A stretch of DNA of 55,426 bases. Origin: Acidimicrobiia bacterium. GTDB taxonomy: Bacteria; Actinomycetota; Acidimicrobiia; Spongiisociales; Spongiisociaceae. The notes below the pieces were generated by a model, which saw nothing but the letters and a program-made list of their open reading frames with translations, was not told the DNA's origin and searched no databases. The stretch lies in NCBI GenBank assembly GCA_009838635.1, contig VXRE01000016.1, forward strand, positions 1-55,426, in the 5' to 3' direction. Below are positions 1-55,426 of this stretch, piece after piece. A program made the position numbers and the translations under genes. The first letter of the stretch is position 1; every line of letters starts with the position of its first letter.

Positions 1-380
1 GGGGGCTCGGAGAGGTGAATAACAGACAGCACCAACTCCATGGTGTGGCCGGACGGGGTGGCGAACCGGATCGACTCGCCCTGCCCGATCTCCTCGCCCT
101 TCGAGATCCGTTCGACCCGGAAGCCGAACGACTCGACCCGGTGTTCGAGCTCGGCCAGATCCTCGTCGTCCTCTACCTTGAACGAGAACCGGTCGATACC
201 CACGCGGGGGTCGTAGCGGACCGCCAGGGAGTGATGGTCCTCCTCGTCCCAGCATTTGAAGAAGGCCCGGTCCGAGGTCCGCTCCACCTCGATCATCCCC
301 ATGACACCGGTGTAGTAGGCGGAGGCCAGATCGAGGTCGGGAACCGTGATGTCCACATGGCTCAACCGGAGAATGCCCAT
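1..380 (-). CDS. catechol 2,3-dioxygenase-type extradiol dioxygenase (N-terminal 126 codons; remainder lies beyond window start)
   Basis: Missing from the ORF track because it runs off the edge. The reverse complement from ATG at 380-378 reads MGILRLSHVDITVPDLDLASAYYTGVMGMIEVERTSDRAFFKCWDEEDHHSLAVRYDPRVGIDRFSFKVEDDEDLAELEHRVESFGFRVERISKGEEIGQGESIRFATPSGHTMEL. This is collinear by eye with the XylE-type N-terminal VOC domain. It lies divergent to a meta-cleavage operon. Confidence 0.75.
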   Translation of the reverse strand, partial: MGILRLSHVDITVPDLDLASAYYTGVMGMIEVERTSDRAFFKCWDEEDHHSLAVRYDPRVGIDRFSFKVEDDEDLAELEHRVESFGFRVERISKGEEIGQGESIRFATPSGHTMELVLSVIHLSEP

Positions 381-450
381 GTGCTATGCAGCCCCTGACG
401 ACGTCACGACCGTAACCTACGCCCGCAGTCCTCGATTCCGAAGCCTCGTT

Positions 451-464
451 CCGCATAGAAGAAC
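451..464 (+). promoter_or_regulatory. candidate operator, copy 1 of exact 14-mer CCGCATAGAAGAAC
   Basis: Lies in the divergent promoter region between the dioxygenase (start 380) and ORF 485. An identical 14-mer recurs at 2135-2148. It sits inside GTTC-N9-GAAC dyad symmetry (449-465). The 7-mer CCCGCAG also occurs upstream of both copies (422-428 and 2112-2118). Confidence 0.45.
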
Positions 465-484
465 AGGGGCTAGCATGGACGGCC

Positions 485-1153
485 ATGTCCAGACCCCGCC
501 CGGAAGACATCCGGGCCGCCATGGCCGATTACGTGGGCAACGTCCACGCTGCCTATGCCCGGATCGCATTCACCTTTCCGCCCGCCGTACAGGGAAGTCT
601 CGAGCTGCTGACCAACCCGTTCACGGTGGTGGCCGCCGGGGCGCGCAACCTGCACGTGGTCGCCACGGGGGACCGGCTCGCCGCACCGCGGGGCCCGGAG
701 GTATCGGCCGATTTCGAACAGGACGGCATGGCCTGGACGCTCCGGTTTCTGGATCCGGTCGTGCTTCCGGCTCTCGGGACCGCTGAGGCCGGAGACCGGC
801 CCGATCCCGGCGCGGTGAGGAGGGTGGTCGGGATAGGTAGGCACCACTACCACCTGGTGGTGCGCCCCGGGTCGGACCTCACGGCCCACCACGCGACGCA
901 TGCCGGCACCGGCCTGGCCAACGCCCATCTCGCCGCCGCCCGTGACTACGAGTCCATCCGCGCCCACGCCTCGGGCGATCCGGGGCTGGTCGACGAACTG
1001 GCGGCAGCCGACGCGGCCGGACTGACCCGGGCGCATGGGCTGGTGGCCCTCGCCCTGGTTCCGTGGAGCGAACCGGTGAAGGATTCGGTGGCCACCGGCG
1101 ACCGCACGAAAGTCCGTAGGGCCGTGCTGGCGGCACTGAGAGGATCCGGATGA
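485..1153 (+). CDS. hypothetical protein, translationally coupled to the IclR regulator
   Basis: 222-aa ORF with high GC3. Its stop overlaps the IclR start (ATGA at 1150-1153). I recognise no family motif. Confidence 0.55.
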   Translation: MSRPRPEDIRAAMADYVGNVHAAYARIAFTFPPAVQGSLELLTNPFTVVAAGARNLHVVATGDRLAAPRGPEVSADFEQDGMAWTLRFLDPVVLPALGTAEAGDRPDPGAVRRVVGIGRHHYHLVVRPGSDLTAHHATHAGTGLANAHLAAARDYESIRAHASGDPGLVDELAAADAAGLTRAHGLVALALVPWSEPVKDSVATGDRTKVRRAVLAALRGSG

Positions 1154-1911
1154 GCGGCCGCACCCTGTCCTCGGTCCGCAACGCCGCCCGGGCATTGAAG
1201 GAGTTCTCCGCGGAACGCCCCGAGATCGGCGTCTCGGAACTGTCCAGGCGCCTCGACCTCGGCAAGTCCACGGCGCACCGCCTGCTCACCACGCTCACCG
1301 AGGAGCACCTGCTGGTGAAGAACCCCGACACCGGTCGCTACCGGCTGGGCCTGGCCATGTACGACCTGGGCAACACCGCCGTCACGGGCCTCAACCTGCA
1401 CGCTGCGCTGGCCCCCCCAATGAACTGGCTGCAGGACGTGACCGGCGGAACCGTGCATGCCGGCGTGCTCGACCTCCGCGAGGTGATCTACATCGAGCGC
1501 CTCGACTCCCCTCACATGCTGCGCCTGTTCATAGAGGTGGGACGGCGCCAACCGGCCCACTCCACCAGCACCGGCAAATGCCTGCTCGCCCACCTCGACG
1601 ACACGACGCTCGACCGGATCCTGGATGGCTGGAAACTGGAGTCGAAGACCGTCCACACCATCACCGACATCGCCACGCTCCGCGGGCAACTGGCGGAGAT
1701 CCGTCGCCTCGGCTACGCCTGCAATCTCGAGGAGTCGGAGTTGGGGGTCATCTCGGTTTCGGCCCCGATCCGCGACCGGAGCCGTACCGTGGTCGCGGCC
1801 GTGTCGGTAGCCGGGCCTAAGTCACGTCTGGAGCCGGAGATGCTGGCCCTCACCCAGTCGGTCCTCGAAGCCGCCGCGGTCGTCTCACACCAGTTGGGCT
1901 ACCGCAGGTGA
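1150..1911 (+). CDS. IclR family transcriptional regulator
   Basis: The N-terminal winged HTH (VSELSRRLDLGKSTAHRLLTTLTEEHLL), the C-terminal effector-domain pattern and the ~250 aa length are typical of IclR. Confidence 0.9.
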   Translation: MSGRTLSSVRNAARALKEFSAERPEIGVSELSRRLDLGKSTAHRLLTTLTEEHLLVKNPDTGRYRLGLAMYDLGNTAVTGLNLHAALAPPMNWLQDVTGGTVHAGVLDLREVIYIERLDSPHMLRLFIEVGRRQPAHSTSTGKCLLAHLDDTTLDRILDGWKLESKTVHTITDIATLRGQLAEIRRLGYACNLEESELGVISVSAPIRDRSRTVVAAVSVAGPKSRLEPEMLALTQSVLEAAAVVSHQLGYRR

Positions 1912-2024
1912 CGGCCTCTCCGGACCTTGCGGCCGATGCTCACGGCGGATTCCATCCCTGCCGGGAATCCAAACTTGACTTGATATAGTGGTTATACCTC
2001 CCCTATCGCTTCGGAGGTAGGGTC

Positions 2025-2057
2025 GAGACCGCCCGGTTCGGGCGGTCTCTGTCTTTG
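2025..2057 (+). terminator. intrinsic-terminator-like hairpin downstream of the IclR gene
   Basis: Perfect 11-bp inverted repeat GAGACCGCCCG (2025-2035) / CGGGCGGTCTC (2039-2049), followed by TGTCTTTG. It is preceded by a second 7-bp hairpin, TACCTCC (1995-2001) / GGAGGTA (2013-2019). Confidence 0.5.
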
Positions 2058-2134
2058 CGAGGTGCACCCTGTTGATCACCAACCTATACGTAGAAGGCTG
2101 TGGGCGGCCGACCCGCAGCCACCAACCGACCGTA

Positions 2135-2148
2135 CCGCATAGAAGAAC
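2135..2148 (+). promoter_or_regulatory. candidate operator, copy 2 of exact 14-mer CCGCATAGAAGAAC
   Basis: Lies 70 nt upstream of the meta-pathway operon start (2218). It is flanked by direct CCGTACC repeats (2131-2137 and 2154-2160), with the reverse complement GGTACGG at 2176-2182. Confidence 0.45.
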
Positions 2149-2217
2149 GTTGGTCCGTACCTGCCCGACGGCTTGGGTACGGTAGAGGCGTCAGGCCAGG
2201 GCAAGGACCGCAACTCA

Positions 2218-2985
2218 ATGAACACCGCTCAGCAGAGAGCCGAGGCGCTCTACGCGGCCCGCAGGAACCGGGTTCCGATCGAGCCCTTGACGGATGCCGA
2301 CCCCGGGATGACGGCCGATGACGCCTATGCCGCGCAGACCCATTTCGCTTCCAGGCTTCTGGCCGACGGCGACTCGATATCCGGCTACAAGCTCGGCCTG
2401 ACCTCCAAGGCGATGCAACAGATGATGGGCATCTCCGATCCGGACTTCGGGCCGGTCCTCCATTCCATGGTCCATGACGGGGACTTGGACGCCTCCGCCT
2501 TCATCCAGCCCAAGGTGGAGGCCGAGATCGCCCTGGTCCTGGACCGGCCTCTCAGGGGTCCCGGAGTGACAACCCTCGCGGCGGCCCGGGCCGTGGGGGG
2601 AGCGGTGGCCGCCATCGAGGTGGTGGACTCCCGGATCGTCGACTGGCGGATAAAGCTGGCCGACACCATCAGCGACCTGGCCTCCATCGGGGGCGTGGTG
2701 ATGAGCAGCCGGATCGTGCCCCTCGACTTCGACCTGCGCCTGGTGGGCATGACCTTCTCGCTCAACGGTTCGGTGGTGGCTACCGGCGCCGGCGCGGCGG
2801 CACTCGGCAACCCGCTGACCGCGCTGGCATGGCTGGCCAACACCCTCGCCCGCCACGATGTGACCCTGGAGGAGGGGATGTTCGTCATGACCGGTTCGCT
2901 GCACGCCGCGGTCGACGTGGGAGCCGGGGACGCGGTGCGGGCCGACTTCGACCGTCTGGGCCCGGTCGCTCTCAGGATGGCCTGA
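2218..2985 (+). CDS. 2-oxopent-4-enoate hydratase / 4-oxalocrotonate decarboxylase family protein (paralog 1 of 3)
   Basis: Contains [26 protein letters not shown] and the C-terminal pattern of the MhpD/XylJ/XylI fold. The internal ATG at 2218 is preferred over the track start at 2173. Confidence 0.85.
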
Positions 2986-2995
2986 CTTGAGCCGG

Positions 2996-3883
2996 ATGCG
3001 TTGCGCCATCGTCGGCAGCGGGAACATCGGCACCGACCTGCTCTACAAGCTCCAGCGTTCCGATGCCCTCGAGGCCGCTGCGATGGTCGGCATCGATCCC
3101 GACTCGGAAGGGTTGGCCAGGGCCGCGGCTGAAGGAGTCGAGGCCACCTCGGAGGGGCCTGGCTGGCTGCTCGGACACGCCAACCGCTTCGACCTGGTGT
3201 TCGAGGCCACCTCCGCCTGGGTGCATCGTGCGAACGCCCCCCGCTACCGGGAGGCAGGGCTCACGGCGATCGACCTGACCCCGGCCAAGCTGGGACCCCT
3301 CGTGGTCCCCCCGGTCAACCTCGACGCCCATCTCGACGCCCCCAACCTCAACCTCATCACCTGCGGCGGGCAGGCCACCGTCCCGATCGTGGCGGCGGTG
3401 GCAGCCGTCGTGCCCGTGCCCTACGCGGAGATCGTCTCCACGGTCTCGTCGGTGTCGGCAGGACCGGGCACCCGGCAGAACATCGACGAGTTCACCAAGA
3501 CCACCTCCGCCTCGCTGGTCGAGGTGGGTGGGGCCGACCACGGCAAGGCCATCATGATCCTCAATCCGGCCGAGCCTCCCATCCTGATGCGCAACACCGT
3601 CTTCTGCGCCCTGGGTGACGGGTACGACCGGGACGAGGTGGCCGACTCGATCACCGAGATGGTCCGCATCGTGGCATCTTACGTCCCCGGGTACCGGCTC
3701 AAGGCGGAGCCGGTGTTCGACGAGGACCTGTTCCGTACTCCCGGAGGGGATGTGAAGGCCCGTGTGGTGGTGCTTCTCGAAGTGGAGGGCGCAGCCGACT
3801 ACCTGCCCCCCTACGCGGGCAACCTCGACATCATGACCGCCTCGGCAGTGCGGGTGGCCGAGGCCGTGGCGGCCGCCCGATGA
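2996..3883 (+). CDS. acetaldehyde dehydrogenase (acetylating), DmpF/MhpF type
   Basis: [19 protein letters not shown] Rossmann N-terminus, [12 protein letters not shown] active-site Cys region and ~295 aa length. It sits immediately upstream of the aldolase partner. Confidence 0.9.
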
Positions 3884-4908
3884 CCGCCGCCTTCCGCCTC
3901 ACCGACTCCACCCTGCGCGACGGCTCGCACGCGGTGGCCCACCAGCTCACCGAGGATCAGGTCCGGCGGGTGGTGGCCGGCCTGGACGCGGCCGGGGTGC
4001 CCGTTATCGAGGTCACCCACGGCGACGGCCTGGGCGGTTCCTCCTTCAACTACGGGTTCTCCCACACCAACGAGATGAACCTGATCAGGACGGCCGTCGA
4101 GGCGGCGGTCGATTCCAAGATCGCGGTGCTGATGCTCCCGGGGATCGGGGTGAAGGACGACCTGCGTCGGGTCGCGGGGATGGGCGTCCGGGTTGCCCGC
4201 GTCGCCACCCATTGCACCGAGGCCGACATCTCCGAGCAGCACATCGCTCTGGCCAAGGAGCTGGGCATGGAGGCGGTGGGGTTTCTGATGATGTCCCACA
4301 TGATCGAACCGGAGGCGCTGCTCCACCAGGCGCGGCTCATGGAGTCGTACGGGGCGGACGTGGTCTACACGGTCGACTCGGCCGGGGCGATGACCATCGA
4401 CGACGCCCGCCGCCGGGTGGCCGCCCTCAAGGACGGCCTGTCATGCCAGGTGGGAATCCACGCCCACAACAACCTGTCCCTGGCAGTCGCCAACTCGCTG
4501 GCCGCCCTCGAGGAAGGGGTGGACCAGATCGACGGGTGCATGACCGGTCTGGGCGCCGGGGCCGGGAACTGCCCCACGGAGATCCTGGTGGCGGCCTGCG
4601 AGAAGACCGGCTGGGAGACCGGCATCGATCCGATCTCCCTCATCGAGGTGGCCGACCGGGCGGTGCGGCCCATCCGTCCCGAGCAGGGAGTCATCGACGG
4701 TGACGGGCTGCTGCTGGGCTACGCAGGCGTCTACGGGTCGTTCCTGCTCCACGCCAAGCGGGCCGCCGAGAGGTACGGGGTGCCCACGAGGGACATCCTG
4801 CTGGAGCTGGGGGAGCGGAGAGTGGTGGGAGGCCAGGAGGACATGATCATCGACGTGGCGATGGAGCTGCAGCGCCGGGCTGCGGCTGTGCAGCCCGCCG
4901 TAGCGTGA
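3880..4908 (+). CDS. dmpG: 4-hydroxy-2-oxovalerate aldolase
   Basis: [13 protein letters not shown] motif, [16 protein letters not shown] motif and ~340 aa length. There is a 4-nt overlap with the preceding dehydrogenase. Confidence 0.9.
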
Positions 4909-5708
4909 GAGGAGTGGCCATGGGTGAGCAACAATCTCCGGGCGATCTGGTGGAAGGGTTCGCGGCCCGGCTGGCGGAGGCGGTAGAGAGCCGGACCGCC
5001 ATCAGTTCCCTGACCGGCGAGCGCGAGTTCACCGTCGACGCCGCCTACGACATCCAGGACGCGGCGCTGGCCCGCGCCGTAGCCGGTGGCGAGACCATCG
5101 TCGCCGCCAAGCTTGGGTTGACCAGCCGGGCCAAGCAGGAGCAGATGGGGGTGTCGGAAGCCCTGTACGGGTGGTTGACCGACCGGCACCGCCTGGACCC
5201 CGGACAAGCCCTGGACAGCGGCCGGCTCATCCAGCCCCGCGCCGAGCCGGAGATCGCCCTAATCACCTCGCGCGACCTCGAAGGACCGGTGGGGCTCCAC
5301 GACGTCCTCGCCGCCACCGCGGCCGTGGCGCCGGCGCTCGACATTCTCGACTCCCGCTTCGCCGGCTACTCGTTCACCCTGGCCGACGTGGTGGCCGACA
5401 ACTGCAGCGCCGGCGCCTTCCTGGTGGGGAACCCCGTACCCCTCGGGAGCATCGACCTGTCATTGGTGGGATGCGTGTTCGAGAAGAAAGGCGAGCTGGT
5501 GGGGACCGCCGCCGGAGCCGCCGTGCTGGGGCATCCGGCCGCGGCGGTCGCCTGGTTCGTGCGGAAGCTGGCCGAGCGGGGCAAGGGTCTGCCCGCCGGT
5601 TCCCTGGTCCTGCCCGGAGCGTTGACCGGCGCGGTCCCGATCGGCCCCGGGGACTCGGTGGTCGCATCCTTCGACCGGATCGGCTCGGTCGGGCTGTCCG
5701 TGGCATGA
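4905..5708 (+). CDS. 2-oxopent-4-enoate hydratase / 4-oxalocrotonate decarboxylase family protein (paralog 2 of 3)
   Basis: Contains [28 protein letters not shown]. The GTGA overlap with the aldolase stop supports coupling. An alternative ATG lies at 4920. Confidence 0.8.
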
Positions 5709-6508
5709 GGAGTGCCGCGCCGCCGCCTCTCGACCAGGAGACCATCTCGGAACTGGCCGGCCGCCTCGACGAGGCACGCCGGTCCCGGGCACCCACCACC
5801 CGGCTGACCGACGATCATCCCGGACTCACCGAAGCCGATGCCTACGCCGTCGCCGACCACGGGGTCGCCCTGCGCTTGGCCGCTGGCGAGCGGGTGGTGG
5901 GCGCCAAGCTCGGGTTCACCTCGGCAGCCATGCGGCAGGCCATGGGCGTCGACTCGCCCAACTACGGATGGCTCACCGACTCGATGATCGTCTCGGACGG
6001 GCAGGTGTCGCTGGGCGAGTTGATCCACCCCAAGGCCGAACCGGAGATCGCCTTCGTGCTCGGCGAGGACCTGGAGGGCGCCGCGGTGTCGGCCCAGGAC
6101 GTCCTGTCCGCCACCGCCTACGTGATGCCGGTCATCGAGGTGGTCGACTCCAGGTTCGCCGGCTTCCGGTTCCGGGAACTCGACAACACCTCCGACAACT
6201 CGTCCGCCGGGATGGTGGTGCTGGGCAGGCGGGCTACTAGGCCGGCTTTCGACCTGTCCAGGGTGGGAGTAGTGGTCACGGTGAACGGGGAGCTGTTCCA
6301 GACGTCGTCCGGCGCGGCCGCTCTCGGCCATCCGGCGGCCAGCGTCGCCTGGCTGGTGCGGCGGTTGGCCCGGTCGGGTCGAGGGTTGGAGGCCGGCCAT
6401 CTGATCATCTCCGGCGGCCTCACGGGTCCGGTCGACCTCCTACCCGGCACGACCGTCTTCGTCGAGATAGATCGCCTGGGCAGTGCTTCGATGCGGGTCC
6501 ATGAGTAG
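5705..6508 (+). CDS. 2-oxopent-4-enoate hydratase / 4-oxalocrotonate decarboxylase family protein (paralog 3 of 3)
   Basis: The C-terminal 268 codons of track ORF 5171..6508 read MRSAAPP...VGAKLGFTSAAMRQAMGVDSPNYGWLTD. The ATG at 5705 forms an ATGA overlap with the stop of paralog 2. The upstream part of the track ORF is Arg/Pro/Gly-rich out-of-frame read-through over paralog 2. Confidence 0.8.
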   Translation: MRSAAPPPLDQETISELAGRLDEARRSRAPTTRLTDDHPGLTEADAYAVADHGVALRLAAGERVVGAKLGFTSAAMRQAMGVDSPNYGWLTDSMIVSDGQVSLGELIHPKAEPEIAFVLGEDLEGAAVSAQDVLSATAYVMPVIEVVDSRFAGFRFRELDNTSDNSSAGMVVLGRRATRPAFDLSRVGVVVTVNGELFQTSSGAAALGHPAASVAWLVRRLARSGRGLEAGHLIISGGLTGPVDLLPGTTVFVEIDRLGSASMRVHE

Positions 6509-6536
6509 TCAGCGGTAACAGCAGAGAGGAGTCGTC

Positions 6537-6767
6537 ATGCCGATAGTCACCGTCAACCTGATGGAAGGGCGCTCGCCGGAGCAGATCGAGAACATGATCG
6601 CCGAAGTCTCCGACGCCCTGGTAAGGAGCCTCGACGCTCCCATCGAGACCGTCCGGATCATGGTCAACGAGATGGCGCCGCACGGCTTCGGCATCGCCGG
6701 GCGACCCGCCCGGGTGGTGATGGCCGAACGGGAGGCGGCAGCCGCGCAGAGAGAGGGAAACGCATGA
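6537..6767 (+). CDS. 4-oxalocrotonate tautomerase family protein
   Basis: Starts MPIVTVNLMEGRS, giving the catalytic Pro-1 after Met removal. Its 76 aa includes a short C-terminal tail. The pathway context fits. Confidence 0.85.
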   Translation: MPIVTVNLMEGRSPEQIENMIAEVSDALVRSLDAPIETVRIMVNEMAPHGFGIAGRPARVVMAEREAAAAQREGNA

Positions 6768-8215
6768 TCACGCTGCGGAACTTCATCGGGGGCCGGTTCG
6801 AGGACCCGTCCTCCGGCGAGACGTTCGAGTCGGTGAGCCCCATCGACAACGCCCCGATCGCCACCGTGGCCAGGGGGAACGCCGAGGACGTGGACCGGGC
6901 GGTCGGAGCGGCCCGGGCCGCGCTGCCGGCTTGGGCATCGATGGACCCCGCCGAGCGCCGCCAGGCCCTGTACCGGGTGGCAGAGGGGATCGAGGCCCGC
7001 CTCGACGAGCTGGCCGAGTGGGAAGTCCGGGACATGGGCAAGCCGATCTCGGCCGCCCGCTCCAAGGACATTCCCCGCTCCGCCCACAACTTCCGCTTCT
7101 TCGCCGACGCCGCCGAGCATGCCCACACCAAGGCCTTCTCCAAGCCCTGGGACGGGGTCCTCACCTACGAGCTGCGGGAGCCGCTGGGTGTGGTGGGCGC
7201 CATTTCTCCCTGGAACTTCCCCCTGATGCTGCTCACCTGGAAGGTGGCGCCGGCCCTCGCCTACGGCTGCACGGTGGTGGCCAAGCCGGCCGAGCAGTCC
7301 CCGGTGACCGCCACCCTGCTGGCGGAGATCTGCCGGGACGCCGGCCTGCCCGACGGGGTGTTCAACCTGGTCCACGGCTTCGGGCCGGACGAGGCCGGCG
7401 AGGCCCTGGTCAGGCATCCCGATGTGGACGGGATCACCTTCACCGGGGAGTCGGCCACCGGCAAGGCCATCATGGCGGCCGCGGCGCCGAGCCTGAAGAA
7501 GCTTTCGTTCGAGTTGGGCGGCAACTCGCCCAACATCGTCTGCGCCGATGCCGACCTGGACAAGGCCGTGGCCGGATCGCTCCGGGGCATCTTCACTAAC
7601 CAGGGTGAGGTGTGCCTGGCCGGAGCCCGCCTGCTCGTCCAGCGTCCCGTGTACGACGAGTTCGTGGCCCGGATGGTGGACGGCGCCGAGCGGTACGTGG
7701 TGGGCAACCCGCTCGATCCCGCCACCGGCATGGGCCCGCTGGTCACCCGGGAGCACATGGAGAAGGTGCTGTCCTACATCGACCTGGCCACCGACGAAGG
7801 GGCCAAGCTGATGACCGGCGGCCACCGGATTACCGACGGCGCCCTGGCGAGCGGGAACTATGTGGCGCCGACCATCTTCGCCGATGCCGACAACCACATG
7901 CGGTCCTGCCAGGACGAGATCTTCGGACCGGTCGAGATGATCATCCCCTTCGACGAGGTCGACGAGGCGATCGAGATGGCCAACGACACCCGCTACGGGC
8001 TGGCGGCGATGGTGTGGACCACCAACGTCAACACCGCCCACAAGGTCTCCCGAGAGGTGCGGGCCGGCACGATGTGGGTGAACTGTTTCTTCGTGCGCGA
8101 CCTACGGGCGCCCTTCGGCGGCTACGGGGACTCCGGCGTCGGCCGGGAGGGGGGCGAGTACAGCTACGAGTTCTTCAGCGAATCCAAGGCTGTGGTGATG
8201 AAGCTGGACGGATAG
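6764..8215 (+). CDS. NAD-dependent aldehyde dehydrogenase, probable 2-hydroxymuconic semialdehyde dehydrogenase
   Basis: ALDH motifs are present: WNFPL, FTGESATGK, ELGGNSP and EEIFGPV-like DEIFGPV. There is an ATGA overlap with the tautomerase. The specific function is inferred from operon context. Confidence 0.85.
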   Translation: MITLRNFIGGRFEDPSSGETFESVSPIDNAPIATVARGNAEDVDRAVGAARAALPAWASMDPAERRQALYRVAEGIEARLDELAEWEVRDMGKPISAARSKDIPRSAHNFRFFADAAEHAHTKAFSKPWDGVLTYELREPLGVVGAISPWNFPLMLLTWKVAPALAYGCTVVAKPAEQSPVTATLLAEICRDAGLPDGVFNLVHGFGPDEAGEALVRHPDVDGITFTGESATGKAIMAAAAPSLKKLSFELGGNSPNIVCADADLDKAVAGSLRGIFTNQGEVCLAGARLLVQRPVYDEFVARMVDGAERYVVGNPLDPATGMGPLVTREHMEKVLSYIDLATDEGAKLMTGGHRITDGALASGNYVAPTIFADADNHMRSCQDEIFGPVEMIIPFDEVDEAIEMANDTRYGLAAMVWTTNVNTAHKVSREVRAGTMWVNCFFVRDLRAPFGGYGDSGVGREGGEYSYEFFSESKAVVMKLDG

Positions 8216-8237
8216 GGCGTGTCCGTCACGGGCGACC

Positions 8238-8609
8238 ATGCTCACGGTTAGCGCCGGCCCTGTCGAGGACCTGCCCACCAACAGTTGTGTCGAGATCGAC
8301 GACGGGCGGGCGGTAGTGGTCCGGGTCGGCGACCGGGCCTACGCCTACCGGAACGAGTGCCTGCACCAGGCGTCTCGGCTGGCGGGCGGGCTCGTCAAGG
8401 ACGGGGTCATCACCTGTCCCCTCCACTTCTGGCGCTACGAGGCGGACACGGGCGCCAAGTGCGGGGAGCCGGAGCTCCGGCTCGACTCCTACCCGGTCAG
8501 GATCGAGTCGGGCACGGTCCTCGTAGATCTACCCGAGCCCGAGCCGCCCCGGTCCATGCGAGAGGTGATGCTGGAGCACGCCCGGGAGTGGGACCGCGGG
8601 GATGGCTGA
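8238..8609 (+). CDS. small Rieske [2Fe-2S] domain protein (NirD-like size)
   Basis: Carries the Rieske C-x-H-x16-C-x-x-H motif as CLHQASRLAGGLVKDGVITCPLH. Length is 123 aa. Confidence 0.8.
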   Translation: MLTVSAGPVEDLPTNSCVEIDDGRAVVVRVGDRAYAYRNECLHQASRLAGGLVKDGVITCPLHFWRYEADTGAKCGEPELRLDSYPVRIESGTVLVDLPEPEPPRSMREVMLEHAREWDRGDG

Positions 8610-9252
8610 CATCCGGGCCGTCATATGGGACATGGGCGGCATCCTCTACCCGACCCCTTTCGAGCTGCTCGACGATCTCGAAGCATCCAGGGGCTGGCCT
8701 CCGGGCACCCTGCCGCGGGGACCCTTCTCGCCCGGGGGCGACTCCGACTACGCCAAGTGCTCGACCGGGGAGTTGACCGAGACCGAGTACTGGAAGAGGT
8801 ACCAGCAGGCCAGCGCGGCAAACGGGCGCCCCCTGGACCTGAAGAGGGAGATCGACTGGACGGGTACGGAGCGTCCCGAGGTGATGTCCACCATCGAGGT
8901 CCTCGGCCGGAGGTTCCGCCAGGCCACCCTCTCGAACGATTCGAGCGAGTGGTTGGGTTACGGGTGGTGGGACACGTGGCCCTACGCCCACCTGTTCGAG
9001 CAGGTCATCGACGTGGTGACCCTCGGGGTCCGCAAGCCGCATCCCCTCACCTACACGACCACGGCCGACCGCATGGGGCTCCACGTCTCCGAGTGCCTGT
9101 TCGTGGACGACATGGCGGTCAACATCGAGGGCGCCGAATCCGTCGGCATGCCCGGCTTCTTCTTCGACCACACCCGGGTGGCCACCAGCTGCTCGGACCT
9201 CGCGAGCTACCTGAACCCTCGGCGGGGCCCGACGGAGGCCACGCACCGCTAA
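8602..9252 (+). CDS. HAD superfamily hydrolase
   Basis: WDMGGIL matches the DxDGxx motif I position, and LFVDDMAVNIEGAESVGM matches motif IV. It overlaps the Rieske gene stop by 8 nt. It is paralogous to 12813-13460. Confidence 0.8.
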   Translation: MADIRAVIWDMGGILYPTPFELLDDLEASRGWPPGTLPRGPFSPGGDSDYAKCSTGELTETEYWKRYQQASAANGRPLDLKREIDWTGTERPEVMSTIEVLGRRFRQATLSNDSSEWLGYGWWDTWPYAHLFEQVIDVVTLGVRKPHPLTYTTTADRMGLHVSECLFVDDMAVNIEGAESVGMPGFFFDHTRVATSCSDLASYLNPRRGPTEATHR

Positions 9253-9297
9253 ACGAGGGTCTAGACATCTCCAACAAGGCTCTGTACATTGCTCGGT

Positions 9298-9675
9298 ATG
9301 GAAACCAAAGTTCTTGCCGATTCGCTCGACGACGGCATCGTCCAGCCCCCTCGGACGCCTGATCCATCGGTTGGCGACGAGGTTCGGGACCGGACGGATC
9401 AGGCTGAGCATCGCCCTGTCGAGTCACCCGAGCCTTCTGGTCTCGTCGCGATCCAGATCATCAGCATGGGCGGCCCTGCGGATCCCGTGCTGGCCGACCT
9501 CATGGAGAAAGCCTTCGAGGCGGCGGACCGGCGGGACAGGCTCCGCTACGGTCCGGAGTGGCGGCGCGAAGCAGCGGAGGGCTTCCGCAAACTGATGGAG
9601 GAGTGGCAGGCGGAGAACGGGGCATTCACCAAGGAAGAGCTCCGCCGGGGCCGCGCCATCCTCGGTAGACCGTGA
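9298..9675 (+). CDS. putative antitoxin-position protein upstream of the PIN toxin (start uncertain)
   Basis: Its stop overlaps the PIN gene start (GTGA at 9672-9675). The C-terminal 70 aa are helical and charged (PVLADLMEKAFEAADRRDR...EELRRGRAILGRP). I recognise no standard RHH, AbrB or Phd motif. An alternative start is ATG 9466. Confidence 0.4.
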   Translation: METKVLADSLDDGIVQPPRTPDPSVGDEVRDRTDQAEHRPVESPEPSGLVAIQIISMGGPADPVLADLMEKAFEAADRRDRLRYGPEWRREAAEGFRKLMEEWQAENGAFTKEELRRGRAILGRP

Positions 9676-10067
9676 CACTCGTGCTCGACGCGGGCGCCCT
9701 GATCCAAGTGGATCGCGGCAACCGAGAAGTTCTGGCCGCGCTCGATGCCGCTTTCGACAGGGGTGAAGCCGTTCATGTTCCCACCGGCGTGATAGGCCAG
9801 GCTTGGAGAAACCCTGACCGCCAAGCCCTGTTGTCGCGAACGCTCAACCGATGTGACGAGGTCGATCTCGACGGAGCGACGGCTCGCGCCGGCGGCCAAC
9901 TGTGTGGCCGGGCGGCTACGAGCGACGTGATCGATGCGTCCGTTGCGCTCGCGGTGGCTCGCGCTCGGCGCTCGGACGAGGAGGTCACGCTGCTGACATC
10001 CGACTCCGATGAGTTGGGGATGCTGCTCTCTGTCCTGGACGCACGAGCCCGAATCGTAGAGGTGTGA
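9672..10067 (+). CDS. PIN domain ribonuclease toxin (VapC-like)
   Basis: Acidic PIN residues sit at the expected spacing: LVLDAGALI, VIDASVA and TSDSDE. Length is 131 aa, with a small overlapping upstream ORF. Confidence 0.75.
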   Translation: MTLVLDAGALIQVDRGNREVLAALDAAFDRGEAVHVPTGVIGQAWRNPDRQALLSRTLNRCDEVDLDGATARAGGQLCGRAATSDVIDASVALAVARARRSDEEVTLLTSDSDELGMLLSVLDARARIVEV

Positions 10068-10093
10068 TCCGGCCGGGATGACCTACTTCGTCG

Positions 10094-10903
10094 TCACGGC
10101 TTGGTGGCTATGGCCTCGCCGAAGGCGATGGCGCCCAGCGCTCCCGGATGGTCTCGCCACTTCGCCTGGTCGACCTTCCATGTGTCGAACTGCTCTTGGG
10201 TGGCCAGCCCCAGGGCCGCGGCGGCGGCCATCACCTTGGGCGAGAAGAACCACTCGGTTATCACAGCGTCGAGAACGGCTCTGGCTTCGGGGGTGCTGAA
10301 CATGTCGACGGAGGCAGTCGCCCGGATGTCCACGAACCCGGCGTCCAGCAGGGTGGCCTTGAGTTCCCTCCCCATCTGGGGATGCCCGCCGTTGGCGATC
10401 ACCAGCTTCGTGAACGTCTCCCATGCTCCCGCCAGGCTGTAGGCGGGTTCCGAGAAGCTGGAGGCAGCTATCAGTTCTCGGCAGGAGATGATCCCGCCGG
10501 GCTTCAGAACCCTCTTGACCTCGGCCAGGACGGCGTGGGTGTCCGGGACATGGTTCAGGACGGTATGGCAGTGGGCCACGTCGAACGTGTTGTCGTCGAA
10601 GGGAAGGTCGGTGGCGTCCGCCACCTGGAACGAAGCATTGCCGTGTCCGCCGGCTCCGGCAGCGGCCCGGGCCATCTCGATCTGAGACGGCTCGATGTCG
10701 ACGCCGTGGAACTCGCCGGGCTCCACGGCTCTGGCCAGGCCCACCGACAGGGTCCCCGGTCCGCAGCCGAAGTCGAGCACGCTGAGGCCGGGCTCGAGGT
10801 GCGGGAGCAGGTGCTTGGCATGCGTCTCCGCGCTGCGCCAGTGGAGCATCTGCAGGAAGTCCTCGTCATAGCCCATCGTGTACGTCGATGCCGGCTCCGG
10901 CAT
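10094..10903 (-). CDS. class I SAM-dependent methyltransferase (small-molecule type)
   Basis: VLDFGCGPG SAM-binding motif I. The start is set at MPEPASTYT (ATG 10903), because the upstream track extension is Gly/Arg-rich. Confidence 0.85.
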   Translation of the reverse strand: MPEPASTYTMGYDEDFLQMLHWRSAETHAKHLLPHLEPGLSVLDFGCGPGTLSVGLARAVEPGEFHGVDIEPSQIEMARAAAGAGGHGNASFQVADATDLPFDDNTFDVAHCHTVLNHVPDTHAVLAEVKRVLKPGGIISCRELIAASSFSEPAYSLAGAWETFTKLVIANGGHPQMGRELKATLLDAGFVDIRATASVDMFSTPEARAVLDAVITEWFFSPKVMAAAAALGLATQEQFDTWKVDQAKWRDHPGALGAIAFGEAIATKP

Positions 10904-11151
10904 GCTGGCTCCTTCTGTTCGCTGCCGGCGTGCATTATCGCCGGGAGCGGTGGGTACCGGTACATGGGCTCGATGCCCGGCGAGCCCGGATGCTTCGATG
11001 CCCACCCCGACGCCGGGCACGATGAGTACGGGCGCGATGGATCCGGGGAACCCGGCCGTATACTGCTGTAATCCCTCGCTGTGCCGGTAGGGCGGGTTCG
11101 GCCTTGCGGGCGACCCCGGGCACGGCTACGAATCGAGGTAGGGGGTTTCGC

Positions 11152-12744
11152 ATGGCCGATTGGGCCTGGGCACTGATCGTCTTCTCGCTGTACTTCGTCG
11201 TCCTGATCGGCATCGTGGTCTACCGGTCGGACCGCGTGGCGAACATAGGTGACTACGTCCTGGGCGGGCGAAAGCTCGGCGCATTCACCATCGCCCTGAG
11301 CGCCGGTGCTTCCAACGCCAGCGGCTGGACCATGCTGGTGTTGCCGGCGCTGGCCTTCGCCGGCGGTCTCTTGCACCTCTGGACCGTGGCCGGTCTCGTG
11401 GCGGGCATCTGGGCAGTGTGGGTCGTCGTGGCCAAACGGCTCCGGCGCTACACCATCACGGCCGACGACGCGCTGACCATCCCGGAGTTCTGGGAGAGAC
11501 GCTTCGGGGACACCACCGGGACGTTGCGCGGCCTGGCCGCCGCGATCAGCCTCTACTTCATCACGCTCTACGTCTGCTCGGGGCTTATCGCGGGCGCCAA
11601 GCTCCTCGAGGAAGTCTTCGACCTGGATCCCACCGGCACGGCCCACAACATTGCGATCCTCGTCACCCTGCTCGCCCTGCTGTCCTACACGTTCATGGGC
11701 TTTGTCGCCGTCTCCCGCACCGATGTCTTCCAGGCCCTCCTGATGCTGGGCGGGTTCGTCATCATCGCCTTGACCCTCATCCTGACCACCGGCAACCCCT
11801 TCCAAGGTCTCGAGAAGGCTGCTCCCGGGTTCTGGAACCCGGTCACGGACGCAGCCGGCGACGGGCTGAGCTGGACGACCTACGCATCCGCTGTCGGCTG
11901 GGGACTGGGCACCTTTGGAGCACTCAGGCTCCTGGCGCGGTTCATGGCCATAAGGGAGGAGCGCCAGATTCCTCGCAGTACCTACACAAATGTGGGCTGG
12001 GCCGCGCTCGTGTTCTCGTTCGGGCTGCTGATGGGCCTGGTCGCCGCGCCGGCCCTCGCCGCCCGAGGTGTGGACATTCCCGACTCGGAGCGGCTCTACC
12101 TGGTGGTCTCGTCGGTCTTCTTCCACCCGATCGTGGGTGGCCTGCTGCTGACGGCCGTGGTGGCGGCCATCATGAGCACCGCCGACTCCCAATTGTTGCT
12201 GGCGTCCGCCATCGCTTCGAGAGACATGCCCTGGCTCAAGCGGATCACGGAGCGAATGAGAACCGAACGGCAGGTGACCGTGGGGAGGCTGTTGCTTGTT
12301 GCGGTCGGCGTGGTGGCCGCGGTGATCTCGATCCTCTCTCCGGAGTCGGTGTTCGCCCTGGTCTCATTGGCCTGGGGCGGTATGGGTGCAGCCTTCGGCC
12401 CGGTAACCGTCATGGCCCTGTACTGGAGGCGCTTCAACCTGGCCGGGGCCTTCACGGGCGTCATCTCGGGCACCGTGTTCTCCACCCTCTGGTGGCTGAT
12501 GGACCTGGGCAACCAGGGCCTGCTCAGCCTGACCGAGTCTCTCGGGCTGGCGTCCGCGGTCAGGAGCCTCACCGAGATCGGTGTGTGGGAGATCAACCCG
12601 GCCGTTCCCGGCGTTGCCGCGGCGACGGCCCTGGCCATCGTGGTGACCTTGGCGACGGCGCCCCCAGCCGAGGAGATCACACGGCTATTCGACCGGGTAA
12701 ACAACCCCGACTGGGCAGACCCGACCCGCGCTCCGACGCCATAG
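11152..12744 (+). CDS. putP: sodium:solute symporter family protein, proline-symporter-like
   Basis: DYVLGGRKLGAFTIALSAGASNASGWTMLVLPALAF closely mirrors the PutP N-terminal signature. The protein has about 13 hydrophobic segments. Start is set at MADWAWAL. Confidence 0.8.
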   Translation: MADWAWALIVFSLYFVVLIGIVVYRSDRVANIGDYVLGGRKLGAFTIALSAGASNASGWTMLVLPALAFAGGLLHLWTVAGLVAGIWAVWVVVAKRLRRYTITADDALTIPEFWERRFGDTTGTLRGLAAAISLYFITLYVCSGLIAGAKLLEEVFDLDPTGTAHNIAILVTLLALLSYTFMGFVAVSRTDVFQALLMLGGFVIIALTLILTTGNPFQGLEKAAPGFWNPVTDAAGDGLSWTTYASAVGWGLGTFGALRLLARFMAIREERQIPRSTYTNVGWAALVFSFGLLMGLVAAPALAARGVDIPDSERLYLVVSSVFFHPIVGGLLLTAVVAAIMSTADSQLLLASAIASRDMPWLKRITERMRTERQVTVGRLLLVAVGVVAAVISILSPESVFALVSLAWGGMGAAFGPVTVMALYWRRFNLAGAFTGVISGTVFSTLWWLMDLGNQGLLSLTESLGLASAVRSLTEIGVWEINPAVPGVAAATALAIVVTLATAPPAEEITRLFDRVNNPDWADPTRAPTP

Positions 12745-12812
12745 GGACCGGGGCGGACGGTACGGTGATCGCTTGACGGCCACCAACCGAGGCCCCAGTC
12801 GACTTCAGCGTC

Positions 12813-13460
12813 CTAGGGTCCGACCGTTCTCAGTACCCGAGCGATCGAGGCCGGTCGGTCGAGCACGTTGAAGTGAACGGTTTGCATGCCCACCTTCTCG
12901 GCGCCGGCGATGTTGACGGGCTGGTCGTCCACGAACAGCACCCGATGGGCGGGCAGTTCGATGCGCGCCAGCAGGCGCAGGTAGCCCCGGGGATCGGGCT
13001 TGAGGATGCCGGTGTTGGAGAGATCGACGAAGGGATCGAAACGGTCGAGTACTTGCATGCGCTCGATCCAGGCCGGGTCGTGGAACCGGCCCAGGTCGTT
13101 GGTGAGTACCCCCACCCGTAACCCCAGGGAGCGCAGGGTTCTTCGCAACTCCCAGGCCCCGGGGCGGATCACCTCCTCCCTGGGTGCGTCGAACAGGGCG
13201 TCGATGAAGCTGCGCAGGCGGTCCGGACCGGCGCCGATCATCTCTGCGTGGCGGTCGGCCTGGCGATGCCAGTATTCGAGTTCGGTGAACTCCCCGGCCC
13301 GGAACCGCTGCCAGAGGGGATCGGCATCCGGGTCGAACGGACCGGCCACATCGATGCTGCCCCGCGGCAGGTCGAGCCGGTCCTCCAGCCCGGGCGCCAT
13401 CTCGAAAGGGGTCCGGATGACCACCCCTCCGAAGTCGAAGGCGACTGCGTCAACTGCCAT
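12813..13460 (-). CDS. HAD superfamily hydrolase (paralog of 8602-9252)
   Basis: FDFGGVV matches motif I and LFVDDQPVNIAGAEKVGM matches motif IV. It shares TPFE, GPF.P and GE.TE.EYW.R blocks with the other HAD gene. Confidence 0.8.
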   Translation of the reverse strand: MAVDAVAFDFGGVVIRTPFEMAPGLEDRLDLPRGSIDVAGPFDPDADPLWQRFRAGEFTELEYWHRQADRHAEMIGAGPDRLRSFIDALFDAPREEVIRPGAWELRRTLRSLGLRVGVLTNDLGRFHDPAWIERMQVLDRFDPFVDLSNTGILKPDPRGYLRLLARIELPAHRVLFVDDQPVNIAGAEKVGMQTVHFNVLDRPASIARVLRTVGP

Positions 13461-13520
13461 CAGGCCAACAAGTTAACCGGAGGCTCGGCCGGCTCCGGTC
13501 CGGGCGCTCGCACGGCCGGC

Positions 13521-13802
13521 TCATCGATTCCTGTGGAGGATGACGGTCAACTCGGACGGGATGCCCTGCTGCGCGCCCTCCATTGCCCTGGTGATGGCCA
13601 GGGCGGCCTCGGCGATGGTCGACACCGCGCTGGCGCCCTCGCGGCTCAGGAACGAGCCTTGGTGCTTCCTGCGGAGGAGGTTGTACAACTCCCGACCCAC
13701 TCTCTGACCTTCGAGCTCGCTCAGTGCCCGCCGGTGAACTTCGGTGTCGAGGTCGGCATCACCGGACCTCGGAACCCTGATTTCGATTGACCAATTACCC
13801 AT
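13521..13802 (-). CDS. hypothetical protein
   Basis: ORF reading MGNWSIEIRVPRSGD...ELTVILHRNR, with an alternative start at 13838. No recognisable motif. Local GC is lower. Confidence 0.4.
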   Translation of the reverse strand: MGNWSIEIRVPRSGDADLDTEVHRRALSELEGQRVGRELYNLLRRKHQGSFLSREGASAVSTIAEAALAITRAMEGAQQGIPSELTVILHRNR

Positions 13803-13919
13803 GCCGGGCAACGTATGTGGTTTCGGGGGTCCTTTCAAGACCCTCGGTCAACGCCCTTGCGCGACGCGACAGCCGGTGTCGGTCGTCTGTGAGTTGGTAG
13901 ATGCGGGGTTGAGACCCGA

Positions 13920-14210
13920 TCAGGCGACAGCGGCCACGAGTCCTAGAGCGACGATCAGCACGATGATCAGAACGATGCCCGCCAGCGAGATCACCAGCCC
14001 GGCGATGGCCAAGCCGCGATAGGGTGCTCCACGGTTGGCATTCCTCAGCCCTAGGATCGAGAAGATCAGTCCCAGGATCCAGCAGACGAAATTGACTCCG
14101 GGCAGCCACGATACGGCTATGGCACAGATGGCGAGCACCAGCCCGGCGATTGCCATCCCGTTGCCGGCAGGAGCGACCTGGCCCTGCGTCTCTCCTGACT
14201 GACTGTCCAT
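13920..14210 (-). CDS. small membrane protein, DUF4190-like
   Basis: Two hydrophobic hairpin segments separated by LGLRNANRGAPYRG. This is the typical pattern of DUF4190 proteins from Actinomycetota. Confidence 0.6.
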   Translation of the reverse strand: MDSQSGETQGQVAPAGNGMAIAGLVLAICAIAVSWLPGVNFVCWILGLIFSILGLRNANRGAPYRGLAIAGLVISLAGIVLIIVLIVALGLVAAVA

Positions 14211-14318
14211 TTCGATCCTTTCGGCCCAGACCTGCTGAGCAGCTTAGGCGTCCTTCCATCAGTGGTGATGGCAAGCCGGTGATGGGAGGTTGGCAGCCGG
14301 GGGCCGCCGCCTGACTGA

Positions 14319-15221
14319 TCAGTGGCCGATAGCGCGGTCGGATCCGGTGGGTTCCTCGATCAGTTCCAGGGCGGCGGCGTCGATCATGTGGTAGGACTCT
14401 TCCTCGCTCGGGAACGAGCCCTCCCGAACGTCCCGGATCCAGCGATCTATCGCTGCCATGGCCTCTCCGGACAGTTCGGCGTAGCGCCGGACGAACTTGG
14501 GGTAGTGCCCGAAGTTGAGACCTAGCAGGTCATGCATCACCAGCACCTGTCCGTCGGTGTCCGACCCGGCGCCTATCCCGATCGTGGGCACGGTCACCCG
14601 GCGGGTGATGGCCTGAGCCAGGAGGGCGGGGACACCCTCGAGGACAAGGGCGAACACCCCCGCCTCCTCAAGGGCCAGGGCGTCCGCTATCAGCCGCCTG
14701 GCGTCCTCCAGCCTCCCCCCTCGGATCAGGTAGCCACCGGCCGCATGGACCGACTGGGGGGTCAGCCCGATGTGTCCCATCACCGGGATTTCGGCCGACA
14801 CGAGCTTGCGGATCATCTCGACCCGGGTCGTGCCTCCTTCGAGCTTGACGGCCTCGGCCCCGCCCTCCCGGACCAGCCGGGCGGCGTTGCGCAGCGTCTC
14901 CTCAGGGCTGACATGGAACGTCATCCACGGCATGTCGGCCACCAGCAGGGCATTGGGGCGGGCTCGTGCTACCGCCGCGGTGTGGTGGATCATGTCGTCG
15001 AGGGTGACCTCGTTGGTGGTCTCGTATCCGAGAACCACGTTGGCCACCGAGTCGCCCACCAGGATGATGTCGACCCCCGCCTGATCCGCGACCTTGCCGC
15101 CGGGGAAGTCGTAAGCGGTGAGCATCGTCAGCGGTTGCCCGCCCTTCCGGGCCCGCACTGCCGGAGCGGTGACCTTTTTGCGGATGCCACCGGGCGGGTG
15201 GCTCGACGTAGTGTTCGACAT
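14319..15221 (-). CDS. panB: 3-methyl-2-oxobutanoate hydroxymethyltransferase
   Basis: LTMLTAYDF and ILVGDSVANVVLGYETT motifs. The ATG at 15221 is preceded by GGAGAAGGAG. Confidence 0.9.
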   Translation of the reverse strand: MSNTTSSHPPGGIRKKVTAPAVRARKGGQPLTMLTAYDFPGGKVADQAGVDIILVGDSVANVVLGYETTNEVTLDDMIHHTAAVARARPNALLVADMPWMTFHVSPEETLRNAARLVREGGAEAVKLEGGTTRVEMIRKLVSAEIPVMGHIGLTPQSVHAAGGYLIRGGRLEDARRLIADALALEEAGVFALVLEGVPALLAQAITRRVTVPTIGIGAGSDTDGQVLVMHDLLGLNFGHYPKFVRRYAELSGEAMAAIDRWIRDVREGSFPSEEESYHMIDAAALELIEEPTGSDRAIGH

Positions 15222-15524
15222 AACTGCTCCTTCTCCCCACCATCGAGGTTGGGGGACACCTCCCGGCTCCAGAGTCGTCACTGGAGGCCGGAGAGCAAGT
15301 GGTCATCTTGTGAACCGTGAGGGGAATTGGCCCGCCTACCCGGGTCGCGCCTTTCCGTCCGGTCTACCGGTCAGTCTAGTGGCCTGCCTTCGGAAGGGCG
15401 GCGCGGTCTGGCCACCTCACGCGCGCTCCGTTATGCGAGCGGTCGTCGCTGCGTGAGCCAGATGCCCGGAGAACGACAGGTGCGATCAGTGTCGTTGACA
15501 GAATCGGACCGTGTGCATTCCAGT

Positions 15525-15553
15525 TGTCAAGACCACTCAGATGACATAGACTC
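15525..15553 (+). promoter_or_regulatory. candidate promoter of the Fur-family gene
   Basis: TTGTCA (15525-15530), a 17-nt spacer, then TAGACT (15548-15553), lying 44 nt upstream of the GTG start. A second TTGACA at 15496-15501 forms an inverted pair with TGTCAA at 15526-15531. Confidence 0.4.
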
Positions 15554-15596
15554 ACAGCTGGCTAGAGCAGGTACTTGTTACAGCGTGGGGGTCAAC

Positions 15597-16073
15597 GTGT
15601 CGAACGAAGTCATCCTGACCGAGGACCTGCTCATAGAGCGGCTTCGCGAAGCCGGACTCCGCCTTACCCTCCCGAGAAGGGCTGTACTTCGCGCCCTGGC
15701 GGCGAATGACGAGCCGTTCGTGAGTGCACGGATGATCATGGATCACGTTCACGAGACCACGGGCCGGATGGAAGCGTCGACCGTCTACCGGATCCTCGAC
15801 GATCTGGCCCGGATCGGGCTGGTTCACCACATATCACTGGGCAACGGGCGGTCGGGAAGATGGCACATCACGCTTGACCACGACCACGAACATCTCGTGT
15901 GCGAAGGGTGCGGTAGGACCATCGAGGTACCTCACACGGAGGTCGCTCCCCTCTACGAGCTCTTCCTCAGCAAATATGGATTCCAGACCAGCCCACACCA
16001 TTTCGCAATCGTGGGCTCCTGTGAGGATTGCGGCCCGCAGGACGACCATCCTCATCCACGGGGCAGCGGTTAG
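15597..16073 (+). CDS. Fur family transcriptional regulator
   Basis: DNA-binding helix region RRAVLRALAAN..STVYRILDDLARIGLV. Metal-site motifs HEHLVCEGCG and CEDC are present. A GTG start at 15597 is chosen, because the track extension upstream is non-coding-like. Confidence 0.85.
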   Translation: MSNEVILTEDLLIERLREAGLRLTLPRRAVLRALAANDEPFVSARMIMDHVHETTGRMEASTVYRILDDLARIGLVHHISLGNGRSGRWHITLDHDHEHLVCEGCGRTIEVPHTEVAPLYELFLSKYGFQTSPHHFAIVGSCEDCGPQDDHPHPRGSG

Positions 16074-16117
16074 CCCGGCTTCGACCCTGTCCGAGAACTC
16101 GCTCTACCGCCGGTCGG

Positions 16118-16735
16118 CTACCAGCCTCGGGCGATCCACTCGGGCAACTCCGGCTTCTCGGTCCCGATGGTGGTCTTGGTCGGACCGTGTCCCGGATAGA
16201 CGTCGGTGCTCTCATCGAGGGTGAAAAGCCGGTCCTTGATGCTCTTGATGATCTGGTCGAAGTCTCCACCCTCGTACTCGGTAGCGCCCGGGCCGCCCGG
16301 GAACAAAGTGTCCCCGGAGAAGAGCACGCCCGGACTGAGGAAGCACACCGATCCGGGCGTGTGGCCGGGCGTATGCATGGTCAGCAGGCTGGTCTCGCCC
16401 AGCGGGATCACCTCCCCGTCGGCCAGCGCGGTCGGAGCGACCCGAGTGGTTCGCGCCGCCAACTCGTGATCGGCGGGGTGGAGCAGGAAGGGAACGCCGA
16501 GGGTGTCGACCACCGGGGCCACGGCCCTCAGATGGTCATGGTGGCCATGGGTGGTGAGTAGGGCCTCCACCTCCACACCGTCGGCCAACTCGAGAACCCG
16601 ATCCGGTTCGGCGGCGGCGTCGATGATCACTCCCCGACCGGTCTGGGCGCATGCCACCACGAAGGCGTTGTTGGCGTACTCGCCCACCAGCGCCGCCTTG
16701 GTCAGGATGGTGCCGTTGTCAAAGGTCCAACTCAT
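16118..16735 (-). CDS. MBL-fold metallo-hydrolase (glyoxalase II-like)
   Basis: HGHHDH (HxHxDH) motif plus downstream His/Asp ligands. Start is set at MSWTFDNG. Confidence 0.85.
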   Translation of the reverse strand: MSWTFDNGTILTKAALVGEYANNAFVVACAQTGRGVIIDAAAEPDRVLELADGVEVEALLTTHGHHDHLRAVAPVVDTLGVPFLLHPADHELAARTTRVAPTALADGEVIPLGETSLLTMHTPGHTPGSVCFLSPGVLFSGDTLFPGGPGATEYEGGDFDQIIKSIKDRLFTLDESTDVYPGHGPTKTTIGTEKPELPEWIARGW

Positions 16736-17086
16736 GGCGGCGACTCTAGTGAGGGCAATCGGGGGTCGTTCGTGTTCGTGCGCCCCCGGCCAGGACACGG
16801 TGGTCCGTCTGGCCGTTCCCCTTCCGCTGACGCTCGGCCTTTCAGCACAACAAGGGGCGATGTATGGCGGGATGGGACAGAGTGGATGAAACGTGTCACA
16901 GGCTTTCTATATGTTGCCTGTCGCCAAGCACCTACACCGGCCCGAAGGCTCTCATCGATCGACTCGGCCGGCCCGGAGGGAATAGACAAGGCTTCGTGGA
17001 GCGAACCGCCTACACCCGGCAGCCAGCCGGGCATGGCTGACCACGCTCCAAGCCAGGACAGGTGGTGGCGGGGGAGGGCCCGGTGC

Positions 17087-17140
17087 GGAGCGCCGGTTTT
17101 TCGGAGCGCCGGTTTTTCGCGAGTTTTTCGCGGGTTTTGC
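17087..17140. repeat. tandem direct repeat with phased T5 tracts
   Basis: GGAGCGCCGGTTTTTC occurs twice in perfect tandem (17087-17102 and 17103-17118). Two degenerate 11-nt units follow, GCGAGTTTTTC and GCGGGTTTTGC. T-tract starts are spaced 16, 11 and 11 nt. Confidence 0.9.
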
Positions 17141-17261
17141 CCGGAATCTCGGTTCTTGATGCACAGGGCACCATATTTGACGTCCTGATCCTGAGGTTCA
17201 CCGCACCACGGATGACGCTCTGAGCCTTAGGTTCGTGGCGTGCTGTGGCGGGTTCTGAACC

Positions 17262-18947
17262 TTAGGTCCGGTAGAGGCGGTGGTAGGCGGCGAACATGGC
17301 TTCGGGGTCGGTCTTCGCAACCAGCACGCTGACGCCGGGTCGCGACCTTGCCCTTCGCAGGGCTTCCACCATGTCGGTGGGCTCGATACCTTCGGCCATC
17401 ACGCCGAAGCCGCCGGCCACGGCCACCAGGTCGTGGTCATGGGGGGTGACGAAGAGTTCCCGCGCCTGCGCGTAGGCGCCCTCTCCGCCGGACTCCCGGA
17501 GGGATCGGAGGTAGGGAAGCATCTCGAATATGGCGCCTCCCCCGTTGTCGAGCACGACTATCGACAGGTCCACGCCCAGCGCTCGGGCTGTGGACAGCGA
17601 TCCGGCATCGTGGAGGAAGGTGAGATCCCCCACCAGAGCGGTGACCCGCTGTCCGAGTCCCAGGGCCGCGCCGGCTGCCGACGCCAGCGCACCGTCGATC
17701 CCGCAAGCACCCCGGTTGCCGAACACGGCCGCGCCGCAGCCCGGCTCCAGCATCGCGTTCACATGGCGCACCGGCATGCTCGAACCCGCCCAGACCAGGG
17801 CCTCGTTGTCGAGCACGTCCGCTGTCAGGGCCAGCTCGGTGTCGGGGTGGTGGGTGCGCTCGTAGCACCGCCGCTCGAGGACCCCGAGCTCTGCGGATCG
17901 CCAGGCACGGGTCCAGGCGCCGTCCAGCGGTGAGGGCGACACCCGCTCCAGGAGCGGTGCGATCGGATCGCGCAGGATGGCTTCCGGACCGGCTGCCATC
18001 CACCGGAAGTCCGGATCCAGGACGACCTCGGGTGCTCGGAGCCCTTCCAGCCAGTTCTGGGTGATCGTGCCCGTGGGCATGCCGCCGATTCGGATTACCG
18101 CGTCAGGGGTCTGCAGGGCTGAGAAGCTCCGGTCCCCGACCAGCACGTCACCGGTGGTCACCAGGTTCTCACCGCCGCGGCTTCGCAGTCCCGACATCCC
18201 GTCGGCGAGGATCGGCCATCCGGACCGCGCCGCCAACCGGAGTACGGCGTCCCCCTCGGCCTGGTCGGTCCGTCTGGGGCCCGCCACGATCACGCCCTCA
18301 GCGGCCCGGTCCATGAACCCCTGCAGCGTCTCCACGGACGGCCCGAGCACCCCCTCGTCCTGGGATTCGGGGAGCGACATCTCGAACGATTGTCCGGTGT
18401 CGCGCCGCTCCGGGGGCTCCAGCGGCTTGTCGAAGGGGACGTTCAGATGAACCGGACCGGCGTTGGGCGGGTAGGCGGCCCCCAGTACGCGCAACACCTC
18501 ACCGGCCACCCACTCGGGATCGCATTCGTGCGCCACCGCAAGGTTTGCGGAGGCGCGCACCGCCGAGCCGTAGAGCCCGATCTGGTTGATGGTCTGGGGA
18601 GCGTCCCGATCCAGGAAACCGGGCGGGCGGTCGGCGGTGACGACCACCAGCGGCACCCGACCCCGATCGGCTTCCACCATGGCCGGCAGGTAGTTGGCAG
18701 CCGCCGAGCCGGAGGTGCAGACCAAGGCGGCCGGCCTCCCGGTGGTTCTGGCCGATCCCAGGGCCGTGAAACCGGCGGAGCGCTCATCGAGCACCACGTC
18801 GGTGGGCGGGCCACTGTCGCTCACCGCCAAGACCAGCGGCGTGGAACGGGAGCCCGGAGAGATGATCACCCGGGCCACGCCCCCCTCGGCGAGGGCGGCA
18901 GCGATGGTGTCGGCGGTGGCGTAGGCTCGCCGCCGGTGATCGGTCAT
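17262..18947 (-). CDS. menD: 2-succinyl-5-enolpyruvyl-6-hydroxy-3-cyclohexene-1-carboxylate synthase
   Basis: MTDHRRRAYATADTIAAAL..ISPGSRSTPL..DERSAGFTALG matches the ThDP-enzyme pattern of MenD. The ATG at 18947 forms an ATGA overlap with the menF stop. The longer 901-aa track ORF is read-through. Confidence 0.9.
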   Translation of the reverse strand: MTDHRRRAYATADTIAAALAEGGVARVIISPGSRSTPLVLAVSDSGPPTDVVLDERSAGFTALGSARTTGRPAALVCTSGSAAANYLPAMVEADRGRVPLVVVTADRPPGFLDRDAPQTINQIGLYGSAVRASANLAVAHECDPEWVAGEVLRVLGAAYPPNAGPVHLNVPFDKPLEPPERRDTGQSFEMSLPESQDEGVLGPSVETLQGFMDRAAEGVIVAGPRRTDQAEGDAVLRLAARSGWPILADGMSGLRSRGGENLVTTGDVLVGDRSFSALQTPDAVIRIGGMPTGTITQNWLEGLRAPEVVLDPDFRWMAAGPEAILRDPIAPLLERVSPSPLDGAWTRAWRSAELGVLERRCYERTHHPDTELALTADVLDNEALVWAGSSMPVRHVNAMLEPGCGAAVFGNRGACGIDGALASAAGAALGLGQRVTALVGDLTFLHDAGSLSTARALGVDLSIVVLDNGGGAIFEMLPYLRSLRESGGEGAYAQARELFVTPHDHDLVAVAGGFGVMAEGIEPTDMVEALRRARSRPGVSVLVAKTDPEAMFAAYHRLYRT

Positions 18948-20320
18948 ACCGGAGCGAGAGACGGGAGGAGCGCTCCCAGCTTCAGATCGGTCTCCAGGAG
19001 TTCCTTCTCCGGTTGCGATGCCGAGACGATACCTGCGCCCGCGAAGAGGCTGGTCCGGTTGCCCTCGATCAGGCAGGACCGCAGGGCGGTATGGAACTCG
19101 CCGTTCCCGGACAGGTCGCAATAGCCCACCGGCCCGGCATACCAACCCCGGTCGAAGGGCTCGTGGGCCGTGATCCAGTTCGTGGCCCGGTCCCGAGGCA
19201 GGCCTCCCACCGCCGGGGTGGGATGGAGGGATCCCACCACGTCGAGCACGCCGGTTCCGACCGGCGCCACCGCGCTGATCGGCGTGGCTAGATGGAGGAT
19301 GCCCGGCAACTCGAGAACTCCGGTCCGTTCCGGGGGATCCAGCGCGAAGCCCCGGTCCGACAGCCGGCGCATGAGCTCGGAGCGGACGTGGGCGTGCTCC
19401 TCGAGTTCCTTCGAATCGCTCAGGAGAAGGCGCGCCAGGCGCCTGTCCTCCGACCCGGACGACCCCCTCGGCGCGGTTCCGGCCAGGGCGAGCGTCCTGA
19501 CCGTCAACCCTTCGACCCGGGCCAGCAACTCGGGAGTGGCGCCGCAGAACACGGCGCCTCCGGGTCGGGCAAAGGCGAAGATGACACAACCGCCGTGGAT
19601 CCGGCGCAGAGCGGCCAGGAAAGGCCCGAGGTCCGGCCGGTGATCGACATCCAGCCTGCGGGCCAGGGTCACCTTCTTCAGGTCTCCGTTCCGGATCAAC
19701 CGGATCGCATCCCCTGCGCCGGACAGGTAGACCGGATCGCTCAGGTCGATGCTGTCGGCCCGCCGGGCGTCCGTCACCCCGGGGGCGACCTGCCCCGGCA
19801 CCATCCGGCGCGCGGACCGGATCCGCCCCATCAACGCGCTCGCGACCGCGGCGGGATCGGCGCCGGCGAGAACCTCGGTTGCCGCCATCCACACCCGGTT
19901 GCCGGGGTCCCGCCGGATGTAGGCCAGCTCGGGAACCACGAGCCGCCCGGCCGGGAATCCCGGCCAAGCGCCGCCCGGGGCGAACGAGAAGCCCCCGATC
20001 AGGAGCGGGGCCCGTTCCGCCCCGTCGAGCGCCGCCTGGTGGGTTCTGCTCGCGAGGTCGCGCACGGCGGCCGAGGCGGTCCCGAACCGTGCGGCGTCCG
20101 CCGGGGACCGGATGGTGTGCGCCTCGCCGGAGGCCGCCATGGCGAAGTCCCGGTCCGGCGATTCCCAGTAGGCGAAGGGCGGACCTGTCGCCAAGGCGAT
20201 GGCGAGCGCATCGCTCTCCTGCGCGGGCGCGGCCAGCGTAACTATCGAGGGACGCCCCGAGACGGCGGCGCGGGCAGCGGCGCGGGCGACCCGTTGCTCC
20301 AGCCGCCTGCGCTCGGTCAT
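18944..20320 (-). CDS. menF: isochorismate synthase
   Basis: Chorismate-binding C-terminal pattern (FCGATPELL..., GTAPRG, HPTPAVGG, GWYAGPVG). The ATG at 20320 forms an ATGA overlap with the MerR stop. Confidence 0.85.
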   Translation of the reverse strand: MTERRRLEQRVARAAARAAVSGRPSIVTLAAPAQESDALAIALATGPPFAYWESPDRDFAMAASGEAHTIRSPADAARFGTASAAVRDLASRTHQAALDGAERAPLLIGGFSFAPGGAWPGFPAGRLVVPELAYIRRDPGNRVWMAATEVLAGADPAAVASALMGRIRSARRMVPGQVAPGVTDARRADSIDLSDPVYLSGAGDAIRLIRNGDLKKVTLARRLDVDHRPDLGPFLAALRRIHGGCVIFAFARPGGAVFCGATPELLARVEGLTVRTLALAGTAPRGSSGSEDRRLARLLLSDSKELEEHAHVRSELMRRLSDRGFALDPPERTGVLELPGILHLATPISAVAPVGTGVLDVVGSLHPTPAVGGLPRDRATNWITAHEPFDRGWYAGPVGYCDLSGNGEFHTALRSCLIEGNRTSLFAGAGIVSASQPEKELLETDLKLGALLPSLAPV

Positions 20321-21066
20321 CGCCACTCGGTGTGGATCACCATCTGACGTTCCTCGATGTCCTCCAGGGCCTTGACCAGGGCTGCGTCTCTCGAGTCGTC
20401 CAGCCGTTCCTTCACCCGGGTGATCACGGTGTGGTGAAAATGCTGCGCGACCAGACGGGTGACGTGTACCACGAGAGTCCGGAACAGCTCGGCCAGCTCG
20501 ACGGGCCGGTCGGGCTGGTTGTCGCGGATGTGTTCATTGAACAGGTCGATGGCCGCGTCCACCACGCTCTCCACGGATGTGGCGTGCCGGGCCGCCAGGG
20601 CCGCCAGCTTGTCGAGGGGGAACCCCGCCTCCAGCAGCGACATGCCGGCAGCCAGCATCGGCGCCACATCGGGAGCGAATCGCTCCTCCTCGCCGTTGCC
20701 GAGCGGCTGGATGAGGCCGGCAGACACCGCGATGTCCACCAGATGGGGTGGTAGCCCGGAGCGCTCGGCAAGCTCGGCCCGCCCCAGGCCGACAGTGGCC
20801 CCGGCCAGCGACTCCAGCAGCGGATGCCCCGATTCGTCCAGCAGGCGCTTGATCTGAGCCAGGGTGAAGCCGTCGTCGGCGAGGGCCCGGATGGTCCGCA
20901 ACCGGGTCAGGTGGGCGCTCCGGTACACCACCGAGCGGCCATCCCGGTCGGTGGGGGGTAGGAGGCCCATCCCCTGGTAGTAGCGGATGGTGTCGACCCC
21001 GACCCCGGCCTCGGCGGCCAGGTGCTCCACCCGATATGCCGTAGCGTCGCCAGCCATAGCACCCAC
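20317..21066 (-). CDS. MerR family transcriptional regulator with ~170-aa C-terminal domain of unknown function
   Basis: N-terminal MerR HTH reads YRVEHLAAEAGVGVDTIRYYQGMGLLPP...LTRLRTIRALADDGFTLAQIKRLL. An alternative start is at 21057. Confidence 0.85.
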   Translation of the reverse strand: MGAMAGDATAYRVEHLAAEAGVGVDTIRYYQGMGLLPPTDRDGRSVVYRSAHLTRLRTIRALADDGFTLAQIKRLLDESGHPLLESLAGATVGLGRAELAERSGLPPHLVDIAVSAGLIQPLGNGEEERFAPDVAPMLAAGMSLLEAGFPLDKLAALAARHATSVESVVDAAIDLFNEHIRDNQPDRPVELAELFRTLVVHVTRLVAQHFHHTVITRVKERLDDSRDAALVKALEDIEERQMVIHTEWR

Positions 21067-21104
21067 TCTAGGAGTGATCGCTCACATCTCTCGCTCCGAG
21101 ACGG

Positions 21105-22910
21105 TCAGTCGCGTATTCCCAGCGACTCCTCGGCCTCGTCGAGCCGCTGGCCACCCAGGAGAACGGCCGCGAACAGGTCTCCGTAGCGGGAGACCCGGTC
21201 CCAGATCGTGGCGATGGTGAAGCTCGTGGGATCGATGGACTCCAACTCGTCCCACCGGAGCGGTGTGGAGACCGGCGCTCCGGGGCGGGGCCGAGTCGAG
21301 TAGGCGGCCGCGATGGTGGCGCCGGCCCGGTTCTGCCCGGAGTCGACATACACCTTGCCGGCACGGTTGGGGATGTGGCGATCCATGGTCACGTTCTCGG
21401 GGTTGGCGGTGGCCAGCAGGTGGCCGAGCCGCTGCACGAACGTCCGGACCCGGACGTAGTCGTGGACCGGGTCGAGGGGTACGTAGACGTGGATGCCCCT
21501 CGATCCGGAGGTCTTCGGATATCCCTTCAGCCTCAGGTGGGCGAGGGCTTCCCGGAGGAGGCCGGCCACGGCCACAACCTGGTCCCAGCTGGAGCCTGAC
21601 GCGGGGTCGAGGTCGAACACCGCGAAGTCCGGGGCATGGAGTGACGGGACCCTCGAGAGCCAGGGATGGATCTCGATGCAACCCATGTTGGCCAGCCACA
21701 TGAGGGACTCGGGCCGGTCGGCGGTCACGTAGTCGATCACCGCACCCCGATGGGCCGAGTCGATCGGGACCAGCGGCATCCAGGCCGGCTGGTGGCCGGG
21801 GGCCTGTTTCTCGTAGAAGGAGGCGGCCTCGGCGCCGTCGGGGAATCGGGCCATCACGATCGCCCGGTCCTCCAGGTGGGGAAGCAGGAGCGGCGCGACG
21901 GAGGCGTAGTAGGAGATCAGATCGCCCTTGGTGTAGCCGTCGGGAAAGAACGGCTTGTCGAGGTTGGAGAGCCGCAGGGGGTGGTCGTAGCCGGCCAGGG
22001 CGTAGCCCTGTCTGGTCTCCGAGGCCCTCGGCACGGTCGGGAAGGAGACGCGACCGCTGGCGGCGGGCCGGCCGGGTGTCTCGGGCTTGGTCACGGACGC
22101 CAGCGCGCCCTCGATCTCCGTCCGGATCCTGCGATGGGACGGCTCGTCGCGGGACTCGGAGATGACGGTCATCCGGAATCCGGCCCGGTGCACCGCCTCG
22201 ACCAGCGGCGTGACCCGGAGGTCGCCCTGGCCGTAGGGGAGGTGGCGGATCTCGCCTGTCTCGTCGTACAGGACATCGCTGAACTGGGTGTGGAGCGGAT
22301 CGATCTTCCACCCGGCGAAGTTCTCCCGCAGGAACCCGAGCACCGCCTCGAACGCCTCGACCGACCGGAGGCCTCCGCCGCTGATGGCGTGGACGTGTGC
22401 CCAGTCGATGACCGGCCGCACGAACGGATACTCCGCCGCCAGGAGGGCGATGTCGCCCAGGCTTCCCATATGTGAGGCCCGTCCGGTGGTTTCGAGGCCC
22501 AGACCGACCCCGAGGTCGGAAACCTTGGTCGCCAGATGATCGAGATGGCGCCGGATGGTGTCCATCAGGAAGCCGGGCTCCTCCTTGCGCCGCCCGCCCG
22601 GATGGGCCACCACCACCCGGGCGTCCATCTCGGCGGCCAGCTTCATCGTGTGCTCGATCGCGCCCCGGCACTTGCGGGCCCGGTCCTCTTCGGTGATGGT
22701 GAGAACAGCGAAGTAGGGGGCGTGGATGGAGAGCGGGATCCCCCGCTTGGCAGCCTCCTTCCCGAAGGAGCTGCAGCGCCGCTCGTTCCACGGGAAGGAC
22801 CTCGTGAACGCCAGCTCGAAGGCCTGGTAGCCCTGCTCCAACAGCCCGTCCAGGAACTCCTCATCCGGTGTGGCCGGCGGAGGTATCCCCGAGTATCCGA
22901 ACGTGATCAC
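21105..22910 (-). CDS. fusion protein: xylose-isomerase/Endo-IV-like TIM barrel (N-terminal) + LigD-type primase-polymerase domain (C-terminal)
   Basis: Single 601-codon ORF. The N-terminal ~285 aa carry metal-ligand-like blocks IHAPY, AHPGG, LETTG, DWAHVH, HTQFSD, IRH and ISES. The C-terminal ~270 aa carry LigD PolDom blocks LSNLDKPFFP, FAVFDLDP, KTSGSRGIHVYVPL and KVYVDSGQN. Confidence 0.8.
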   Translation of the reverse strand: MITFGYSGIPPPATPDEEFLDGLLEQGYQAFELAFTRSFPWNERRCSSFGKEAAKRGIPLSIHAPYFAVLTITEEDRARKCRGAIEHTMKLAAEMDARVVVAHPGGRRKEEPGFLMDTIRRHLDHLATKVSDLGVGLGLETTGRASHMGSLGDIALLAAEYPFVRPVIDWAHVHAISGGGLRSVEAFEAVLGFLRENFAGWKIDPLHTQFSDVLYDETGEIRHLPYGQGDLRVTPLVEAVHRAGFRMTVISESRDEPSHRRIRTEIEGALASVTKPETPGRPAASGRVSFPTVPRASETRQGYALAGYDHPLRLSNLDKPFFPDGYTKGDLISYYASVAPLLLPHLEDRAIVMARFPDGAEAASFYEKQAPGHQPAWMPLVPIDSAHRGAVIDYVTADRPESLMWLANMGCIEIHPWLSRVPSLHAPDFAVFDLDPASGSSWDQVVAVAGLLREALAHLRLKGYPKTSGSRGIHVYVPLDPVHDYVRVRTFVQRLGHLLATANPENVTMDRHIPNRAGKVYVDSGQNRAGATIAAAYSTRPRPGAPVSTPLRWDELESIDPTSFTIATIWDRVSRYGDLFAAVLLGGQRLDEAEESLGIRD

Positions 22911-22986
22911 CCGGCCAGCCTATCGCTCCCGCGCGCTCCGGAGGGGAGGCTCATGAAGGGCCCTAGTGGGGGCTACCCTCCCGGTT

Positions 22987-23059
22987 GGGCCTGTAGCTCA
23001 GTAGGCAGAGCAGCGGACTTTTAATCCGAAGGTCGAGGGTTCGACTCCCTCCGGGCCCA
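22987..23059 (+). tRNA. tRNA-Lys (anticodon UUU)
   Basis: 73-nt cloverleaf folded by hand. Acceptor stem GGGCCTG/CGGGCCC, D stem GCTC/GAGC, anticodon loop CTTTTAA, T stem GAGGG/CCCTC, T loop TTCGACT, discriminator A. No encoded CCA. Confidence 0.9.
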
Positions 23060-23356
23060 CGATGTTTCCATCCTGGGGAGCGGTCCCGGGTCTCGAGCAA
23101 CTCCGAGAGAACCAGCAGTCTCGAGGAATGCCGGTTATCACTCGACAACCGGATTGTGCGCGATAGGAGCATCATGACTCCCCGCACTAGCAACAGCATC
23201 CCAGCCCCACACAATTGCGCAGCATCTGAGAACGCACCGTCGGCCGCTCTCGCTGCGGCCTGATCGCCGGACGACCCGACAGGATCCCGAACGCTCATCG
23301 AGTCCGTACCGAGTTGCGACATCTGCTCTCGCGTGCTCTACGGTGGGATTTACAAA

Positions 23357-23368
23357 AGCGATATCGCT
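23357..23368. promoter_or_regulatory. perfect 12-bp palindrome AGCGATATCGCT, candidate (TetR?) operator
   Basis: Lies immediately upstream of the -35 element of the ABC importer promoter. A near copy, AGCGACATCGGT, with similar flanks occurs at 29252-29263 in the TetR/CoA-ligase divergent region. Confidence 0.45.
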
Positions 23369-23371
23369 CTC

Positions 23372-23400
23372 TTGACAGGTCCGCTGAGGCCACCTATCGT
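23372..23400 (+). promoter_or_regulatory. candidate promoter of the ABC importer operon
   Basis: TTGACA (23372-23377), a 17-nt spacer, then TATCGT (23395-23400). RBS AAGGAG at 23447-23452 sits 5 nt before ATG 23458. Confidence 0.45.
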
Positions 23401-23457
23401 CGGATTCCGGTTGGCGCCGTAGGTCTCCGCCGGGTCTTGTCAGTCCAAGGAGTGACC

Positions 23458-24846
23458 ATGTACATGATCCGACCCGATAAGGGAGCGAAGGTTCGCGGAT
23501 TGCGCTTGTTGCCCGCGCTAGTCACGATTGTGAGCCTCGTAGCGGCCGCATGCGGCGATGGCTCGTCAGGTGATTCTGCTCCAGAAACCGCGCCCACGAC
23601 CGCGGCTACGACGGCGGCTACGACCGCGGCTACGACGGCGGCTACAACTGCGGCTACGACCGCGGCCGTGACTCAGGCCGTGGAGGCCGGCGTGGACGAT
23701 CGCAATTGCGTCGATGAGGTGGTCATCGGCACCGTGTGGCCCATGTCAGGGACGTTCAGCTTCGTCGGAGACGCCGAGATTGCCGGGGCGACCAAGGCGG
23801 TGGAGGACATCAACGCGGCGGGCGGAATCGAGTCGCTGTGCGGGGCCTCGTTGCGGCTGGCGATTTACGACGCGGGCGGCTCCGCCGAGGAGGCGGCCAC
23901 CGCTGTTGAGCGACTCCTGGACGACGAACCCGGCGTGTCGGCCATCGCCGGTTCCTGGCTGTCATCGTTCAGCCTGGCCGCGACCGAGGTGAGCGAGCGA
24001 GCGGGGATCCCGTTCGTCACCGAGAGCTTCGCCGACTCCGTAACCGACCGTGAGGGCTTCCGCCATGTGTTCGGCTACTCGCCTCCGGCGTCGGCCATCA
24101 AGGGCCTGATACTCGAGGCCATCCAGCCCGGCCTGGACCAGGCGGGGATCACGATGGAGACCGTGGCGGTGGTGGGCTCCACATCGGCTGCAGCCGTGCC
24201 GCTGCAGGAAGCACTGCTGGCCGAGTTCAGCGAGCGAGGGATCGAGGTCGCAGTTACTGACACCTGGGCGCCGGGTGGCCTTGACGACCCCTCGGGCGTG
24301 GCAACCAAGATCGCCAACGCCGACGTCGACGTCATCTTCAACATCGCATTCGCATTCAGCGATGTGAGCGGACTCCAGAACGAGTTGATCGCCCGCGGCG
24401 TCACTGCACCGGTCGTCCAGAACGGCGGACAGGGGCTACTGCCTGCATGGGCAGACCTCGGTCCGGAGGTGGCCGGGCTGTCCACGTTCGTGTATGCCAA
24501 TCCCCTCGCCGGTAGTGACGCGTTCCCCGAGCTGGCAGCCGCGATCGACCAGCCCTACGCCCGCCAGGACCACATCGGCGGCTACTTCGTGATACAGCTC
24601 ATCGCGGCTGTGCTCGAGCAGGCCGGCGATCCATCCCCGGCCGCGGTTACCGAGGCGTTCAGCTCCATCAGGCTGACCGAGGGCGTCGCTGTCGACCTCA
24701 TGCCGACGTCGGAGATCAGCTTCAGCGAAACCGGTCGCATCGACCAGCACTTCGGCGTCCTGGCACAATGGCAGGAGGTTGACGGGAGGCTGATCCCGTG
24801 CACCGTCTATCCGGTCGAGTTCGCGGTTTGCCAACCGGTTTGGTAG
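23458..24846 (+). CDS. ABC transporter substrate-binding lipoprotein, Leu/Ile/Val-binding (LivJ/AmiC) family
   Basis: Signal peptide with lipobox (LVAAAC), followed by a Thr/Ala linker. The periplasmic-binding type I pattern and operon context with LivHMGF-type components support the call. The start is set at the RBS-preceded ATG 23458. Confidence 0.8.
   Translation: MYMIRPDKGAKVRGLRLLPALVTIVSLVAAACGDGSSGDSAPETAPTTAATTAATTAATTAATTAATTAAVTQAVEAGVDDRNCVDEVVIGTVWPMSGTFSFVGDAEIAGATKAVEDINAAGGIESLCGASLRLAIYDAGGSAEEAATAVERLLDDEPGVSAIAGSWLSSFSLAATEVSERAGIPFVTESFADSVTDREGFRHVFGYSPPASAIKGLILEAIQPGLDQAGITMETVAVVGSTSAAAVPLQEALLAEFSERGIEVAVTDTWAPGGLDDPSGVATKIANADVDVIFNIAFAFSDVSGLQNELIARGVTAPVVQNGGQGLLPAWADLGPEVAGLSTFVYANPLAGSDAFPELAAAIDQPYARQDHIGGYFVIQLIAAVLEQAGDPSPAAVTEAFSSIRLTEGVAVDLMPTSEISFSETGRIDQHFGVLAQWQEVDGRLIPCTVYPVEFAVCQPVW
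23596..23667 (+). repeat. 12-bp tandem repeat x6 inside the SBP linker, encoding (TTAA)n
   Basis: ACGACCGCGGCT / ACGACGGCGGCT units alternate for six copies. They encode TTAATTAATTAATTAATTAATTAA just after the lipobox. Confidence 0.9.
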
Positions 24847-25030
24847 TGACTGAGGGTCTGTCCCCATCGGCTCGGCGGTGCGCTCCCTCGGTGCCCGCGC
24901 CCCGACGTCGTCCTCACCGGGACCGGACGCGGGCTCTGGCAGCGGGAAGAAGCCTCAGCAGTTAGCGACGACAAACCGAGCGGGGGCGGTGAGAACTTGA
25001 GGCGTCGGCACCGAGAGCGACCTGCGCAGG

Positions 25031-25927
25031 GTGCCTGCTGAGGCGATGGTCGAGTTTCTGCAGTTCCTTGTTCCCGGGATCCTGATCGGCGGCGTCTACG
25101 CCCTGCTGGCGTCTGGCCTCGGGCTGATCTTCGGCGTGATGCGCGTGGTGAACTTCGCGCAGGCCGACTTCATGATGCTCGCCATGTACCTCTCATGGGC
25201 GCTGTTCGCGGGCGGTGTCGGCTTGGACCCGTTCCTGGCGGTGCCCGCCGTCTTCTTCGTGTTCCTGCTGTTGGGGATGGCGGTCCACTGGCTCTTCATC
25301 CGCTTTGTGATCGGCCGGCGTGAGAATCACGATGCTCAAGTGATACTCACCATCGGACTGGGCCTGATCTTCCAGAATCTCATCCTGATCAGGTACTCGT
25401 CGGAGCCGCGGGTGGTCGCGCCGTCCTACGCCAATGCGGGCGACTTCATCGGTGACATATTCATCAGCCGAGTACGTCTCTACGCCTTCCTCCTCTCGGT
25501 GCTGGTGGCGGCGCTCGTCTTCCTGTTCCTCAACCGGTCCGCCACCGGGCGGGCCATTCGGGCCGCGTCGGAGAATTGGGAGGCAGCGACATACATGGGC
25601 GTCGACATCGATCGCACGAACCGTATCGCCTTCGGGGTTGGCGTGGCGCTCACCGCGGTGGGCGGTTCGGCCCTTGTGACGTTCCAGAGCATCACGCCGT
25701 TCGTGGGGCTCCGGTTCGTGGTCGTCATGTTCGCAGCGGTGGTGCTCGGCGGCCTCGGCAGTGTCAGAGGTGCCTTTGTGGGGGGCGTGCTCATCGGGGT
25801 CATCCAGTCCGTGTCGCAGGTGTGGACTTCGGCTGCGGTGAAGAACGTCTGGGTCTTCGCCTTGTTTCTGCTCATTCTCTACGTGCGGCCCAACGGCCTG
25901 TTCGGTAAGGCCCAGCGCGCCATCTGA
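25031..25927 (+). CDS. branched-chain amino acid-type ABC transporter permease (LivH-like)
   Basis: About 8 hydrophobic segments with the typical LivH pattern (GVMRVVNFAQADFMML). An alternative start is ATG 25046. Confidence 0.85.
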   Translation: MPAEAMVEFLQFLVPGILIGGVYALLASGLGLIFGVMRVVNFAQADFMMLAMYLSWALFAGGVGLDPFLAVPAVFFVFLLLGMAVHWLFIRFVIGRRENHDAQVILTIGLGLIFQNLILIRYSSEPRVVAPSYANAGDFIGDIFISRVRLYAFLLSVLVAALVFLFLNRSATGRAIRAASENWEAATYMGVDIDRTNRIAFGVGVALTAVGGSALVTFQSITPFVGLRFVVVMFAAVVLGGLGSVRGAFVGGVLIGVIQSVSQVWTSAAVKNVWVFALFLLILYVRPNGLFGKAQRAI

Positions 25928-27729
25928 TGCGGCGCCTGCTTCCGTTCATAGTGCTAGTAGTCGGCGTCGCCGCCCTCAACGGCTGGCTCGAGCAGCGGTT
26001 CTACGTGAGGGTGCTCACCTTGACGGTCGTCTGGGCGCTCGCCGGCGTGGCCTGGAATCTGATGGCCAAGGCCGGGCAGATCTCGCTCGGCCACAGCGCG
26101 TTCGTCGGCATCGGCGCGTACGGCTTCACGATCCTGCTGCGAGGCGGCGGCACCTCGCCATGGATCGGCATGGCTCTCGGCATGGGAGTCGCCGCGGTGG
26201 TGGCGCTTGCCATCGGCCTGCCCACCTTCCGGCTCAGGGGGTTCTACTTCACCCTTGCCACCATCTCCTTCCCGCTCATCTTGGAACTGTTGGTGTCCCA
26301 CTACGGGGATCCCGAACTCACGGTTCCGTTCCACCCCGAGAACGAGTGGAGGTTCATGGAATTCTCCGATCCCCACACCTACGTTTGGGTCGGCCTAGCG
26401 ATGCTTGTCGTTGCGTTGATGATCAGCGAGCTGATAGATGTGACTTCGTTCGGGTACGCGCTACGTGCCGTTCGAGACAACGAAGTCCTAGCCCGGGCGG
26501 TGGGCATTCGTACTGTCGCATGGAAGACGGCGGCGTTCATGATCTCGGCGGCGCTGTCGGCGGCCATGGCCGTGCTCTGGGTGAAGGCCGTCCTGCGGGT
26601 GACCGTCGCCGAGGAGGTCTTTGGCATTACCGTGGTGATCGTCATGCTGTCCGTGGCGTTCGTAGGCGGGGTGGGACAGACCTGGGGGCCGGTCGTCGGC
26701 GCGGCCTTCCTCATCCCGCTAGCGATGTTCCTGGACGATTCGATCGGCGAGTCCGTGCCCGGCGCGCAGGAGCTCGTCTACGCGGCCGCGCTGGTACTCG
26801 TCGCACTGCTGATACCGCGCGGAATCCTCCCGGCGATCGAGAGGGGCTGGCGCTGGGTCGCGACCCGGCCCGGTCGATCACGTGAGCCGGAAGGTCGGCC
26901 CCTTCTCGGGCGTCTCGCGGTGCCTCCGCAACGGCCGTCGCCGTTCTTGAGCATGTCGCGAAGACCCCTCCGGCCGAGGCTGCCGCGGCCGAGCGATGCG
27001 CCTGTGCTCGAGGTGGAGGGCGTAGCCAAAAGCTTCGGCGCCAATCGCGTACTGTCCGACGTGGCCTTAAGGATCGATGCCGGCCGGCGTATCGGCATCA
27101 TCGGTCCCAACGGTGCGGGCAAGACGACGCTCTTCAACATCATTACCGCCCACCTACGCGCAGATGCCGGACGGATCCTGTTCAAGGGGATGAAGGTGGA
27201 TCGGATGCGCGCGCCGCGGCGTTACGAACTCGGCATGTCACGAACATTCCAAGTTCCCCAGGGTTTCCATCTCATGTCTCCGCTCGACAATGTCGTGGTG
27301 GCTGCGATCGGTGCCTCGATACCGCATCCGGTAGCCGCGTCGATGGCGATGCTCGAGCGGGTCGGCCTCGCCGGTCGCGCGCTCGGTGAGTTGAGCGCTC
27401 TCACCACGGCCGAGATCAAGAGCCTCGAGTTGGCGCGGGCCATGGTGAGCGAGCCGGAGTTGCTGCTGCTCGATGAGCCACTCGCCGGCCTGAACGAAGC
27501 CGAACGTGCCCGCTTTTTCGAGACTGTCGACGAGCTGGTCACCCCGCAGACGGCGATCGTGGTGATCGAGCACTCGGTCCGGTCGCTGATTCAGTACGTC
27601 GAATCGGTGGTCGCGCTCGATGAGGGCCGCGTCATCGTCCAAGGCCCACCGGCAGATGTCGTGTCGGACCCGCGCGTGATCAAGTCCTACCTCGGATCAA
27701 GATGGATGGAACATGTTAGAGATCAGTGA
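25927..27729 (+). CDS. fused LivM-like permease / LivG-like ATP-binding protein
   Basis: The N-terminal ~320 aa are polytopic permease. A Pro/Arg-rich linker follows (~aa 305-355). The ABC ATPase domain carries Walker A GPNGAGKTT, signature-like LTTAEIKSLELARAM and Walker B LLLLDEP. There is no in-frame stop between the halves. A TGATG overlap links it to LivH. Confidence 0.8.
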   Translation: MRRLLPFIVLVVGVAALNGWLEQRFYVRVLTLTVVWALAGVAWNLMAKAGQISLGHSAFVGIGAYGFTILLRGGGTSPWIGMALGMGVAAVVALAIGLPTFRLRGFYFTLATISFPLILELLVSHYGDPELTVPFHPENEWRFMEFSDPHTYVWVGLAMLVVALMISELIDVTSFGYALRAVRDNEVLARAVGIRTVAWKTAAFMISAALSAAMAVLWVKAVLRVTVAEEVFGITVVIVMLSVAFVGGVGQTWGPVVGAAFLIPLAMFLDDSIGESVPGAQELVYAAALVLVALLIPRGILPAIERGWRWVATRPGRSREPEGRPLLGRLAVPPQRPSPFLSMSRRPLRPRLPRPSDAPVLEVEGVAKSFGANRVLSDVALRIDAGRRIGIIGPNGAGKTTLFNIITAHLRADAGRILFKGMKVDRMRAPRRYELGMSRTFQVPQGFHLMSPLDNVVVAAIGASIPHPVAASMAMLERVGLAGRALGELSALTTAEIKSLELARAMVSEPELLLLDEPLAGLNEAERARFFETVDELVTPQTAIVVIEHSVRSLIQYVESVVALDEGRVIVQGPPADVVSDPRVIKSYLGSRWMEHVRDQ

Positions 27730-28426
27730 TCTCCGTGCCAGCTACGACGGAGTCCCGGCGTTGCGCTCCATCGACTTCCAGGTCGGAGCGGGGGAGCGTG
27801 TGGCCATCCTGGGACCCAATGGCGCGGGCAAGACCACCCTGCTGAAGACGATCAGCGGCACCGTGGAGGTAGACGCGGGCACGATCCGCTTCGAAGGCCG
27901 GGATCTTCACTCTCAGCCGCCGCACAAACGCGTCGAGGCCGGAATCGTACACGTGCCCCAGGGGCGGATGATCTTTGCATCGATGACGGTGACCGACAAT
28001 CTTCGCCTCGGCAGCCACCGCGGCGGCGCCCAGCACCGGCACGGCGAACGCCTCGATCTGGTGCTCGAGATCTTCCCTGCGCTGGCCGACATGCTCAACC
28101 GGGACGGAGGCGCGTTGTCGGGAGGCCAGCAGCAAATGCTGGCGGTTGCTCGCGGCGTGATGGCCTGCCCACGGCTGCTCATGCTCGACGAACCCTCGAT
28201 GGGGCTGGCTCCTCGCGCCGCGGACAGCGTCTTCGAGGGCATCGCGCGGCTGCTCGAGAGCGAGACGACCGCAACGATCGTCGTGGAGCAACGCGCCCAT
28301 GAGGCGCTCGAGATTTGTGAACGGGCCTACGTGCTCGAGTCCGGGGAGGTGGTCCTGGAGGCCTCGAACCGGGCGCTCCTGACCGACGAGAGGCTAGCTG
28401 CCGCTTATCTGGGCTCGGAGACATGA
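27713..28426 (+). CDS. ABC transporter ATP-binding protein (LivF-like)
   Basis: Walker A GPNGAGKTT, signature LSGGQQQML and Walker B LLMLDEPS. It overlaps the preceding gene by 17 nt. Confidence 0.9.
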   Translation: MLEISDLRASYDGVPALRSIDFQVGAGERVAILGPNGAGKTTLLKTISGTVEVDAGTIRFEGRDLHSQPPHKRVEAGIVHVPQGRMIFASMTVTDNLRLGSHRGGAQHRHGERLDLVLEIFPALADMLNRDGGALSGGQQQMLAVARGVMACPRLLMLDEPSMGLAPRAADSVFEGIARLLESETTATIVVEQRAHEALEICERAYVLESGEVVLEASNRALLTDERLAAAYLGSET

Positions 28427-28491
28427 GGCGCCCGTCGGGCACCGCGTCGGCAGGGATCATCCTCGACCGCGCGGCGGGTTGGGTGGTCTTG

Positions 28492-29109
28492 TCAGTCTGT
28501 GGAGGGACTCCCGTAGAAGGTGCGGTACCAGGCTCTGGTGACGATACGGGCTACCGTCTCCACGTCCACGGGCGCCGTGTTGAGGGCGGCGTGGGCGAAT
28601 GTCGTGTAGGCGGTTTGCTCGACCAGGGAAGCCATCGCTCGGGCCACCGTGGCTGGATCAAGTCCGTCGAGTTGGACGCGTTCGTCGTCCTCGACTGCAT
28701 GGACGAACCGGGCGACGTGGCGTTCGCGCATGGTCCACCAGATGGTGGTGAATCGCTCCTCGACCGTTGTCGCCTCGATGAATGCCCGCAGCACGCCGCT
28801 GTTGTCGCGGTAGTGCTGGAGGTATCCGAGGTTGGCTTCGAACAGAGCGGCCTCAGGGTCCTCGGCGATGGGTGTCGACGACCGGCTCCTCCGGAAGAGT
28901 TCCTCGTGGAGGTTCCGGATGACACTCCGGAAGAGGTCCTCCTTGTTATCGAAATACCTGTACAGGCCTCCGAAGGAGAGTCCTGCCTGTACTGCGACAT
29001 CGCTCATGCGGGCATCGACGTAGCCGTCCTTGGTGAAGACCTTCGACGCTGCGTCGAGGATCCCCTGTCGCGTCCGGTGGCCTTTAGGGGTGGTCGGCTC
29101 GGTGGCCAT
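28492..29109 (-). CDS. TetR/AcrR family transcriptional regulator
   Basis: N-terminal HTH reads RTRQGILDAASKVFTKDGYVDARMSDVAVQAGLSFGGLYRYFDNKEDL. Start is set at MATEPTT, with alternatives at 29121 and 29124. Confidence 0.85.
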   Translation of the reverse strand: MATEPTTPKGHRTRQGILDAASKVFTKDGYVDARMSDVAVQAGLSFGGLYRYFDNKEDLFRSVIRNLHEELFRRSRSSTPIAEDPEAALFEANLGYLQHYRDNSGVLRAFIEATTVEERFTTIWWTMRERHVARFVHAVEDDERVQLDGLDPATVARAMASLVEQTAYTTFAHAALNTAPVDVETVARIVTRAWYRTFYGSPSTD

Positions 29110-29251
29110 GGGCGCTCCCATCATTCGAGGGCGTCTGTAGGTCGTGAGGCACGTGACCGGGCCCCGTGTTGCTGGTCCCTGTGCGGGTCGTCTCGAGTCT
29201 GTGGGCCCGCGGCGAAGGATGTTACCTTTCGTGCCTCCACCCAACAAAGAA

Positions 29252-29263
29252 AGCGACATCGGT
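29252..29263. promoter_or_regulatory. near-palindrome AGCGACATCGGT, second copy of the candidate operator
   Basis: 10 of 12 positions are identical to 23357-23368. The flanks are also similar (AAA..TCTT.AC). It is followed by a possible promoter: TTCTTA (29264-29269), an 18-nt spacer, then TACTGT (29288-29293). Confidence 0.4.
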
Positions 29264-29327
29264 TTCTTACTATGGGTGATCCTGCGATACTGTGGCAAGG
29301 CACCCCGGCCGGGCTTGGAGGCGTGCT

Positions 29328-30944
29328 GTGATCGATGACCTCGCAGAACGCTACCGGCTCGCGGGATGGTGGACAGGCCGCCCGCTGGTCGACCGCTTCG
29401 AGGCGCACGTCAACGAGGCGCCCTGCGAGCCTGCCGTGGTGAGCGGCGGCGACACGCTGTCGCGGTCCGAGCTCTGGGAGGCGTCCGGCGAGGCCGCGGA
29501 GGAGATCCGCCGGGTCGCCGGTGGGGGCAGGCGGGTGGTAGTCGTCTCTCTGCCCAACTGTATGGAGTGGGTCGTCATGTTCCTGGGCGTGTTGAGAGCG
29601 GGCCACGTTCCGGCCACGCTTCCGGTCACCACGCCCGAGGCGCATTTGCGCCACATCTTCGATCTCGTCCAGCCGGTCCTGGTGGTCTGCGCCGGCCGGA
29701 GCCGTCGAAAGTCGCCCGCTGACGCGGTCAGGCGAGCCGCCGCCGAAGCTTCCGCCGACATCGCTGTCGCAGCGGTGGATGGAGCCCGCCTCGCGATGCA
29801 TGGCCCGGTGGTCCCCCCGGCCCGGGCCGTTGATGTGCCCGAGACCACCGCACACGTGATGTTCACGTCGAGCACGACGGGGCCCCCGAAGGCCGTCAGC
29901 CATAGCGAGGACACGTTGGCCTCGCTGAACGTGCAGTTCGCCGATCGGTTCGGGCTCGACCATGGCACGCCCGTTTTCATGCCCTCACCGCTCGGCCACA
30001 GCGTCGGCGCTATTCATGGTGCCCGCCTGTCGTTGTTCTTGGGCGCACTGCTCATCCTCCAAAGGGAGTGGGACCCGGTCGCCGCGCTGGAGCTGGTGGC
30101 TCGTCACCGCGCCGACTTCACTGCGGCTGCGACCCCGTTTCTGATGGATCTGGCCAATGCCTCGTGGCCCGGCCGCGAGCCGAAGCTGGCGTCGCTGCGG
30201 AGCTTCCTGTGCGGAGGAGCCCAGGTGCCTCCTGCCCTTGTCCGGCGCTGCCGAACCGAGTTGCCGAACACGTTCGTCACGCCCTTGTGGGGCATGACCG
30301 AGGGCGGCCTCACCACCTGTGTGCCCTCGTCGACCGACAGCCAGGTCGAGAACACCGTTGGAGTGGGACTTCCCGGGCTGGAACTGCGAACCCTCGACGC
30401 GGGCATGCGGTTGCAAGCCACGGGGGCCGGTGAGCTTGTCATGCGAGGGCCTGGGGTGTTCAACGGCTACTACGGCCAACCCGAGTTGTACGCTGAGCAC
30501 ATCGTCGGCGACGGGTTCTTCCGCACCGGCGATCTCGCCCGGATCGATCCCGACGGATACGTGTCGATCACGGGACGGGCCAAGGATCTGATCATCCGTG
30601 GGGCGGTGAACATCTCCCCCGTCGAGACCGAGAACGCGATCGCCGGCCACCCCGACGTGGTCGGTGTGGCCGTTATCGGGTGGCCCGACGAGCGTCTCGG
30701 CGAGCGCATCTGCGCGGTCGTTCAGGCCGGCGCCCACCTCGACATCGACGATGTCATCGCGTCCTGCGCCGAGCAGGGCTTGCCGCGGCGTTTATGGCCC
30801 GAACGACTGATAAAGGTCGATCGCTTCCCACGTACAGCCTCCGGCAAGATACGCAAGCAGCAGTTGCGCGATGAACTCGTAAACGCCTCCGCCTCGACTG
30901 CCGCAGCGGATCCCGACGGTCCGGATCGGAGCGCGGCCGGATGA
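29328..30944 (+). CDS. AMP-dependent acyl-CoA synthetase/ligase
   Basis: AMP-binding motif FTSSTTGPPKAV, later GELVMRGPGVFNGYY, DGFFRTGDL and a C-terminal SGKIRK-like motif. The GTG at 29328 is preferred over the track start 29292 because of the predicted promoter position. Confidence 0.85.
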   Translation: MIDDLAERYRLAGWWTGRPLVDRFEAHVNEAPCEPAVVSGGDTLSRSELWEASGEAAEEIRRVAGGGRRVVVVSLPNCMEWVVMFLGVLRAGHVPATLPVTTPEAHLRHIFDLVQPVLVVCAGRSRRKSPADAVRRAAAEASADIAVAAVDGARLAMHGPVVPPARAVDVPETTAHVMFTSSTTGPPKAVSHSEDTLASLNVQFADRFGLDHGTPVFMPSPLGHSVGAIHGARLSLFLGALLILQREWDPVAALELVARHRADFTAAATPFLMDLANASWPGREPKLASLRSFLCGGAQVPPALVRRCRTELPNTFVTPLWGMTEGGLTTCVPSSTDSQVENTVGVGLPGLELRTLDAGMRLQATGAGELVMRGPGVFNGYYGQPELYAEHIVGDGFFRTGDLARIDPDGYVSITGRAKDLIIRGAVNISPVETENAIAGHPDVVGVAVIGWPDERLGERICAVVQAGAHLDIDDVIASCAEQGLPRRLWPERLIKVDRFPRTASGKIRKQQLRDELVNASASTAAADPDGPDRSAAG

Positions 30945-31738
30945 GCACCGTCGAGTTGGGCGACATAGTGGTCAATTACCGGCGCAGAGGCTCTGGGCAG
31001 CCGGTCGTGCTGGTGCACGGGCTGGCCGAGGACCTCCGCTCCTGGGACGCCGTCGCCACCCACCTGGGCGGATTTGCTGTCCACACGCTGGATCTTCGTG
31101 GTCACGGCGGCACAACCTCGGGGGAGGCCGACGGCACCCTGTCGCAACTGAGCGATGACCTCTCCGCCTTCCTGCGCGTCGTGACCGGCCCTGCCGCTGT
31201 CATCGGCTACTCACTGGGCGGCACCATCGGGCTCAAGGCTGCGTCCACACCAAGAACCCTGATCGGCCACCTGATCGCCGCCGCCACGTCATCGGTGGTC
31301 GGTTCGGCAGCGGCCGAGTTCTTCGCTCGTCGCATCGCCCAGATCGAGACCCGAGACTGGGACGGCTTCGCCGCCGGACTCCGCGATGACACAGCCCGCC
31401 AGGTTGTCACCGCAACCGACATCGACGCAATCACCTCGAAGCGCCTGGACGCCGTCGGGGACGGCCGCGGCTACATCAACGCCGCCCGGGCGATGATAGG
31501 AATCCGCTCCGAGCCGTTGAACCCCCGGCTGAGGCAGATCGAGGTTCCCGTGGACGTCATCGGGGCGGCCGGCGATGTATTCTGCCCGCGCCAGGCCGCC
31601 GATATCATCGTCGACAATGTCGACGACTGCCGGTACCACGAGGTGGCCGGGGCCGGCCATCTGCTCTCCGTAGACCAACCCGACGCCTACGGCAAGCTGC
31701 TCGCGGAGCTATTGCGCGAAAGGTGTACTGCAGCATGA
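30941..31738 (+). CDS. alpha/beta hydrolase
   Basis: HG oxyanion motif (VLVHGLAED) and nucleophile elbow GYSLGG. ATGA overlap with the ligase stop. Confidence 0.8.
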   Translation: MSTVELGDIVVNYRRRGSGQPVVLVHGLAEDLRSWDAVATHLGGFAVHTLDLRGHGGTTSGEADGTLSQLSDDLSAFLRVVTGPAAVIGYSLGGTIGLKAASTPRTLIGHLIAAATSSVVGSAAAEFFARRIAQIETRDWDGFAAGLRDDTARQVVTATDIDAITSKRLDAVGDGRGYINAARAMIGIRSEPLNPRLRQIEVPVDVIGAAGDVFCPRQAADIIVDNVDDCRYHEVAGAGHLLSVDQPDAYGKLLAELLRERCTAA

Positions 31739-32748
31739 AGAAGCGCTACGGCATTTCCTTGGGAGTCAGTCCCCGAGAGCCTCTGAGCCGGACGGCCGAA
31801 TTGGCGCGACGAATCGACCTCAGGGGTTTCGAGGCACTGTGGTATATCGACTTCCAGCTCGGAATGAAAGACGTGTATGCGGCCATGAACCTGGCAGCAC
31901 TGTCGACCGAGAAAGTGCTCATCGGGGCGGGTGTCACCAATCTGGTGACGCGTCACCCGACGGTGACCGCAAATGCCACCGCTGCGCTGGACGAACTCTC
32001 CAGCGGCCGCGCCGTGCTTGGCCTCGGAGCGGGTTGGTCTGCCGTGCTCGGCGCAGGCGGCACGCCGTCCAGGCTTAAAGAGCTGCGGTCCGGGATCGAT
32101 GAGTTCCGCCAACTCTTCAGCGGCGAGCCGTGCGACCTCTATGGCAGCCAGGTTCGCCTGGCCACCGCCAAGCGACAGGTTCCCATATATTTGGCGGTCT
32201 CGCAGCCTGCCATGTTGCAGCTCGCCGGAGAAACCTGCGACGGAGCCGTGCTCATGGGAGCCGCAGATCCCGAATTCTGCTCATGGCAACTCGACTACAT
32301 ACACCAGGGACTGGAAGCAGCCGGGCGTGACCGCAGGCAGCTGACCGTCGACCTGTTCGTCACCATGTCGGTGGGCGACGATGTGGAGAGCGCGACCGAC
32401 GACGTGAGAGCATGGGCCACCAGCCAGGCGGCCACCTTCCACCAATGGAAGCGGATGCCGCCTGCTTGGGAGAGGTTCCGTCCCGAGTTCGCTCGGGCCG
32501 CGGGGCAGTACGGTCTTGTCGACCACCTCTCGCTGCAGGCTGAGCACAAGCTCACCGTGTCCGACGACTTCGTGAGATCGGTGGCGCTGGCGGGCGACCT
32601 CGGCATGTGCGTAGACCGGATCCGTCAACTCTGGCAGCTCGACATCGACCGGATCACCTTCGCCCTGCTGTCCGGAGGGCGCGAGCAACGACTGGCACAG
32701 CTGGCAGACACGGTGATCGGTGCGGTCGAGGCAGGAGGAGGAAGCTAA
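31735..32748 (+). CDS. luciferase-like (LLM class) flavin/F420-dependent oxidoreductase
   Basis: TIM-barrel LLM pattern: FEALWYIDFQ, VTNLVTRHPTVTANATAALDELSSGRAVLGLGAG. ATGA overlap with the hydrolase stop. Confidence 0.75.
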   Translation: MKKRYGISLGVSPREPLSRTAELARRIDLRGFEALWYIDFQLGMKDVYAAMNLAALSTEKVLIGAGVTNLVTRHPTVTANATAALDELSSGRAVLGLGAGWSAVLGAGGTPSRLKELRSGIDEFRQLFSGEPCDLYGSQVRLATAKRQVPIYLAVSQPAMLQLAGETCDGAVLMGAADPEFCSWQLDYIHQGLEAAGRDRRQLTVDLFVTMSVGDDVESATDDVRAWATSQAATFHQWKRMPPAWERFRPEFARAAGQYGLVDHLSLQAEHKLTVSDDFVRSVALAGDLGMCVDRIRQLWQLDIDRITFALLSGGREQRLAQLADTVIGAVEAGGGS

Positions 32749-33509
32749 TGACAGGAAACCGGCGCGTGGCAATGGTGACCGCGGCAGCCGGCGCCGGCAT
32801 CGGAGCGGCGGTAGCGAGACGGCTCGCCGGCGACGGATTTGATGTCGTCGTCACCGACGCCCACCAGCGACGGTGCCGCGAGTTTGCCGGTGCACTGGCC
32901 GACGAGGTAGGACGCGAGGTGACCAGCTACCGCCTCGACGTCACCGACCACGATCAGGTGCGCAGCGTGATCTCAGAAGTCGCAGCTGCAAAGAACGGGC
33001 TCGATGTGCTGGTCAACAATGCGGGCTGGTCGAGGATCGAGCCGGTGGCCGAGATGTCTCTGGAAACGTGGCAGCGGTGCCTCGACGTCGACTTGACCGG
33101 CACATTCGTATGCATGCGCTACGCGCTCGAAGTAATGATCCCTCGTGCCGGTGGCTCGATCATCAACATCTCCTCGATAGCGGCCTGGGAGATGTCCGCC
33201 GAGCATGGCGCCGCCTACTCCGCAGCGAAGGCCGGCGTCCTCGCGCTGACCCGGGTGGCTGCAGCCGAGAACGGAGTCCACGGGGTGCGGGTCAACGCGG
33301 TGGCTCCGGGCCTGATCTACAACGATTTCTTGCGTAGGATCTACCCGCAGGAGTTCTTCGACAGCTACCTGTCCGACAAGGCGTTCCTGGGCCGTATGGG
33401 GCAGCCTGAGGATGTCGCGAGCATGGTGTCGTTTCTGGCGTCGGATGAGGCGGGCTACGTAACCGGTGAGGTGTTCACCGTCTCAGGAGGCGTGTCGGCT
33501 CGTGGATGA
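32748..33509 (+). CDS. SDR family oxidoreductase
   Basis: TAAAGAGIG (TGxxxGxG variant), NNAG and the YSAAK catalytic motif. TAATG junction with the LLM gene. Confidence 0.85.
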   Translation: MTGNRRVAMVTAAAGAGIGAAVARRLAGDGFDVVVTDAHQRRCREFAGALADEVGREVTSYRLDVTDHDQVRSVISEVAAAKNGLDVLVNNAGWSRIEPVAEMSLETWQRCLDVDLTGTFVCMRYALEVMIPRAGGSIINISSIAAWEMSAEHGAAYSAAKAGVLALTRVAAAENGVHGVRVNAVAPGLIYNDFLRRIYPQEFFDSYLSDKAFLGRMGQPEDVASMVSFLASDEAGYVTGEVFTVSGGVSARG

Positions 33510-34872
33510 GGGACCACTGTGGTGGCCGGTGCAGCGACTTGTCGAGGCCTACAGCGGCGGCGCGCTGTCGCCGGTAGAGGTCTCCGAGTTGGCGCAGGCC
33601 CGCCTAGCCCAGGTCAACCCGACCCTGCACGCCTTCGTTCTCGCCACCCCCGAGTTGGCCCACCGCCAGGCCGTCGCGGCCGAAGCGGCTTACCGGAACG
33701 GCAGCGCCGGTCCTCTCGCCGGCGTGCCTGTCTCGATCAAGGACGTTTTCCACATCAAGGGACACGTCACCACGCTGGGCTCCTTGGCCCACGCCAACGA
33801 CGTGGCCCGACACGACTCCGGTGTGGTGCGCCGCATGCTCCGCGCGGGAGCGGTCGTGGTCGGCAAGACCAACGTCTCGGAATTCTGCCAGTCGGCGACC
33901 ACGGATAACTTGCTGGGCCCCGACACCTCGAACCCCTATGACCCTTCTCGCACCGCCGGCGGGTCCAGCGGCGGCGCGGCGGCCGCTGTGGCTTCTGGTA
34001 CCTGCACCCTGGGCCTCGGGTCCGACGGCGGAGGCTCGATCCGGATCCCGGCCTCGTTCTGCGGACTCGTGGGCTTCAAGCCCACCTACGGGACCATCGA
34101 CGACCGCGGGGGATTCCGAGCGTTCAGCCCGTTCATCTCCGTAGGGCCCCTGGCGCGCACCGCCGCCGACTCCCGGCGCCTGCACTCGGTGCTGTCCGCC
34201 AACGGCACCGGCGCCCGAGACACTCAGGACGACCTGAGCCCGCGCCGCGTCGCTTGGTGCCCGAAGCCCGAAGGCCGCCCGATCGACGCCGACGTCGGCG
34301 ATGTGTTGGCTGCCGCGGTAAGGCGATTGGCAGCCTGCGGCCACGACGTGAGTTCCGTGGACCTGGACTTCGGCGGCTGGGAGGAGATATTCGGCCCACT
34401 CGTGCTGGCCGAGGAGGGCGAGCGCCGCGGCCACTTGCTTCGTGGTCCGCACGAGTTGACGTGGTATCAAAAACGGTCCCTGATGGCGGCCGAGCAACTC
34501 GATCCAGGTGTTCTGGCGGCAGCACGCTTCGCCCTGGCGCAGTACCGGAAGCGGGTGGACCGCTACTTCTCCTCCTACGACGTGATCGCCACTCCCGCCA
34601 CGGCCACCACCGCCTTCGAGTTGGGCTCCCGGCCCAGGACCATCGCCGGTGAGCCTGTGGGCCGGTTGTGGGGGGCCTTTCCGTTCGCGGCGCCCTTCAA
34701 CGTCTCCGGCCATCCGGCGGTGGTTCTGCCTGCCGGATTTGCCAACGGCCTCCCGGTTGCGATCCAGTTAGTGGGACGTTACGGGGGCGATACCGAGTTG
34801 CTGTCCCTCGTCGAGCAACTCGAGACCGAACTGGACCTGCGTCCCTTCTCCCGACTATCGCCCCGCCTGTGA
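33502..34872 (+). CDS. amidase-signature family amidase
   Basis: [45 protein letters not shown] is the classic AS signature with the Ser-cisSer-Lys context. The GTG start overlaps the SDR stop by 8 nt. Confidence 0.85.
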
Positions 34873-35651
34873 ATCCCCCGAGCGATGTCGTCAGCAGTGT
34901 CGATGGCTCGATCTGGCAGATCGAGATCAACCGGCCGCAGCGTGCCAACGCCCTCCGGCGCCGGACGATTCGCCAGATCGAAGCGGTCTTGGACGCGGTC
35001 GAGACTCAGGGATCCGACGCAACCCGGGCAACAGGAGTGGTGCTGACCGGTGGCCCCGAACGGTTTAGCGCAGGAGCGGATCTGTTCGAGTTGGCCGGCA
35101 CGATTGACGATCTGGGATTCGACGACGAACTCGAAAGGCTCTGCCGGCGTCTTACCCTGAGCCCGCTGCCGATGGTTGCGGCCGTCGAGGGTGCCTGTTA
35201 TGGCGGCGCCGTCGACCTGGCGTGGTCCTGCGATGCCGTGGTGGTTTCGGACGAGGCGCGTCTCGCCGTGCCCTCGGCCGGCCTGGGGATCCTCTACAAC
35301 CCGTCATCGTTGGCTCGTCTGCACGCCCGCCTCGGCTCGCAAACCGTCCGTCGCCTTGTCGTGCTGCAGCAAGAACTGTCGGGTCGGCAGCTTCCGCCTG
35401 ACACAGCAATGATCGTGCGCGCCGGGACCACCGTTGAGACGGCAAAGGGCCTGCTTGCGGGCCACTATCCGGGCTCGGCCGCCACAACAGCTACCAAGGC
35501 ATTGCTGGCGTCGCTCGACAGCGCTGAAGGGTTCGATGCTGCCGATTGGCAGTCCGAACGAGAGGCCCTCCTGGCATCACCGGCACGTCGAGCAAAACTG
35601 GAAGCCCGGCGAGCCGGGATCGGCAAGGATCGGACGAATGCACCTCAGTGA
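34869..35651 (+). CDS. enoyl-CoA hydratase/isomerase (crotonase) family protein
   Basis: FSAGADLFEL and GACYGGAVDLAWSCD oxyanion-hole blocks. GTGA overlap with the amidase stop. Confidence 0.8.
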   Translation: MNPPSDVVSSVDGSIWQIEINRPQRANALRRRTIRQIEAVLDAVETQGSDATRATGVVLTGGPERFSAGADLFELAGTIDDLGFDDELERLCRRLTLSPLPMVAAVEGACYGGAVDLAWSCDAVVVSDEARLAVPSAGLGILYNPSSLARLHARLGSQTVRRLVVLQQELSGRQLPPDTAMIVRAGTTVETAKGLLAGHYPGSAATTATKALLASLDSAEGFDAADWQSEREALLASPARRAKLEARRAGIGKDRTNAPQ

Positions 35652-36423
35652 CCTGACAGGCTTCGACCTCGGCCCGCGCCGCGTTGACTTCTCGGCCGAC
35701 GACGCCATCCTCTACGCGCTGGCCGTAGGTGCCCCTCCTTCGCACCTGGACCTGGTCTACGAGCAGAGTCTCCGGGTCCTACCTGCATACGGTTGCGCTC
35801 TGGGTCTGTGGGCAGTCCATGCAGCAGGCGAACTCGGCGCTTATGATCGCACCCGATCCCTCCATGTCGGCCAGAGCCTGACGGTGTACCAGCCACTCAG
35901 GCCCGGACCGATCCGCACCCACGGTTGCGTCCGGTCCGTCTTCGACAAGGGAAGGTTCACGATCATCGAGATAGAGGTGATGAGCCCCAGCTTCCGGGCT
36001 GTCTACACCATCCTGCTGCCCGGCATCGGGGGCTGGGGCGGAGATCCACCAGCGCGGTCCGACCGGCCCGCGCCCCTCGTCCCGGACTGGACCGGCACGG
36101 TGGACGTCGGACCTGACGCCGCGGTTCTCTACCGGCTAACCGGAGACAAACATCCCGTCCACATCGACCCGGTCGTAGCGGCCGGCCTGGGACTGAATGG
36201 GCCCATCCTGCACGGCCTGGCCACAATGGGTATGACCGCCCATGCCGTTGCAGCCGCCGTAGGCGCCCATCCGGCTAGCCTGTCGGCCGCTCTGGTCCGC
36301 TTCTCCAATCCCGTCTACCCCGGCTGCGAGATGCAAGTTGCAGCCGAGACCGAGCGAAACGCGGCGCGGGTCGAGACGTCTGTCGATGCGACAACCGTAA
36401 TGTCAGGAACGTTCACGTTCTGA
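35638..36423 (+). CDS. MaoC-like (R)-hydratase, double hot-dog
   Basis: C-terminal GDKHPVHIDPVVAAGLGLNGPILHG hydratase motif, with an N-terminal degenerate hot-dog half. It overlaps the crotonase gene by 14 nt. Confidence 0.75.
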   Translation: MHLSDLTGFDLGPRRVDFSADDAILYALAVGAPPSHLDLVYEQSLRVLPAYGCALGLWAVHAAGELGAYDRTRSLHVGQSLTVYQPLRPGPIRTHGCVRSVFDKGRFTIIEIEVMSPSFRAVYTILLPGIGGWGGDPPARSDRPAPLVPDWTGTVDVGPDAAVLYRLTGDKHPVHIDPVVAAGLGLNGPILHGLATMGMTAHAVAAAVGAHPASLSAALVRFSNPVYPGCEMQVAAETERNAARVETSVDATTVMSGTFTF

Positions 36424-36778
36424 TCATCCCTCGGAACGATCCCCACAGATCCCGTGCCGGCTCTTAGGTTGTGAGGTTCGGAGCGCGTATCGGAGTTGGC
36501 TGGGACCTCGCTATCCCGAAACAGGCCGTTGAAAATGGTGGTCTCCATGAACCGAGCCCTCCGTGGCGGTGGCTCGCCACCGGTGATTCACACCGACCGC
36601 ACAATGTCGGGCGGTTGACCGCGCATCAGCGTCGACCCTATCATGAGTGTGCCAACCGTCGGGGATGAAACCGTGCTGGACCGGTCCTCGGGCCCCACAC
36701 GCTCTGAGGCTTCCGTAGGCTCCACAGAACGTGACCCGGCCGTCCGGCAGCGGGAGTCGATACTACAAAGGGGTAGAG

Positions 36779-37504
36779 GTGACACGAGCGAGACTAGGGA
36801 GAATCACGGGGTGGCTATTGGTCGTCGGGCCTGTGGTTGACGTTGTAGTTAGTAGTATTCGGCCAGGCAGTTTTCCTGGAGAAAACGCTGACGGAGTCCA
36901 AGCTGCAATGCAGGCCGCCATTCAAGCCATGGTGCCGGACAGTACCTTGATAAGTCTCCTGACTTACATCGGATTCGTAGCCGCCTTCGGGATGCTGCTG
37001 GGCTTCTGGGGTGTTAACGAAGTCATAGGCGGTACGGGCAATGAGGGGTACCTGAGGAAGGTCGGTCTCTTGCTCCTTACGATCGCACTGGCAGTGCGTA
37101 CCGTGTCCCTTGCGATGAGCTTCTTGACATCTGTGACGCTCAGCTATTCACCGGCCGAAGGCATAGCATCGGGAGAATCCATCGCCTCGGCCATCACGTT
37201 CACCGTGATAGGAGGGGCGGTCGGTCTCTTCGCGACGGTTCTTGCCCTGGTGGGTGTGGCATTCTGGGCTGTATCCCTGATGAATGCCGACCTGATCGGT
37301 GCGGACAAGCCTCTCGCGATCTGGTTGGGCGTGGCCCCGGCGATTGTCGGGTCCTTCCTCCTGTTCGTAGCGACCTTTATAGAAGGCAGCATCTTTACCC
37401 TGTACCTGTTGGGTAATCTCACCGTGTTCGTTCAGGTCGCCTGGGTCGTCCTGGTAGGCGTAGCGTTCATCAGGAAGAGCGATTCCTTGGTCACCGCCGC
37501 TTGA
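36779..37504 (+). CDS. hypothetical polytopic membrane protein (low-GC gene)
   Basis: About 6 hydrophobic segments and no recognisable motif. GC is clearly lower than its surroundings, about 50% in the sampled 60-nt stretch 36841-36900. GTG start is chosen; the track start is 36731. Confidence 0.55.
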   Translation: MTRARLGRITGWLLVVGPVVDVVVSSIRPGSFPGENADGVQAAMQAAIQAMVPDSTLISLLTYIGFVAAFGMLLGFWGVNEVIGGTGNEGYLRKVGLLLLTIALAVRTVSLAMSFLTSVTLSYSPAEGIASGESIASAITFTVIGGAVGLFATVLALVGVAFWAVSLMNADLIGADKPLAIWLGVAPAIVGSFLLFVATFIEGSIFTLYLLGNLTVFVQVAWVVLVGVAFIRKSDSLVTAA

Positions 37505-37606
37505 TCAGCCACCGAACGGGCGGCTTGTTCGCCGCCGGGTGACGTTGGCCGGGGCGGGCCGACGGGCGCCACCAATTCGGGGATCGGTGAGTCCGGTCGG
37601 GCGCGG

Positions 37607-38665
37607 GTGATGCCGGTCACTGACCAACTGAGTTTTCCCGGCTACGAGCAGGTGACGGTGTTCACCGATGCGGAACCGGGCCTCGAGGCCATCGTGGCGA
37701 TCCATGACACCACGCTGGGTCCGGCGTGCGGCGGGACCCGCATCTGGCCCTACGCGAGCCAGGGGGAGGCGCTCCAAGACGTCCTGCTGCTGGCTCGCGC
37801 CATGACCTACAAGTCGGCGGTGGCCGGCCTCGACATCGGCGGCGGCAAGGCGGTCATCATCGCCGATCCCCGCGCCGGCTTGAGCGAGGCCCTCCTGCGG
37901 GCCTTCGGGCGTTGCCTCAACACCCTTGAGGGACGTTTCGTGACCACCGCGGACGTGGGAGGGACCGGCCGGGACATGGAGATCGTCAACCAGGAGACGG
38001 ACCATGTGGTGGGCCTGCCGGAAGCCCAGGGGGGCAGCGGGGACAGTTCCATCATGAGCGGCCTGGGACTCTACGTCGGCATGAAGGCCTGCGCCAAGGC
38101 GGTCTGGGGGAGCGACAGCCTCCGGGGCCGGCGGGTGGCCATGCAGGGCTTCGGCAAGGTGGGTACCCAAGCCGCTCGTCATCTGCTGGACGAGGGCGCC
38201 CACCTGGTGGCAACCGCCCTTCACGACAGCACCCTGAGGAAGGCCCGGAGCATGGGCGCCGAGGTGGTGGCGCCGGAGGAGATCTACGACGTGGACTGCG
38301 ACATCTTCTCTCCGTGCGCGCTAGGCGGCGTGATCAACCGCGACACCATCCCCCGCCTGACCTGCCGGATAGTGGCCGGCGCCGCCAACAATCAACTGGC
38401 CACTGCCGCCGACGGCGAAGAGCTGCACCGGCGGGGCATCCTCTACGCCCCGGATTTCGTCATCAACGCCGGGGGCATCATCAACCTGTCCGTGGAGGTC
38501 GGCAGGTCCTACGACCCGGAGGTGGCCAGAAGGAAGACGGAGGGAATCTACGAGGTGGTGGAGCGGGTCATCCAAGTCTCGGGACACGAAGGAATGCCCA
38601 CCACATGGGCAGCCAACAGGCTGGCCGAAGATCGTCTCGCCGCGGCCCGATCCGCTCGGCCCTGA
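37607..38665 (+). CDS. Leu/Val/Phe dehydrogenase (Glu/Leu/Phe/Val dehydrogenase family)
   Basis: GPACGGTRIWPY..AMTYKSAVAGLDIGGGKAVI holds the catalytic Lys block. GFGKVG is the NAD-binding motif. Length is ~350 aa. Confidence 0.9.
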   Translation: MMPVTDQLSFPGYEQVTVFTDAEPGLEAIVAIHDTTLGPACGGTRIWPYASQGEALQDVLLLARAMTYKSAVAGLDIGGGKAVIIADPRAGLSEALLRAFGRCLNTLEGRFVTTADVGGTGRDMEIVNQETDHVVGLPEAQGGSGDSSIMSGLGLYVGMKACAKAVWGSDSLRGRRVAMQGFGKVGTQAARHLLDEGAHLVATALHDSTLRKARSMGAEVVAPEEIYDVDCDIFSPCALGGVINRDTIPRLTCRIVAGAANNQLATAADGEELHRRGILYAPDFVINAGGIINLSVEVGRSYDPEVARRKTEGIYEVVERVIQVSGHEGMPTTWAANRLAEDRLAAARSARP

Positions 38666-38703
38666 CGTCCTGGGCTATAACCGGCTTCGACCACCGGTGG
38701 GGT

Positions 38704-40542
38704 CTAGCCCGAGGGGGCGGGGTGCTTGACGGTGCCTCGCTGCCATGCCTCGTGGAGATGCCGGTACGGTCCGGGTTCGCCGACCAACAGCCGGTGCGGG
38801 CCGTCCTGGACTATCCGGCCTACATCGAAGACCAGTACTCGGTCGGTGGTCTCGGCCGTAGAGAGCCGGTGGGCGATGGTAATCACCGTGCGCCCCTCCG
38901 TGAGACCATCCAGAGCTCTCGATATCCTGACCTCTGTTGCGGGGTCGACCGCCGAGGTGGCTTCGTCCAGCACCAGCAGGTCGGGGTCGGCGATGGCGGC
39001 GCGGACCAGGGTGACCAGCTGTCGCTCGCCCACCGACAGGGACGACCCTCGTTCCCCGACCTGGGTGTCGAGTCCCTGACCGAGTTCGGACAGCCAGCCG
39101 GTCAGGCCCAGGCTCACGAAGGCTCGCTGGACTTCCGCCCGGTCCGCGCCGGGCTTGCCCATCTGGACGTTCTCGAGGATGGTCCCGCGGAACAGCATCC
39201 CGTCCTGGGGGACCATGACCACCCGGCGGCGTAGCGAGGAGAACCGTACCCGGGTGACATCGACGCCACCCAGCAGCACCTTTCCCTCGGAGGCGTCCAT
39301 CAGCCGGGTGGCCAGCTTGGCGAAGGTGGTCTTGCCCGACCCGGTCTCCCCCACGACGGCCACATGGGACCGCGGGCCGATTTCCACCGAGACGCTCGCC
39401 ATCGCGGTGGTGCCGGTGGCCTCCCTGGCGGCTTCGCCCGGCCTCGGGTAGCGGAAGGTCACGCCCTCGAAGCGGATCTCGAGCGAACCGGCGGGCAGGC
39501 TCACGCCGTCATCGCCGGGGTCGGCCACGTCGGGGGGAATGTCGAGAACGTCCAGCACTCGCTTCCATCCGGCCGTCGCGCTTTGGGCCTCGTTTATGGC
39601 CTCGCCCAGCAGGCTGAGGGGGAGGATCATCAGCTGGACCAGGAACATGAACGCCACCACCGTACCGATCGAGGTGTCGCCGCCGGTCACCAGTACGGCG
39701 CCCACCACCAGCACCCCCGCGGTAACGGCCGAGGTGAACAACTCGCTGACGCCCGAGAAGCCGGAGGCCATCCCACCGGCGCGGACCGCTGCGGTCCGGT
39801 GCTCCTCGATGACGTGGTCCAGGTCGGTGCGCACCCGATCCTCGATCCCGTAGGCCCGGATCACCGGCGCGCCGGCCACAGCCTCCGCCAGAGCGCCCAG
39901 CATGCGTCCTACCTTCTCCCGTACGACCAGATGGGCGGCTATCAAGCGTTTCTGGAACCAGCGCATCGAGTAGAGGATGAGCGGCAGGAGGGCCATGACG
40001 GTGAGGAACATCTGCCACGAGTAGGCCGCCATGACGGCCATGGACAGGACCGCCTGGCCGCCGTTGACGAGGATCATCAGGCCACCCCACTGCAGGAAGC
40101 GGCTGATCTGGTCGATGTCGGAGGTGACGCGAGCCACCAGCACGCCCCTCTGCTCCGATGCCTGATGGAGCATGGAGAGGTCGTGGATGTGACGGAAGGC
40201 TCGGACCCGCAGGTTGGACAGCGCTACTTCCGAGACGACCGCAAGACGCAGGTGCATCAGCCCGGTGGCTACGGCCGTGATCACCACTGCCCCGAGAGAC
40301 ACCACCACCATGCCGACCACGAAGCCCATGTCAACGCCGGCTTCGGCCAGACCCCCGTCCAGTACCTGCTGGATAGCCACCGGGATGATGACCCGTCCGG
40401 CGGTCGCGACAACGGCCAGAGCGATGGTCACCAGCATCCCCCGGCGGATCTCGGGAGACAGGCTCAGGCCTCGCTTGACGGTGGTCCAGGCCTCGGTGCT
40501 GCCGCGCTCCCGCGTCTCCTTGCGCTCGGTGCCGATGATCAT
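38704..40542 (-). CDS. ABC exporter, fused permease/ATP-binding subunit (heterodimer partner B)
   Basis: Six N-terminal TM segments, then Walker A GETGSGKTT, signature LSVGERQ and Walker B LLVLDEATS. Confidence 0.9.
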   Translation of the reverse strand: MIIGTERKETRERGSTEAWTTVKRGLSLSPEIRRGMLVTIALAVVATAGRVIIPVAIQQVLDGGLAEAGVDMGFVVGMVVVSLGAVVITAVATGLMHLRLAVVSEVALSNLRVRAFRHIHDLSMLHQASEQRGVLVARVTSDIDQISRFLQWGGLMILVNGGQAVLSMAVMAAYSWQMFLTVMALLPLILYSMRWFQKRLIAAHLVVREKVGRMLGALAEAVAGAPVIRAYGIEDRVRTDLDHVIEEHRTAAVRAGGMASGFSGVSELFTSAVTAGVLVVGAVLVTGGDTSIGTVVAFMFLVQLMILPLSLLGEAINEAQSATAGWKRVLDVLDIPPDVADPGDDGVSLPAGSLEIRFEGVTFRYPRPGEAAREATGTTAMASVSVEIGPRSHVAVVGETGSGKTTFAKLATRLMDASEGKVLLGGVDVTRVRFSSLRRRVVMVPQDGMLFRGTILENVQMGKPGADRAEVQRAFVSLGLTGWLSELGQGLDTQVGERGSSLSVGERQLVTLVRAAIADPDLLVLDEATSAVDPATEVRISRALDGLTEGRTVITIAHRLSTAETTDRVLVFDVGRIVQDGPHRLLVGEPGPYRHLHEAWQRGTVKHPAPSG

Positions 40543-42392
40543 CGATCCCTCGCGTCGTAGGCATCGATCAGCGCCGCGTAGTCGGGCAGCCGGTCGTACA
40601 GGTCGATGTGGGACCCCCGATCGACCACCCGGCCGGCATCGACATAGATCACTTCGTCCGCCAGCAGGATCGAGGTGCGGCGGTAGGCGACGATCACGAC
40701 CGTGGTGTCGATTCGCCAGAGACCGGCCAGGATGGCGGCCTCGACCGCCGGATCGACCGCGGAGGTGGCATCGTCGAGTACCAGGAGGCGCGGATGACGG
40801 ACCAGCGCCCGGGCGAGGGCTACCCGCTGCCGCTGGCCGCCCGACAGAGCAGCTCCACGCTCGCCGACTTGGGTGGAGTAGCCCTCGGGCAGTGCGAGGA
40901 TGAACTCGTGGGCCTGGGCAAGGCGGGCGGCCGACTCGATCTCGTCGGTGCTGAAGTCGCCGCCCAAGGTGATGTTGTCGCGAACGCTCGTGTCGAACAG
41001 GAACGCCTCCTGGAAGACGAGGGCGGCGGAGCCGGCCATGGCCTGCCGGGAAAGGTCGGGTAGGGCTGCGCCGTCCAGCCGGATTGCGCCCGAGTCCGCG
41101 TCGAACAGCCGCACCAGCAGCTGGGCGATGGTCGACTTCCCCGAACCGGTGGGGCCGACCAGGGCAACGGTCTGGCCGGCCGGTGTCAGGAAGGAGATGT
41201 CCTCGACTCCCCTCCGATGGCCGTCCTCGCCGGTGGCCCTCGACGTCAACGTCCCGTTCGCCTTCTCGTCCAGGTCACTCAACTCGGTCTCAGGATGCAG
41301 GTACGACACCTCGTGCGCGGTGGCGGTTGCGCCGCCGGTGGCAGAGACGTCGCGCTGTCCGTAGACGAAGTTGTTGGGATCGTTGAGTACCGCGTTGACC
41401 CGCTGCTTGCCGACCACCGCTCCGGGCATCACGCCCAGCAACCATGCAAAGATGCGCATCGGCATGGCGATAAGCCGGAAGAGGAAGGCGAAGGTAACCA
41501 GGGTGCCGGCGGTCATCACCCCTTGGTCGACCCGCCAGGCACCCACCGCGGTGACGGCAAGTACGCCGATGGTGGGAAGGGCCTCCATCACGGGGTCAAA
41601 GATGGCCCTGACCCTGCCTATCTCCACCATGTTGTACCGCAGCCGATCCGAAAGACCGCCGAAGCGGCTGGTCTCGGTAGCCTCCCGGCCCAGCGTCTTG
41701 ACCACCAGGGCGGCGTCGAAGGACTCGTGCGCCGCCTCCGCCACTTCTGCCCGCGTGCGCTGGGCGGCGGCAGCGGCGATCCGCATCTTGCGCTGGTAGA
41801 AGACGTTGTTGACCATGATCGCCGGCCCCATCAGGAATCCGACCAGAGCGAGGAAGGGGTCGGTCAGCAGCAGCAGGACCGCGGTGATGGCCAGCATCAG
41901 GGCTACCCCGAAGGCCATGGGAAGGGGCGCCGCGATCTGGGCGGCGGTCTCCACGTCGGAACTCACGTTCGAAAGGAGCTGGCCGGTGGGATGGCGTCTA
42001 TGCCACTCGATGGGAAGGTCGAGGTAGCGGTTGGTCACATCCACCCGGTCGCGCTGTTCCAGCCGGTACTGGGCGCGAAAGGCGCCGTACCTCCGGAGCG
42101 ACAGACCCGCTCCCTTCATCGCTCCGACGGCCAGCAGGATCAGGACCATCACGACGAGCGACGCAGTGGTCACGTCGCCACGCCGGGCAGCGGGGATCAG
42201 AACGCTGTCGGTGGCCCACCCGACCGCGTACGAGAAGGCGATGGTGCCGACCGAGTGAACGGCCGTAAAGCCGAAGCCGAACGCGAACTCGCGGGGCGCC
42301 CGCCGGAGTTGCTGGACTATCAACCGGTAGCCGTGGCCCAGGACCGTCCGTTCCGGACGGCGTGCTTCCTCGAGGATGGTGTCAGCGGTCAT
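40539..42392 (-). CDS. ABC exporter, fused permease/ATP-binding subunit (heterodimer partner A)
   Basis: Six TM segments, then Walker [10 protein letters not shown], signature LSGGQRQ and Walker [10 protein letters not shown]. It overlaps its partner by 4 nt. Confidence 0.9.
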
Positions 42393-42395
42393 CCA

Positions 42396-43619
42396 TCACC
42401 CTGGCTGGAAGTCCGACCCACCACCGAAACCGCCGTCACCGTGAGCCATGGCGACCGCGGCGTGGAGTGCCACTCCGGTGGCCATGGCGTCTTCGTCGAA
42501 GACGACGCGGTTGGAGTGGTTGTTGGGAACCCGGCCCGGCTCTCGCCCGGGTGGGCAGGTGCCCAGGTATGCCATCGTGCCCGGTACTTCGTTGAGAACG
42601 TAGGAGAAGTCCTCGCCACCCATGGAAGGCCACGGCGGTTCGCCCACCGAGTCCGCTCCGAGCGTCCGGGTTGCAACGGAGCGGACGAAGCCCGTGTAGC
42701 CGGGATCGTTGACCGTGACGGGGTAGCCGACGCCGAACTCGACCTCCGCCTCGACGCCATGGGCGGCGGCCACGTTGCGGGCCACGCGGCGCAGGATGGC
42801 GTGGAGCTCGGTGCGGGTGGTCTCTGAGAGGGCCCGGACGGTGCCCAGGAGCTGCGCGGTCTCGGGGATCACGTTGTGGGTGGTTCCGGCATCGATCCTG
42901 GCGAAGGTGATCACGCCCGGCTCGAATACGTTGATGCGGCGGGTCACGGCCGTCTCGACCGCCAGGATGATCTCGGCGGCCACCGGAACCGGGTCGAAGG
43001 CCAGGTGGGGAGCGGAGGCGTGCCCCCCGACGCCGCGGATGGTGATGGCCACCTCATCGGTGGCGGCCATCTGCGGCCCGGCCCGGAACCAGACGGTGCC
43101 GGACGGATAGAGGTTGGACACGTGGACGGCGAAGGCGCCGGAAGGCCTCTCCCCGGCGGTGTCGAGCAGGCCCTCCTCGAGCATGTGCCGAGCGCCGAAG
43201 AAACCTTCCTCCCCCGGCTGGAACATGAACAGCACCGAGCCGGCCAGCTCGTCCCGCCGGGATGCCAGGAGGCGGGCCGCTCCCGCCAGCATGGCGGTGT
43301 GCATGTCGTGACCGCAGGCGTGCATGAAACCGGTGCGCTCGCTGGCAAAAGGCAGGCCGGTGTCCTCGAGAACGGGGAGCGCGTCCATGTCGCCCCGGAG
43401 GAGGATGGTCGGGCCAGGCCGGGCACCTCGGAGCACCGCCGCCAGCCCGCTGGTGGTCTCGTGCTCGGTGATGTCGAGCGGCAGCGACTCCAGCTCGCCG
43501 AGCACCAGGGCGCGGGTCAGGGGAAGGTGGTTACCTCGTTCGGGGTTCCGATGGAGCCGGCGGCGGAGGTCCACCGTTCGGGGAAGGAGGGACCTGGCCT
43601 CCGGGAGTAAGGAGCGCAC
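42396..43619 (-). CDS. M20 family amidohydrolase (N-acyl-amino-acid / hippurate hydrolase type)
   Basis: RRLHRNPERGN, MHACGHDMH and FQPGEEG blocks. The GTG at 43619 avoids a 38-nt overlap with the upstream nitroreductase (track start 43700). The stop lies 3 nt before the ABC gene start. Confidence 0.8.
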   Translation of the reverse strand: MRSLLPEARSLLPRTVDLRRRLHRNPERGNHLPLTRALVLGELESLPLDITEHETTSGLAAVLRGARPGPTILLRGDMDALPVLEDTGLPFASERTGFMHACGHDMHTAMLAGAARLLASRRDELAGSVLFMFQPGEEGFFGARHMLEEGLLDTAGERPSGAFAVHVSNLYPSGTVWFRAGPQMAATDEVAITIRGVGGHASAPHLAFDPVPVAAEIILAVETAVTRRINVFEPGVITFARIDAGTTHNVIPETAQLLGTVRALSETTRTELHAILRRVARNVAAAHGVEAEVEFGVGYPVTVNDPGYTGFVRSVATRTLGADSVGEPPWPSMGGEDFSYVLNEVPGTMAYLGTCPPGREPGRVPNNHSNRVVFDEDAMATGVALHAAVAMAHGDGGFGGGSDFQPG

Positions 43620-43662
43620 CGACCCGAGATTACACCCGGGAGGCAGGTCAGTTGTCAGTGGT

Positions 43663-44163
43663 CTACGCGCCGTACGAGTTGTGGTGGATGATTTCCTCAA
43701 GCGGTTTACGGCCTCCGGCCTTCGCCGGGCGCGAGGCCGGAGAGGGATATCCCAGCGCGATCGCGTACCGGCAGCGCCGACCCTCGGGGATCTCGAGCAC
43801 CTCGTGGGCTTTCTCGTTGTCGTGGAGGGTGATCGGGCAGGACACCATGCCTATGGCGGACGCCGCCAGCATGATGTTCTGGGCCATCCGGCCGATGTCG
43901 AACCCGTAGGTGCTGCCCTCCTGCACGAGGGCCAGTGCCACCGGCGCCTTCGACAGGGGGCCGGCGAAGCTGGCGCACCCCGCCAGGCGGTCCATCTGCC
44001 GGCGCTCGTCCACCACGATGATGGACCAGTTCTGGCGGTTCTTGGCGCTCCCGGTCCAGCGGGCGGCTTCGAGAACCCGGCGGAGGTCCTCCGGCTCGAC
44101 TGATCGATCGGCGTACTCACGGATAGCCCTGAGGCGCAGGATGGTGTCGTATGTGTTGCTCAT
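43663..44163 (-). CDS. nitroreductase family protein
   Basis: RAIREYADRSVEPEDLRRVLEAARWTGSAKNRQNW is typical of the nitroreductase N-terminus. Start is set at MSNTYD. Confidence 0.75.
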   Translation of the reverse strand: MSNTYDTILRLRAIREYADRSVEPEDLRRVLEAARWTGSAKNRQNWSIIVVDERRQMDRLAGCASFAGPLSKAPVALALVQEGSTYGFDIGRMAQNIMLAASAIGMVSCPITLHDNEKAHEVLEIPEGRRCRYAIALGYPSPASRPAKAGGRKPLEEIIHHNSYGA

Positions 44164-44233
44164 GGGCGCCCACGATACCGCCGCTCCGGGGTAGCAGGGA
44201 TACGGGGCGCCGTGGCAGGTAGGCTGGCCGGCC

Positions 44234-44740
44234 ATGAGCGATCCCACCCCGAGCCCTCCAGAAGTCGCTCGGAGCGGTAATGCTCCATCCTCTCAACGCC
44301 CCCTCCTTCTCTGGTCCGGGGCGGCACTGGCCGCACTCGTGGTGCTGGCCGCGGTCTTCTCGTTCGTGGGCGACGCCGAGCTCGACCCGGACACGCCGGA
44401 GGGAGTGGTCCAGGACTACCTCCGGGCGGTGATCGCCGGCGACCGGCCGGCAGCCCGGTCCTATCTCGCCGAAGAACTTGACGGCTGCGGCACCCGATTC
44501 CCCCGGTACCTGGCCGACCAGGCCTTCCGGATCGAATGGCTCGACACCAACGTCGACACGGGCGAGGCCTGGGTAACCGTGTCGGTGACCGGGTCCGACC
44601 CAGGGATCTTCGGCGGCGGTCGCCCCGAGACCTACGAGTTCCGGTTGACCTCGGCAGCCGGCGGTTGGCGCATCACCCACCAGGAGTGGCCGTGGTACGA
44701 GTGCTCGGCGGACTTTCCCAAACCCGGGCCGGAGGGTTGA
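44234..44740 (+). CDS. hypothetical membrane-anchored protein
   Basis: Single N-terminal TM segment (LLLWSGAALAALVVLAAVFSFV), followed by a ~110-aa domain that looks NTF2/SnoaL-like by eye. That fold guess has low certainty. Confidence 0.55.
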   Translation: MSDPTPSPPEVARSGNAPSSQRPLLLWSGAALAALVVLAAVFSFVGDAELDPDTPEGVVQDYLRAVIAGDRPAARSYLAEELDGCGTRFPRYLADQAFRIEWLDTNVDTGEAWVTVSVTGSDPGIFGGGRPETYEFRLTSAAGGWRITHQEWPWYECSADFPKPGPEG

Positions 44741-44742
44741 CC

Positions 44743-46428
44743 GTGGAAGTCGTCCTGGGCGTCCTGTTCCCGATCCTGGTGCTCGGCGGGGCCTTCTTTG
44801 GGCTGATCGTGGTGCTGGCCCGCCGGTCAGGACGCGACATAGGGGCCACCCTCCGGCGCTTCTTCCAGCAGGGGATGCTGCTGGCGCTGGTGATCCTGGT
44901 GGCGACCGGCGTGACCGGGCTGCTGTCGGCGTCCGACCCTGACGTGGTGGCCGGCCCCGGCTACCTGGCCTTCATGCTCTCGTGCGTGATCGTGTGCGCC
45001 CCGGCCCTGCTCCTGGTGGCGCGCCGGCAACGACGCCGCGCCGGCGGGGGGTCGGGGTTCTCGGCGGGCGGATACCTGGTCCTGGCCGAGCTGATCAGTC
45101 TGGTAACCGCCGCCACCGGCCTCTCTCTATGGGTCGGGAGCCTCTTGGAGGGCCGCTTCGACATCGCACCGGCCTCGGTGATGCTGGTTTGGGGCACGGT
45201 CTGGGCGATGCACCACCGCATGGGGCGGTCGGGCCGGCGCCAGCATGGTGTCCTGGCCGGGTCGCTCATCGGGCTGGTCACCGTCTCGGTGTTCGGGGTC
45301 CTCGTCCTGACCTGGGTCTTCGAGCGGGCGTACGACGCCGCAACCGGCGCGGTGATGCTGGTACGTGACGCCGGAGGGTTCCGGCAACCCTTGATCGAGC
45401 TGGTGGTCGGTAGCGCCATCTGGCTGCGCTACTGGGCGATGCTGGGGCAGCACGGCGAACGCACCACCCTGTGGCGGGCCTACGTGCTGCTGGCCGGGGT
45501 GGTCGGCGGGCTCTTCGCCGCCCTCGTCGGGGTCTGGAACCTCGCCTACCTGACCCTCGACTGGTGGTTCGGGAGCCCGATCGGGCCGGCCGGGCCGCAC
45601 TTCCGCCAGTTGCCCGCGACGCTCGCGTTGGTCATCGTGGGCGGGGTGGTGTGGAGGTATCACGACACCGTGATGCGTTCGGAGCGCCCGGGGAAGCGTG
45701 CCGAGGTGGACCGTGCCCACGACTACACGGTGGCCGGGGTCGGCCTGATCGCCACGGTGGGCGGGGCGGCGGCCGTGATCGCCGCCGCCGTCCAGGCCCT
45801 GACGCCCGCCACCGTTCTCTACCCGACCGATCGCTCCGAGTTCGTGGCCGCCGTCACCGTCCTGCTGGTGGGGGCGCCGCTCTGGTGGCGCCAATGGACC
45901 GGGATCCAGCGGGTCCGCAGTGCTGACCCGTCCTCCGAGGTGGCCTCCCCCACCCGGAGGATCTACCTGATCGCCCTGTTCGGGCTGGGGGGAGTGGTGG
46001 CGCTGGTCAGCCTGCTGGTGCTCGTGTACCGCGCTTTGGAGCAGGTGCTGGGGCCCGGTGTCGGCACCGGGACGGTGCTCGCGATCCGGTGGCCGCTGGC
46101 GCTGGTAGCCACCGTTGGGCTCACCGCCGCATACCACCGCACGGTGCGCCGGACCGACCTGTTGGAGGCGCCCGATCCCGAGATCCGCCGCGAGGCTCCT
46201 CCTGAGGTCGTGAGGTCGCTTACCCTCGTGGCCCGGGACAGCCGCCTGGTGGCCGAGGCGCTGGCGAAGAAAGCCGCCGTGAGGGTGCGGTACCTGGAAC
46301 GCACGGACGGCGTGGGGCGTCCGCCGGCCTTGGAGGAGGTGATGGAGATACTCGATGACCGTCCGGAACCCCATCTGCTGATCATCTCCCTCCAGGACGG
46401 CCTCGAGATCATCCCGTATGACGGGTGA
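44743..46428 (+). CDS. hypothetical polytopic membrane protein with repeated TM-pair modules and soluble C-terminal domain
   Basis: The GTG at 44743 lies 2 nt after the preceding stop. There are at least 12 hydrophobic segments. The recurring post-TM motif appears as WAMHHRMGRSGRR, WLRYWAMLGQHGER, WRYHDTVMRSERPGKR, WWRQWTGIQRVRS and AYHRTVRRTD. The ~90-aa C-terminal tail is non-hydrophobic. Confidence 0.6.
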   Translation: MEVVLGVLFPILVLGGAFFGLIVVLARRSGRDIGATLRRFFQQGMLLALVILVATGVTGLLSASDPDVVAGPGYLAFMLSCVIVCAPALLLVARRQRRRAGGGSGFSAGGYLVLAELISLVTAATGLSLWVGSLLEGRFDIAPASVMLVWGTVWAMHHRMGRSGRRQHGVLAGSLIGLVTVSVFGVLVLTWVFERAYDAATGAVMLVRDAGGFRQPLIELVVGSAIWLRYWAMLGQHGERTTLWRAYVLLAGVVGGLFAALVGVWNLAYLTLDWWFGSPIGPAGPHFRQLPATLALVIVGGVVWRYHDTVMRSERPGKRAEVDRAHDYTVAGVGLIATVGGAAAVIAAAVQALTPATVLYPTDRSEFVAAVTVLLVGAPLWWRQWTGIQRVRSADPSSEVASPTRRIYLIALFGLGGVVALVSLLVLVYRALEQVLGPGVGTGTVLAIRWPLALVATVGLTAAYHRTVRRTDLLEAPDPEIRREAPPEVVRSLTLVARDSRLVAEALAKKAAVRVRYLERTDGVGRPPALEEVMEILDDRPEPHLLIISLQDGLEIIPYDG

Positions 46429-46460
46429 CACGACCCCGGGGACGGGTACCCTGGCAGGCT

Positions 46461-46727
46461 GTGTGTCGTGGCATCAGAACCCTTCATAACTTCGCTCCGC
46501 CGGCCACGGACGAGGAGGTCGGCGCCGCCGCCCTGCAGTACGTGCGCAAGGTCTCCGGCTCGGCCCGACCGTCCCGCGCCAACCAGGATGCGTTCGATCG
46601 GGCCGTGAAGGCCATCGCCCGGGAAACCCGGACGCTGGTCGACGCGCTGGTAACCAGTGCGCCGCCCAAGAACCGGGAGGTGGAAGCCGCCAAGGCCCGA
46701 GCCCGGGCGGCCGCCCGCAGGCGCTAG
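46461..46727 (+). CDS. DUF2277-like small protein
   Basis: VCRGIRTLHNFAPPATDEEVGAAALQYVRKVSG resembles the conserved MCRNI..L...PPAT.EE N-terminus of DUF2277 proteins, from memory. The start is uncertain; the track start 46425 overlaps the preceding stop. Confidence 0.55.
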   Translation: MCRGIRTLHNFAPPATDEEVGAAALQYVRKVSGSARPSRANQDAFDRAVKAIARETRTLVDALVTSAPPKNREVEAAKARARAAARRR

Positions 46728-47041
46728 CTTCCCGCGCCGCCATTCCGCCGCGTTCTGTGACCGTGGTGGGCATGTGGGCCCGGCACCCCGACAAGGGGGT
46801 TGAACATGTCACAGCCCCACCGCATACTGCCCGGCAGTCACAAGCACCACCGGTTTCTTGCTATTTCGACGTCGAGGGAACCGGTACCGGGATCAATTCG
46901 GGAGCGGACCCGTCGGGGGATAGCGGACCGCGTTCGGACCGAAGGAGGTGGTGGCCGGGGGATGGGCCCGCCGGGTAGGGCTGTGGCCGCGTTTTTCGCG
47001 TTCTCGTCGCTCGGCCGTAGGTAACGAGCACCGGATCCGGG

Positions 47042-47863
47042 TTAGCGGCGCCTCCTGCGGAAAGCCATCTGCATGGCGTTCTGGTCGAAGTATCCGGAGG
47101 GGACGCTTCCGGCCACCGCGAAGTGGTAGAGGGCGGTCTGGTAGATGGCGCTCAGGGCCGCCACCGATGCCGCGGCGATGATTATCCAGATCACCCCGAT
47201 CAGCAGGGCCACCGCTGCGATCGTGCCCCCCGCCGAGATGCCCAGGATGATCACCGCGACGCCCGGCAGGATCAGGAGGAACCCCACCAGGCCCATGCCG
47301 ACCTGAGCGGCCAGGTTCTCGCCCCAGGTGCTGCGGAGCAGCGACCCGGACTTCTTGAAGGCGGCGCCGGCGCCGGATCCCTCGATGACGATGATCGGCA
47401 GGACCAGGAACGTGAGCACCGACCAGGCCAGGCCGAGGGCGCCGACGATGAGCTGGCCGATCAGCCCGACCCGCTCCTCGATGGCCCGCAGGATGACCGA
47501 CACGGTGGCCGACAGCAGCGCCCAAGGAACGATCTTGCCGGCCCGGCGGGCGGCGCCGCGGATGGCGCTCCCGATGGTCGGATCCCCACCCTCCAGCCGC
47601 TCGTTGGCGGCGCTGACCAGGGCGGCATTGAAGAAGATGGTGATGTAGGCCAGCACGAAGTACATCAGGAGCAGCACCAGCAGGCTGGACCCGCCCACCG
47701 TCGCGCCTCCCTGTCCCGTGAGGAAGATCGGAACGATGAAGGTGGCGGCGATGATTATGGAGGCGATCCCCGAAATGATGGGGAGCAGGATCAGCTCCTT
47801 GTCGGCCTTGAGTACGTGCCAGGAGGACCTGGCGAGGGCGAAGGAATTGGCGATTCGTGACAT
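47042..47863 (-). CDS. hypothetical polytopic membrane protein (DUF6159-like)
   Basis: MSRIANSFALARSSWHVLKADKELILLPIISGI opening followed by 5-6 TM segments. The family name is recalled from memory and not verified. Confidence 0.6.
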   Translation of the reverse strand: MSRIANSFALARSSWHVLKADKELILLPIISGIASIIIAATFIVPIFLTGQGGATVGGSSLLVLLLMYFVLAYITIFFNAALVSAANERLEGGDPTIGSAIRGAARRAGKIVPWALLSATVSVILRAIEERVGLIGQLIVGALGLAWSVLTFLVLPIIVIEGSGAGAAFKKSGSLLRSTWGENLAAQVGMGLVGFLLILPGVAVIILGISAGGTIAAVALLIGVIWIIIAAASVAALSAIYQTALYHFAVAGSVPSGYFDQNAMQMAFRRRRR

Positions 47864-47939
47864 CGGCCCATGCTACCGGAGATCACGAGTTTGGAGAACA
47901 ACCTCGCCGCGTCTCGCGGCCGGTCCGGAACTCTCCGAT

Positions 47940-49493
47940 TCAGCGGTCGGAAACCCGGAGGACCCGGCCGGCCGGAGTGTGGGACAGCCGGCCGGAGTCG
48001 ATGGCGGCCTCACCGTTGACGAAGACGTGACTCACGCCCTCGGCGGTTGCTCGGCCGTTTTCGAAGGTGGCCCGGTCCCGGATGCGGTGCGGGTCGAACA
48101 CGGTCACATCGGCCGCCGCGCCGGGGCGGATCACCCCTCGATCGGCCAGCCGGTAGCGGTCGGCGGGCATGGAGGTCATCCTCCGGATGGCATCCGGTAG
48201 CTCCAGCCATCCGCGATCCCGCACCAGGTGCGCCAGTACCCGGGCATGGGCGCCGAATCCCCGGGGGTGGGGGTGGGTTCCCCGGAAGAGGCCGTCGGAC
48301 CCCACCATGCCCAGCGGGTGGGTCATGGCCCGCCGGAGCTTGGCCTCGTCGTCCCACCGGTAGATCATCAGGACCCGGAGCCGGCACTCGGCCAGCAGGG
48401 TGCAGACCACCTCCGCCAGGCTAGGGCCGACCTGCCCGATGGCGTCGGTGAGGGAGCGTCCCTGGAGATGCTCGTAGGGACCGGCCGGCAAGGCGGAGAA
48501 GTAGGCGTTCTGCGGATCGGGTACGTACTCACGGAAGAACTCCTCGATGTGCGGCGCGGCGGCGGCCCGGACCGCCGGGTCACCCAGCTTGGAGATGAGG
48601 TGATCGGGAGGCCCGTCGTCGAACCACCGGGGTAGGCAGAAGGCCAGGTGGGAGCTGGCGGCCATGTAGGGGTAGGCATCGAAGGTGACATCGACTCCGC
48701 TATCCCTGGCGTCGGTCAGTAGCTGGTACAACTCGTCCGAACCGAAGAGGTGGGAGATGTGGACCGCCGCTCCGGACTTCCGGCCCACTTCCAGGGCCTC
48801 CTTCACCCCGGCTGCCACATCGCCCCGTATTCCCCGTACGTGTGACGAGTAGACCCCGCCGTATTCGGCCACCACCCGGGCTACCGCGATCAGCTCGTCC
48901 GTGCTCGCATGCCCGGCCGGGAAGTAGTCGAGACCCACCTGGATCCCGGAGGCGCCCGTCTCCATTCCCTGGCGGGTGAGTTCCTGCATGCGGCCGATCT
49001 CCGCCGGGTCGGCGGGACGGGGGTCCCATCCCACCGCATCGGCCCGGACCGCCAGGAAGCCCACCTGGGGAACCACGTTGATGGCCGCCCGACCGTCGAA
49101 CAGGGCCAGGTACTGCTCCGGATCCGACCACTCCCAGGCGTCGTCGGGCGGTCCGTTGAACACCTCCAGGTAGGCCAGCAGGTCCGCCACGCGGGATGGA
49201 GAGGCAGGCGTGTAGGCGAACCCGTCGGGTGCCAGCAGGTCGGTGGTGATCCCCTGCCGCAGCCGGGCCTCTACGTCTTCGCCCCTGAGTATCGAGAACT
49301 CGGAGTGCGAGTGGACGTCGATGAACCCCGGGCAGACGACCGAGCCCGCCACGTCGACGGTTCGCCGGGCCTTGCGACCCGTTAGCGAGCCGACGGCCGC
49401 GATGCGCCCGCCCGCCAGGCCCACATCGGCCCGGGCGCCGGGACTGCCCGTGCCGTCGACAACGGTGCCGGAGGTAAGCAGCCAGTCGAGCAT
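47940..49493 (-). CDS. D-aminoacylase-type amidohydrolase (N-acyl-D-amino-acid deacylase family)
   Basis: LLTSGTVVDGTG..ADVGLAGGRIAAVG..PGFIDVHSHSE N-terminus with the HxH metal motif. Length is ~515 aa. Start is set at MLDWLL. Confidence 0.8.
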   Translation of the reverse strand: MLDWLLTSGTVVDGTGSPGARADVGLAGGRIAAVGSLTGRKARRTVDVAGSVVCPGFIDVHSHSEFSILRGEDVEARLRQGITTDLLAPDGFAYTPASPSRVADLLAYLEVFNGPPDDAWEWSDPEQYLALFDGRAAINVVPQVGFLAVRADAVGWDPRPADPAEIGRMQELTRQGMETGASGIQVGLDYFPAGHASTDELIAVARVVAEYGGVYSSHVRGIRGDVAAGVKEALEVGRKSGAAVHISHLFGSDELYQLLTDARDSGVDVTFDAYPYMAASSHLAFCLPRWFDDGPPDHLISKLGDPAVRAAAAPHIEEFFREYVPDPQNAYFSALPAGPYEHLQGRSLTDAIGQVGPSLAEVVCTLLAECRLRVLMIYRWDDEAKLRRAMTHPLGMVGSDGLFRGTHPHPRGFGAHARVLAHLVRDRGWLELPDAIRRMTSMPADRYRLADRGVIRPGAAADVTVFDPHRIRDRATFENGRATAEGVSHVFVNGEAAIDSGRLSHTPAGRVLRVSDR

Positions 49494-49498
49494 GGTTG

Positions 49499-50983
49499 TC
49501 AGCCGCCCGTGGCCGCAGGCCGGTAGGGCTCGAAGAACGGCATCAGCGGCGTCTCGGCGCACAGATTCTCGATCCGGTCCGGATCGGTGGGCACGTCACG
49601 GGTCAGGATCTCGTGGCCGGATCCGGTGATCAGGACATCGTCCTCGATCCGGATGCCGATGCCCCGGAACTCCTCGGGGATCGGGTGCACCACCTTCGGG
49701 GCCTCGTCGCGCTCCTTCTTCTCGAGCTCGCGGGCCTTGGCCGGGCCGAGCAGCATGCGGCGTTCCATCTGTTCGTCGATGTCGAACTCGAGCATCGCCA
49801 ACTCGACCGCCTCCCGCTCGGGATCGACGTAGATGCCCGGCTCGACCGTGAACACCATGCCGGGCTCCAGAGGCCGGGGAGTGCCGCCGACCCGGTAGGC
49901 GCCGGCGTCGTGGACGTCGATGCCGAGCCAGTGCCCGGTGCCGTGCATGAAGAACTCCCGGTAGTGGTGCATGGGTATCGCATCCCGGGCCGGGCCCGGT
50001 AGCAGGCCCAGCTCGACCAGGCCCTCGGTGAGGACGCGGCTGGCGGCTTCCTGCTGGTCCTTCAGGCTGCCGCCGGGACGGGCCAGGGCCAGAGCGGCCT
50101 GCTGGGCGCCCAGCACCAACTCGTAGACGGCCCGCTGCGGCGCCGTGAACCGCCCGGCGGCCGGGAAGGTCCGCGTGATGTCCGCCGAGTAGTAGCCGTA
50201 CTCGGCGCCGGCGTCGATCAGCACCAGGTCTCCATCCGCGATGCGCCGGTCGTTCTCCGTGTAGTGGAGGATGCAGGCGTTGGCCCCCGACGCGACGATG
50301 GACGGGTATCCGTCGCGGCGCGCCCCGCGCATCCTGAACACGTACTCCAGCGCGGCTTGCACCTGGTACTCGAACCGGCCGGGGCGGGTGAAGCGCATGG
50401 CCTCGGCATGGGCCTCGGCGGTGATCTCGCAGGCGGCGCGGAGCAGGTCGATCTCCCGGGGGGTCTTGACGAGACGCATCTCGCCGAGCAGGGAACTCAC
50501 GTCCCGGAACTGGCTCGGGACGAGCCTGCCGTAGCGTTCGCCCAAGCCCGCGACAGCTCGCGTGAGGCTCAGTACCCGGCGGTGGAAGCCGGGGTTCCCG
50601 AACGGCAGGAACACCGTCTTGCGCCCCACCAGCCTCTTCCTGAGGACGGTGTCGAATTCCCCGATCGGGAAGGAGGCGTCGGCGCCGTAGCGTTCCCTGG
50701 CGCCATCCGTTCCGGCCCGCAGGCCGGTCCAGATCTCCCTCTCCCGGTCCTTTGGGCGCACGAACAGGACATACTGCTCGTCCGCCGCCCGGGGGTCGAG
50801 CAGCATGACGGCGTCCGGCTCGTCGAATCCGGTCAGGTAGTGGAAGGCGGAGTCCTGGCGGAACGGGTGCTCCACATCGTGGTTGCGGGTGGTCTCCGCG
50901 CCGGCGGGCAGGAGGGCGATGCCGTCACCGATGGAGGCGGCGAGGCGTTCGCGGCGCTCGGCGTGGAGGGTGAGGCTGTCCAT
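49499..50983 (-). CDS. Xaa-Pro aminopeptidase (M24B)
   Basis: LIDAGAEYGYYSADITRT, HGTGHWLGIDVHD and the IEDDVLIT pita-bread metal-ligand blocks. Start is set at MDSLTLH. Confidence 0.85.
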   Translation of the reverse strand: MDSLTLHAERRERLAASIGDGIALLPAGAETTRNHDVEHPFRQDSAFHYLTGFDEPDAVMLLDPRAADEQYVLFVRPKDREREIWTGLRAGTDGARERYGADASFPIGEFDTVLRKRLVGRKTVFLPFGNPGFHRRVLSLTRAVAGLGERYGRLVPSQFRDVSSLLGEMRLVKTPREIDLLRAACEITAEAHAEAMRFTRPGRFEYQVQAALEYVFRMRGARRDGYPSIVASGANACILHYTENDRRIADGDLVLIDAGAEYGYYSADITRTFPAAGRFTAPQRAVYELVLGAQQAALALARPGGSLKDQQEAASRVLTEGLVELGLLPGPARDAIPMHHYREFFMHGTGHWLGIDVHDAGAYRVGGTPRPLEPGMVFTVEPGIYVDPEREAVELAMLEFDIDEQMERRMLLGPAKARELEKKERDEAPKVVHPIPEEFRGIGIRIEDDVLITGSGHEILTRDVPTDPDRIENLCAETPLMPFFEPYRPAATGG

Positions 50984-50993
50984 GGAGTGGAGC

Positions 50994-51884
50994 CTACCGA
51001 GGGCGCGTCCGGTCGCCCGCGCCGCCGGAGGTGAGCCAGCCGGCCAGCGCCTCACCGATCGGGTCCGGGGAGTCCTCCTGGACGAAGTGGATTCCCCTCA
51101 CGGTGACCTCCGTCTGGTTGGGCCAGGACCGGCACACCTCCCGGGGGCGGCCCACCAGGATGGAGCCGGGGTCGGCGTTCACGAACAGCTTCGGCACATC
51201 CCAGCGGGCCAGCCGCGCCGAGTAGTCCGCGACCACGGCATGCACATCGGCCGGCCGGCCCCCGATGGGGATCTGCCGGGGCCAGGTGAGGGTGGGCCGG
51301 CGGTCCTCGCCGGGCCGGAGGAAGGGTCGCCGGTACTCGTCCATCTCGTCCTCGGTCAGGTCGCGCATCACGGAGGCAGGCAGGATCCGCTCGACGAAGA
51401 TGTTCTTGCGCAGCACCATCTCCTCCCCGGCCTCCGAGCGCATCCTCCGGAAGACCCCCCGGGCGACCTCCGGCCAGTCCTCCCAGGTCAGCGGGGTGAC
51501 GATGGCCTCCATGTAGGCCAGGCCCGATACCGAGCCGGCATGGCGCACCGCCCAGTCGAAGCCCAGCGCCGCGCCCCAGTCGTGGACCACCAGCGTCACC
51601 CGCTCGTTCACGCCGAGCAGGCGTAGCAGCTCGTCGAGGTAGCGGCGGTGCTGGACGAAGCGGTAGGCATCCGGACCGGATCCGGGCAGCTTGTCCGAGT
51701 CGCCCATCCCGATCAGGTCGGGGGCGATGCAGCGACCCAGGGGCGCGACATGGGGGAGGACGCCGCGCCAGAGGAACGATGAGGTCGGATTCCCGTGCAG
51801 GAACAGGATCGGGTCGCCCGAGCCCACGTCCACGTACGCCATGTCGAGGTCGAATACCCGGCGGGTTCGTTTCTCGAGCTTCAT
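50994..51884 (-). CDS. haloalkane dehalogenase (HLD-II-like alpha/beta hydrolase)
   Basis: LFLHGNPTSSFLWRGV and VVHDWGAALGFDWA (nucleophile Asp-Trp) closely resemble the LinB/DhaA signatures. Confidence 0.8.
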   Translation of the reverse strand: MKLEKRTRRVFDLDMAYVDVGSGDPILFLHGNPTSSFLWRGVLPHVAPLGRCIAPDLIGMGDSDKLPGSGPDAYRFVQHRRYLDELLRLLGVNERVTLVVHDWGAALGFDWAVRHAGSVSGLAYMEAIVTPLTWEDWPEVARGVFRRMRSEAGEEMVLRKNIFVERILPASVMRDLTEDEMDEYRRPFLRPGEDRRPTLTWPRQIPIGGRPADVHAVVADYSARLARWDVPKLFVNADPGSILVGRPREVCRSWPNQTEVTVRGIHFVQEDSPDPIGEALAGWLTSGGAGDRTRPR

Positions 51885-51909
51885 GTGCCTCCGGCCGGAG
51901 TACGTCGGG

Positions 51910-52572
51910 TCAGCCGGTGAACCCGGCTTCCTTGTGGGACCCGTCGCAGAGCGGTTTTTGGGCGGAGTGGCCGCACCGGCACAACGTGACCCGGTTCCTC
52001 ACCTCGAAGGGCTCACCGTCCGATCGCCTCACGGGGATCCCCCCGGTCAGCCACAACGGACCGTCGGTGATGACCGAGACCTCGACAGGCAGGGCCGGTT
52101 CGATCTCGGCTCCGTCGACCGTGTACGAGAGGGCGCCCGAGGGGCACCGTTCGATCATGGCCATCACCTGGGCCCGGACGACGCTGTCGTCGGTCTCGGG
52201 AGTCATCCTCCAGATGTTGGTTATGCGGTTGCCGCAGAAGCCGGCGTGCACGCAGATGCCGCGGTCGTCAGTCACCTCGATCCCGGTCCCGCCCAGTTCA
52301 GCACAGCGCTCCCGGAACGAATCGGTGGGCGCCGCCTCGGTGCCGTCGAATCCCACCTTGCGGTGCGTATCGTCGCAATACGGTTTGCGGGACGATTCCC
52401 CGCACCTGCACAGTGCGTAGACCTGTCTCTGATCGCTGGCCTCCTCGCTCCGCCAGGTGAGGGGTTCGCCGTGTTCCGACACGACCGCCTGCCTGACGCG
52501 CAACGGCACCGAGCCCGAGACCACGTAAGGGCCGTCGGGAATGACGGTGACGGTTACGGGCTGCTCGGCCAC
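51910..52572 (-). CDS. CDGSH iron-sulfur domain protein with central ferredoxin-like Cys cluster
   Basis: Two CDGSH motifs, CRCGESSRKPYCDDTH and CRCGHSAQKPLCDGSH, flank CVHAGFCGN...CPSGA. The GTG at 52572 is preceded by GAGGAGGAG with 5-nt spacing. The track start is 52623. Confidence 0.8.
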   Translation of the reverse strand: MAEQPVTVTVIPDGPYVVSGSVPLRVRQAVVSEHGEPLTWRSEEASDQRQVYALCRCGESSRKPYCDDTHRKVGFDGTEAAPTDSFRERCAELGGTGIEVTDDRGICVHAGFCGNRITNIWRMTPETDDSVVRAQVMAMIERCPSGALSYTVDGAEIEPALPVEVSVITDGPLWLTGGIPVRRSDGEPFEVRNRVTLCRCGHSAQKPLCDGSHKEAGFTG

Positions 52573-52643
52573 TGTCTCCTCCTCGGGACGAAGTGACCGC
52601 ACTATACGTAGCCCCGAGCGCATAGGCGTGCGGGCTACTCCGG

Positions 52644-54002
52644 TCAGGTCAGCCGGCGTCTGAGGATCCGGAGTTGCTCCCGTACCGAGGCGAAGCCGGC
52701 CCCTCCGGTCGAGCGGCGCCTGCTTACCGACCCGGCCGGGTCGGTAAGTGACAGGTCGGCGGGCTCGAACCGGGGGTCGGCCTCCACCAGATCGGCAATG
52801 GTCGCCTCCGAAAGGGACCTGCCCCCGCCGGCCAGCGTCGCCAGCATGGCGCCCACCACCCGGTGGGCTTCGCGGAACGGGACCCCTCGTTCGACCAGAG
52901 CCTCCGCCAGGTCGAGCGCGGTCACCGACGGGTCGGGCGGGGATGGGTGGAACTCGGCGCTGCCGATCAGGGCCGTCATCGCCTCCAGCGCGCCGGCCAG
53001 GGCGTCGTCGATGGTGAACAGGGCCGCCTTGTCCTCCTGCAGGTCACGGTTGTACGTCATGGGCAGACCCTTCTGGAGGGCCATCAGGCCAGTCAGCTGG
53101 CCGATGGCCGTGGCCGCCCGACCGCGGGTCAGCTCGGCTATGTCGGGGTTCTTCTTGTGCGGCATCGCTGACGAGCCGGTCGTCAGCGCGTCGCCGAACG
53201 TCACCCAACCGAATTCGGTGGTGGTCCAGAGCACGCACTCCGTCGCCAGCCTGGACAGGTGAACCAGCGCCTGGGTGCAGGCGAAGGCGTATTCGGACAC
53301 GTGGTCCCGGGCCGCAACCGCGTCCATGGAGTTCATGTACCGGCCGGCCATCCCAAGCAGCTCGGCCGAACGGTCCGGGTCGAGCGGAAGGCTGCTTCCC
53401 CCGAGCGCGCCGGCGCCTAGAGGAGAGACGTCCATTCGACGGCTCACGTCCTCGAACCGTTCGATGTCCCTCAGCGCGGTCGACACGTATGCCAGCAGGT
53501 GGTGGGCCAGCGGGACCGCCTGGGCCTGCTGGAGGTGGGTGTAGCCCGCCACCACCGTGTCCCCGACCTGCTCCGCGGCCTCCACCATCGCCAGGCAGAA
53601 CTCACGGAGACCACCGATCCTGGCGCCGGCGGAGCGGAGCAGGTAGAGGCGGAGGTCCAACGCCACCTGGTCGTTCCGGGACCGCCCGGTGTGGAGCTTT
53701 CCGGCCACCTCGCCCACCAGCTCGCCCAGCCGCCGCTCCACCGCCGAATGGACGTCCTCGTCGCTCTCCAGGAACCGGAAGGCGTTCCCGTCCGCCTCGG
53801 TCATGATGGCTTGCAGGCCTTTGGTGAGCGTGCCGGCCTCCACGCCGCTCAGCAGCCCCGTCTCGGCGAGCATGGCCACATGGGCTAGGGAGCCGGTGAT
53901 GTCCTCCCGCAGCAGGCGCCGGTCGGAGTGGTCCACGGTGAAGTCCCAGAGGATCCGGTCGGGACCCTCGGAGAAGCGTCCCCCCCACATCCGGGTGGTC
54001 AC
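52644..54002 (-). CDS. argH: argininosuccinate lyase
   Basis: [11 protein letters not shown] opening, [11 protein letters not shown] signature and ~450 aa length. Confidence 0.95.
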
Positions 54003-55204
54003 GGGATCACTCCGGGGCCGCGGCCGGCCTGCAGGCGAAGGCGGAGGGCGTTGAGCCGGATGAAGCCGGTGGCGTCGGACTGATCGTACGTCCCGCCCTC
54101 CTCGAAGGTGACCGTCTCCTGGTCATACAGGGTGTGGGAGTCGGAGCGCCGGCCCGTCACGGTGGCATTGCCCTTGTACATCCGGAGGCGGGCCTCACCG
54201 GTGACGTCGGCCTGGATCTCGTCCATGAACCGCTGGACGGCCTCCCGCTCGGGGGCGAACCAGAAGCCGTTGTAGACCATCTCGGCGTAACGTGGCATCA
54301 GTTGGTCCCGGAGGTGAGCCAACTCCCTGTCGAGGGTGATGGACTCCACGGCCCGGTGGGCGTGATGGAGCAGGGTGCCACCCGGCGTCTCGTAAACCCC
54401 CCGGTTCTTCATGCCCACGTAACGGTTCTCGACCAGGTCGACCCGACCGATCCCATGAGCACCGGCTATGCGGTTGCAGTGGCCCAGCATCTCGGCCGGC
54501 GACATCCGGACTCCGTCCACCGCCACCGGGGTGCCTCCCTCGAAGGCGATGACCACCTCCTGGGCCTGGTCGGGCGCCGCCTCGGGGTCGCGGGTCATCT
54601 GGAAGATGCCGGCCGGAGGCGCCACCCAGGGATCCTCCAGCACGCCGCCCTCGTAGGAGATGTGGAGCAGGTTGGCATCCGTGGAATAGGGCTTCTCGGG
54701 CGTGACCGGGATCGGGATGTCGTGCTTGTCGGCATACGCCACGAGGTCGGCGCGACCCCGCATCGACCACTCCCTCCAGGGGGCCACCACCCGGATGTCG
54801 GGGTTCAACGCGTAGGCGGACAACTCGAAGCGCACCTGGTCGTTGCCCTTCCCGGTAGCGCCGTGGGAGATGGCCTGCGCCCCGTACTCCTCGGCCGCCC
54901 GGACCAGCCCCTTGGCGATCACCGGGCGGGCCAGAGAGGTGCCCAGCAGGTAGTAGTTCTCGTAGACGGCGTTGGCCCGGATGGCGGGCCAAACGTACTC
55001 CTCCACGAACTCCTCGCGCAGATCCTCGGCCACGGCCTCGACCGCGCCGGTCGCGTACGCCTTGGCGACCGCCTCCTCGACCTCCTCGCCCTGGCCGACG
55101 TCCGCCGTGTAGCAGACGACTTCGTAGCCACGTTCCTCGATCAGCCACTTCAGGATGACCGATGTGTCCAGCCCTCCCGAGTACGCCAGTACCACCCGGC
55201 TCAT
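53999..55204 (-). CDS. argG: argininosuccinate synthase
   Basis: [16 protein letters not shown]-binding motif and [16 protein letters not shown]. It overlaps argH by 4 nt. Confidence 0.95.
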
Positions 55205-55426
55205 TCGCTCACTCCCAGCTCTTCTATCAATTGCGCTACCGCCGGTCCGCCGGTCTCTTCCCCGGCCACGACCAGCATCGTGTCGTCTCCGGCCACGGTA
55301 CCCAGGATCCCTCCGAGGTCTGCGTCGTCGATGGCGGCCGCCACCACGTGGGCAGCTCCCGGTGGGGTCTTGATCACCACCAGGTTCCCGCTCGACCGGA
55401 CCGATGTCACGTAGGTGGACAGGGTC
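55201..55426 (-). CDS. argR: arginine repressor, C-terminal oligomerisation/arginine-binding domain (N-terminus beyond window end)
   Basis: The reading frame continues to the window edge. [41 protein letters not shown] matches the ArgR C-terminal pattern (GTIAGDDT). ATGA overlap with argG. Confidence 0.8.

Follow-up and report, generated by a model that had tools for sequence, protein, structure and literature searches.

A 55,426-nucleotide stretch of DNA from an Acidimicrobiia bacterium (here called the window) carries a gene that, according to an earlier note on the sequence, joins an endonuclease IV (Endo IV)-like TIM barrel to a LigD-type polymerase domain. We asked whether this pairing is real, what each half is, and what the protein might do. 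The gene lies at 21105..22910 on the minus strand and comprises 601 codons and a stop, with a GTG start at 22910 and the stop ending at 21105; its N terminus (MITFGYSG) resembles that of its homologues (MIRFGISG). The earlier description of one uninterrupted frame joining two modules was borne out by the list of open reading frames, and GC3 was 0.78-0.94 in each 50-codon block, junction included, a steadiness that gives no hint of a change of frame. Among the 80 best GTDB loci, 75 contained an uninterrupted fusion ORF (median, 602 aa), with closed long-read chromosomes among the intact ones. Broken copies do occur: frameshifts were seen in one GTDB locus (L035) and in the L088-L090 set, several homologues from ENA metagenomes carry truncations or frameshifts, and a 255- plus 345-aa "split" version was rejected as a two-gene arrangement on account of a 1-nt deletion in a C-run. 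However, the recurrence of the same intact ORF in independent genomes and the continuity of GC3 led us to reject the explanation that two neighboring genes were joined by an assembly or sequencing frameshift; the junction region is also predicted to be ordered in the full-length model, and the chance of such an artefact appears negligible.

The fusion was found in at least 75 species-level Acidimicrobiia genomes, sponge-associated and others, and both halves are under purifying selection (dN/dS of 0.09-0.25 for the barrel and 0.11-0.24 for the polymerase domain, or PolDom). The 601-aa protein is a real, conserved fusion of an Endo IV-like barrel and a LigD-type polymerase. The pairing had been called unfamiliar, and a literature search indeed found no published account, functional or otherwise, of the architecture or its relatives, but it is not rare: it is already present in the NCBI and JGI databases under misleading names ("non-homologous end-joining DNA ligase," "TIM barrel protein," "LigD").

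All of the motifs quoted in the earlier note were present in the translation, and each half scored above its Pfam cutoff. In the C-terminal half, Pfam LigD_Prim-Pol (PF21686) matched aa 327-580 over model positions 1-254 of 254 (299.7 bits; cutoff, 27.4), and TIGR02778 (ligD_pol) scored 248 bits against a cutoff of 214.7. Together with PDB profile matches, these delimit a LigD-type primase-polymerase (AEP) domain at aa 312-582 (21165..21977, minus strand), which is followed by a conserved C-terminal tail of aa 583-601 plus the stop (21105..21164, minus strand), with the consensus ..GGQxLxxAExxLGI in alignment A2 and a column conservation of 0.66. The full-length LigD model TIGR02776 reached 250 bits against a cutoff of 373.2 and aligned only over model positions 312-583, its Pol part; by Pfam, the ligase (PF01068) and PE (PF13298) domains are absent from the protein.

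The best PDB match of the PolDom was the Methanocella NHEJ polymerase (5dmu; 1e-52), with Prim-PolC (5op0) at 2e-50, the Mtb PolDom (2iru) at 5e-40, and all PDB PolDoms between 1e-52 and 2e-36. Its AEP motifs, D433-L-D435, S468-G-S-R-G-I-H474 (SGxxGxH) and D523, align with their equivalents in 5dmu and 5op0; the catalytic Asp triad (D433, D435, D523) is intact, and the Asp, Gly and His positions of the motifs are invariant in 73 orthologues. Equally invariant are N316, K319 and K328, a putative 5'-phosphate pocket that aligns with NPDK..TKG of 5dmu and 5op0, the role of these N-terminal Asn and Lys residues being drawn from published PolDom and Prim-PolC structures (PMC7442782). Prim-PolC is defined by a C-terminal Loop 3 (its residues 313-333; PMC7442782). 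The Prim-PolC alignment stops at residue 582 of our protein, and the 19 residues that remain are too short for Loop 3; this absence, along with that of an adjoining LigC-type ligase gene, led us to reject a Prim-PolC identity. The Pfam and TIGR02778 matches and the triad bear out the PolDom hallmarks pointed out earlier, and on its sequence the C-terminal half is a LigD-type PolDom with intact catalytic residues.

The N-terminal barrel (aa 1-270; 22101..22910, minus strand) was placed by Pfam, AlphaFold, Foldseek and residue mapping, and the first three of these agree on a xylose-isomerase-like TIM barrel fold. AP_endonuc_2 (PF01261) matched aa 25-267 with 97.6 bits (cutoff, 31.1), and the AlphaFold model of the domain (pLDDT 94.1) has an eight-fold beta/alpha pattern. 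Foldseek TM-scores were 0.75-0.78 to Nfo, the best being 0.78 to the T. maritima enzyme, versus 0.62-0.70 to sugar epimerases, with E-values to epimerases similar to those to Nfo. In profile searches of the PDB, the N-domain family matched Endo IV at 9e-11 to 2e-8, UvdE at 3e-4 and xylose isomerases at 0.06-0.7; a parent-family profile matched Endo IVs at 3e-17 to 1e-11 and was the only one to reach D-tagatose epimerase (4e-5). The top match of both profiles was MJ1311 (PDB 3wqo), the nearest solved structure, which is deposited as a "D-tagatose 3-epimerase-like protein" with no function given. The top NCBIfam matches were all deoxyribonuclease IV models, and scores lay far under their cutoffs (21.7 bits versus 129.65 for TIGR00587; 15.7-24.4 versus 244-376 for the PRK01060 sub-models); CbiR phosphodiesterase models matched weakly. 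Because it falls under every curated Nfo cutoff, as do the relatives P0074, P0068, P0027 and P0003, the N-domain is not a canonical Nfo. A sugar isomerase was set aside as the best reading on its weak profile E-values, its lower TM-scores and the absence of sugar genes beside fused or stand-alone members (in the window, the related loci and the stand-alone contexts).

A closer kinship emerged with stand-alone Endo IV-like barrels, to which the N-domain aligned by hhalign over 272 columns (probability, 100%; E, 4e-75). Their alignment (A3) contains the motifs FGPAG..HAPYYINL..FHPG..PETMGK..DFAHxHA..LHxHFS..GEKxH..ICES, and the invariant residues H, H, E, D, H, E, H and E are common to both groups. 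The stand-alone family has at least 405 representatives at E ≤ 1e-30 (50% identity clusters), mostly of 265-295 aa, with named members mostly from archaea and Clostridia; many archaeal members of the parent family are annotated "deoxyribonuclease IV," and the neighborhoods of stand-alone relatives contain housekeeping and DNA metabolism genes (nrdJ; aroE-pepP-efp), not sugar operons. Judged from these alignments, the N-domain belongs to a separate, large, mostly archaeal and clostridial Endo IV-like family of ~280-aa barrels. We know of no assayed member of the N-domain subfamily, and a literature search found no biochemistry on the stand-alone family. As a precedent, the 13.5%-identical archaeal Nfo homologue PF0258 (PfuAPE) of P. 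furiosus is an active AP endonuclease (PMC2770678).

We mapped the putative active site by profile alignment to E. coli Nfo (its sequence checked against 1qtw) and M. tuberculosis Endo IV. Residues H63, H103, E140, D169, H172, H207, H223 and E252 align with Nfo H69, H109, E145, D179, H182, H216, H231 and E261, such that eight of the nine Nfo metal ligands are matched by identical residues. The ligand order read by eye in the earlier note was therefore right at these eight positions but not for the Asp of its D-H pair: I221 occupies the place of Asp229, and the conserved acid, E220, is shifted one residue towards the N terminus, though invariant in the 73 orthologues. In the same set, ten putative metal-site residues do not vary; H174 and D212, which lie outside the aligned ligands, are invariant as well. 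H207, a His in the window protein, is His in 45 orthologues and Gln in 28 (38%). The invariant H63, H103, H172 and H223 correspond to four Endo IV histidines that are missing from the mononuclear E-D-H-E sugar enzymes. Y66 and F67 align with the DNA-wedging Tyr72 and Leu73 of Nfo and are conserved in the orthologues (Y69/F4 and F73, respectively), and Mtb and S. aureus Endo IV contain the same HAPY[FLI] motif. Arg37 of Nfo is absent, since alignment to Mtb Endo IV with W41 at the conserved Trp places F39 there. These data support the view that the N-domain is nearer to Endo IV than to sugar isomerases or epimerases; the suggestion of an Endo IV-type barrel survives in this form, though not as membership in the canonical Nfo family.

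The two halves had been said to be joined by a Pro/Ser/Thr-rich linker. This was true in part: aa 271-280 (22071..22100, minus strand) form a short hinge that is the sole low-confidence stretch of the full-length AlphaFold model (pLDDT 73), but aa 281-311 (21978..22070, minus strand) are predicted to be ordered (pLDDT 90-94, with beta strands at 295-299 and 302-306) and align with residues 3-20 of 5dmu. Across aa 271-311, mean column conservation is 0.47 (73 orthologues) and dN/dS is 0.17-0.82, indicating relaxed selection. By its pTM (0.83), the full-length model suggests that barrel and PolDom are docked. None of the findings that the earlier note had named as contrary to its reading (an N-terminal sugar isomerase or epimerase lacking Nfo-type ligands, an assembly error at the junction, a common and already functionally described architecture) was obtained in full.

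In keeping with the report of no ligase or Ku nearby, Pfam searches of 40 GC3-supported genes and tblastn with verified Ku, LigC and LigD sequences found no Ku, PE, ligase or Xth in the whole 55-kb window. Across 82 other loci (the 80 GTDB loci with up to 10 kb of flank, plus L001 and L002), the locus neighborhoods contained no Ku, PE or Xth and no linked glycosylase or other BER gene, and a ligase lay near the fusion in a single case (L037). The conserved neighbors are housekeeping genes, and the fusion gene is chromosomal and not in a mobile element; membership in a defense system was rejected, with no PADLOC match. The downstream MerR-family regulator (Rv1828/FtsR-like; Pfam MerR_1, 8e-21; 20317..21066, minus strand) was confirmed on the same strand, at a distance of 38 bp, with its gene overlapping the start of menF and no terminator-like site between it and the fusion gene. 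Of ~57 loci that include downstream flank, only 15-16 have MerR-menF-menD after the fusion, and in 28 others, from other clades, a HisA-like gene takes that place; a functional tie to MerR is therefore unsupported.

Other Actinomycetota MAGs encode the same two domain families in the reverse order (P0193, P0331 and P0332; MEW6189520.1, MDI6689058.1 and MDI6822565.1). These 600-aa Pol-TIM proteins are 36-38% identical to the window protein per domain but have the PolDom at 30-281 and the barrel at 347-581, and they occur in a low-GC lineage and in another genomic context, with no Ku or ligase neighbors. The best-scoring matches of the P0193 PolDom are stand-alone PolDoms of Firmicutes, and the P0193 barrel clusters with stand-alone and fused barrels alike. 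An rnhB gene lies 3 kb upstream of the Pol-TIM gene, in the order rplS-lepB-rnhB, which is a common housekeeping synteny. A sister lineage of ~490-aa relatives has an intact PolDom and a ligand-less, catalytically dead barrel remnant, such that the N-domain may have a non-catalytic role too, and in P0183-type relatives the PolDom is joined to a PE domain but not to a ligase. Separately, a Dyadobacter plasmid carries ligD next to xth.

What might such a protein do? The reading that we favor, with slightly better than even confidence, is that it is a bifunctional DNA-repair enzyme that incises or cleans a 3' end and fills the gap, with ligation provided in trans. It builds on the domain identities, the intact catalytic residues, the conservation of the fusion, the purifying selection, the occurrence of the same two domains in reverse order and the lack of linked Ku, PE or ligase. 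The barrel would be a multinuclear-metal phosphoesterase of Endo IV type that nicks 5' of abasic sites and/or strips 3' blocking groups (3'-phosphate, 3'-phosphoglycolate or 3'-unsaturated aldehyde) to leave a 3'-OH. The PolDom would take over once the 3' end had passed from one active site to the other: bound to the 5'-phosphate on the far side of the short gap, it would fill that gap, probably in a Mn-dependent reaction that uses ribonucleotides or dNTPs. The remaining nick would be sealed by a ligase from another locus, for example LigA or one of LigC type. A single chain would thereby carry out what, in the LigC base-excision pathway of mycobacteria, are the consecutive EndoIV and Prim-Pol steps. 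In reconstituted BER, Prim-PolC and LigC worked best with EndoIV for 3' processing (PMC5663958), and a PHP domain gives the gap-filling polymerase PolX AP-endonuclease, 3'-phosphatase and 3'-diesterase activities (PMC6616362). Counting against this reading are the scores far under the Nfo cutoffs, the replacement of Asp229 by Ile with E220 shifted by one residue, the Phe in place of Arg37, the Gln in place of His216 in 28 of 73 orthologues, the epimerase-like label of MJ1311, the dead barrel remnant of the sister lineage and the lack of linked BER genes in the 82 loci.

The earlier note had proposed "NHEJ or gap repair," and of these gap or BER-type repair is the better supported; nothing ties the fusion specifically to NHEJ, and that half of the proposal is weakened by the lack of Ku, PE and a conserved ligase in the 82 loci. 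As an NHEJ accessory, the protein would serve in double-strand break repair alongside Ku and a separate ATP-dependent ligase from other loci, with its barrel replacing the LigD PE as the 3'-end cleaner. The PolDom is of the generic LigD/NHEJ type with an NHEJ polymerase as its best structural match, and it lacks Loop 3, the mark of the short-gap specialist Prim-PolC, which leaves space between Loops 1 and 2 for an in-trans synapsis like that described for Prim-PolD (PMC7442782). Archaea and many bacteria encode the NHEJ modules as separate genes (PMC5663958), and the P0183-type relatives show a PolDom paired with PE in a protein without a ligase. Even so, we consider this role unlikely, given the window and locus surveys, the housekeeping character of the conserved neighbors and the Pol-TIM genes, which likewise have no Ku or ligase beside them.

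A different objection is that the barrel is not a nuclease and either has a substrate other than DNA (a small-molecule sugar or phosphodiester, in the manner of epimerases and CbiR) or serves mainly as a structural or DNA-binding scaffold for the polymerase. Several of our own results point this way: the Pfam family is common to sugar isomerases and epimerases, MJ1311 is the top PDB match, epimerases come close to Nfo in Foldseek E-value, CbiR models match weakly, Asp229 and, in many orthologues, His216 are replaced (by Ile and Gln), and the ~490-aa relatives retain the PolDom with a ligand-less barrel remnant. Against this stand the four invariant Endo IV-typical histidines, TM-scores that favor Nfo, weak or insignificant sequence matches to xylose isomerase and epimerase, the lack of a sugar-metabolism context, a barrel dN/dS as low as that of the PolDom and the joining of barrel to DNA polymerase in both orders, and a non-nuclease barrel seems rather improbable to us. 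A still smaller chance attaches to a role in priming or damage tolerance, in which the AEP would work chiefly in priming or translesion synthesis, either at stalled forks or on a mobile element, with the barrel processing 3' ribonucleotides or RNA-DNA junctions. Functions vary widely among AEP Prim-Pols (PMC4538821), and PolDoms favor rNTPs (PMC5663958). The 5'-phosphate pocket residues of gap- or end-binding PolDoms are nonetheless invariant in the fusion, which is chromosomal, syntenic with housekeeping genes and without a PADLOC match. The rnhB gene upstream of Pol-TIM, which would suit such a role, belongs to the common synteny described above.

Bacterial LigD (Pol-PE-Lig) has the same AEP domain (PF21686; TIGR02778 above cutoff) covalently joined to a 3'-end-cleaning metallo-phosphoesterase, as we propose here, but the fusion has no ligase domain, PE domain or Ku linkage, and its putative cleaning module is an unrelated TIM-barrel fold. 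The mycobacterial EndoIV/Prim-PolC/LigC BER complex (Plocinski et al. 2017, PMC5663958; Brissett et al. 2020, PMC7442782) couples Endo IV-type 3' processing to Prim-Pol filling of 5'-phosphorylated short gaps, the activities we predict for the fusion; there, however, separate proteins are held together via LigC, whereas the fusion is one chain, its PolDom has no Loop 3 and no adjacent LigC gene, and its barrel and mycobacterial Endo IV are not orthologous. PolX with its C-terminal PHP domain is a functional analogue, a single polypeptide with a gap-filling polymerase and a multi-metal His/Asp phosphoesterase (AP-endonuclease, 3'-phosphatase, 3'-diesterase and 3'-5' exonuclease activities; PMC6616362, PMC3479172). 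It pairs a family X polymerase with PHP rather than an AEP Prim-Pol with an Endo IV-like barrel, and any likeness would be convergent because both domains are unrelated in fold and ancestry. Endo IV itself (E. coli Nfo, T. maritima, M. tuberculosis End) shares the TIM barrel and eight of the nine ligands, in the same order, and differs in the replaced residues, the shifted E220, and the extra invariant H174 and D212 of the fusion.

If the predicted activities hold, the protein would be a natural "Rosetta-stone" fusion, giving independent support to a coupling of Endo IV-type 3' processing and AEP gap filling that has so far been shown solely by reconstitution and pull-downs in mycobacteria. 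It would offer a one-protein system for the incision-to-synthesis hand-off and a convergent counterpart of PolX-PHP. More tentatively, and with considerable doubt, we suggest that it could give Acidimicrobiia a separate "incise-and-fill" branch, complete in itself, of excision repair or of single-strand-break repair: rigidly docked active sites would hand the cleaned 3'-OH straight to the primase-polymerase without releasing a toxic gap intermediate, independently of Ku and a dedicated ATP-dependent ligase and in place of Pol I/PolX and canonical Nfo/Xth, and the two domain orders, TIM-Pol and Pol-TIM, might reflect repeated selection for such channelling. The work also draws attention to the stand-alone Endo IV-like barrels as a large and mostly archaeal family, with 405 or more clusters at 50% identity. 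Finally, the label "non-homologous end-joining DNA ligase" is given to proteins with no ligase domain, the Pol-TIM fusion among them.

The ORF at window 21105-22910 (-) had been read in the earlier note as joining an Endo IV-like TIM barrel to a LigD-type primase-polymerase domain (PolDom), with the caveat that the junction might be a frameshift artefact. We found that it runs for 601 codons, from a GTG at 22910 to a stop ending at 21105, and that its product (hereafter the fusion) matches both Pfam domains: AP_endonuc_2, a xylose-isomerase-like TIM barrel, at residues 25-267 (1.2e-27), and LigD_Prim-Pol at residues 327-580 (2.4e-89, whole model covered). GC3 was 0.78-0.94 across all 50-codon blocks, junction codons 251-350 included, and its steadiness through the junction gives no sequence hint of a change of frame. 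In a GTDB scan with one genome per species, a relative of the N-terminal domain was encoded in 410 genomes, and both domains lay in a single uninterrupted ORF at 75 of the 80 best GTDB loci (median 602 aa); among the other five, four were cut by contig ends and one was frameshifted. The intact ORF at these 75 loci and the continuous GC3 led us to reject an assembly or frameshift artefact, and the same recurrence shows that the architecture is not rare. A search with the N-terminal domain alone returned many Acidimicrobiia proteins carrying the PF01261 and PF21686 pair, mostly cut at contig ends. The nearest loci, at 89-94% identity, belong to sponge-associated MAGs (Ca. Spongiisocius / Spongiisociaceae; RHO1/APA/SB bins), which makes an Acidimicrobiia symbiont of this kind the very probable source of the window. 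Pairwise dN/dS among close relatives was 0.09-0.25 for the barrel, 0.11-0.24 for the PolDom and 0.17-0.82 for residues 271-311; the low values in the barrel and PolDom indicate that both halves are maintained by selection. Public databases already contain fusion proteins, but with names that are generic or misleading, and our literature search found no description of the barrel-PolDom architecture.

Consistent with the Endo IV-like character proposed for the N-terminal half, its AlphaFold model is a TIM barrel (pLDDT 94.1, pTM 0.90) that Foldseek aligned to T. maritima and E. coli endonuclease IV (Nfo) with TM scores of 0.78 and 0.75 (rmsd 3.2-3.4 Å), compared to 0.62-0.70 for sugar epimerases, making endonuclease IV the nearest structural neighbour of the predicted fold. 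A profile of the N-domain family significantly matched MJ1311 (5.5e-11) and the Endo IV proteins of M. tuberculosis (8.8e-11), S. aureus and T. maritima (1e-8 to 2e-8), as well as APN1 and UvdE, and had no significant match to xylose isomerases. Kiyonari et al. pair MJ1311 of M. jannaschii with PF0258 of P. furiosus as counterparts; PF0258 is an active AP endonuclease despite only 13.5% identity to Nfo, and a paralogue without H70, H110 and E261 is inactive (PMC2770678). Canonical Nfo membership was rejected, as every curated NCBIfam Nfo model fell far below cutoff. An exhaustive profile search recovered 405 family representatives with E<=1e-30 (1102 with E<=1e-10), almost all of them stand-alone proteins of 265-295 aa. 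The profile of this stand-alone family aligned to the fusion N-domain with a probability of 100% (hhalign; E 4e-75, 272 columns) and, when compared to structures, matched MJ1311 (7e-18) as well as Endo IV (3e-17 to 1e-11). Most named stand-alone members come from archaea (Thermoprotei, Bathyarchaeia, Methanobacterium, Syntropharchaeia, Njordarchaeales), with others from Clostridia, and they are labelled 'deoxyribonuclease IV' or 'TIM barrel protein'; a Firmicutes member matched the nfo model at 3e-23, still under cutoff. Judged by these profiles, the N-domain belongs to a large family separate from canonical Nfo.

The metal-ligand order of Nfo-type enzymes had previously been laid onto the barrel by eye. 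We mapped fusion residues to Nfo by profile alignments, taking as the reference an E. coli Nfo sequence that is identical to PDB 1qtw over all 285 residues and carries the nine ligands at their published numbers. Eight of the nine positions were identical (fusion H63, H103, E140, D169, H172, H207, H223 and E252 for Nfo H69, H109, E145, D179, H182, H216, H231 and E261), but the order did not hold at the Asp229 position, which is I221 in the fusion. E220, the invariant residue immediately before it, may stand in for this ligand. The DNA wedge residues Y72 and L73 of Nfo correspond to Y66 and F67, a HAPY[FLI] motif is common to the fusion barrel and the M. tuberculosis and S. aureus Endo IV proteins, and the position of Nfo Arg37 is occupied by Phe. 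Across 73 full-length orthologues, H63, H103, E140, D169, H172, H174, D212, E220, H223 and E252 are invariant, while position 207 varies (45 His, 28 Gln), as does position 209 (62 Gln, 11 His); in the stand-alone family, both equivalents are His. Endo IV has four histidines that mononuclear sugar epimerases lack, and their retention in the barrel argues for a putative multinuclear phosphoesterase site. The differences from Nfo make this site a variant rather than a copy.

The LigD PolDom hallmarks reported for the C-terminal half were borne out. The fusion passes the NCBIfam model ligD_pol (248 bits, cutoff 214.7), matches full-length LigD models over the polymerase part only and below cutoff, and aligns to solved NHEJ polymerases and Prim-PolC, the mycobacterial short-gap BER polymerase, at 1e-52 to 2e-36. 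All archaeo-eukaryotic primase-type (AEP) motifs are present and invariant in the 73 orthologues, namely DxD (D433, D435), SGxxGxH (468-474) and the third Asp, D523, as are the N-terminal Asn/Lys residues of the domain, N316, K319 and K328, which fall at the 5'-phosphate pocket when aligned to solved PolDoms. The short-gap specialist subfamily is defined by Loop 3, residues 313-333 of Prim-PolC (PMC7442782). The Prim-PolC alignment stops at fusion residue 582, with only 19 residues beyond, and Loop 3 is therefore absent; we thus rejected a Prim-PolC identity, and the domain is a generic PolDom. In the full-length AlphaFold model (pLDDT 93.1), the pTM of 0.83 for two domains of ~300 residues suggests that they hold a defined mutual arrangement. 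The inter-domain linker described earlier was retained only in part: residues 271-280 form the sole dip in the model (pLDDT 73), but residues 281-311 are predicted to be ordered strands.

The domain interpretation is well supported, and the fusion is predicted to be a modular repair enzyme of the AEP type with another kind of end-processing module. In the proposed mechanism, the barrel would incise abasic sites or strip 3' blocks, the PolDom would dock on the 5'-phosphate across the gap and then fill it, and the nick would be sealed by a ligase encoded elsewhere. This order of steps matches the reconstituted mycobacterial FPG/EndoIV/Prim-PolC/LigC system, in which EndoIV performed best among the 3'-processing partners (PMC5663958), and PolX-PHP enzymes offer a further parallel (PMC6616362). 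An operon-level analogue is found on Dyadobacter chenhuakuii plasmid NZ_CP099631.1 (L084 3174-6674), where a full-length ligD is followed after 25 bp by xth (exodeoxyribonuclease III), Xth being the other AP endonuclease / 3'-repair diesterase family. The fusion could also act at double-strand breaks with Ku supplied in trans, but nothing found across the window and 82 related loci points to such a role. Among the 40 GC3-supported genes annotated in the window, there was no Ku, ATP-dependent ligase, LigD 3'-phosphoesterase domain (PE), glycosylase or other repair gene. Searches by tblastn with M. tuberculosis Ku (identical to PDB 8v53), a Streptomyces LigC-type ligase, and two full LigDs and one Xth from annotated plasmids gave no hit to Ku, PE or Xth across the window and the 82 related loci, and picked up a ligase domain at one locus only; as the earlier note had it, neither Ku nor ligase lies nearby in the window. 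PADLOC gave no match.

The conserved neighbours of the fusion are clade-specific housekeeping genes. The MerR-family gene noted directly downstream on the same strand was confirmed, beginning 38 bp after the fusion with no terminator-like site between them; it has weak Rv1828_C and FtsR similarity and shares 10 bp with the start of a menF-like isochorismate synthase gene (window 20317-20326 (-)), which is followed by a menD-like TPP enzyme (series at window 17262-20326 (-)). MerR-menF-menD follows the fusion at 15-16 loci, window included, and the series, with a menH-like hydrolase, also follows it in L001, a related locus. At 28 GTDB loci, a HisA-like gene lies immediately downstream (~50 nt, same strand); the HisA/PriA-like isomerase has 357 aa (e.g. 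L073 11875-12948; TIGR00007 1.4e-50, below cutoff) and an extra C-terminal extension of ~110 aa that looks glyoxalase/VOC-like by eye. On the other side, a tRNA-Lys gene (anticodon UUU; window 22987-23060 (+)) lies divergently, 77 bp upstream of the fusion start. An integrase / AAA_25 / HTH_17 / ApeA-HEPN block just upstream of the fusion in L001 may be an element that inserted close to the equivalent of this tRNA-Lys site.

We also observed the reverse domain order. These Pol-TIM proteins, of 600 aa and from low-GC Actinomycetota MAGs (P0193, P0331, P0332), place the PolDom (30-281) ahead of the barrel (347-581), are 36-38% identical per domain to the window fusion, and are named 'non-homologous end-joining DNA ligase' by NCBI, though they lack a ligase domain. 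The gene for P0331 (L087 10001-11803) sits between rplS-lepB-rnhB and dprA-xerC housekeeping genes, a neighbourhood with no Ku or ligase. Whether or not the two orders arose independently, the pairing of barrel and PolDom is kept through rearrangement. An apparent split form (255+345 aa) was rejected as a two-gene arrangement, as it results from the loss of 1 nt from a C5 run at ~10745 (locus coordinates), a deletion shared by three assemblies (L088, L089, L090), in a gene with 96.4% DNA identity to the Pol-TIM gene; either this gene is a true pseudogene or the deletion is a homopolymer error that recurs. A sister group of full-length proteins of ~490 aa (P0145, P0149, P0157; contigs up to 1.4 Mb) have an intact PolDom (55-57% identical) and, at the N-terminus, a truncated barrel remnant without E140, H172, H174, H207 and the E220-H223 segment, which suggests either a further, non-catalytic role for the barrel or its decay in that lineage.

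Stand-alone barrels adjoin aroE-pepP-efp-spoIIIA or directly follow class II ribonucleotide reductase, and there was no sugar operon around those whose neighbourhoods were examined. In L091/L092 (4702-7870), the barrel gene lies 11 nt downstream of the reductase (Ribonuc_red_lgC + TSCPD), which may link it, through an operon, to DNA precursor metabolism. In L002, the region upstream of the stand-alone barrel P0027 (2638-6851) holds a tandem array of ~10 ORFs on the same strand, each 59-100 aa long and lacking Pfam matches. In the window itself, 1150-8215 (+) carries a meta-cleavage-type aromatic degradation cluster, unrelated to the fusion, comprising an IclR regulator, two FAA-hydrolase-family proteins, a DmpF-like acetaldehyde dehydrogenase, an HMGL/DmpG aldolase and an aldehyde dehydrogenase.

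Follow-up and report, generated by a model that had tools for sequence, protein, structure and literature searches.

A conserved, putatively TetR-controlled gene cluster built around a predicted F420-dependent hydride transferase, probably for degradation of a small amide or nitrogen-ring acid

Degradation of a small amide or nitrogen-ring acid with the help of F420, a rare cofactor, is the probable role of a gene cluster carried by an Acidimicrobiia bacterium. The cluster lies at positions 23352-36423 of the window, by which we mean the whole stretch of 55,426 nucleotides analyzed here. We regard it as fairly likely that this region forms one TetR-controlled catabolic regulon, in which a Liv-type importer operon is combined with a divergent seven-enzyme operon acting by the mechanism proposed below. 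Far from being an orphan, as first thought, the cluster has counterparts in more than 70 species-level genomes distributed over several phyla, notably in sponge symbionts, and sequence comparison points to a conserved family that has spread horizontally. The features are listed here, with product lengths (aa) for the chosen starts followed by those of independently called orthologues.

23352..23373, + strand: predicted operator copy 1, ACAAAAGCGATATCGCTCTCTT; the SBP start follows about 85 nt downstream
23458..24846, + strand: substrate-binding lipoprotein (SBP) of a Liv/HAAT-type ABC importer (Peripla_BP_6, 130.5 bits)
25031..25927, + strand: LivH-type permease (BPD_transp_2 in orthologues)
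25927..27729, + strand: LivM-type permease/LivG-type ATPase fusion (BPD_transp_2, ABC_tran and BCA_ABC_TP_C in a 602-aa orthologue)
27713..28426, + strand: LivF-type ATPase
28492..29124, - strand: TetR-family repressor (TetR_N 51 bits, EthR_C 26 bits)
29247..29268, + strand: predicted operator copy 2, AAGAAAGCGACATCGGTTTCTT, between the TetR and ligase genes, with the LIG start 60 nt further on
29328..30944, + strand: LIG, AMP-forming acyl/aryl-CoA ligase (AMP-binding; P-loop and catalytic Lys conserved); 538, 532-541
30941..31738, + strand: ABH, alpha/beta-fold hydrolase (Abhydrolase_6; Ser-Asp-His triad); 265, 263-268
31735..32748, + strand: LLM, Mer-like luciferase-like hydride transferase, predicted F420-dependent (Bac_luciferase); 337, 332-342
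32748..33509, + strand: SDR, classical (adh_short; N, catalytic Tyr and Lys invariant in 74 orthologues); 253, 252-253
33502..34872, + strand: AMI, amidase-signature hydrolase (Amidase; Lys-cisSer-Ser triad); 456, 455-468
34869..35651, + strand: ECH, non-canonical crotonase-fold protein, accessory (ECH_1); 260, 249-254
35638..36423, + strand: MAOC, double hot-dog MaoC/hydratase-2-type enoyl-CoA hydratase, accessory (MFE-2_hydrat-2_N and MaoC_dehydratas; G-D-x-H-P-V-H motif); 261, 270-274

ORF calls and Pfam searches bear out what the original prediction said of the enzymes: seven ORFs at 29328-36423, their family assignments, and six overlapping or abutting junctions. With the start codons picked in that prediction, the junctions are ATGA at 30941 (LIG/ABH) and at 31735 (ABH/LLM), TAATG at 32746-32750 (LLM/SDR), an 8-nt overlap of GTG 33502 with the stop at 33509 (SDR/AMI), GTGA at 34869 (AMI/ECH), and a 14-nt overlap of ATG 35638 with the stop at 35651 (ECH/MAOC). 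Identical 4/4/1/8-nt overlaps recur at loci L001 and L002. The GYSLGG, YSAAK and GGSSGG motifs are present as described, with catalytic residues that are invariant or nearly so (62-75 orthologues), as is the wider set of catalytic residues compared (36-81 orthologues). Translational coupling and co-transcription of the seven genes are suggested by the sequence. Junctions that overlap are, by themselves, commonplace in high-GC operons; it is the gene order conserved across phyla, together with the shared operator, that goes beyond chance.

A scan of 185,579 species genomes yielded 107 relatives of the LLM gene, and gene order was scored in the best 80 loci. Synteny, on which the reading of these genes as a unit depended, is very strong: the ligase-hydrolase-LLM-SDR order is retained in about 87-91% of the best 80 of 107 relatives. 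Within these 80 loci, LIG is found in 65/75, ABH in 67/75, SDR in 70/77, AMI in 58/77 (75%), ECH and/or MAOC in 39/69 (57%) and an acyl-CoA dehydrogenase (ACAD) in 12/69. Ligase, hydrolase, LLM and SDR make up the conserved unit, in most cases joined by the amidase, and the crotonase and MaoC genes form an accessory tail, so that the proposed seven-gene cassette does not hold as an evolutionary unit. Carriers include sponge Acidimicrobiia, Thermoleophilia, SAR324 and Proteobacteria and, among cultured bacteria, Gordonia, Nocardioides, Actinomadura, Pseudonocardia and Tamaricihabitans. In Tamaricihabitans halophyticus all seven genes stand in precisely the order seen in the window. Variants are frequent: actinomycetes insert the ACAD gene between crotonase and MaoC, about a quarter of loci have no amidase, and sponge Pseudomonadales carry the four-gene core alone. 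Thermoleophilaceae lack the AliA-like ligase, hence CoA activation may be directed at a late product instead of the substrate.

The divergent TetR gene and the Liv-type importer upstream of the enzymes are present as claimed, and this pairing of a repressor with a dedicated importer fits the catabolic reading. A further element had been missed, namely the predicted operator copy upstream of the importer, which appears to tie it to the enzymes. The SBP has a lipobox (LVAAAC) and a Thr/Ala-rich linker, starts at ATG 23458 after an AAGGAG Shine-Dalgarno sequence, and is 89-95% identical to Acidimicrobiia relatives; the TetR start is uncertain (ATG 29124, 29121 or 29109, giving 205-210 aa, with orthologues of 205-223 aa). 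Operator copy 1 overlaps a promoter-like site, TTGACA-17-TATCGT (23372-23400), and copy 2 is an imperfect palindrome. The 22-bp motif has three matches over two strands in the window, corresponding to two sites, and none in 100 shuffles. Relatives likewise have it between TetR and LIG and again ahead of the importer, be it a Liv-type SBP or an MFS transporter. Since the operator stands before both operons and is conserved across phyla, it argues for a single TetR regulon; the inducer, probably the substrate or its CoA ester, would free TetR from both operators.

This regulatory layout also bears on whether the cluster might be biosynthetic, making for example an aryl-acid-derived amide metabolite. 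Luciferase-like hydride transferases that depend on F420 (LLHTs) often work in antibiotic biosynthesis (PMC8498797), and the ligase finds its best PDB relatives among aryl-acid adenylating enzymes from siderophore and NRPS pathways. We nonetheless hold a biosynthetic role to be very improbable: the regulon always comes with an uptake system under the same operator, the gene content is mostly hydrolases, the cluster has no carrier protein, condensation domain, PKS/NRPS or exporter, and it occurs in streamlined symbionts beside catabolic loci, such as that for taurine degradation in L001.

Few genes in the cluster are as well conserved as LLM (64-96% identity across phyla), and we predict from sequence and modeled structure that it is a Mer-like, F420-dependent hydride transferase, a point overlooked at first. 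Its approximately 20 best NCBIfam matches are almost all F420-type LLM families, at 1e-42 to 1e-11, versus 1e-4 or worse for FMN-type families; it passes no curated family cut-off, the best score being 144 bits versus 276. The best PDB sequence matches are Mer (1e-34), which is also the top structural match of the AF2 model (pLDDT 87.8; TM 0.80, about 27% identity), and F420 enzymes fill the first 28 places of the Foldseek ranking.

Genomic context points the same way. In at least five lineages the cluster is bordered by genes for F420 synthesis or reduction (FbiC, CofC/D/E, Fno, FGD), sometimes only 3-4 nt from its last gene. An FbiC-CofC-CofD-CofE-Fno-TetR array is divergent from the cluster in L078; in L082 the same position holds CofC (two unrelated ORFs apart), CofD, CofE, Fno and TetR, FbiC not being seen in the stretch fetched. 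The order is MAOC-FbiC-FGD in Intrasporangium and MAOC-FbiC-Fno-CofC-like in Nocardioides, and an NpdG-type NADPH:F420 reductase that passes its equivalog cut-off lies beside the cluster in L078 and L059. The 55-kb window itself has no F420 biosynthesis genes. F420 operons resembling that of L078 exist without the cluster too, so the adjacency in L078 may be partly positional.

Bac_luciferase is mostly a family of FMN monooxygenases, and LLM could be one of them, performing oxidative ring opening in the manner of RutA, PyrA or a type II Baeyer-Villiger enzyme, with the F420 adjacency a coincidence. Such a role would suit the BVMO-like flavoprotein that sponge Pseudomonadales have upstream of the ligase and Binatia near LLM, as well as the fact that some hosts, the Pseudomonadales, are not known to produce F420. 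We consider it unlikely, however, given the score gap and the uniform structural matches reported above, the recurrence of close F420 neighbors in five independent lineages, and the failure to see a flavin reductase gene in the cluster of the window or in annotated relatives.

The other enzymes, ECH excepted, are well preserved at their active sites. LIG is closest to cyclohexanecarboxylate-CoA ligase and to aryl-acid adenylating enzymes: its top-scoring NCBIfam model is TIGR03208 (AliA; 308.6 bits, cut-off 792), it also hits a medium-chain fatty-acid CoA ligase model at 303 bits, and it matches the salicylate-AMP ligase 5wm2 in the PDB (5e-60). The ABH triad is invariant at Ser and Asp (75/75 orthologues) and nearly so at His (74/75), and in the AMI triad both Ser are invariant (62 orthologues), with Lys in 60/62; FAAH and NylA are among the structural relatives of AMI. 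An invariant Asp at the end of beta-2 suggests that SDR prefers NAD; its NISSIA motif has two adjacent Ser, one of them invariant and one conserved in 71/74, and its score against PRK07831 is 234 bits (cut-off 336). The D and H of the MAOC motif are invariant among orthologues. For ECH, the crotonase fold proposed originally stands but hydration is doubtful, as the canonical catalytic glutamates are absent: in the window the Glu164 position is Ser and the Glu144 position Asp, and among orthologues the second Glu is missing throughout and the first position varies.

Several neighborhoods offer clues to the substrate. The importer operon of actinomycetes has a second amidase fused to it; Gordonia aichiensis has an extra operator site before an M20 amidohydrolase and an isochorismatase-family (RutB-like) hydrolase; and in Thermoleophilaceae an operator site lies between genes for acetoacetate-CoA ligase and acetyl-CoA acetyltransferase, both equivalog-level. 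Mo-hydroxylase subunits are adjacent to or inside the operon in four lineages, these enzymes being of at least two subfamilies and common paralogues in the genomes concerned, and BCCT or OpuAC-type transport genes occur nearby in several lineages. This context hints weakly at a polar N-heterocyclic or amide-bearing carboxylate; the lactam, N-acyl or alicyclic acids suggested earlier are compatible, if unproven, substrates.

We propose a mechanism whose order of steps is tentative. A small polar amide-bearing or N-heterocyclic carboxylic acid would be imported, its amide or lactam bond hydrolyzed by the amidase, and the acid converted by the AliA-like ligase into its CoA thioester. With F420H2 as donor, the Mer-like LLM would then deliver a hydride to a C=C or C=N bond, the NAD-type SDR would oxidize a resulting hydroxyl, and the alpha/beta hydrolase would carry out a hydrolytic cleavage (C-C, ester or thioester). 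The tail enzymes could convert the product to a short acyl-CoA, for example a C4 unit ending in acetoacetyl-CoA.

Several of these observations could also be accommodated by degradation of fatty-acid amides, N-acyl amino acids or acyl-homoserine lactones, with the hydrolase as lactonase or esterase, the amidase as acylase, and ordinary beta-oxidation of the released fatty acid. FAAH and NylA as relatives of the amidase, the 303-bit match of LIG, a MaoC, ACAD and SDR compatible with beta-oxidation, and the operator shared by acetoacetate-CoA ligase and thiolase in Thermoleophilaceae would all agree with such a scheme. It gives no role, however, to the highly conserved F420 hydride transferase; the importers (Liv ABC, MHS-type MFS, BCCT) are of the amino-acid, organic-acid or betaine type rather than the lipid type, the crotonase lacks the hydratase glutamates, and the cluster has neither a thiolase nor a 3-hydroxyacyl-CoA dehydrogenase of the usual type. 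We therefore judge it improbable and retain the polar amide or N-heterocyclic acid.

The statement that this set maps onto no named textbook pathway has held: none of the cluster proteins meets an NCBIfam equivalog cut-off, literature searches found no paper describing the gene set, and no match emerged among the characterized Ali/Bad, Rut, hom/tgn and Mer systems. Family-level parallels exist nevertheless, and membership of one of these pathways or of npd is to be weighed. The npd clusters of Rhodococcus and Nocardioides, which degrade picrate and 2,4-dinitrophenol, combine LLHTs and NpdG with genes for CoA ligase, enoyl-CoA hydratase and acyl-CoA dehydrogenase. They exemplify catabolism organized around luciferase-like F420H2-dependent hydride transferases (PMC8498797). 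Our cluster shares this organization and, in L078 and L059, the adjoining NpdG-type Fno, but it adds a conserved amidase-signature enzyme, an alpha/beta hydrolase, an SDR and dedicated polar-solute importers, and its wide occurrence in marine symbionts makes a natural substrate more plausible than a nitroaromatic one.

The Ali/Bad pathway, by which Rhodopseudomonas palustris degrades cyclohexanecarboxylate, comprises the AliA ligase, AliB ACAD, BadK hydratase, BadH SDR and the crotonase-type ring hydrolase BadI. Ligase, SDR, crotonase fold and hydratase recur here, with ACAD in actinomycete versions, and ECH without its hydratase glutamates could be a hydrolase like BadI; yet ACAD is missing from the window, nothing in Ali/Bad corresponds to the amidase, alpha/beta hydrolase or F420 LLM, and AliA, although the best NCBIfam match of the ligase, misses its cut-off widely, as do all equivalogs. 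In the Rut pathway (E. coli pyrimidine degradation), RutA is an LLM, RutB an amidohydrolase, RutD an alpha/beta hydrolase and RutR a TetR regulator, and an SDR can stand in for RutE. The resemblance extends to a reductase/dehydrogenase step, but the RutD and RutR matches are weak (41 versus 238 and 29 versus 368) and RutA gives none. RutA opens the ring as an FMN- and O2-dependent monooxygenase served by its own flavin reductase, whereas our LLM is predicted F420-type without a reductase, and Rut lacks the CoA ligase and CoA tail. The hom and tgn operons, which act on homarine and trigonelline, N-heterocyclic carboxylate betaines of marine and plant origin, are conserved and carry a regulator and a betaine-type transporter, which recalls the BCCT or OpuAC genes beside our cluster in some lineages; they open the ring with a flavin reductase/oxygenase pair, use a peptidase and an aldehyde dehydrogenase for the steps after it, and have no CoA ligase, F420-type LLM or amidase-signature enzyme (PMC13236597). 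The hom FAD-binding protein, oxygenase partner, peptidase and aldehyde-dehydrogenase-like protein are in turn absent here (PMC13236597). Membership of any of these pathways is thus quite improbable.

Mer, the F420-dependent methylene-tetrahydromethanopterin reductase, is the closest solved relative of LLM by sequence and fold, but LLM falls under both Mer equivalog cut-offs (144 versus 276 and 133 versus 349). Automated pipelines label LLM orthologues 'methylenetetrahydromethanopterin reductase'; with these scores, and in a CoA-ligase/amidase/hydrolase operon ill-suited to C1 metabolism, that label is almost certainly wrong.

All seven enzyme genes proposed to form a translationally coupled cassette are present on the forward strand of the window, whose G+C content is about 67%, and their six junctions, each checked base by base, overlap or abut as predicted. 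Pfam bears out the seven family assignments, in the order AMP-forming CoA ligase (LIG), alpha/beta hydrolase (ABH), luciferase-like enzyme (LLM), SDR, amidase-signature enzyme (AMI), crotonase-fold protein (ECH) and MaoC hydratase (MAOC); no protein of the cluster reaches an NCBIfam equivalog cut-off. From the chosen starts, the products measure 538, 265, 337, 253, 456, 260 and 261 aa, in agreement with independently called orthologues, and overlaps of 4, 4, 1 and 8 nt are kept in two related loci (L001 and L002). The divergent TetR gene and the Liv-type ABC importer were also found where expected. The former starts at one of three ATGs (29124, 29121 or 29109), and the latter, upstream of the cassette, consists of a substrate-binding lipoprotein (SBP; Peripla_BP_6, preceded by an AAGGAG Shine-Dalgarno sequence), LivH, a LivM-LivG fusion and LivF. 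The original observation is confirmed, while its interpretation is supported in part, as detailed below.

Genes, junctions and predicted operator sites of the cluster (window coordinates)
23352-23373, operator copy 1, a degenerate consensus match just upstream of the SBP gene, overlapping a promoter-like site
23458 (+), start of the SBP gene
28492-29124 (-), TetR gene
29247-29268, operator copy 2, a 22-bp imperfect palindrome in the TetR/ligase intergenic region
29328 to 36423 (+), seven enzyme ORFs
30941 (+), ATGA, LIG/ABH junction
31735 (+), ATGA, ABH/LLM junction
32746-32750 (+), TAATG, LLM/SDR junction
33502 (+), GTG 8 nt ahead of the SDR stop, SDR/AMI junction
34869 (+), GTGA, AMI/ECH junction
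35638 (+), ATG 14 nt ahead of the ECH stop, ECH/MAOC junction

The regulator (TetR_N, 51 bits against a cut-off of 24) combines a helix-turn-helix domain, a divergent arrangement and a palindrome in the shared gap, the features of a TetR repressor with a divergent operon, and is predicted to bind there. Two operator sites occur in the window against none in 100 shuffles. The operator is conserved across phyla, the motif recurring ahead of the ligase gene in Acidimicrobiia, Gordonia, Nocardioides, Actinomadura, Pseudonocardiaceae, Solirubrobacteraceae, Thermoleophilaceae and one proteobacterial MAG, and a matrix scan of 1.65 Mb of loci yielded 86 sites, nearly all of them in the TetR/ligase gap or upstream of the importer. 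Because the operator is common to both operons, enzyme operon and importer would make up one TetR-controlled regulon which, judged from sequence, appears real and conserved. The importer behind the operator differs between groups: Acidimicrobiia and Nocardioides have a Liv-type SBP there, and Gordonia, Actinomadura and Pseudonocardiaceae have an MHS-type MFS transporter; since these alternative importers sit under one operator, they imply one substrate. Additional sites point to putative further members of the regulon: an M20 amidohydrolase, a 485-aa protein without assigned function and an isochorismatase-family hydrolase in Gordonia aichiensis, and, in Thermoleophilaceae loci that lack the AliA-like ligase, an acetyl-CoA acetyltransferase (661 bits, cut-off 580) and an acetoacetate-CoA ligase (920, cut-off 639). 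In one Acidimicrobiales genome, the putative extra members, another hydrolase and an ABC system of CUT2 type, sit in an insertion between operator and ligase. A search for a riboswitch ahead of importer or ligase gave no Rfam match other than the tRNA.

The cassette had been described as an orphan, a label that proved wrong. Four aligned LLM sequences, 70-84% identical across classes, were used to scan one genome per species (185,579 species), which gave 107 relatives; the 80 best of these loci were retrieved for comparison. Carriers among these best 80 loci comprise sponge Acidimicrobiia (Poriferisodalis, Spongiisocius), sponge Pseudomonadales MAGs, Microthrix, Gordonia aichiensis, G. amarae, G. 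zhenghanii, Nocardioides, Intrasporangium, Actinomadura madurae, Pseudonocardia thermophila, Thermoleophilia, SAR324, alpha- and deltaproteobacterial MAGs and Binatia. For AMI, over 80 cluster representatives are 70-97% identical, and those few that bear a name are labelled Acidimicrobiaceae or Candidatus Poriferisodalis; cluster DNA is present in sponge metagenomes from at least 10 studies. The cluster ranks among the most conserved accessory loci of sponge-symbiotic Acidimicrobiia, and naming its substrate would therefore reveal a flow of nutrient from host to symbiont.

Genes found beside LLM by tblastn (loci with the gene / loci with room for it)
LIG, 65/75
ABH, 67/75
SDR, 70/77
AMI, 58/77
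ECH or MAOC, 39/69
Acyl-CoA dehydrogenase (ACAD) between ECH and MAOC, 12/69, in actinomycetes

The neighbourhood comparison proposed with the original prediction found the same gene order in relatives of other classes. The order ligase-hydrolase-LLM-SDR-amidase is the same in three neighbourhoods with 75%, 63% and 56% amidase identity, the last being Intrasporangium, from a different class. As for the seven-gene unit, its exact order recurs in the cultured Tamaricihabitans halophyticus, but the synteny counts show that the conserved unit is a four-to-five-gene core, to which ECH and MAOC form an accessory tail. Searches for RNA runs gave either nothing or runs of unknown kind, and the sponge sequencing runs that cover the region are evidently DNA (contigs up to 78-93 kb); in these, the roughly tenfold lower read depth of the ECH-MAOC part relative to the core fits this accessory status. 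Cluster G+C tracks that of each host, from 47% to 68%, while LLM identity stays at or above 64%, a combination that indicates old transfers, probably followed by strong purifying selection.

Further features were noted in individual relatives. In Actinomadura madurae (L060), the cluster is directly followed by an IS481-family transposase (16859-18715), a possible trace of mobility; in a plasmid collection, no LLM orthologue was found, the best match having 36% identity. On another Acidimicrobiia contig (L086, 7245-8651), part of an LLM (91% identical to that of the window) and part of a crotonase are combined in a single 468-aa gene; the other core enzymes (ligase, hydrolase, SDR and amidase) are missing from its surroundings, and the gene seems to be what a deletion left of the cluster. 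In one Poriferisodalis assembly, TetR-ligase-hydrolase-LLM-SDR-amidase occurs on each of two contigs (L012 and L013), in one case at a contig end, which reflects either a true duplication or an assembly artefact. In a SAR324 MAG (L072), copies of a PF06684 gene at 2116-2697 and 14121-14705 flank the importer-plus-enzyme cluster; this family is named 'Amino acid synthesis' and its function is unknown. In a Poriferisodalis MAG (L001, 12991-21377), a probable locus for taurine breakdown comes after the cluster, with a class III aminotransferase, an NMT1-type ABC importer, a phosphate acetyltransferase, a TetR and a TPP enzyme resembling sulfoacetaldehyde acetyltransferase.

LLM has the Bac_luciferase TIM-barrel fold (PF00296, 161.6 bits). 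An AlphaFold model built from 25 orthologues (pLDDT 87.8) gave methylene-H4MPT reductase (Mer; 1f07, TM 0.80) as the top Foldseek match, and the first 28 matches were all F420 enzymes. The best PDB relatives by sequence are Mer (1e-34), then FGD, fHMAD and Adf. NCBIfam matches between 1e-42 and 1e-11 are nearly all to F420 families, the exceptions being TIGR04020 (FMN-type, 9e-15) and TIGR03571 (cofactor unstated, 1e-11), and typical FMN monooxygenase families match at 1e-4 or worse; LLM is closer to F420-using than to FMN-using subfamilies. Orthologues are at present annotated as 'methylenetetrahydromethanopterin reductase', which is almost certainly a mis-annotation: LLM scores below the Mer equivalog cut-offs (NF002619, 144.1 against 276; TIGR03555, 133.4 against 348.7). 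Because LLM passes no curated subfamily or equivalog cut-off (TIGR03842, 139.3 against 295.45), it would represent an undescribed subfamily of luciferase-like hydride transferases (LLHTs).

The neighbourhoods lead to the same cofactor. No F420 genes were found in the 55-kb window; in other loci they abut the cluster (L078, L082, L003/L066, L069, L058, L059, L063, L064 and L055). In the deltaproteobacterial MAG locus L078, FbiC-CofC-CofD-CofE-Fno-TetR lie on one strand, divergent from the cluster; L082 has CofD, CofE, Fno and TetR in the same placement, with CofC two unrelated ORFs further on and no FbiC within the stretch fetched. The F420 reductase Fno passes the NpdG equivalog cut-off. FbiC starts 3 nt after MAOC in Intrasporangium and is followed by an equivalog-level FGD, and the orders MaoC-FbiC-Fno-CofC-like and MaoC-FbiC-CofC-like occur in Nocardioides and Gordonia aichiensis, respectively. 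Since the partner enzymes Fno and FGD reduce F420, LLM most likely consumes F420H2, and its step would be reductive. The regulon is very probably F420-dependent and catabolic. Related marine FbiC operons that have the L078 order and lack the cluster qualify the link by adjacency, as does the window, with no F420 gene of its own, and they make a joint transfer of F420 genes and cluster into Proteobacteria less plausible. One marine relative of the L078 F420 operon (L087, 4939-6498) has Fno and CofE fused into a 519-aa protein and FbiC twice; no cluster was found near it.

Little is understood of what F420 does outside methanogens and mycobacteria, and the cluster offers what would be a defined, conserved and regulated F420-linked pathway, present in cultured, tractable actinomycetes and directly beside F420 biosynthesis genes in proteobacterial MAGs. 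A 2021 review (PMC8498797) calls the roles of F420 unknown in bacteria other than actinobacteria, from which no F420-dependent enzyme had been studied, and names as unanswered the question of why Proteobacteria make it; none of the characterised LLHT functions listed there corresponds to the cluster.

Among orthologues of ABH, AMI, SDR, MAOC and LIG, the catalytic residues show little or no variation. The amidase-signature assignment of AMI (PF01425, 314 bits) is matched by a GGSSGG motif and nucleophile Ser invariant in 62/62 orthologues and the SIKD lysine in 60 of the 62; actinomycetes have a second amidase, 38% identical to the first, that overlaps the last importer gene. In the SDR, beta-2 ends with an Asp that never varies, a residue that favours NAD in classical SDRs. 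MAOC contains both PF22622 and PF01575, as a hydratase-2 should, and its T-G-D-x-H-P-V-H motif keeps D and both H in all 36 sequences, with the motif Asn replaced by His. ECH does not keep the pair of catalytic glutamates of a canonical enoyl-CoA hydratase (rat Glu144 and Glu164, to which its positions were matched through the PROSITE signature): in 42 sequences, the first position is Asp, His, Thr or Glu, and the second, 20 residues past the signature acid and preceded by Pro, is Ser or Ala in every case. ECH may be a hydrolase or decarboxylase, or a mere substrate binder.

That no named textbook pathway fits, as originally stated, holds for each system compared. LIG is nearest to cyclohexanecarboxylate-CoA ligase and aryl-acid adenylating enzymes. 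Against membership in the CoA-dependent alicyclic-acid pathway Ali/Bad, TIGR03208 gives 308.6 against 792.3, the window has no ACAD, and the actinomycete ACAD reaches 125-153 bits against cut-offs of 575-650 for cyclohexanecarboxyl-CoA dehydrogenases. Distant kin of ABH include esterases, NicD deformylase, 3-oxoadipate enol-lactonase and the acetamidomethylene-succinate hydrolase of vitamin B6 breakdown. The Rut pathway is rejected, with no RutA match and low scores for RutD (41.4 against 238.5) and RutR (29 against 368). The hom/tgn pyridine-betaine operons, compared by gene content (PMC13236597), have no Pfam family in common with the seven enzymes; the enzymes of the homarine operon differ from those of the cluster, hom/tgn relying on an FAD-binding reductase with an oxygenase partner, a peptidase and an aldehyde-dehydrogenase-like enzyme. 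With the npd picrate cluster, it would share F420-driven reductive chemistry. By analogy, the cluster is perhaps most like a hybrid of Ali/Bad, the hydrolytic lower pathways for N-heterocycles (Rut, nic, B6) and npd F420 reductive chemistry: known enzyme families in a combination not described before. Literature searches on the sponge symbiont genus, and on F420 with amidase and CoA ligase, returned nothing relevant.

Clues to the substrate are weak. The transport systems found with the cluster (Liv ABC, MHS-type MFS, and BCCT in three lineages) are of types for small polar or zwitterionic solutes, and an OpuAC-type SBP lies beside it in ten Acidimicrobiia loci; solved homologues of the Liv-type SBP are too distant to suggest a ligand (a LivJ-type protein, at 3e-15, is the best match). 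Amide hydrolases of as many as four kinds occur. Molybdenum-hydroxylase subunits are encoded next to the cluster in bins of Microthrix, Poriferisodalis and RHO1, and within the operon itself in Thermoleophilaceae; the enzyme is rejected as a fixed partner and is a weak lead at most, its neighbouring copies splitting into CODH-like and XdhA/4-HBCR-like subfamilies and a candidate large subunit in L075 having turned out unrelated. An amine oxidase by the amidase, considered as an amino-acid 2-monooxygenase, is confined to one sub-lineage, faces the amidase gene convergently and matches no specific family. Taken together, transporters, amide hydrolases, molybdenum hydroxylase, and the acetoacetate-CoA ligase and thiolase under the operator in one lineage would be compatible with a carboxylate that bears an amide or an N-heterocycle and is broken down to a short acyl-CoA.

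A more specific reading, which we consider improbable, is an undescribed oxygen-independent route for a pyridine/pyridinium-class N-heterocyclic carboxylate, with CoA activation, F420H2 ring reduction, oxidation and hydrolytic ring opening. Nicotinate, picolinate, trigonelline, homarine, or a related lactam or imino acid would be its doubtful candidates, and ring opening would fall, with similarly slight likelihood, to amidase and alpha/beta hydrolase. If true, this route would do without the oxygenolysis of the nic, tgn and hom pathways and stand as an alternative to them, the cluster would be a major means by which sponge-symbiotic Acidimicrobiia harvest a host or algal metabolite, and a definite physiological role could be assigned to F420 in marine Proteobacteria and SAR324.

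Other features of the window were noted around the regulon. At 23587-23666, just after its lipobox, the SBP gene contains a 12-bp tandem repeat, 6.7 copies of ACCGCGGCTACG, which encodes a (TTAA)n Thr/Ala linker and likely varies in length between strains. Directly upstream of the regulon, a tRNA-Lys(UUU) gene (22987-23060, +) lies between a LigD-like gene and the first operator; a genomic island at this tRNA gene is contradicted by the lack of a 3'-end repeat, an integrase or a GC anomaly. The LigD-like gene (21105-22910, -) encodes a 601-aa protein in which AP_endonuc_2, a xylose-isomerase-like TIM barrel, is fused to the primase-polymerase domain of LigD, a domain combination unusual among DNA-repair proteins. 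Further away, 1150-8609 holds the lower part of an aromatic meta-cleavage pathway, with an IclR regulator, two FAA-hydrolase-family hydratase/decarboxylases, an acylating acetaldehyde dehydrogenase, a DmpG-type aldolase, an aldehyde dehydrogenase and a Rieske ferredoxin.
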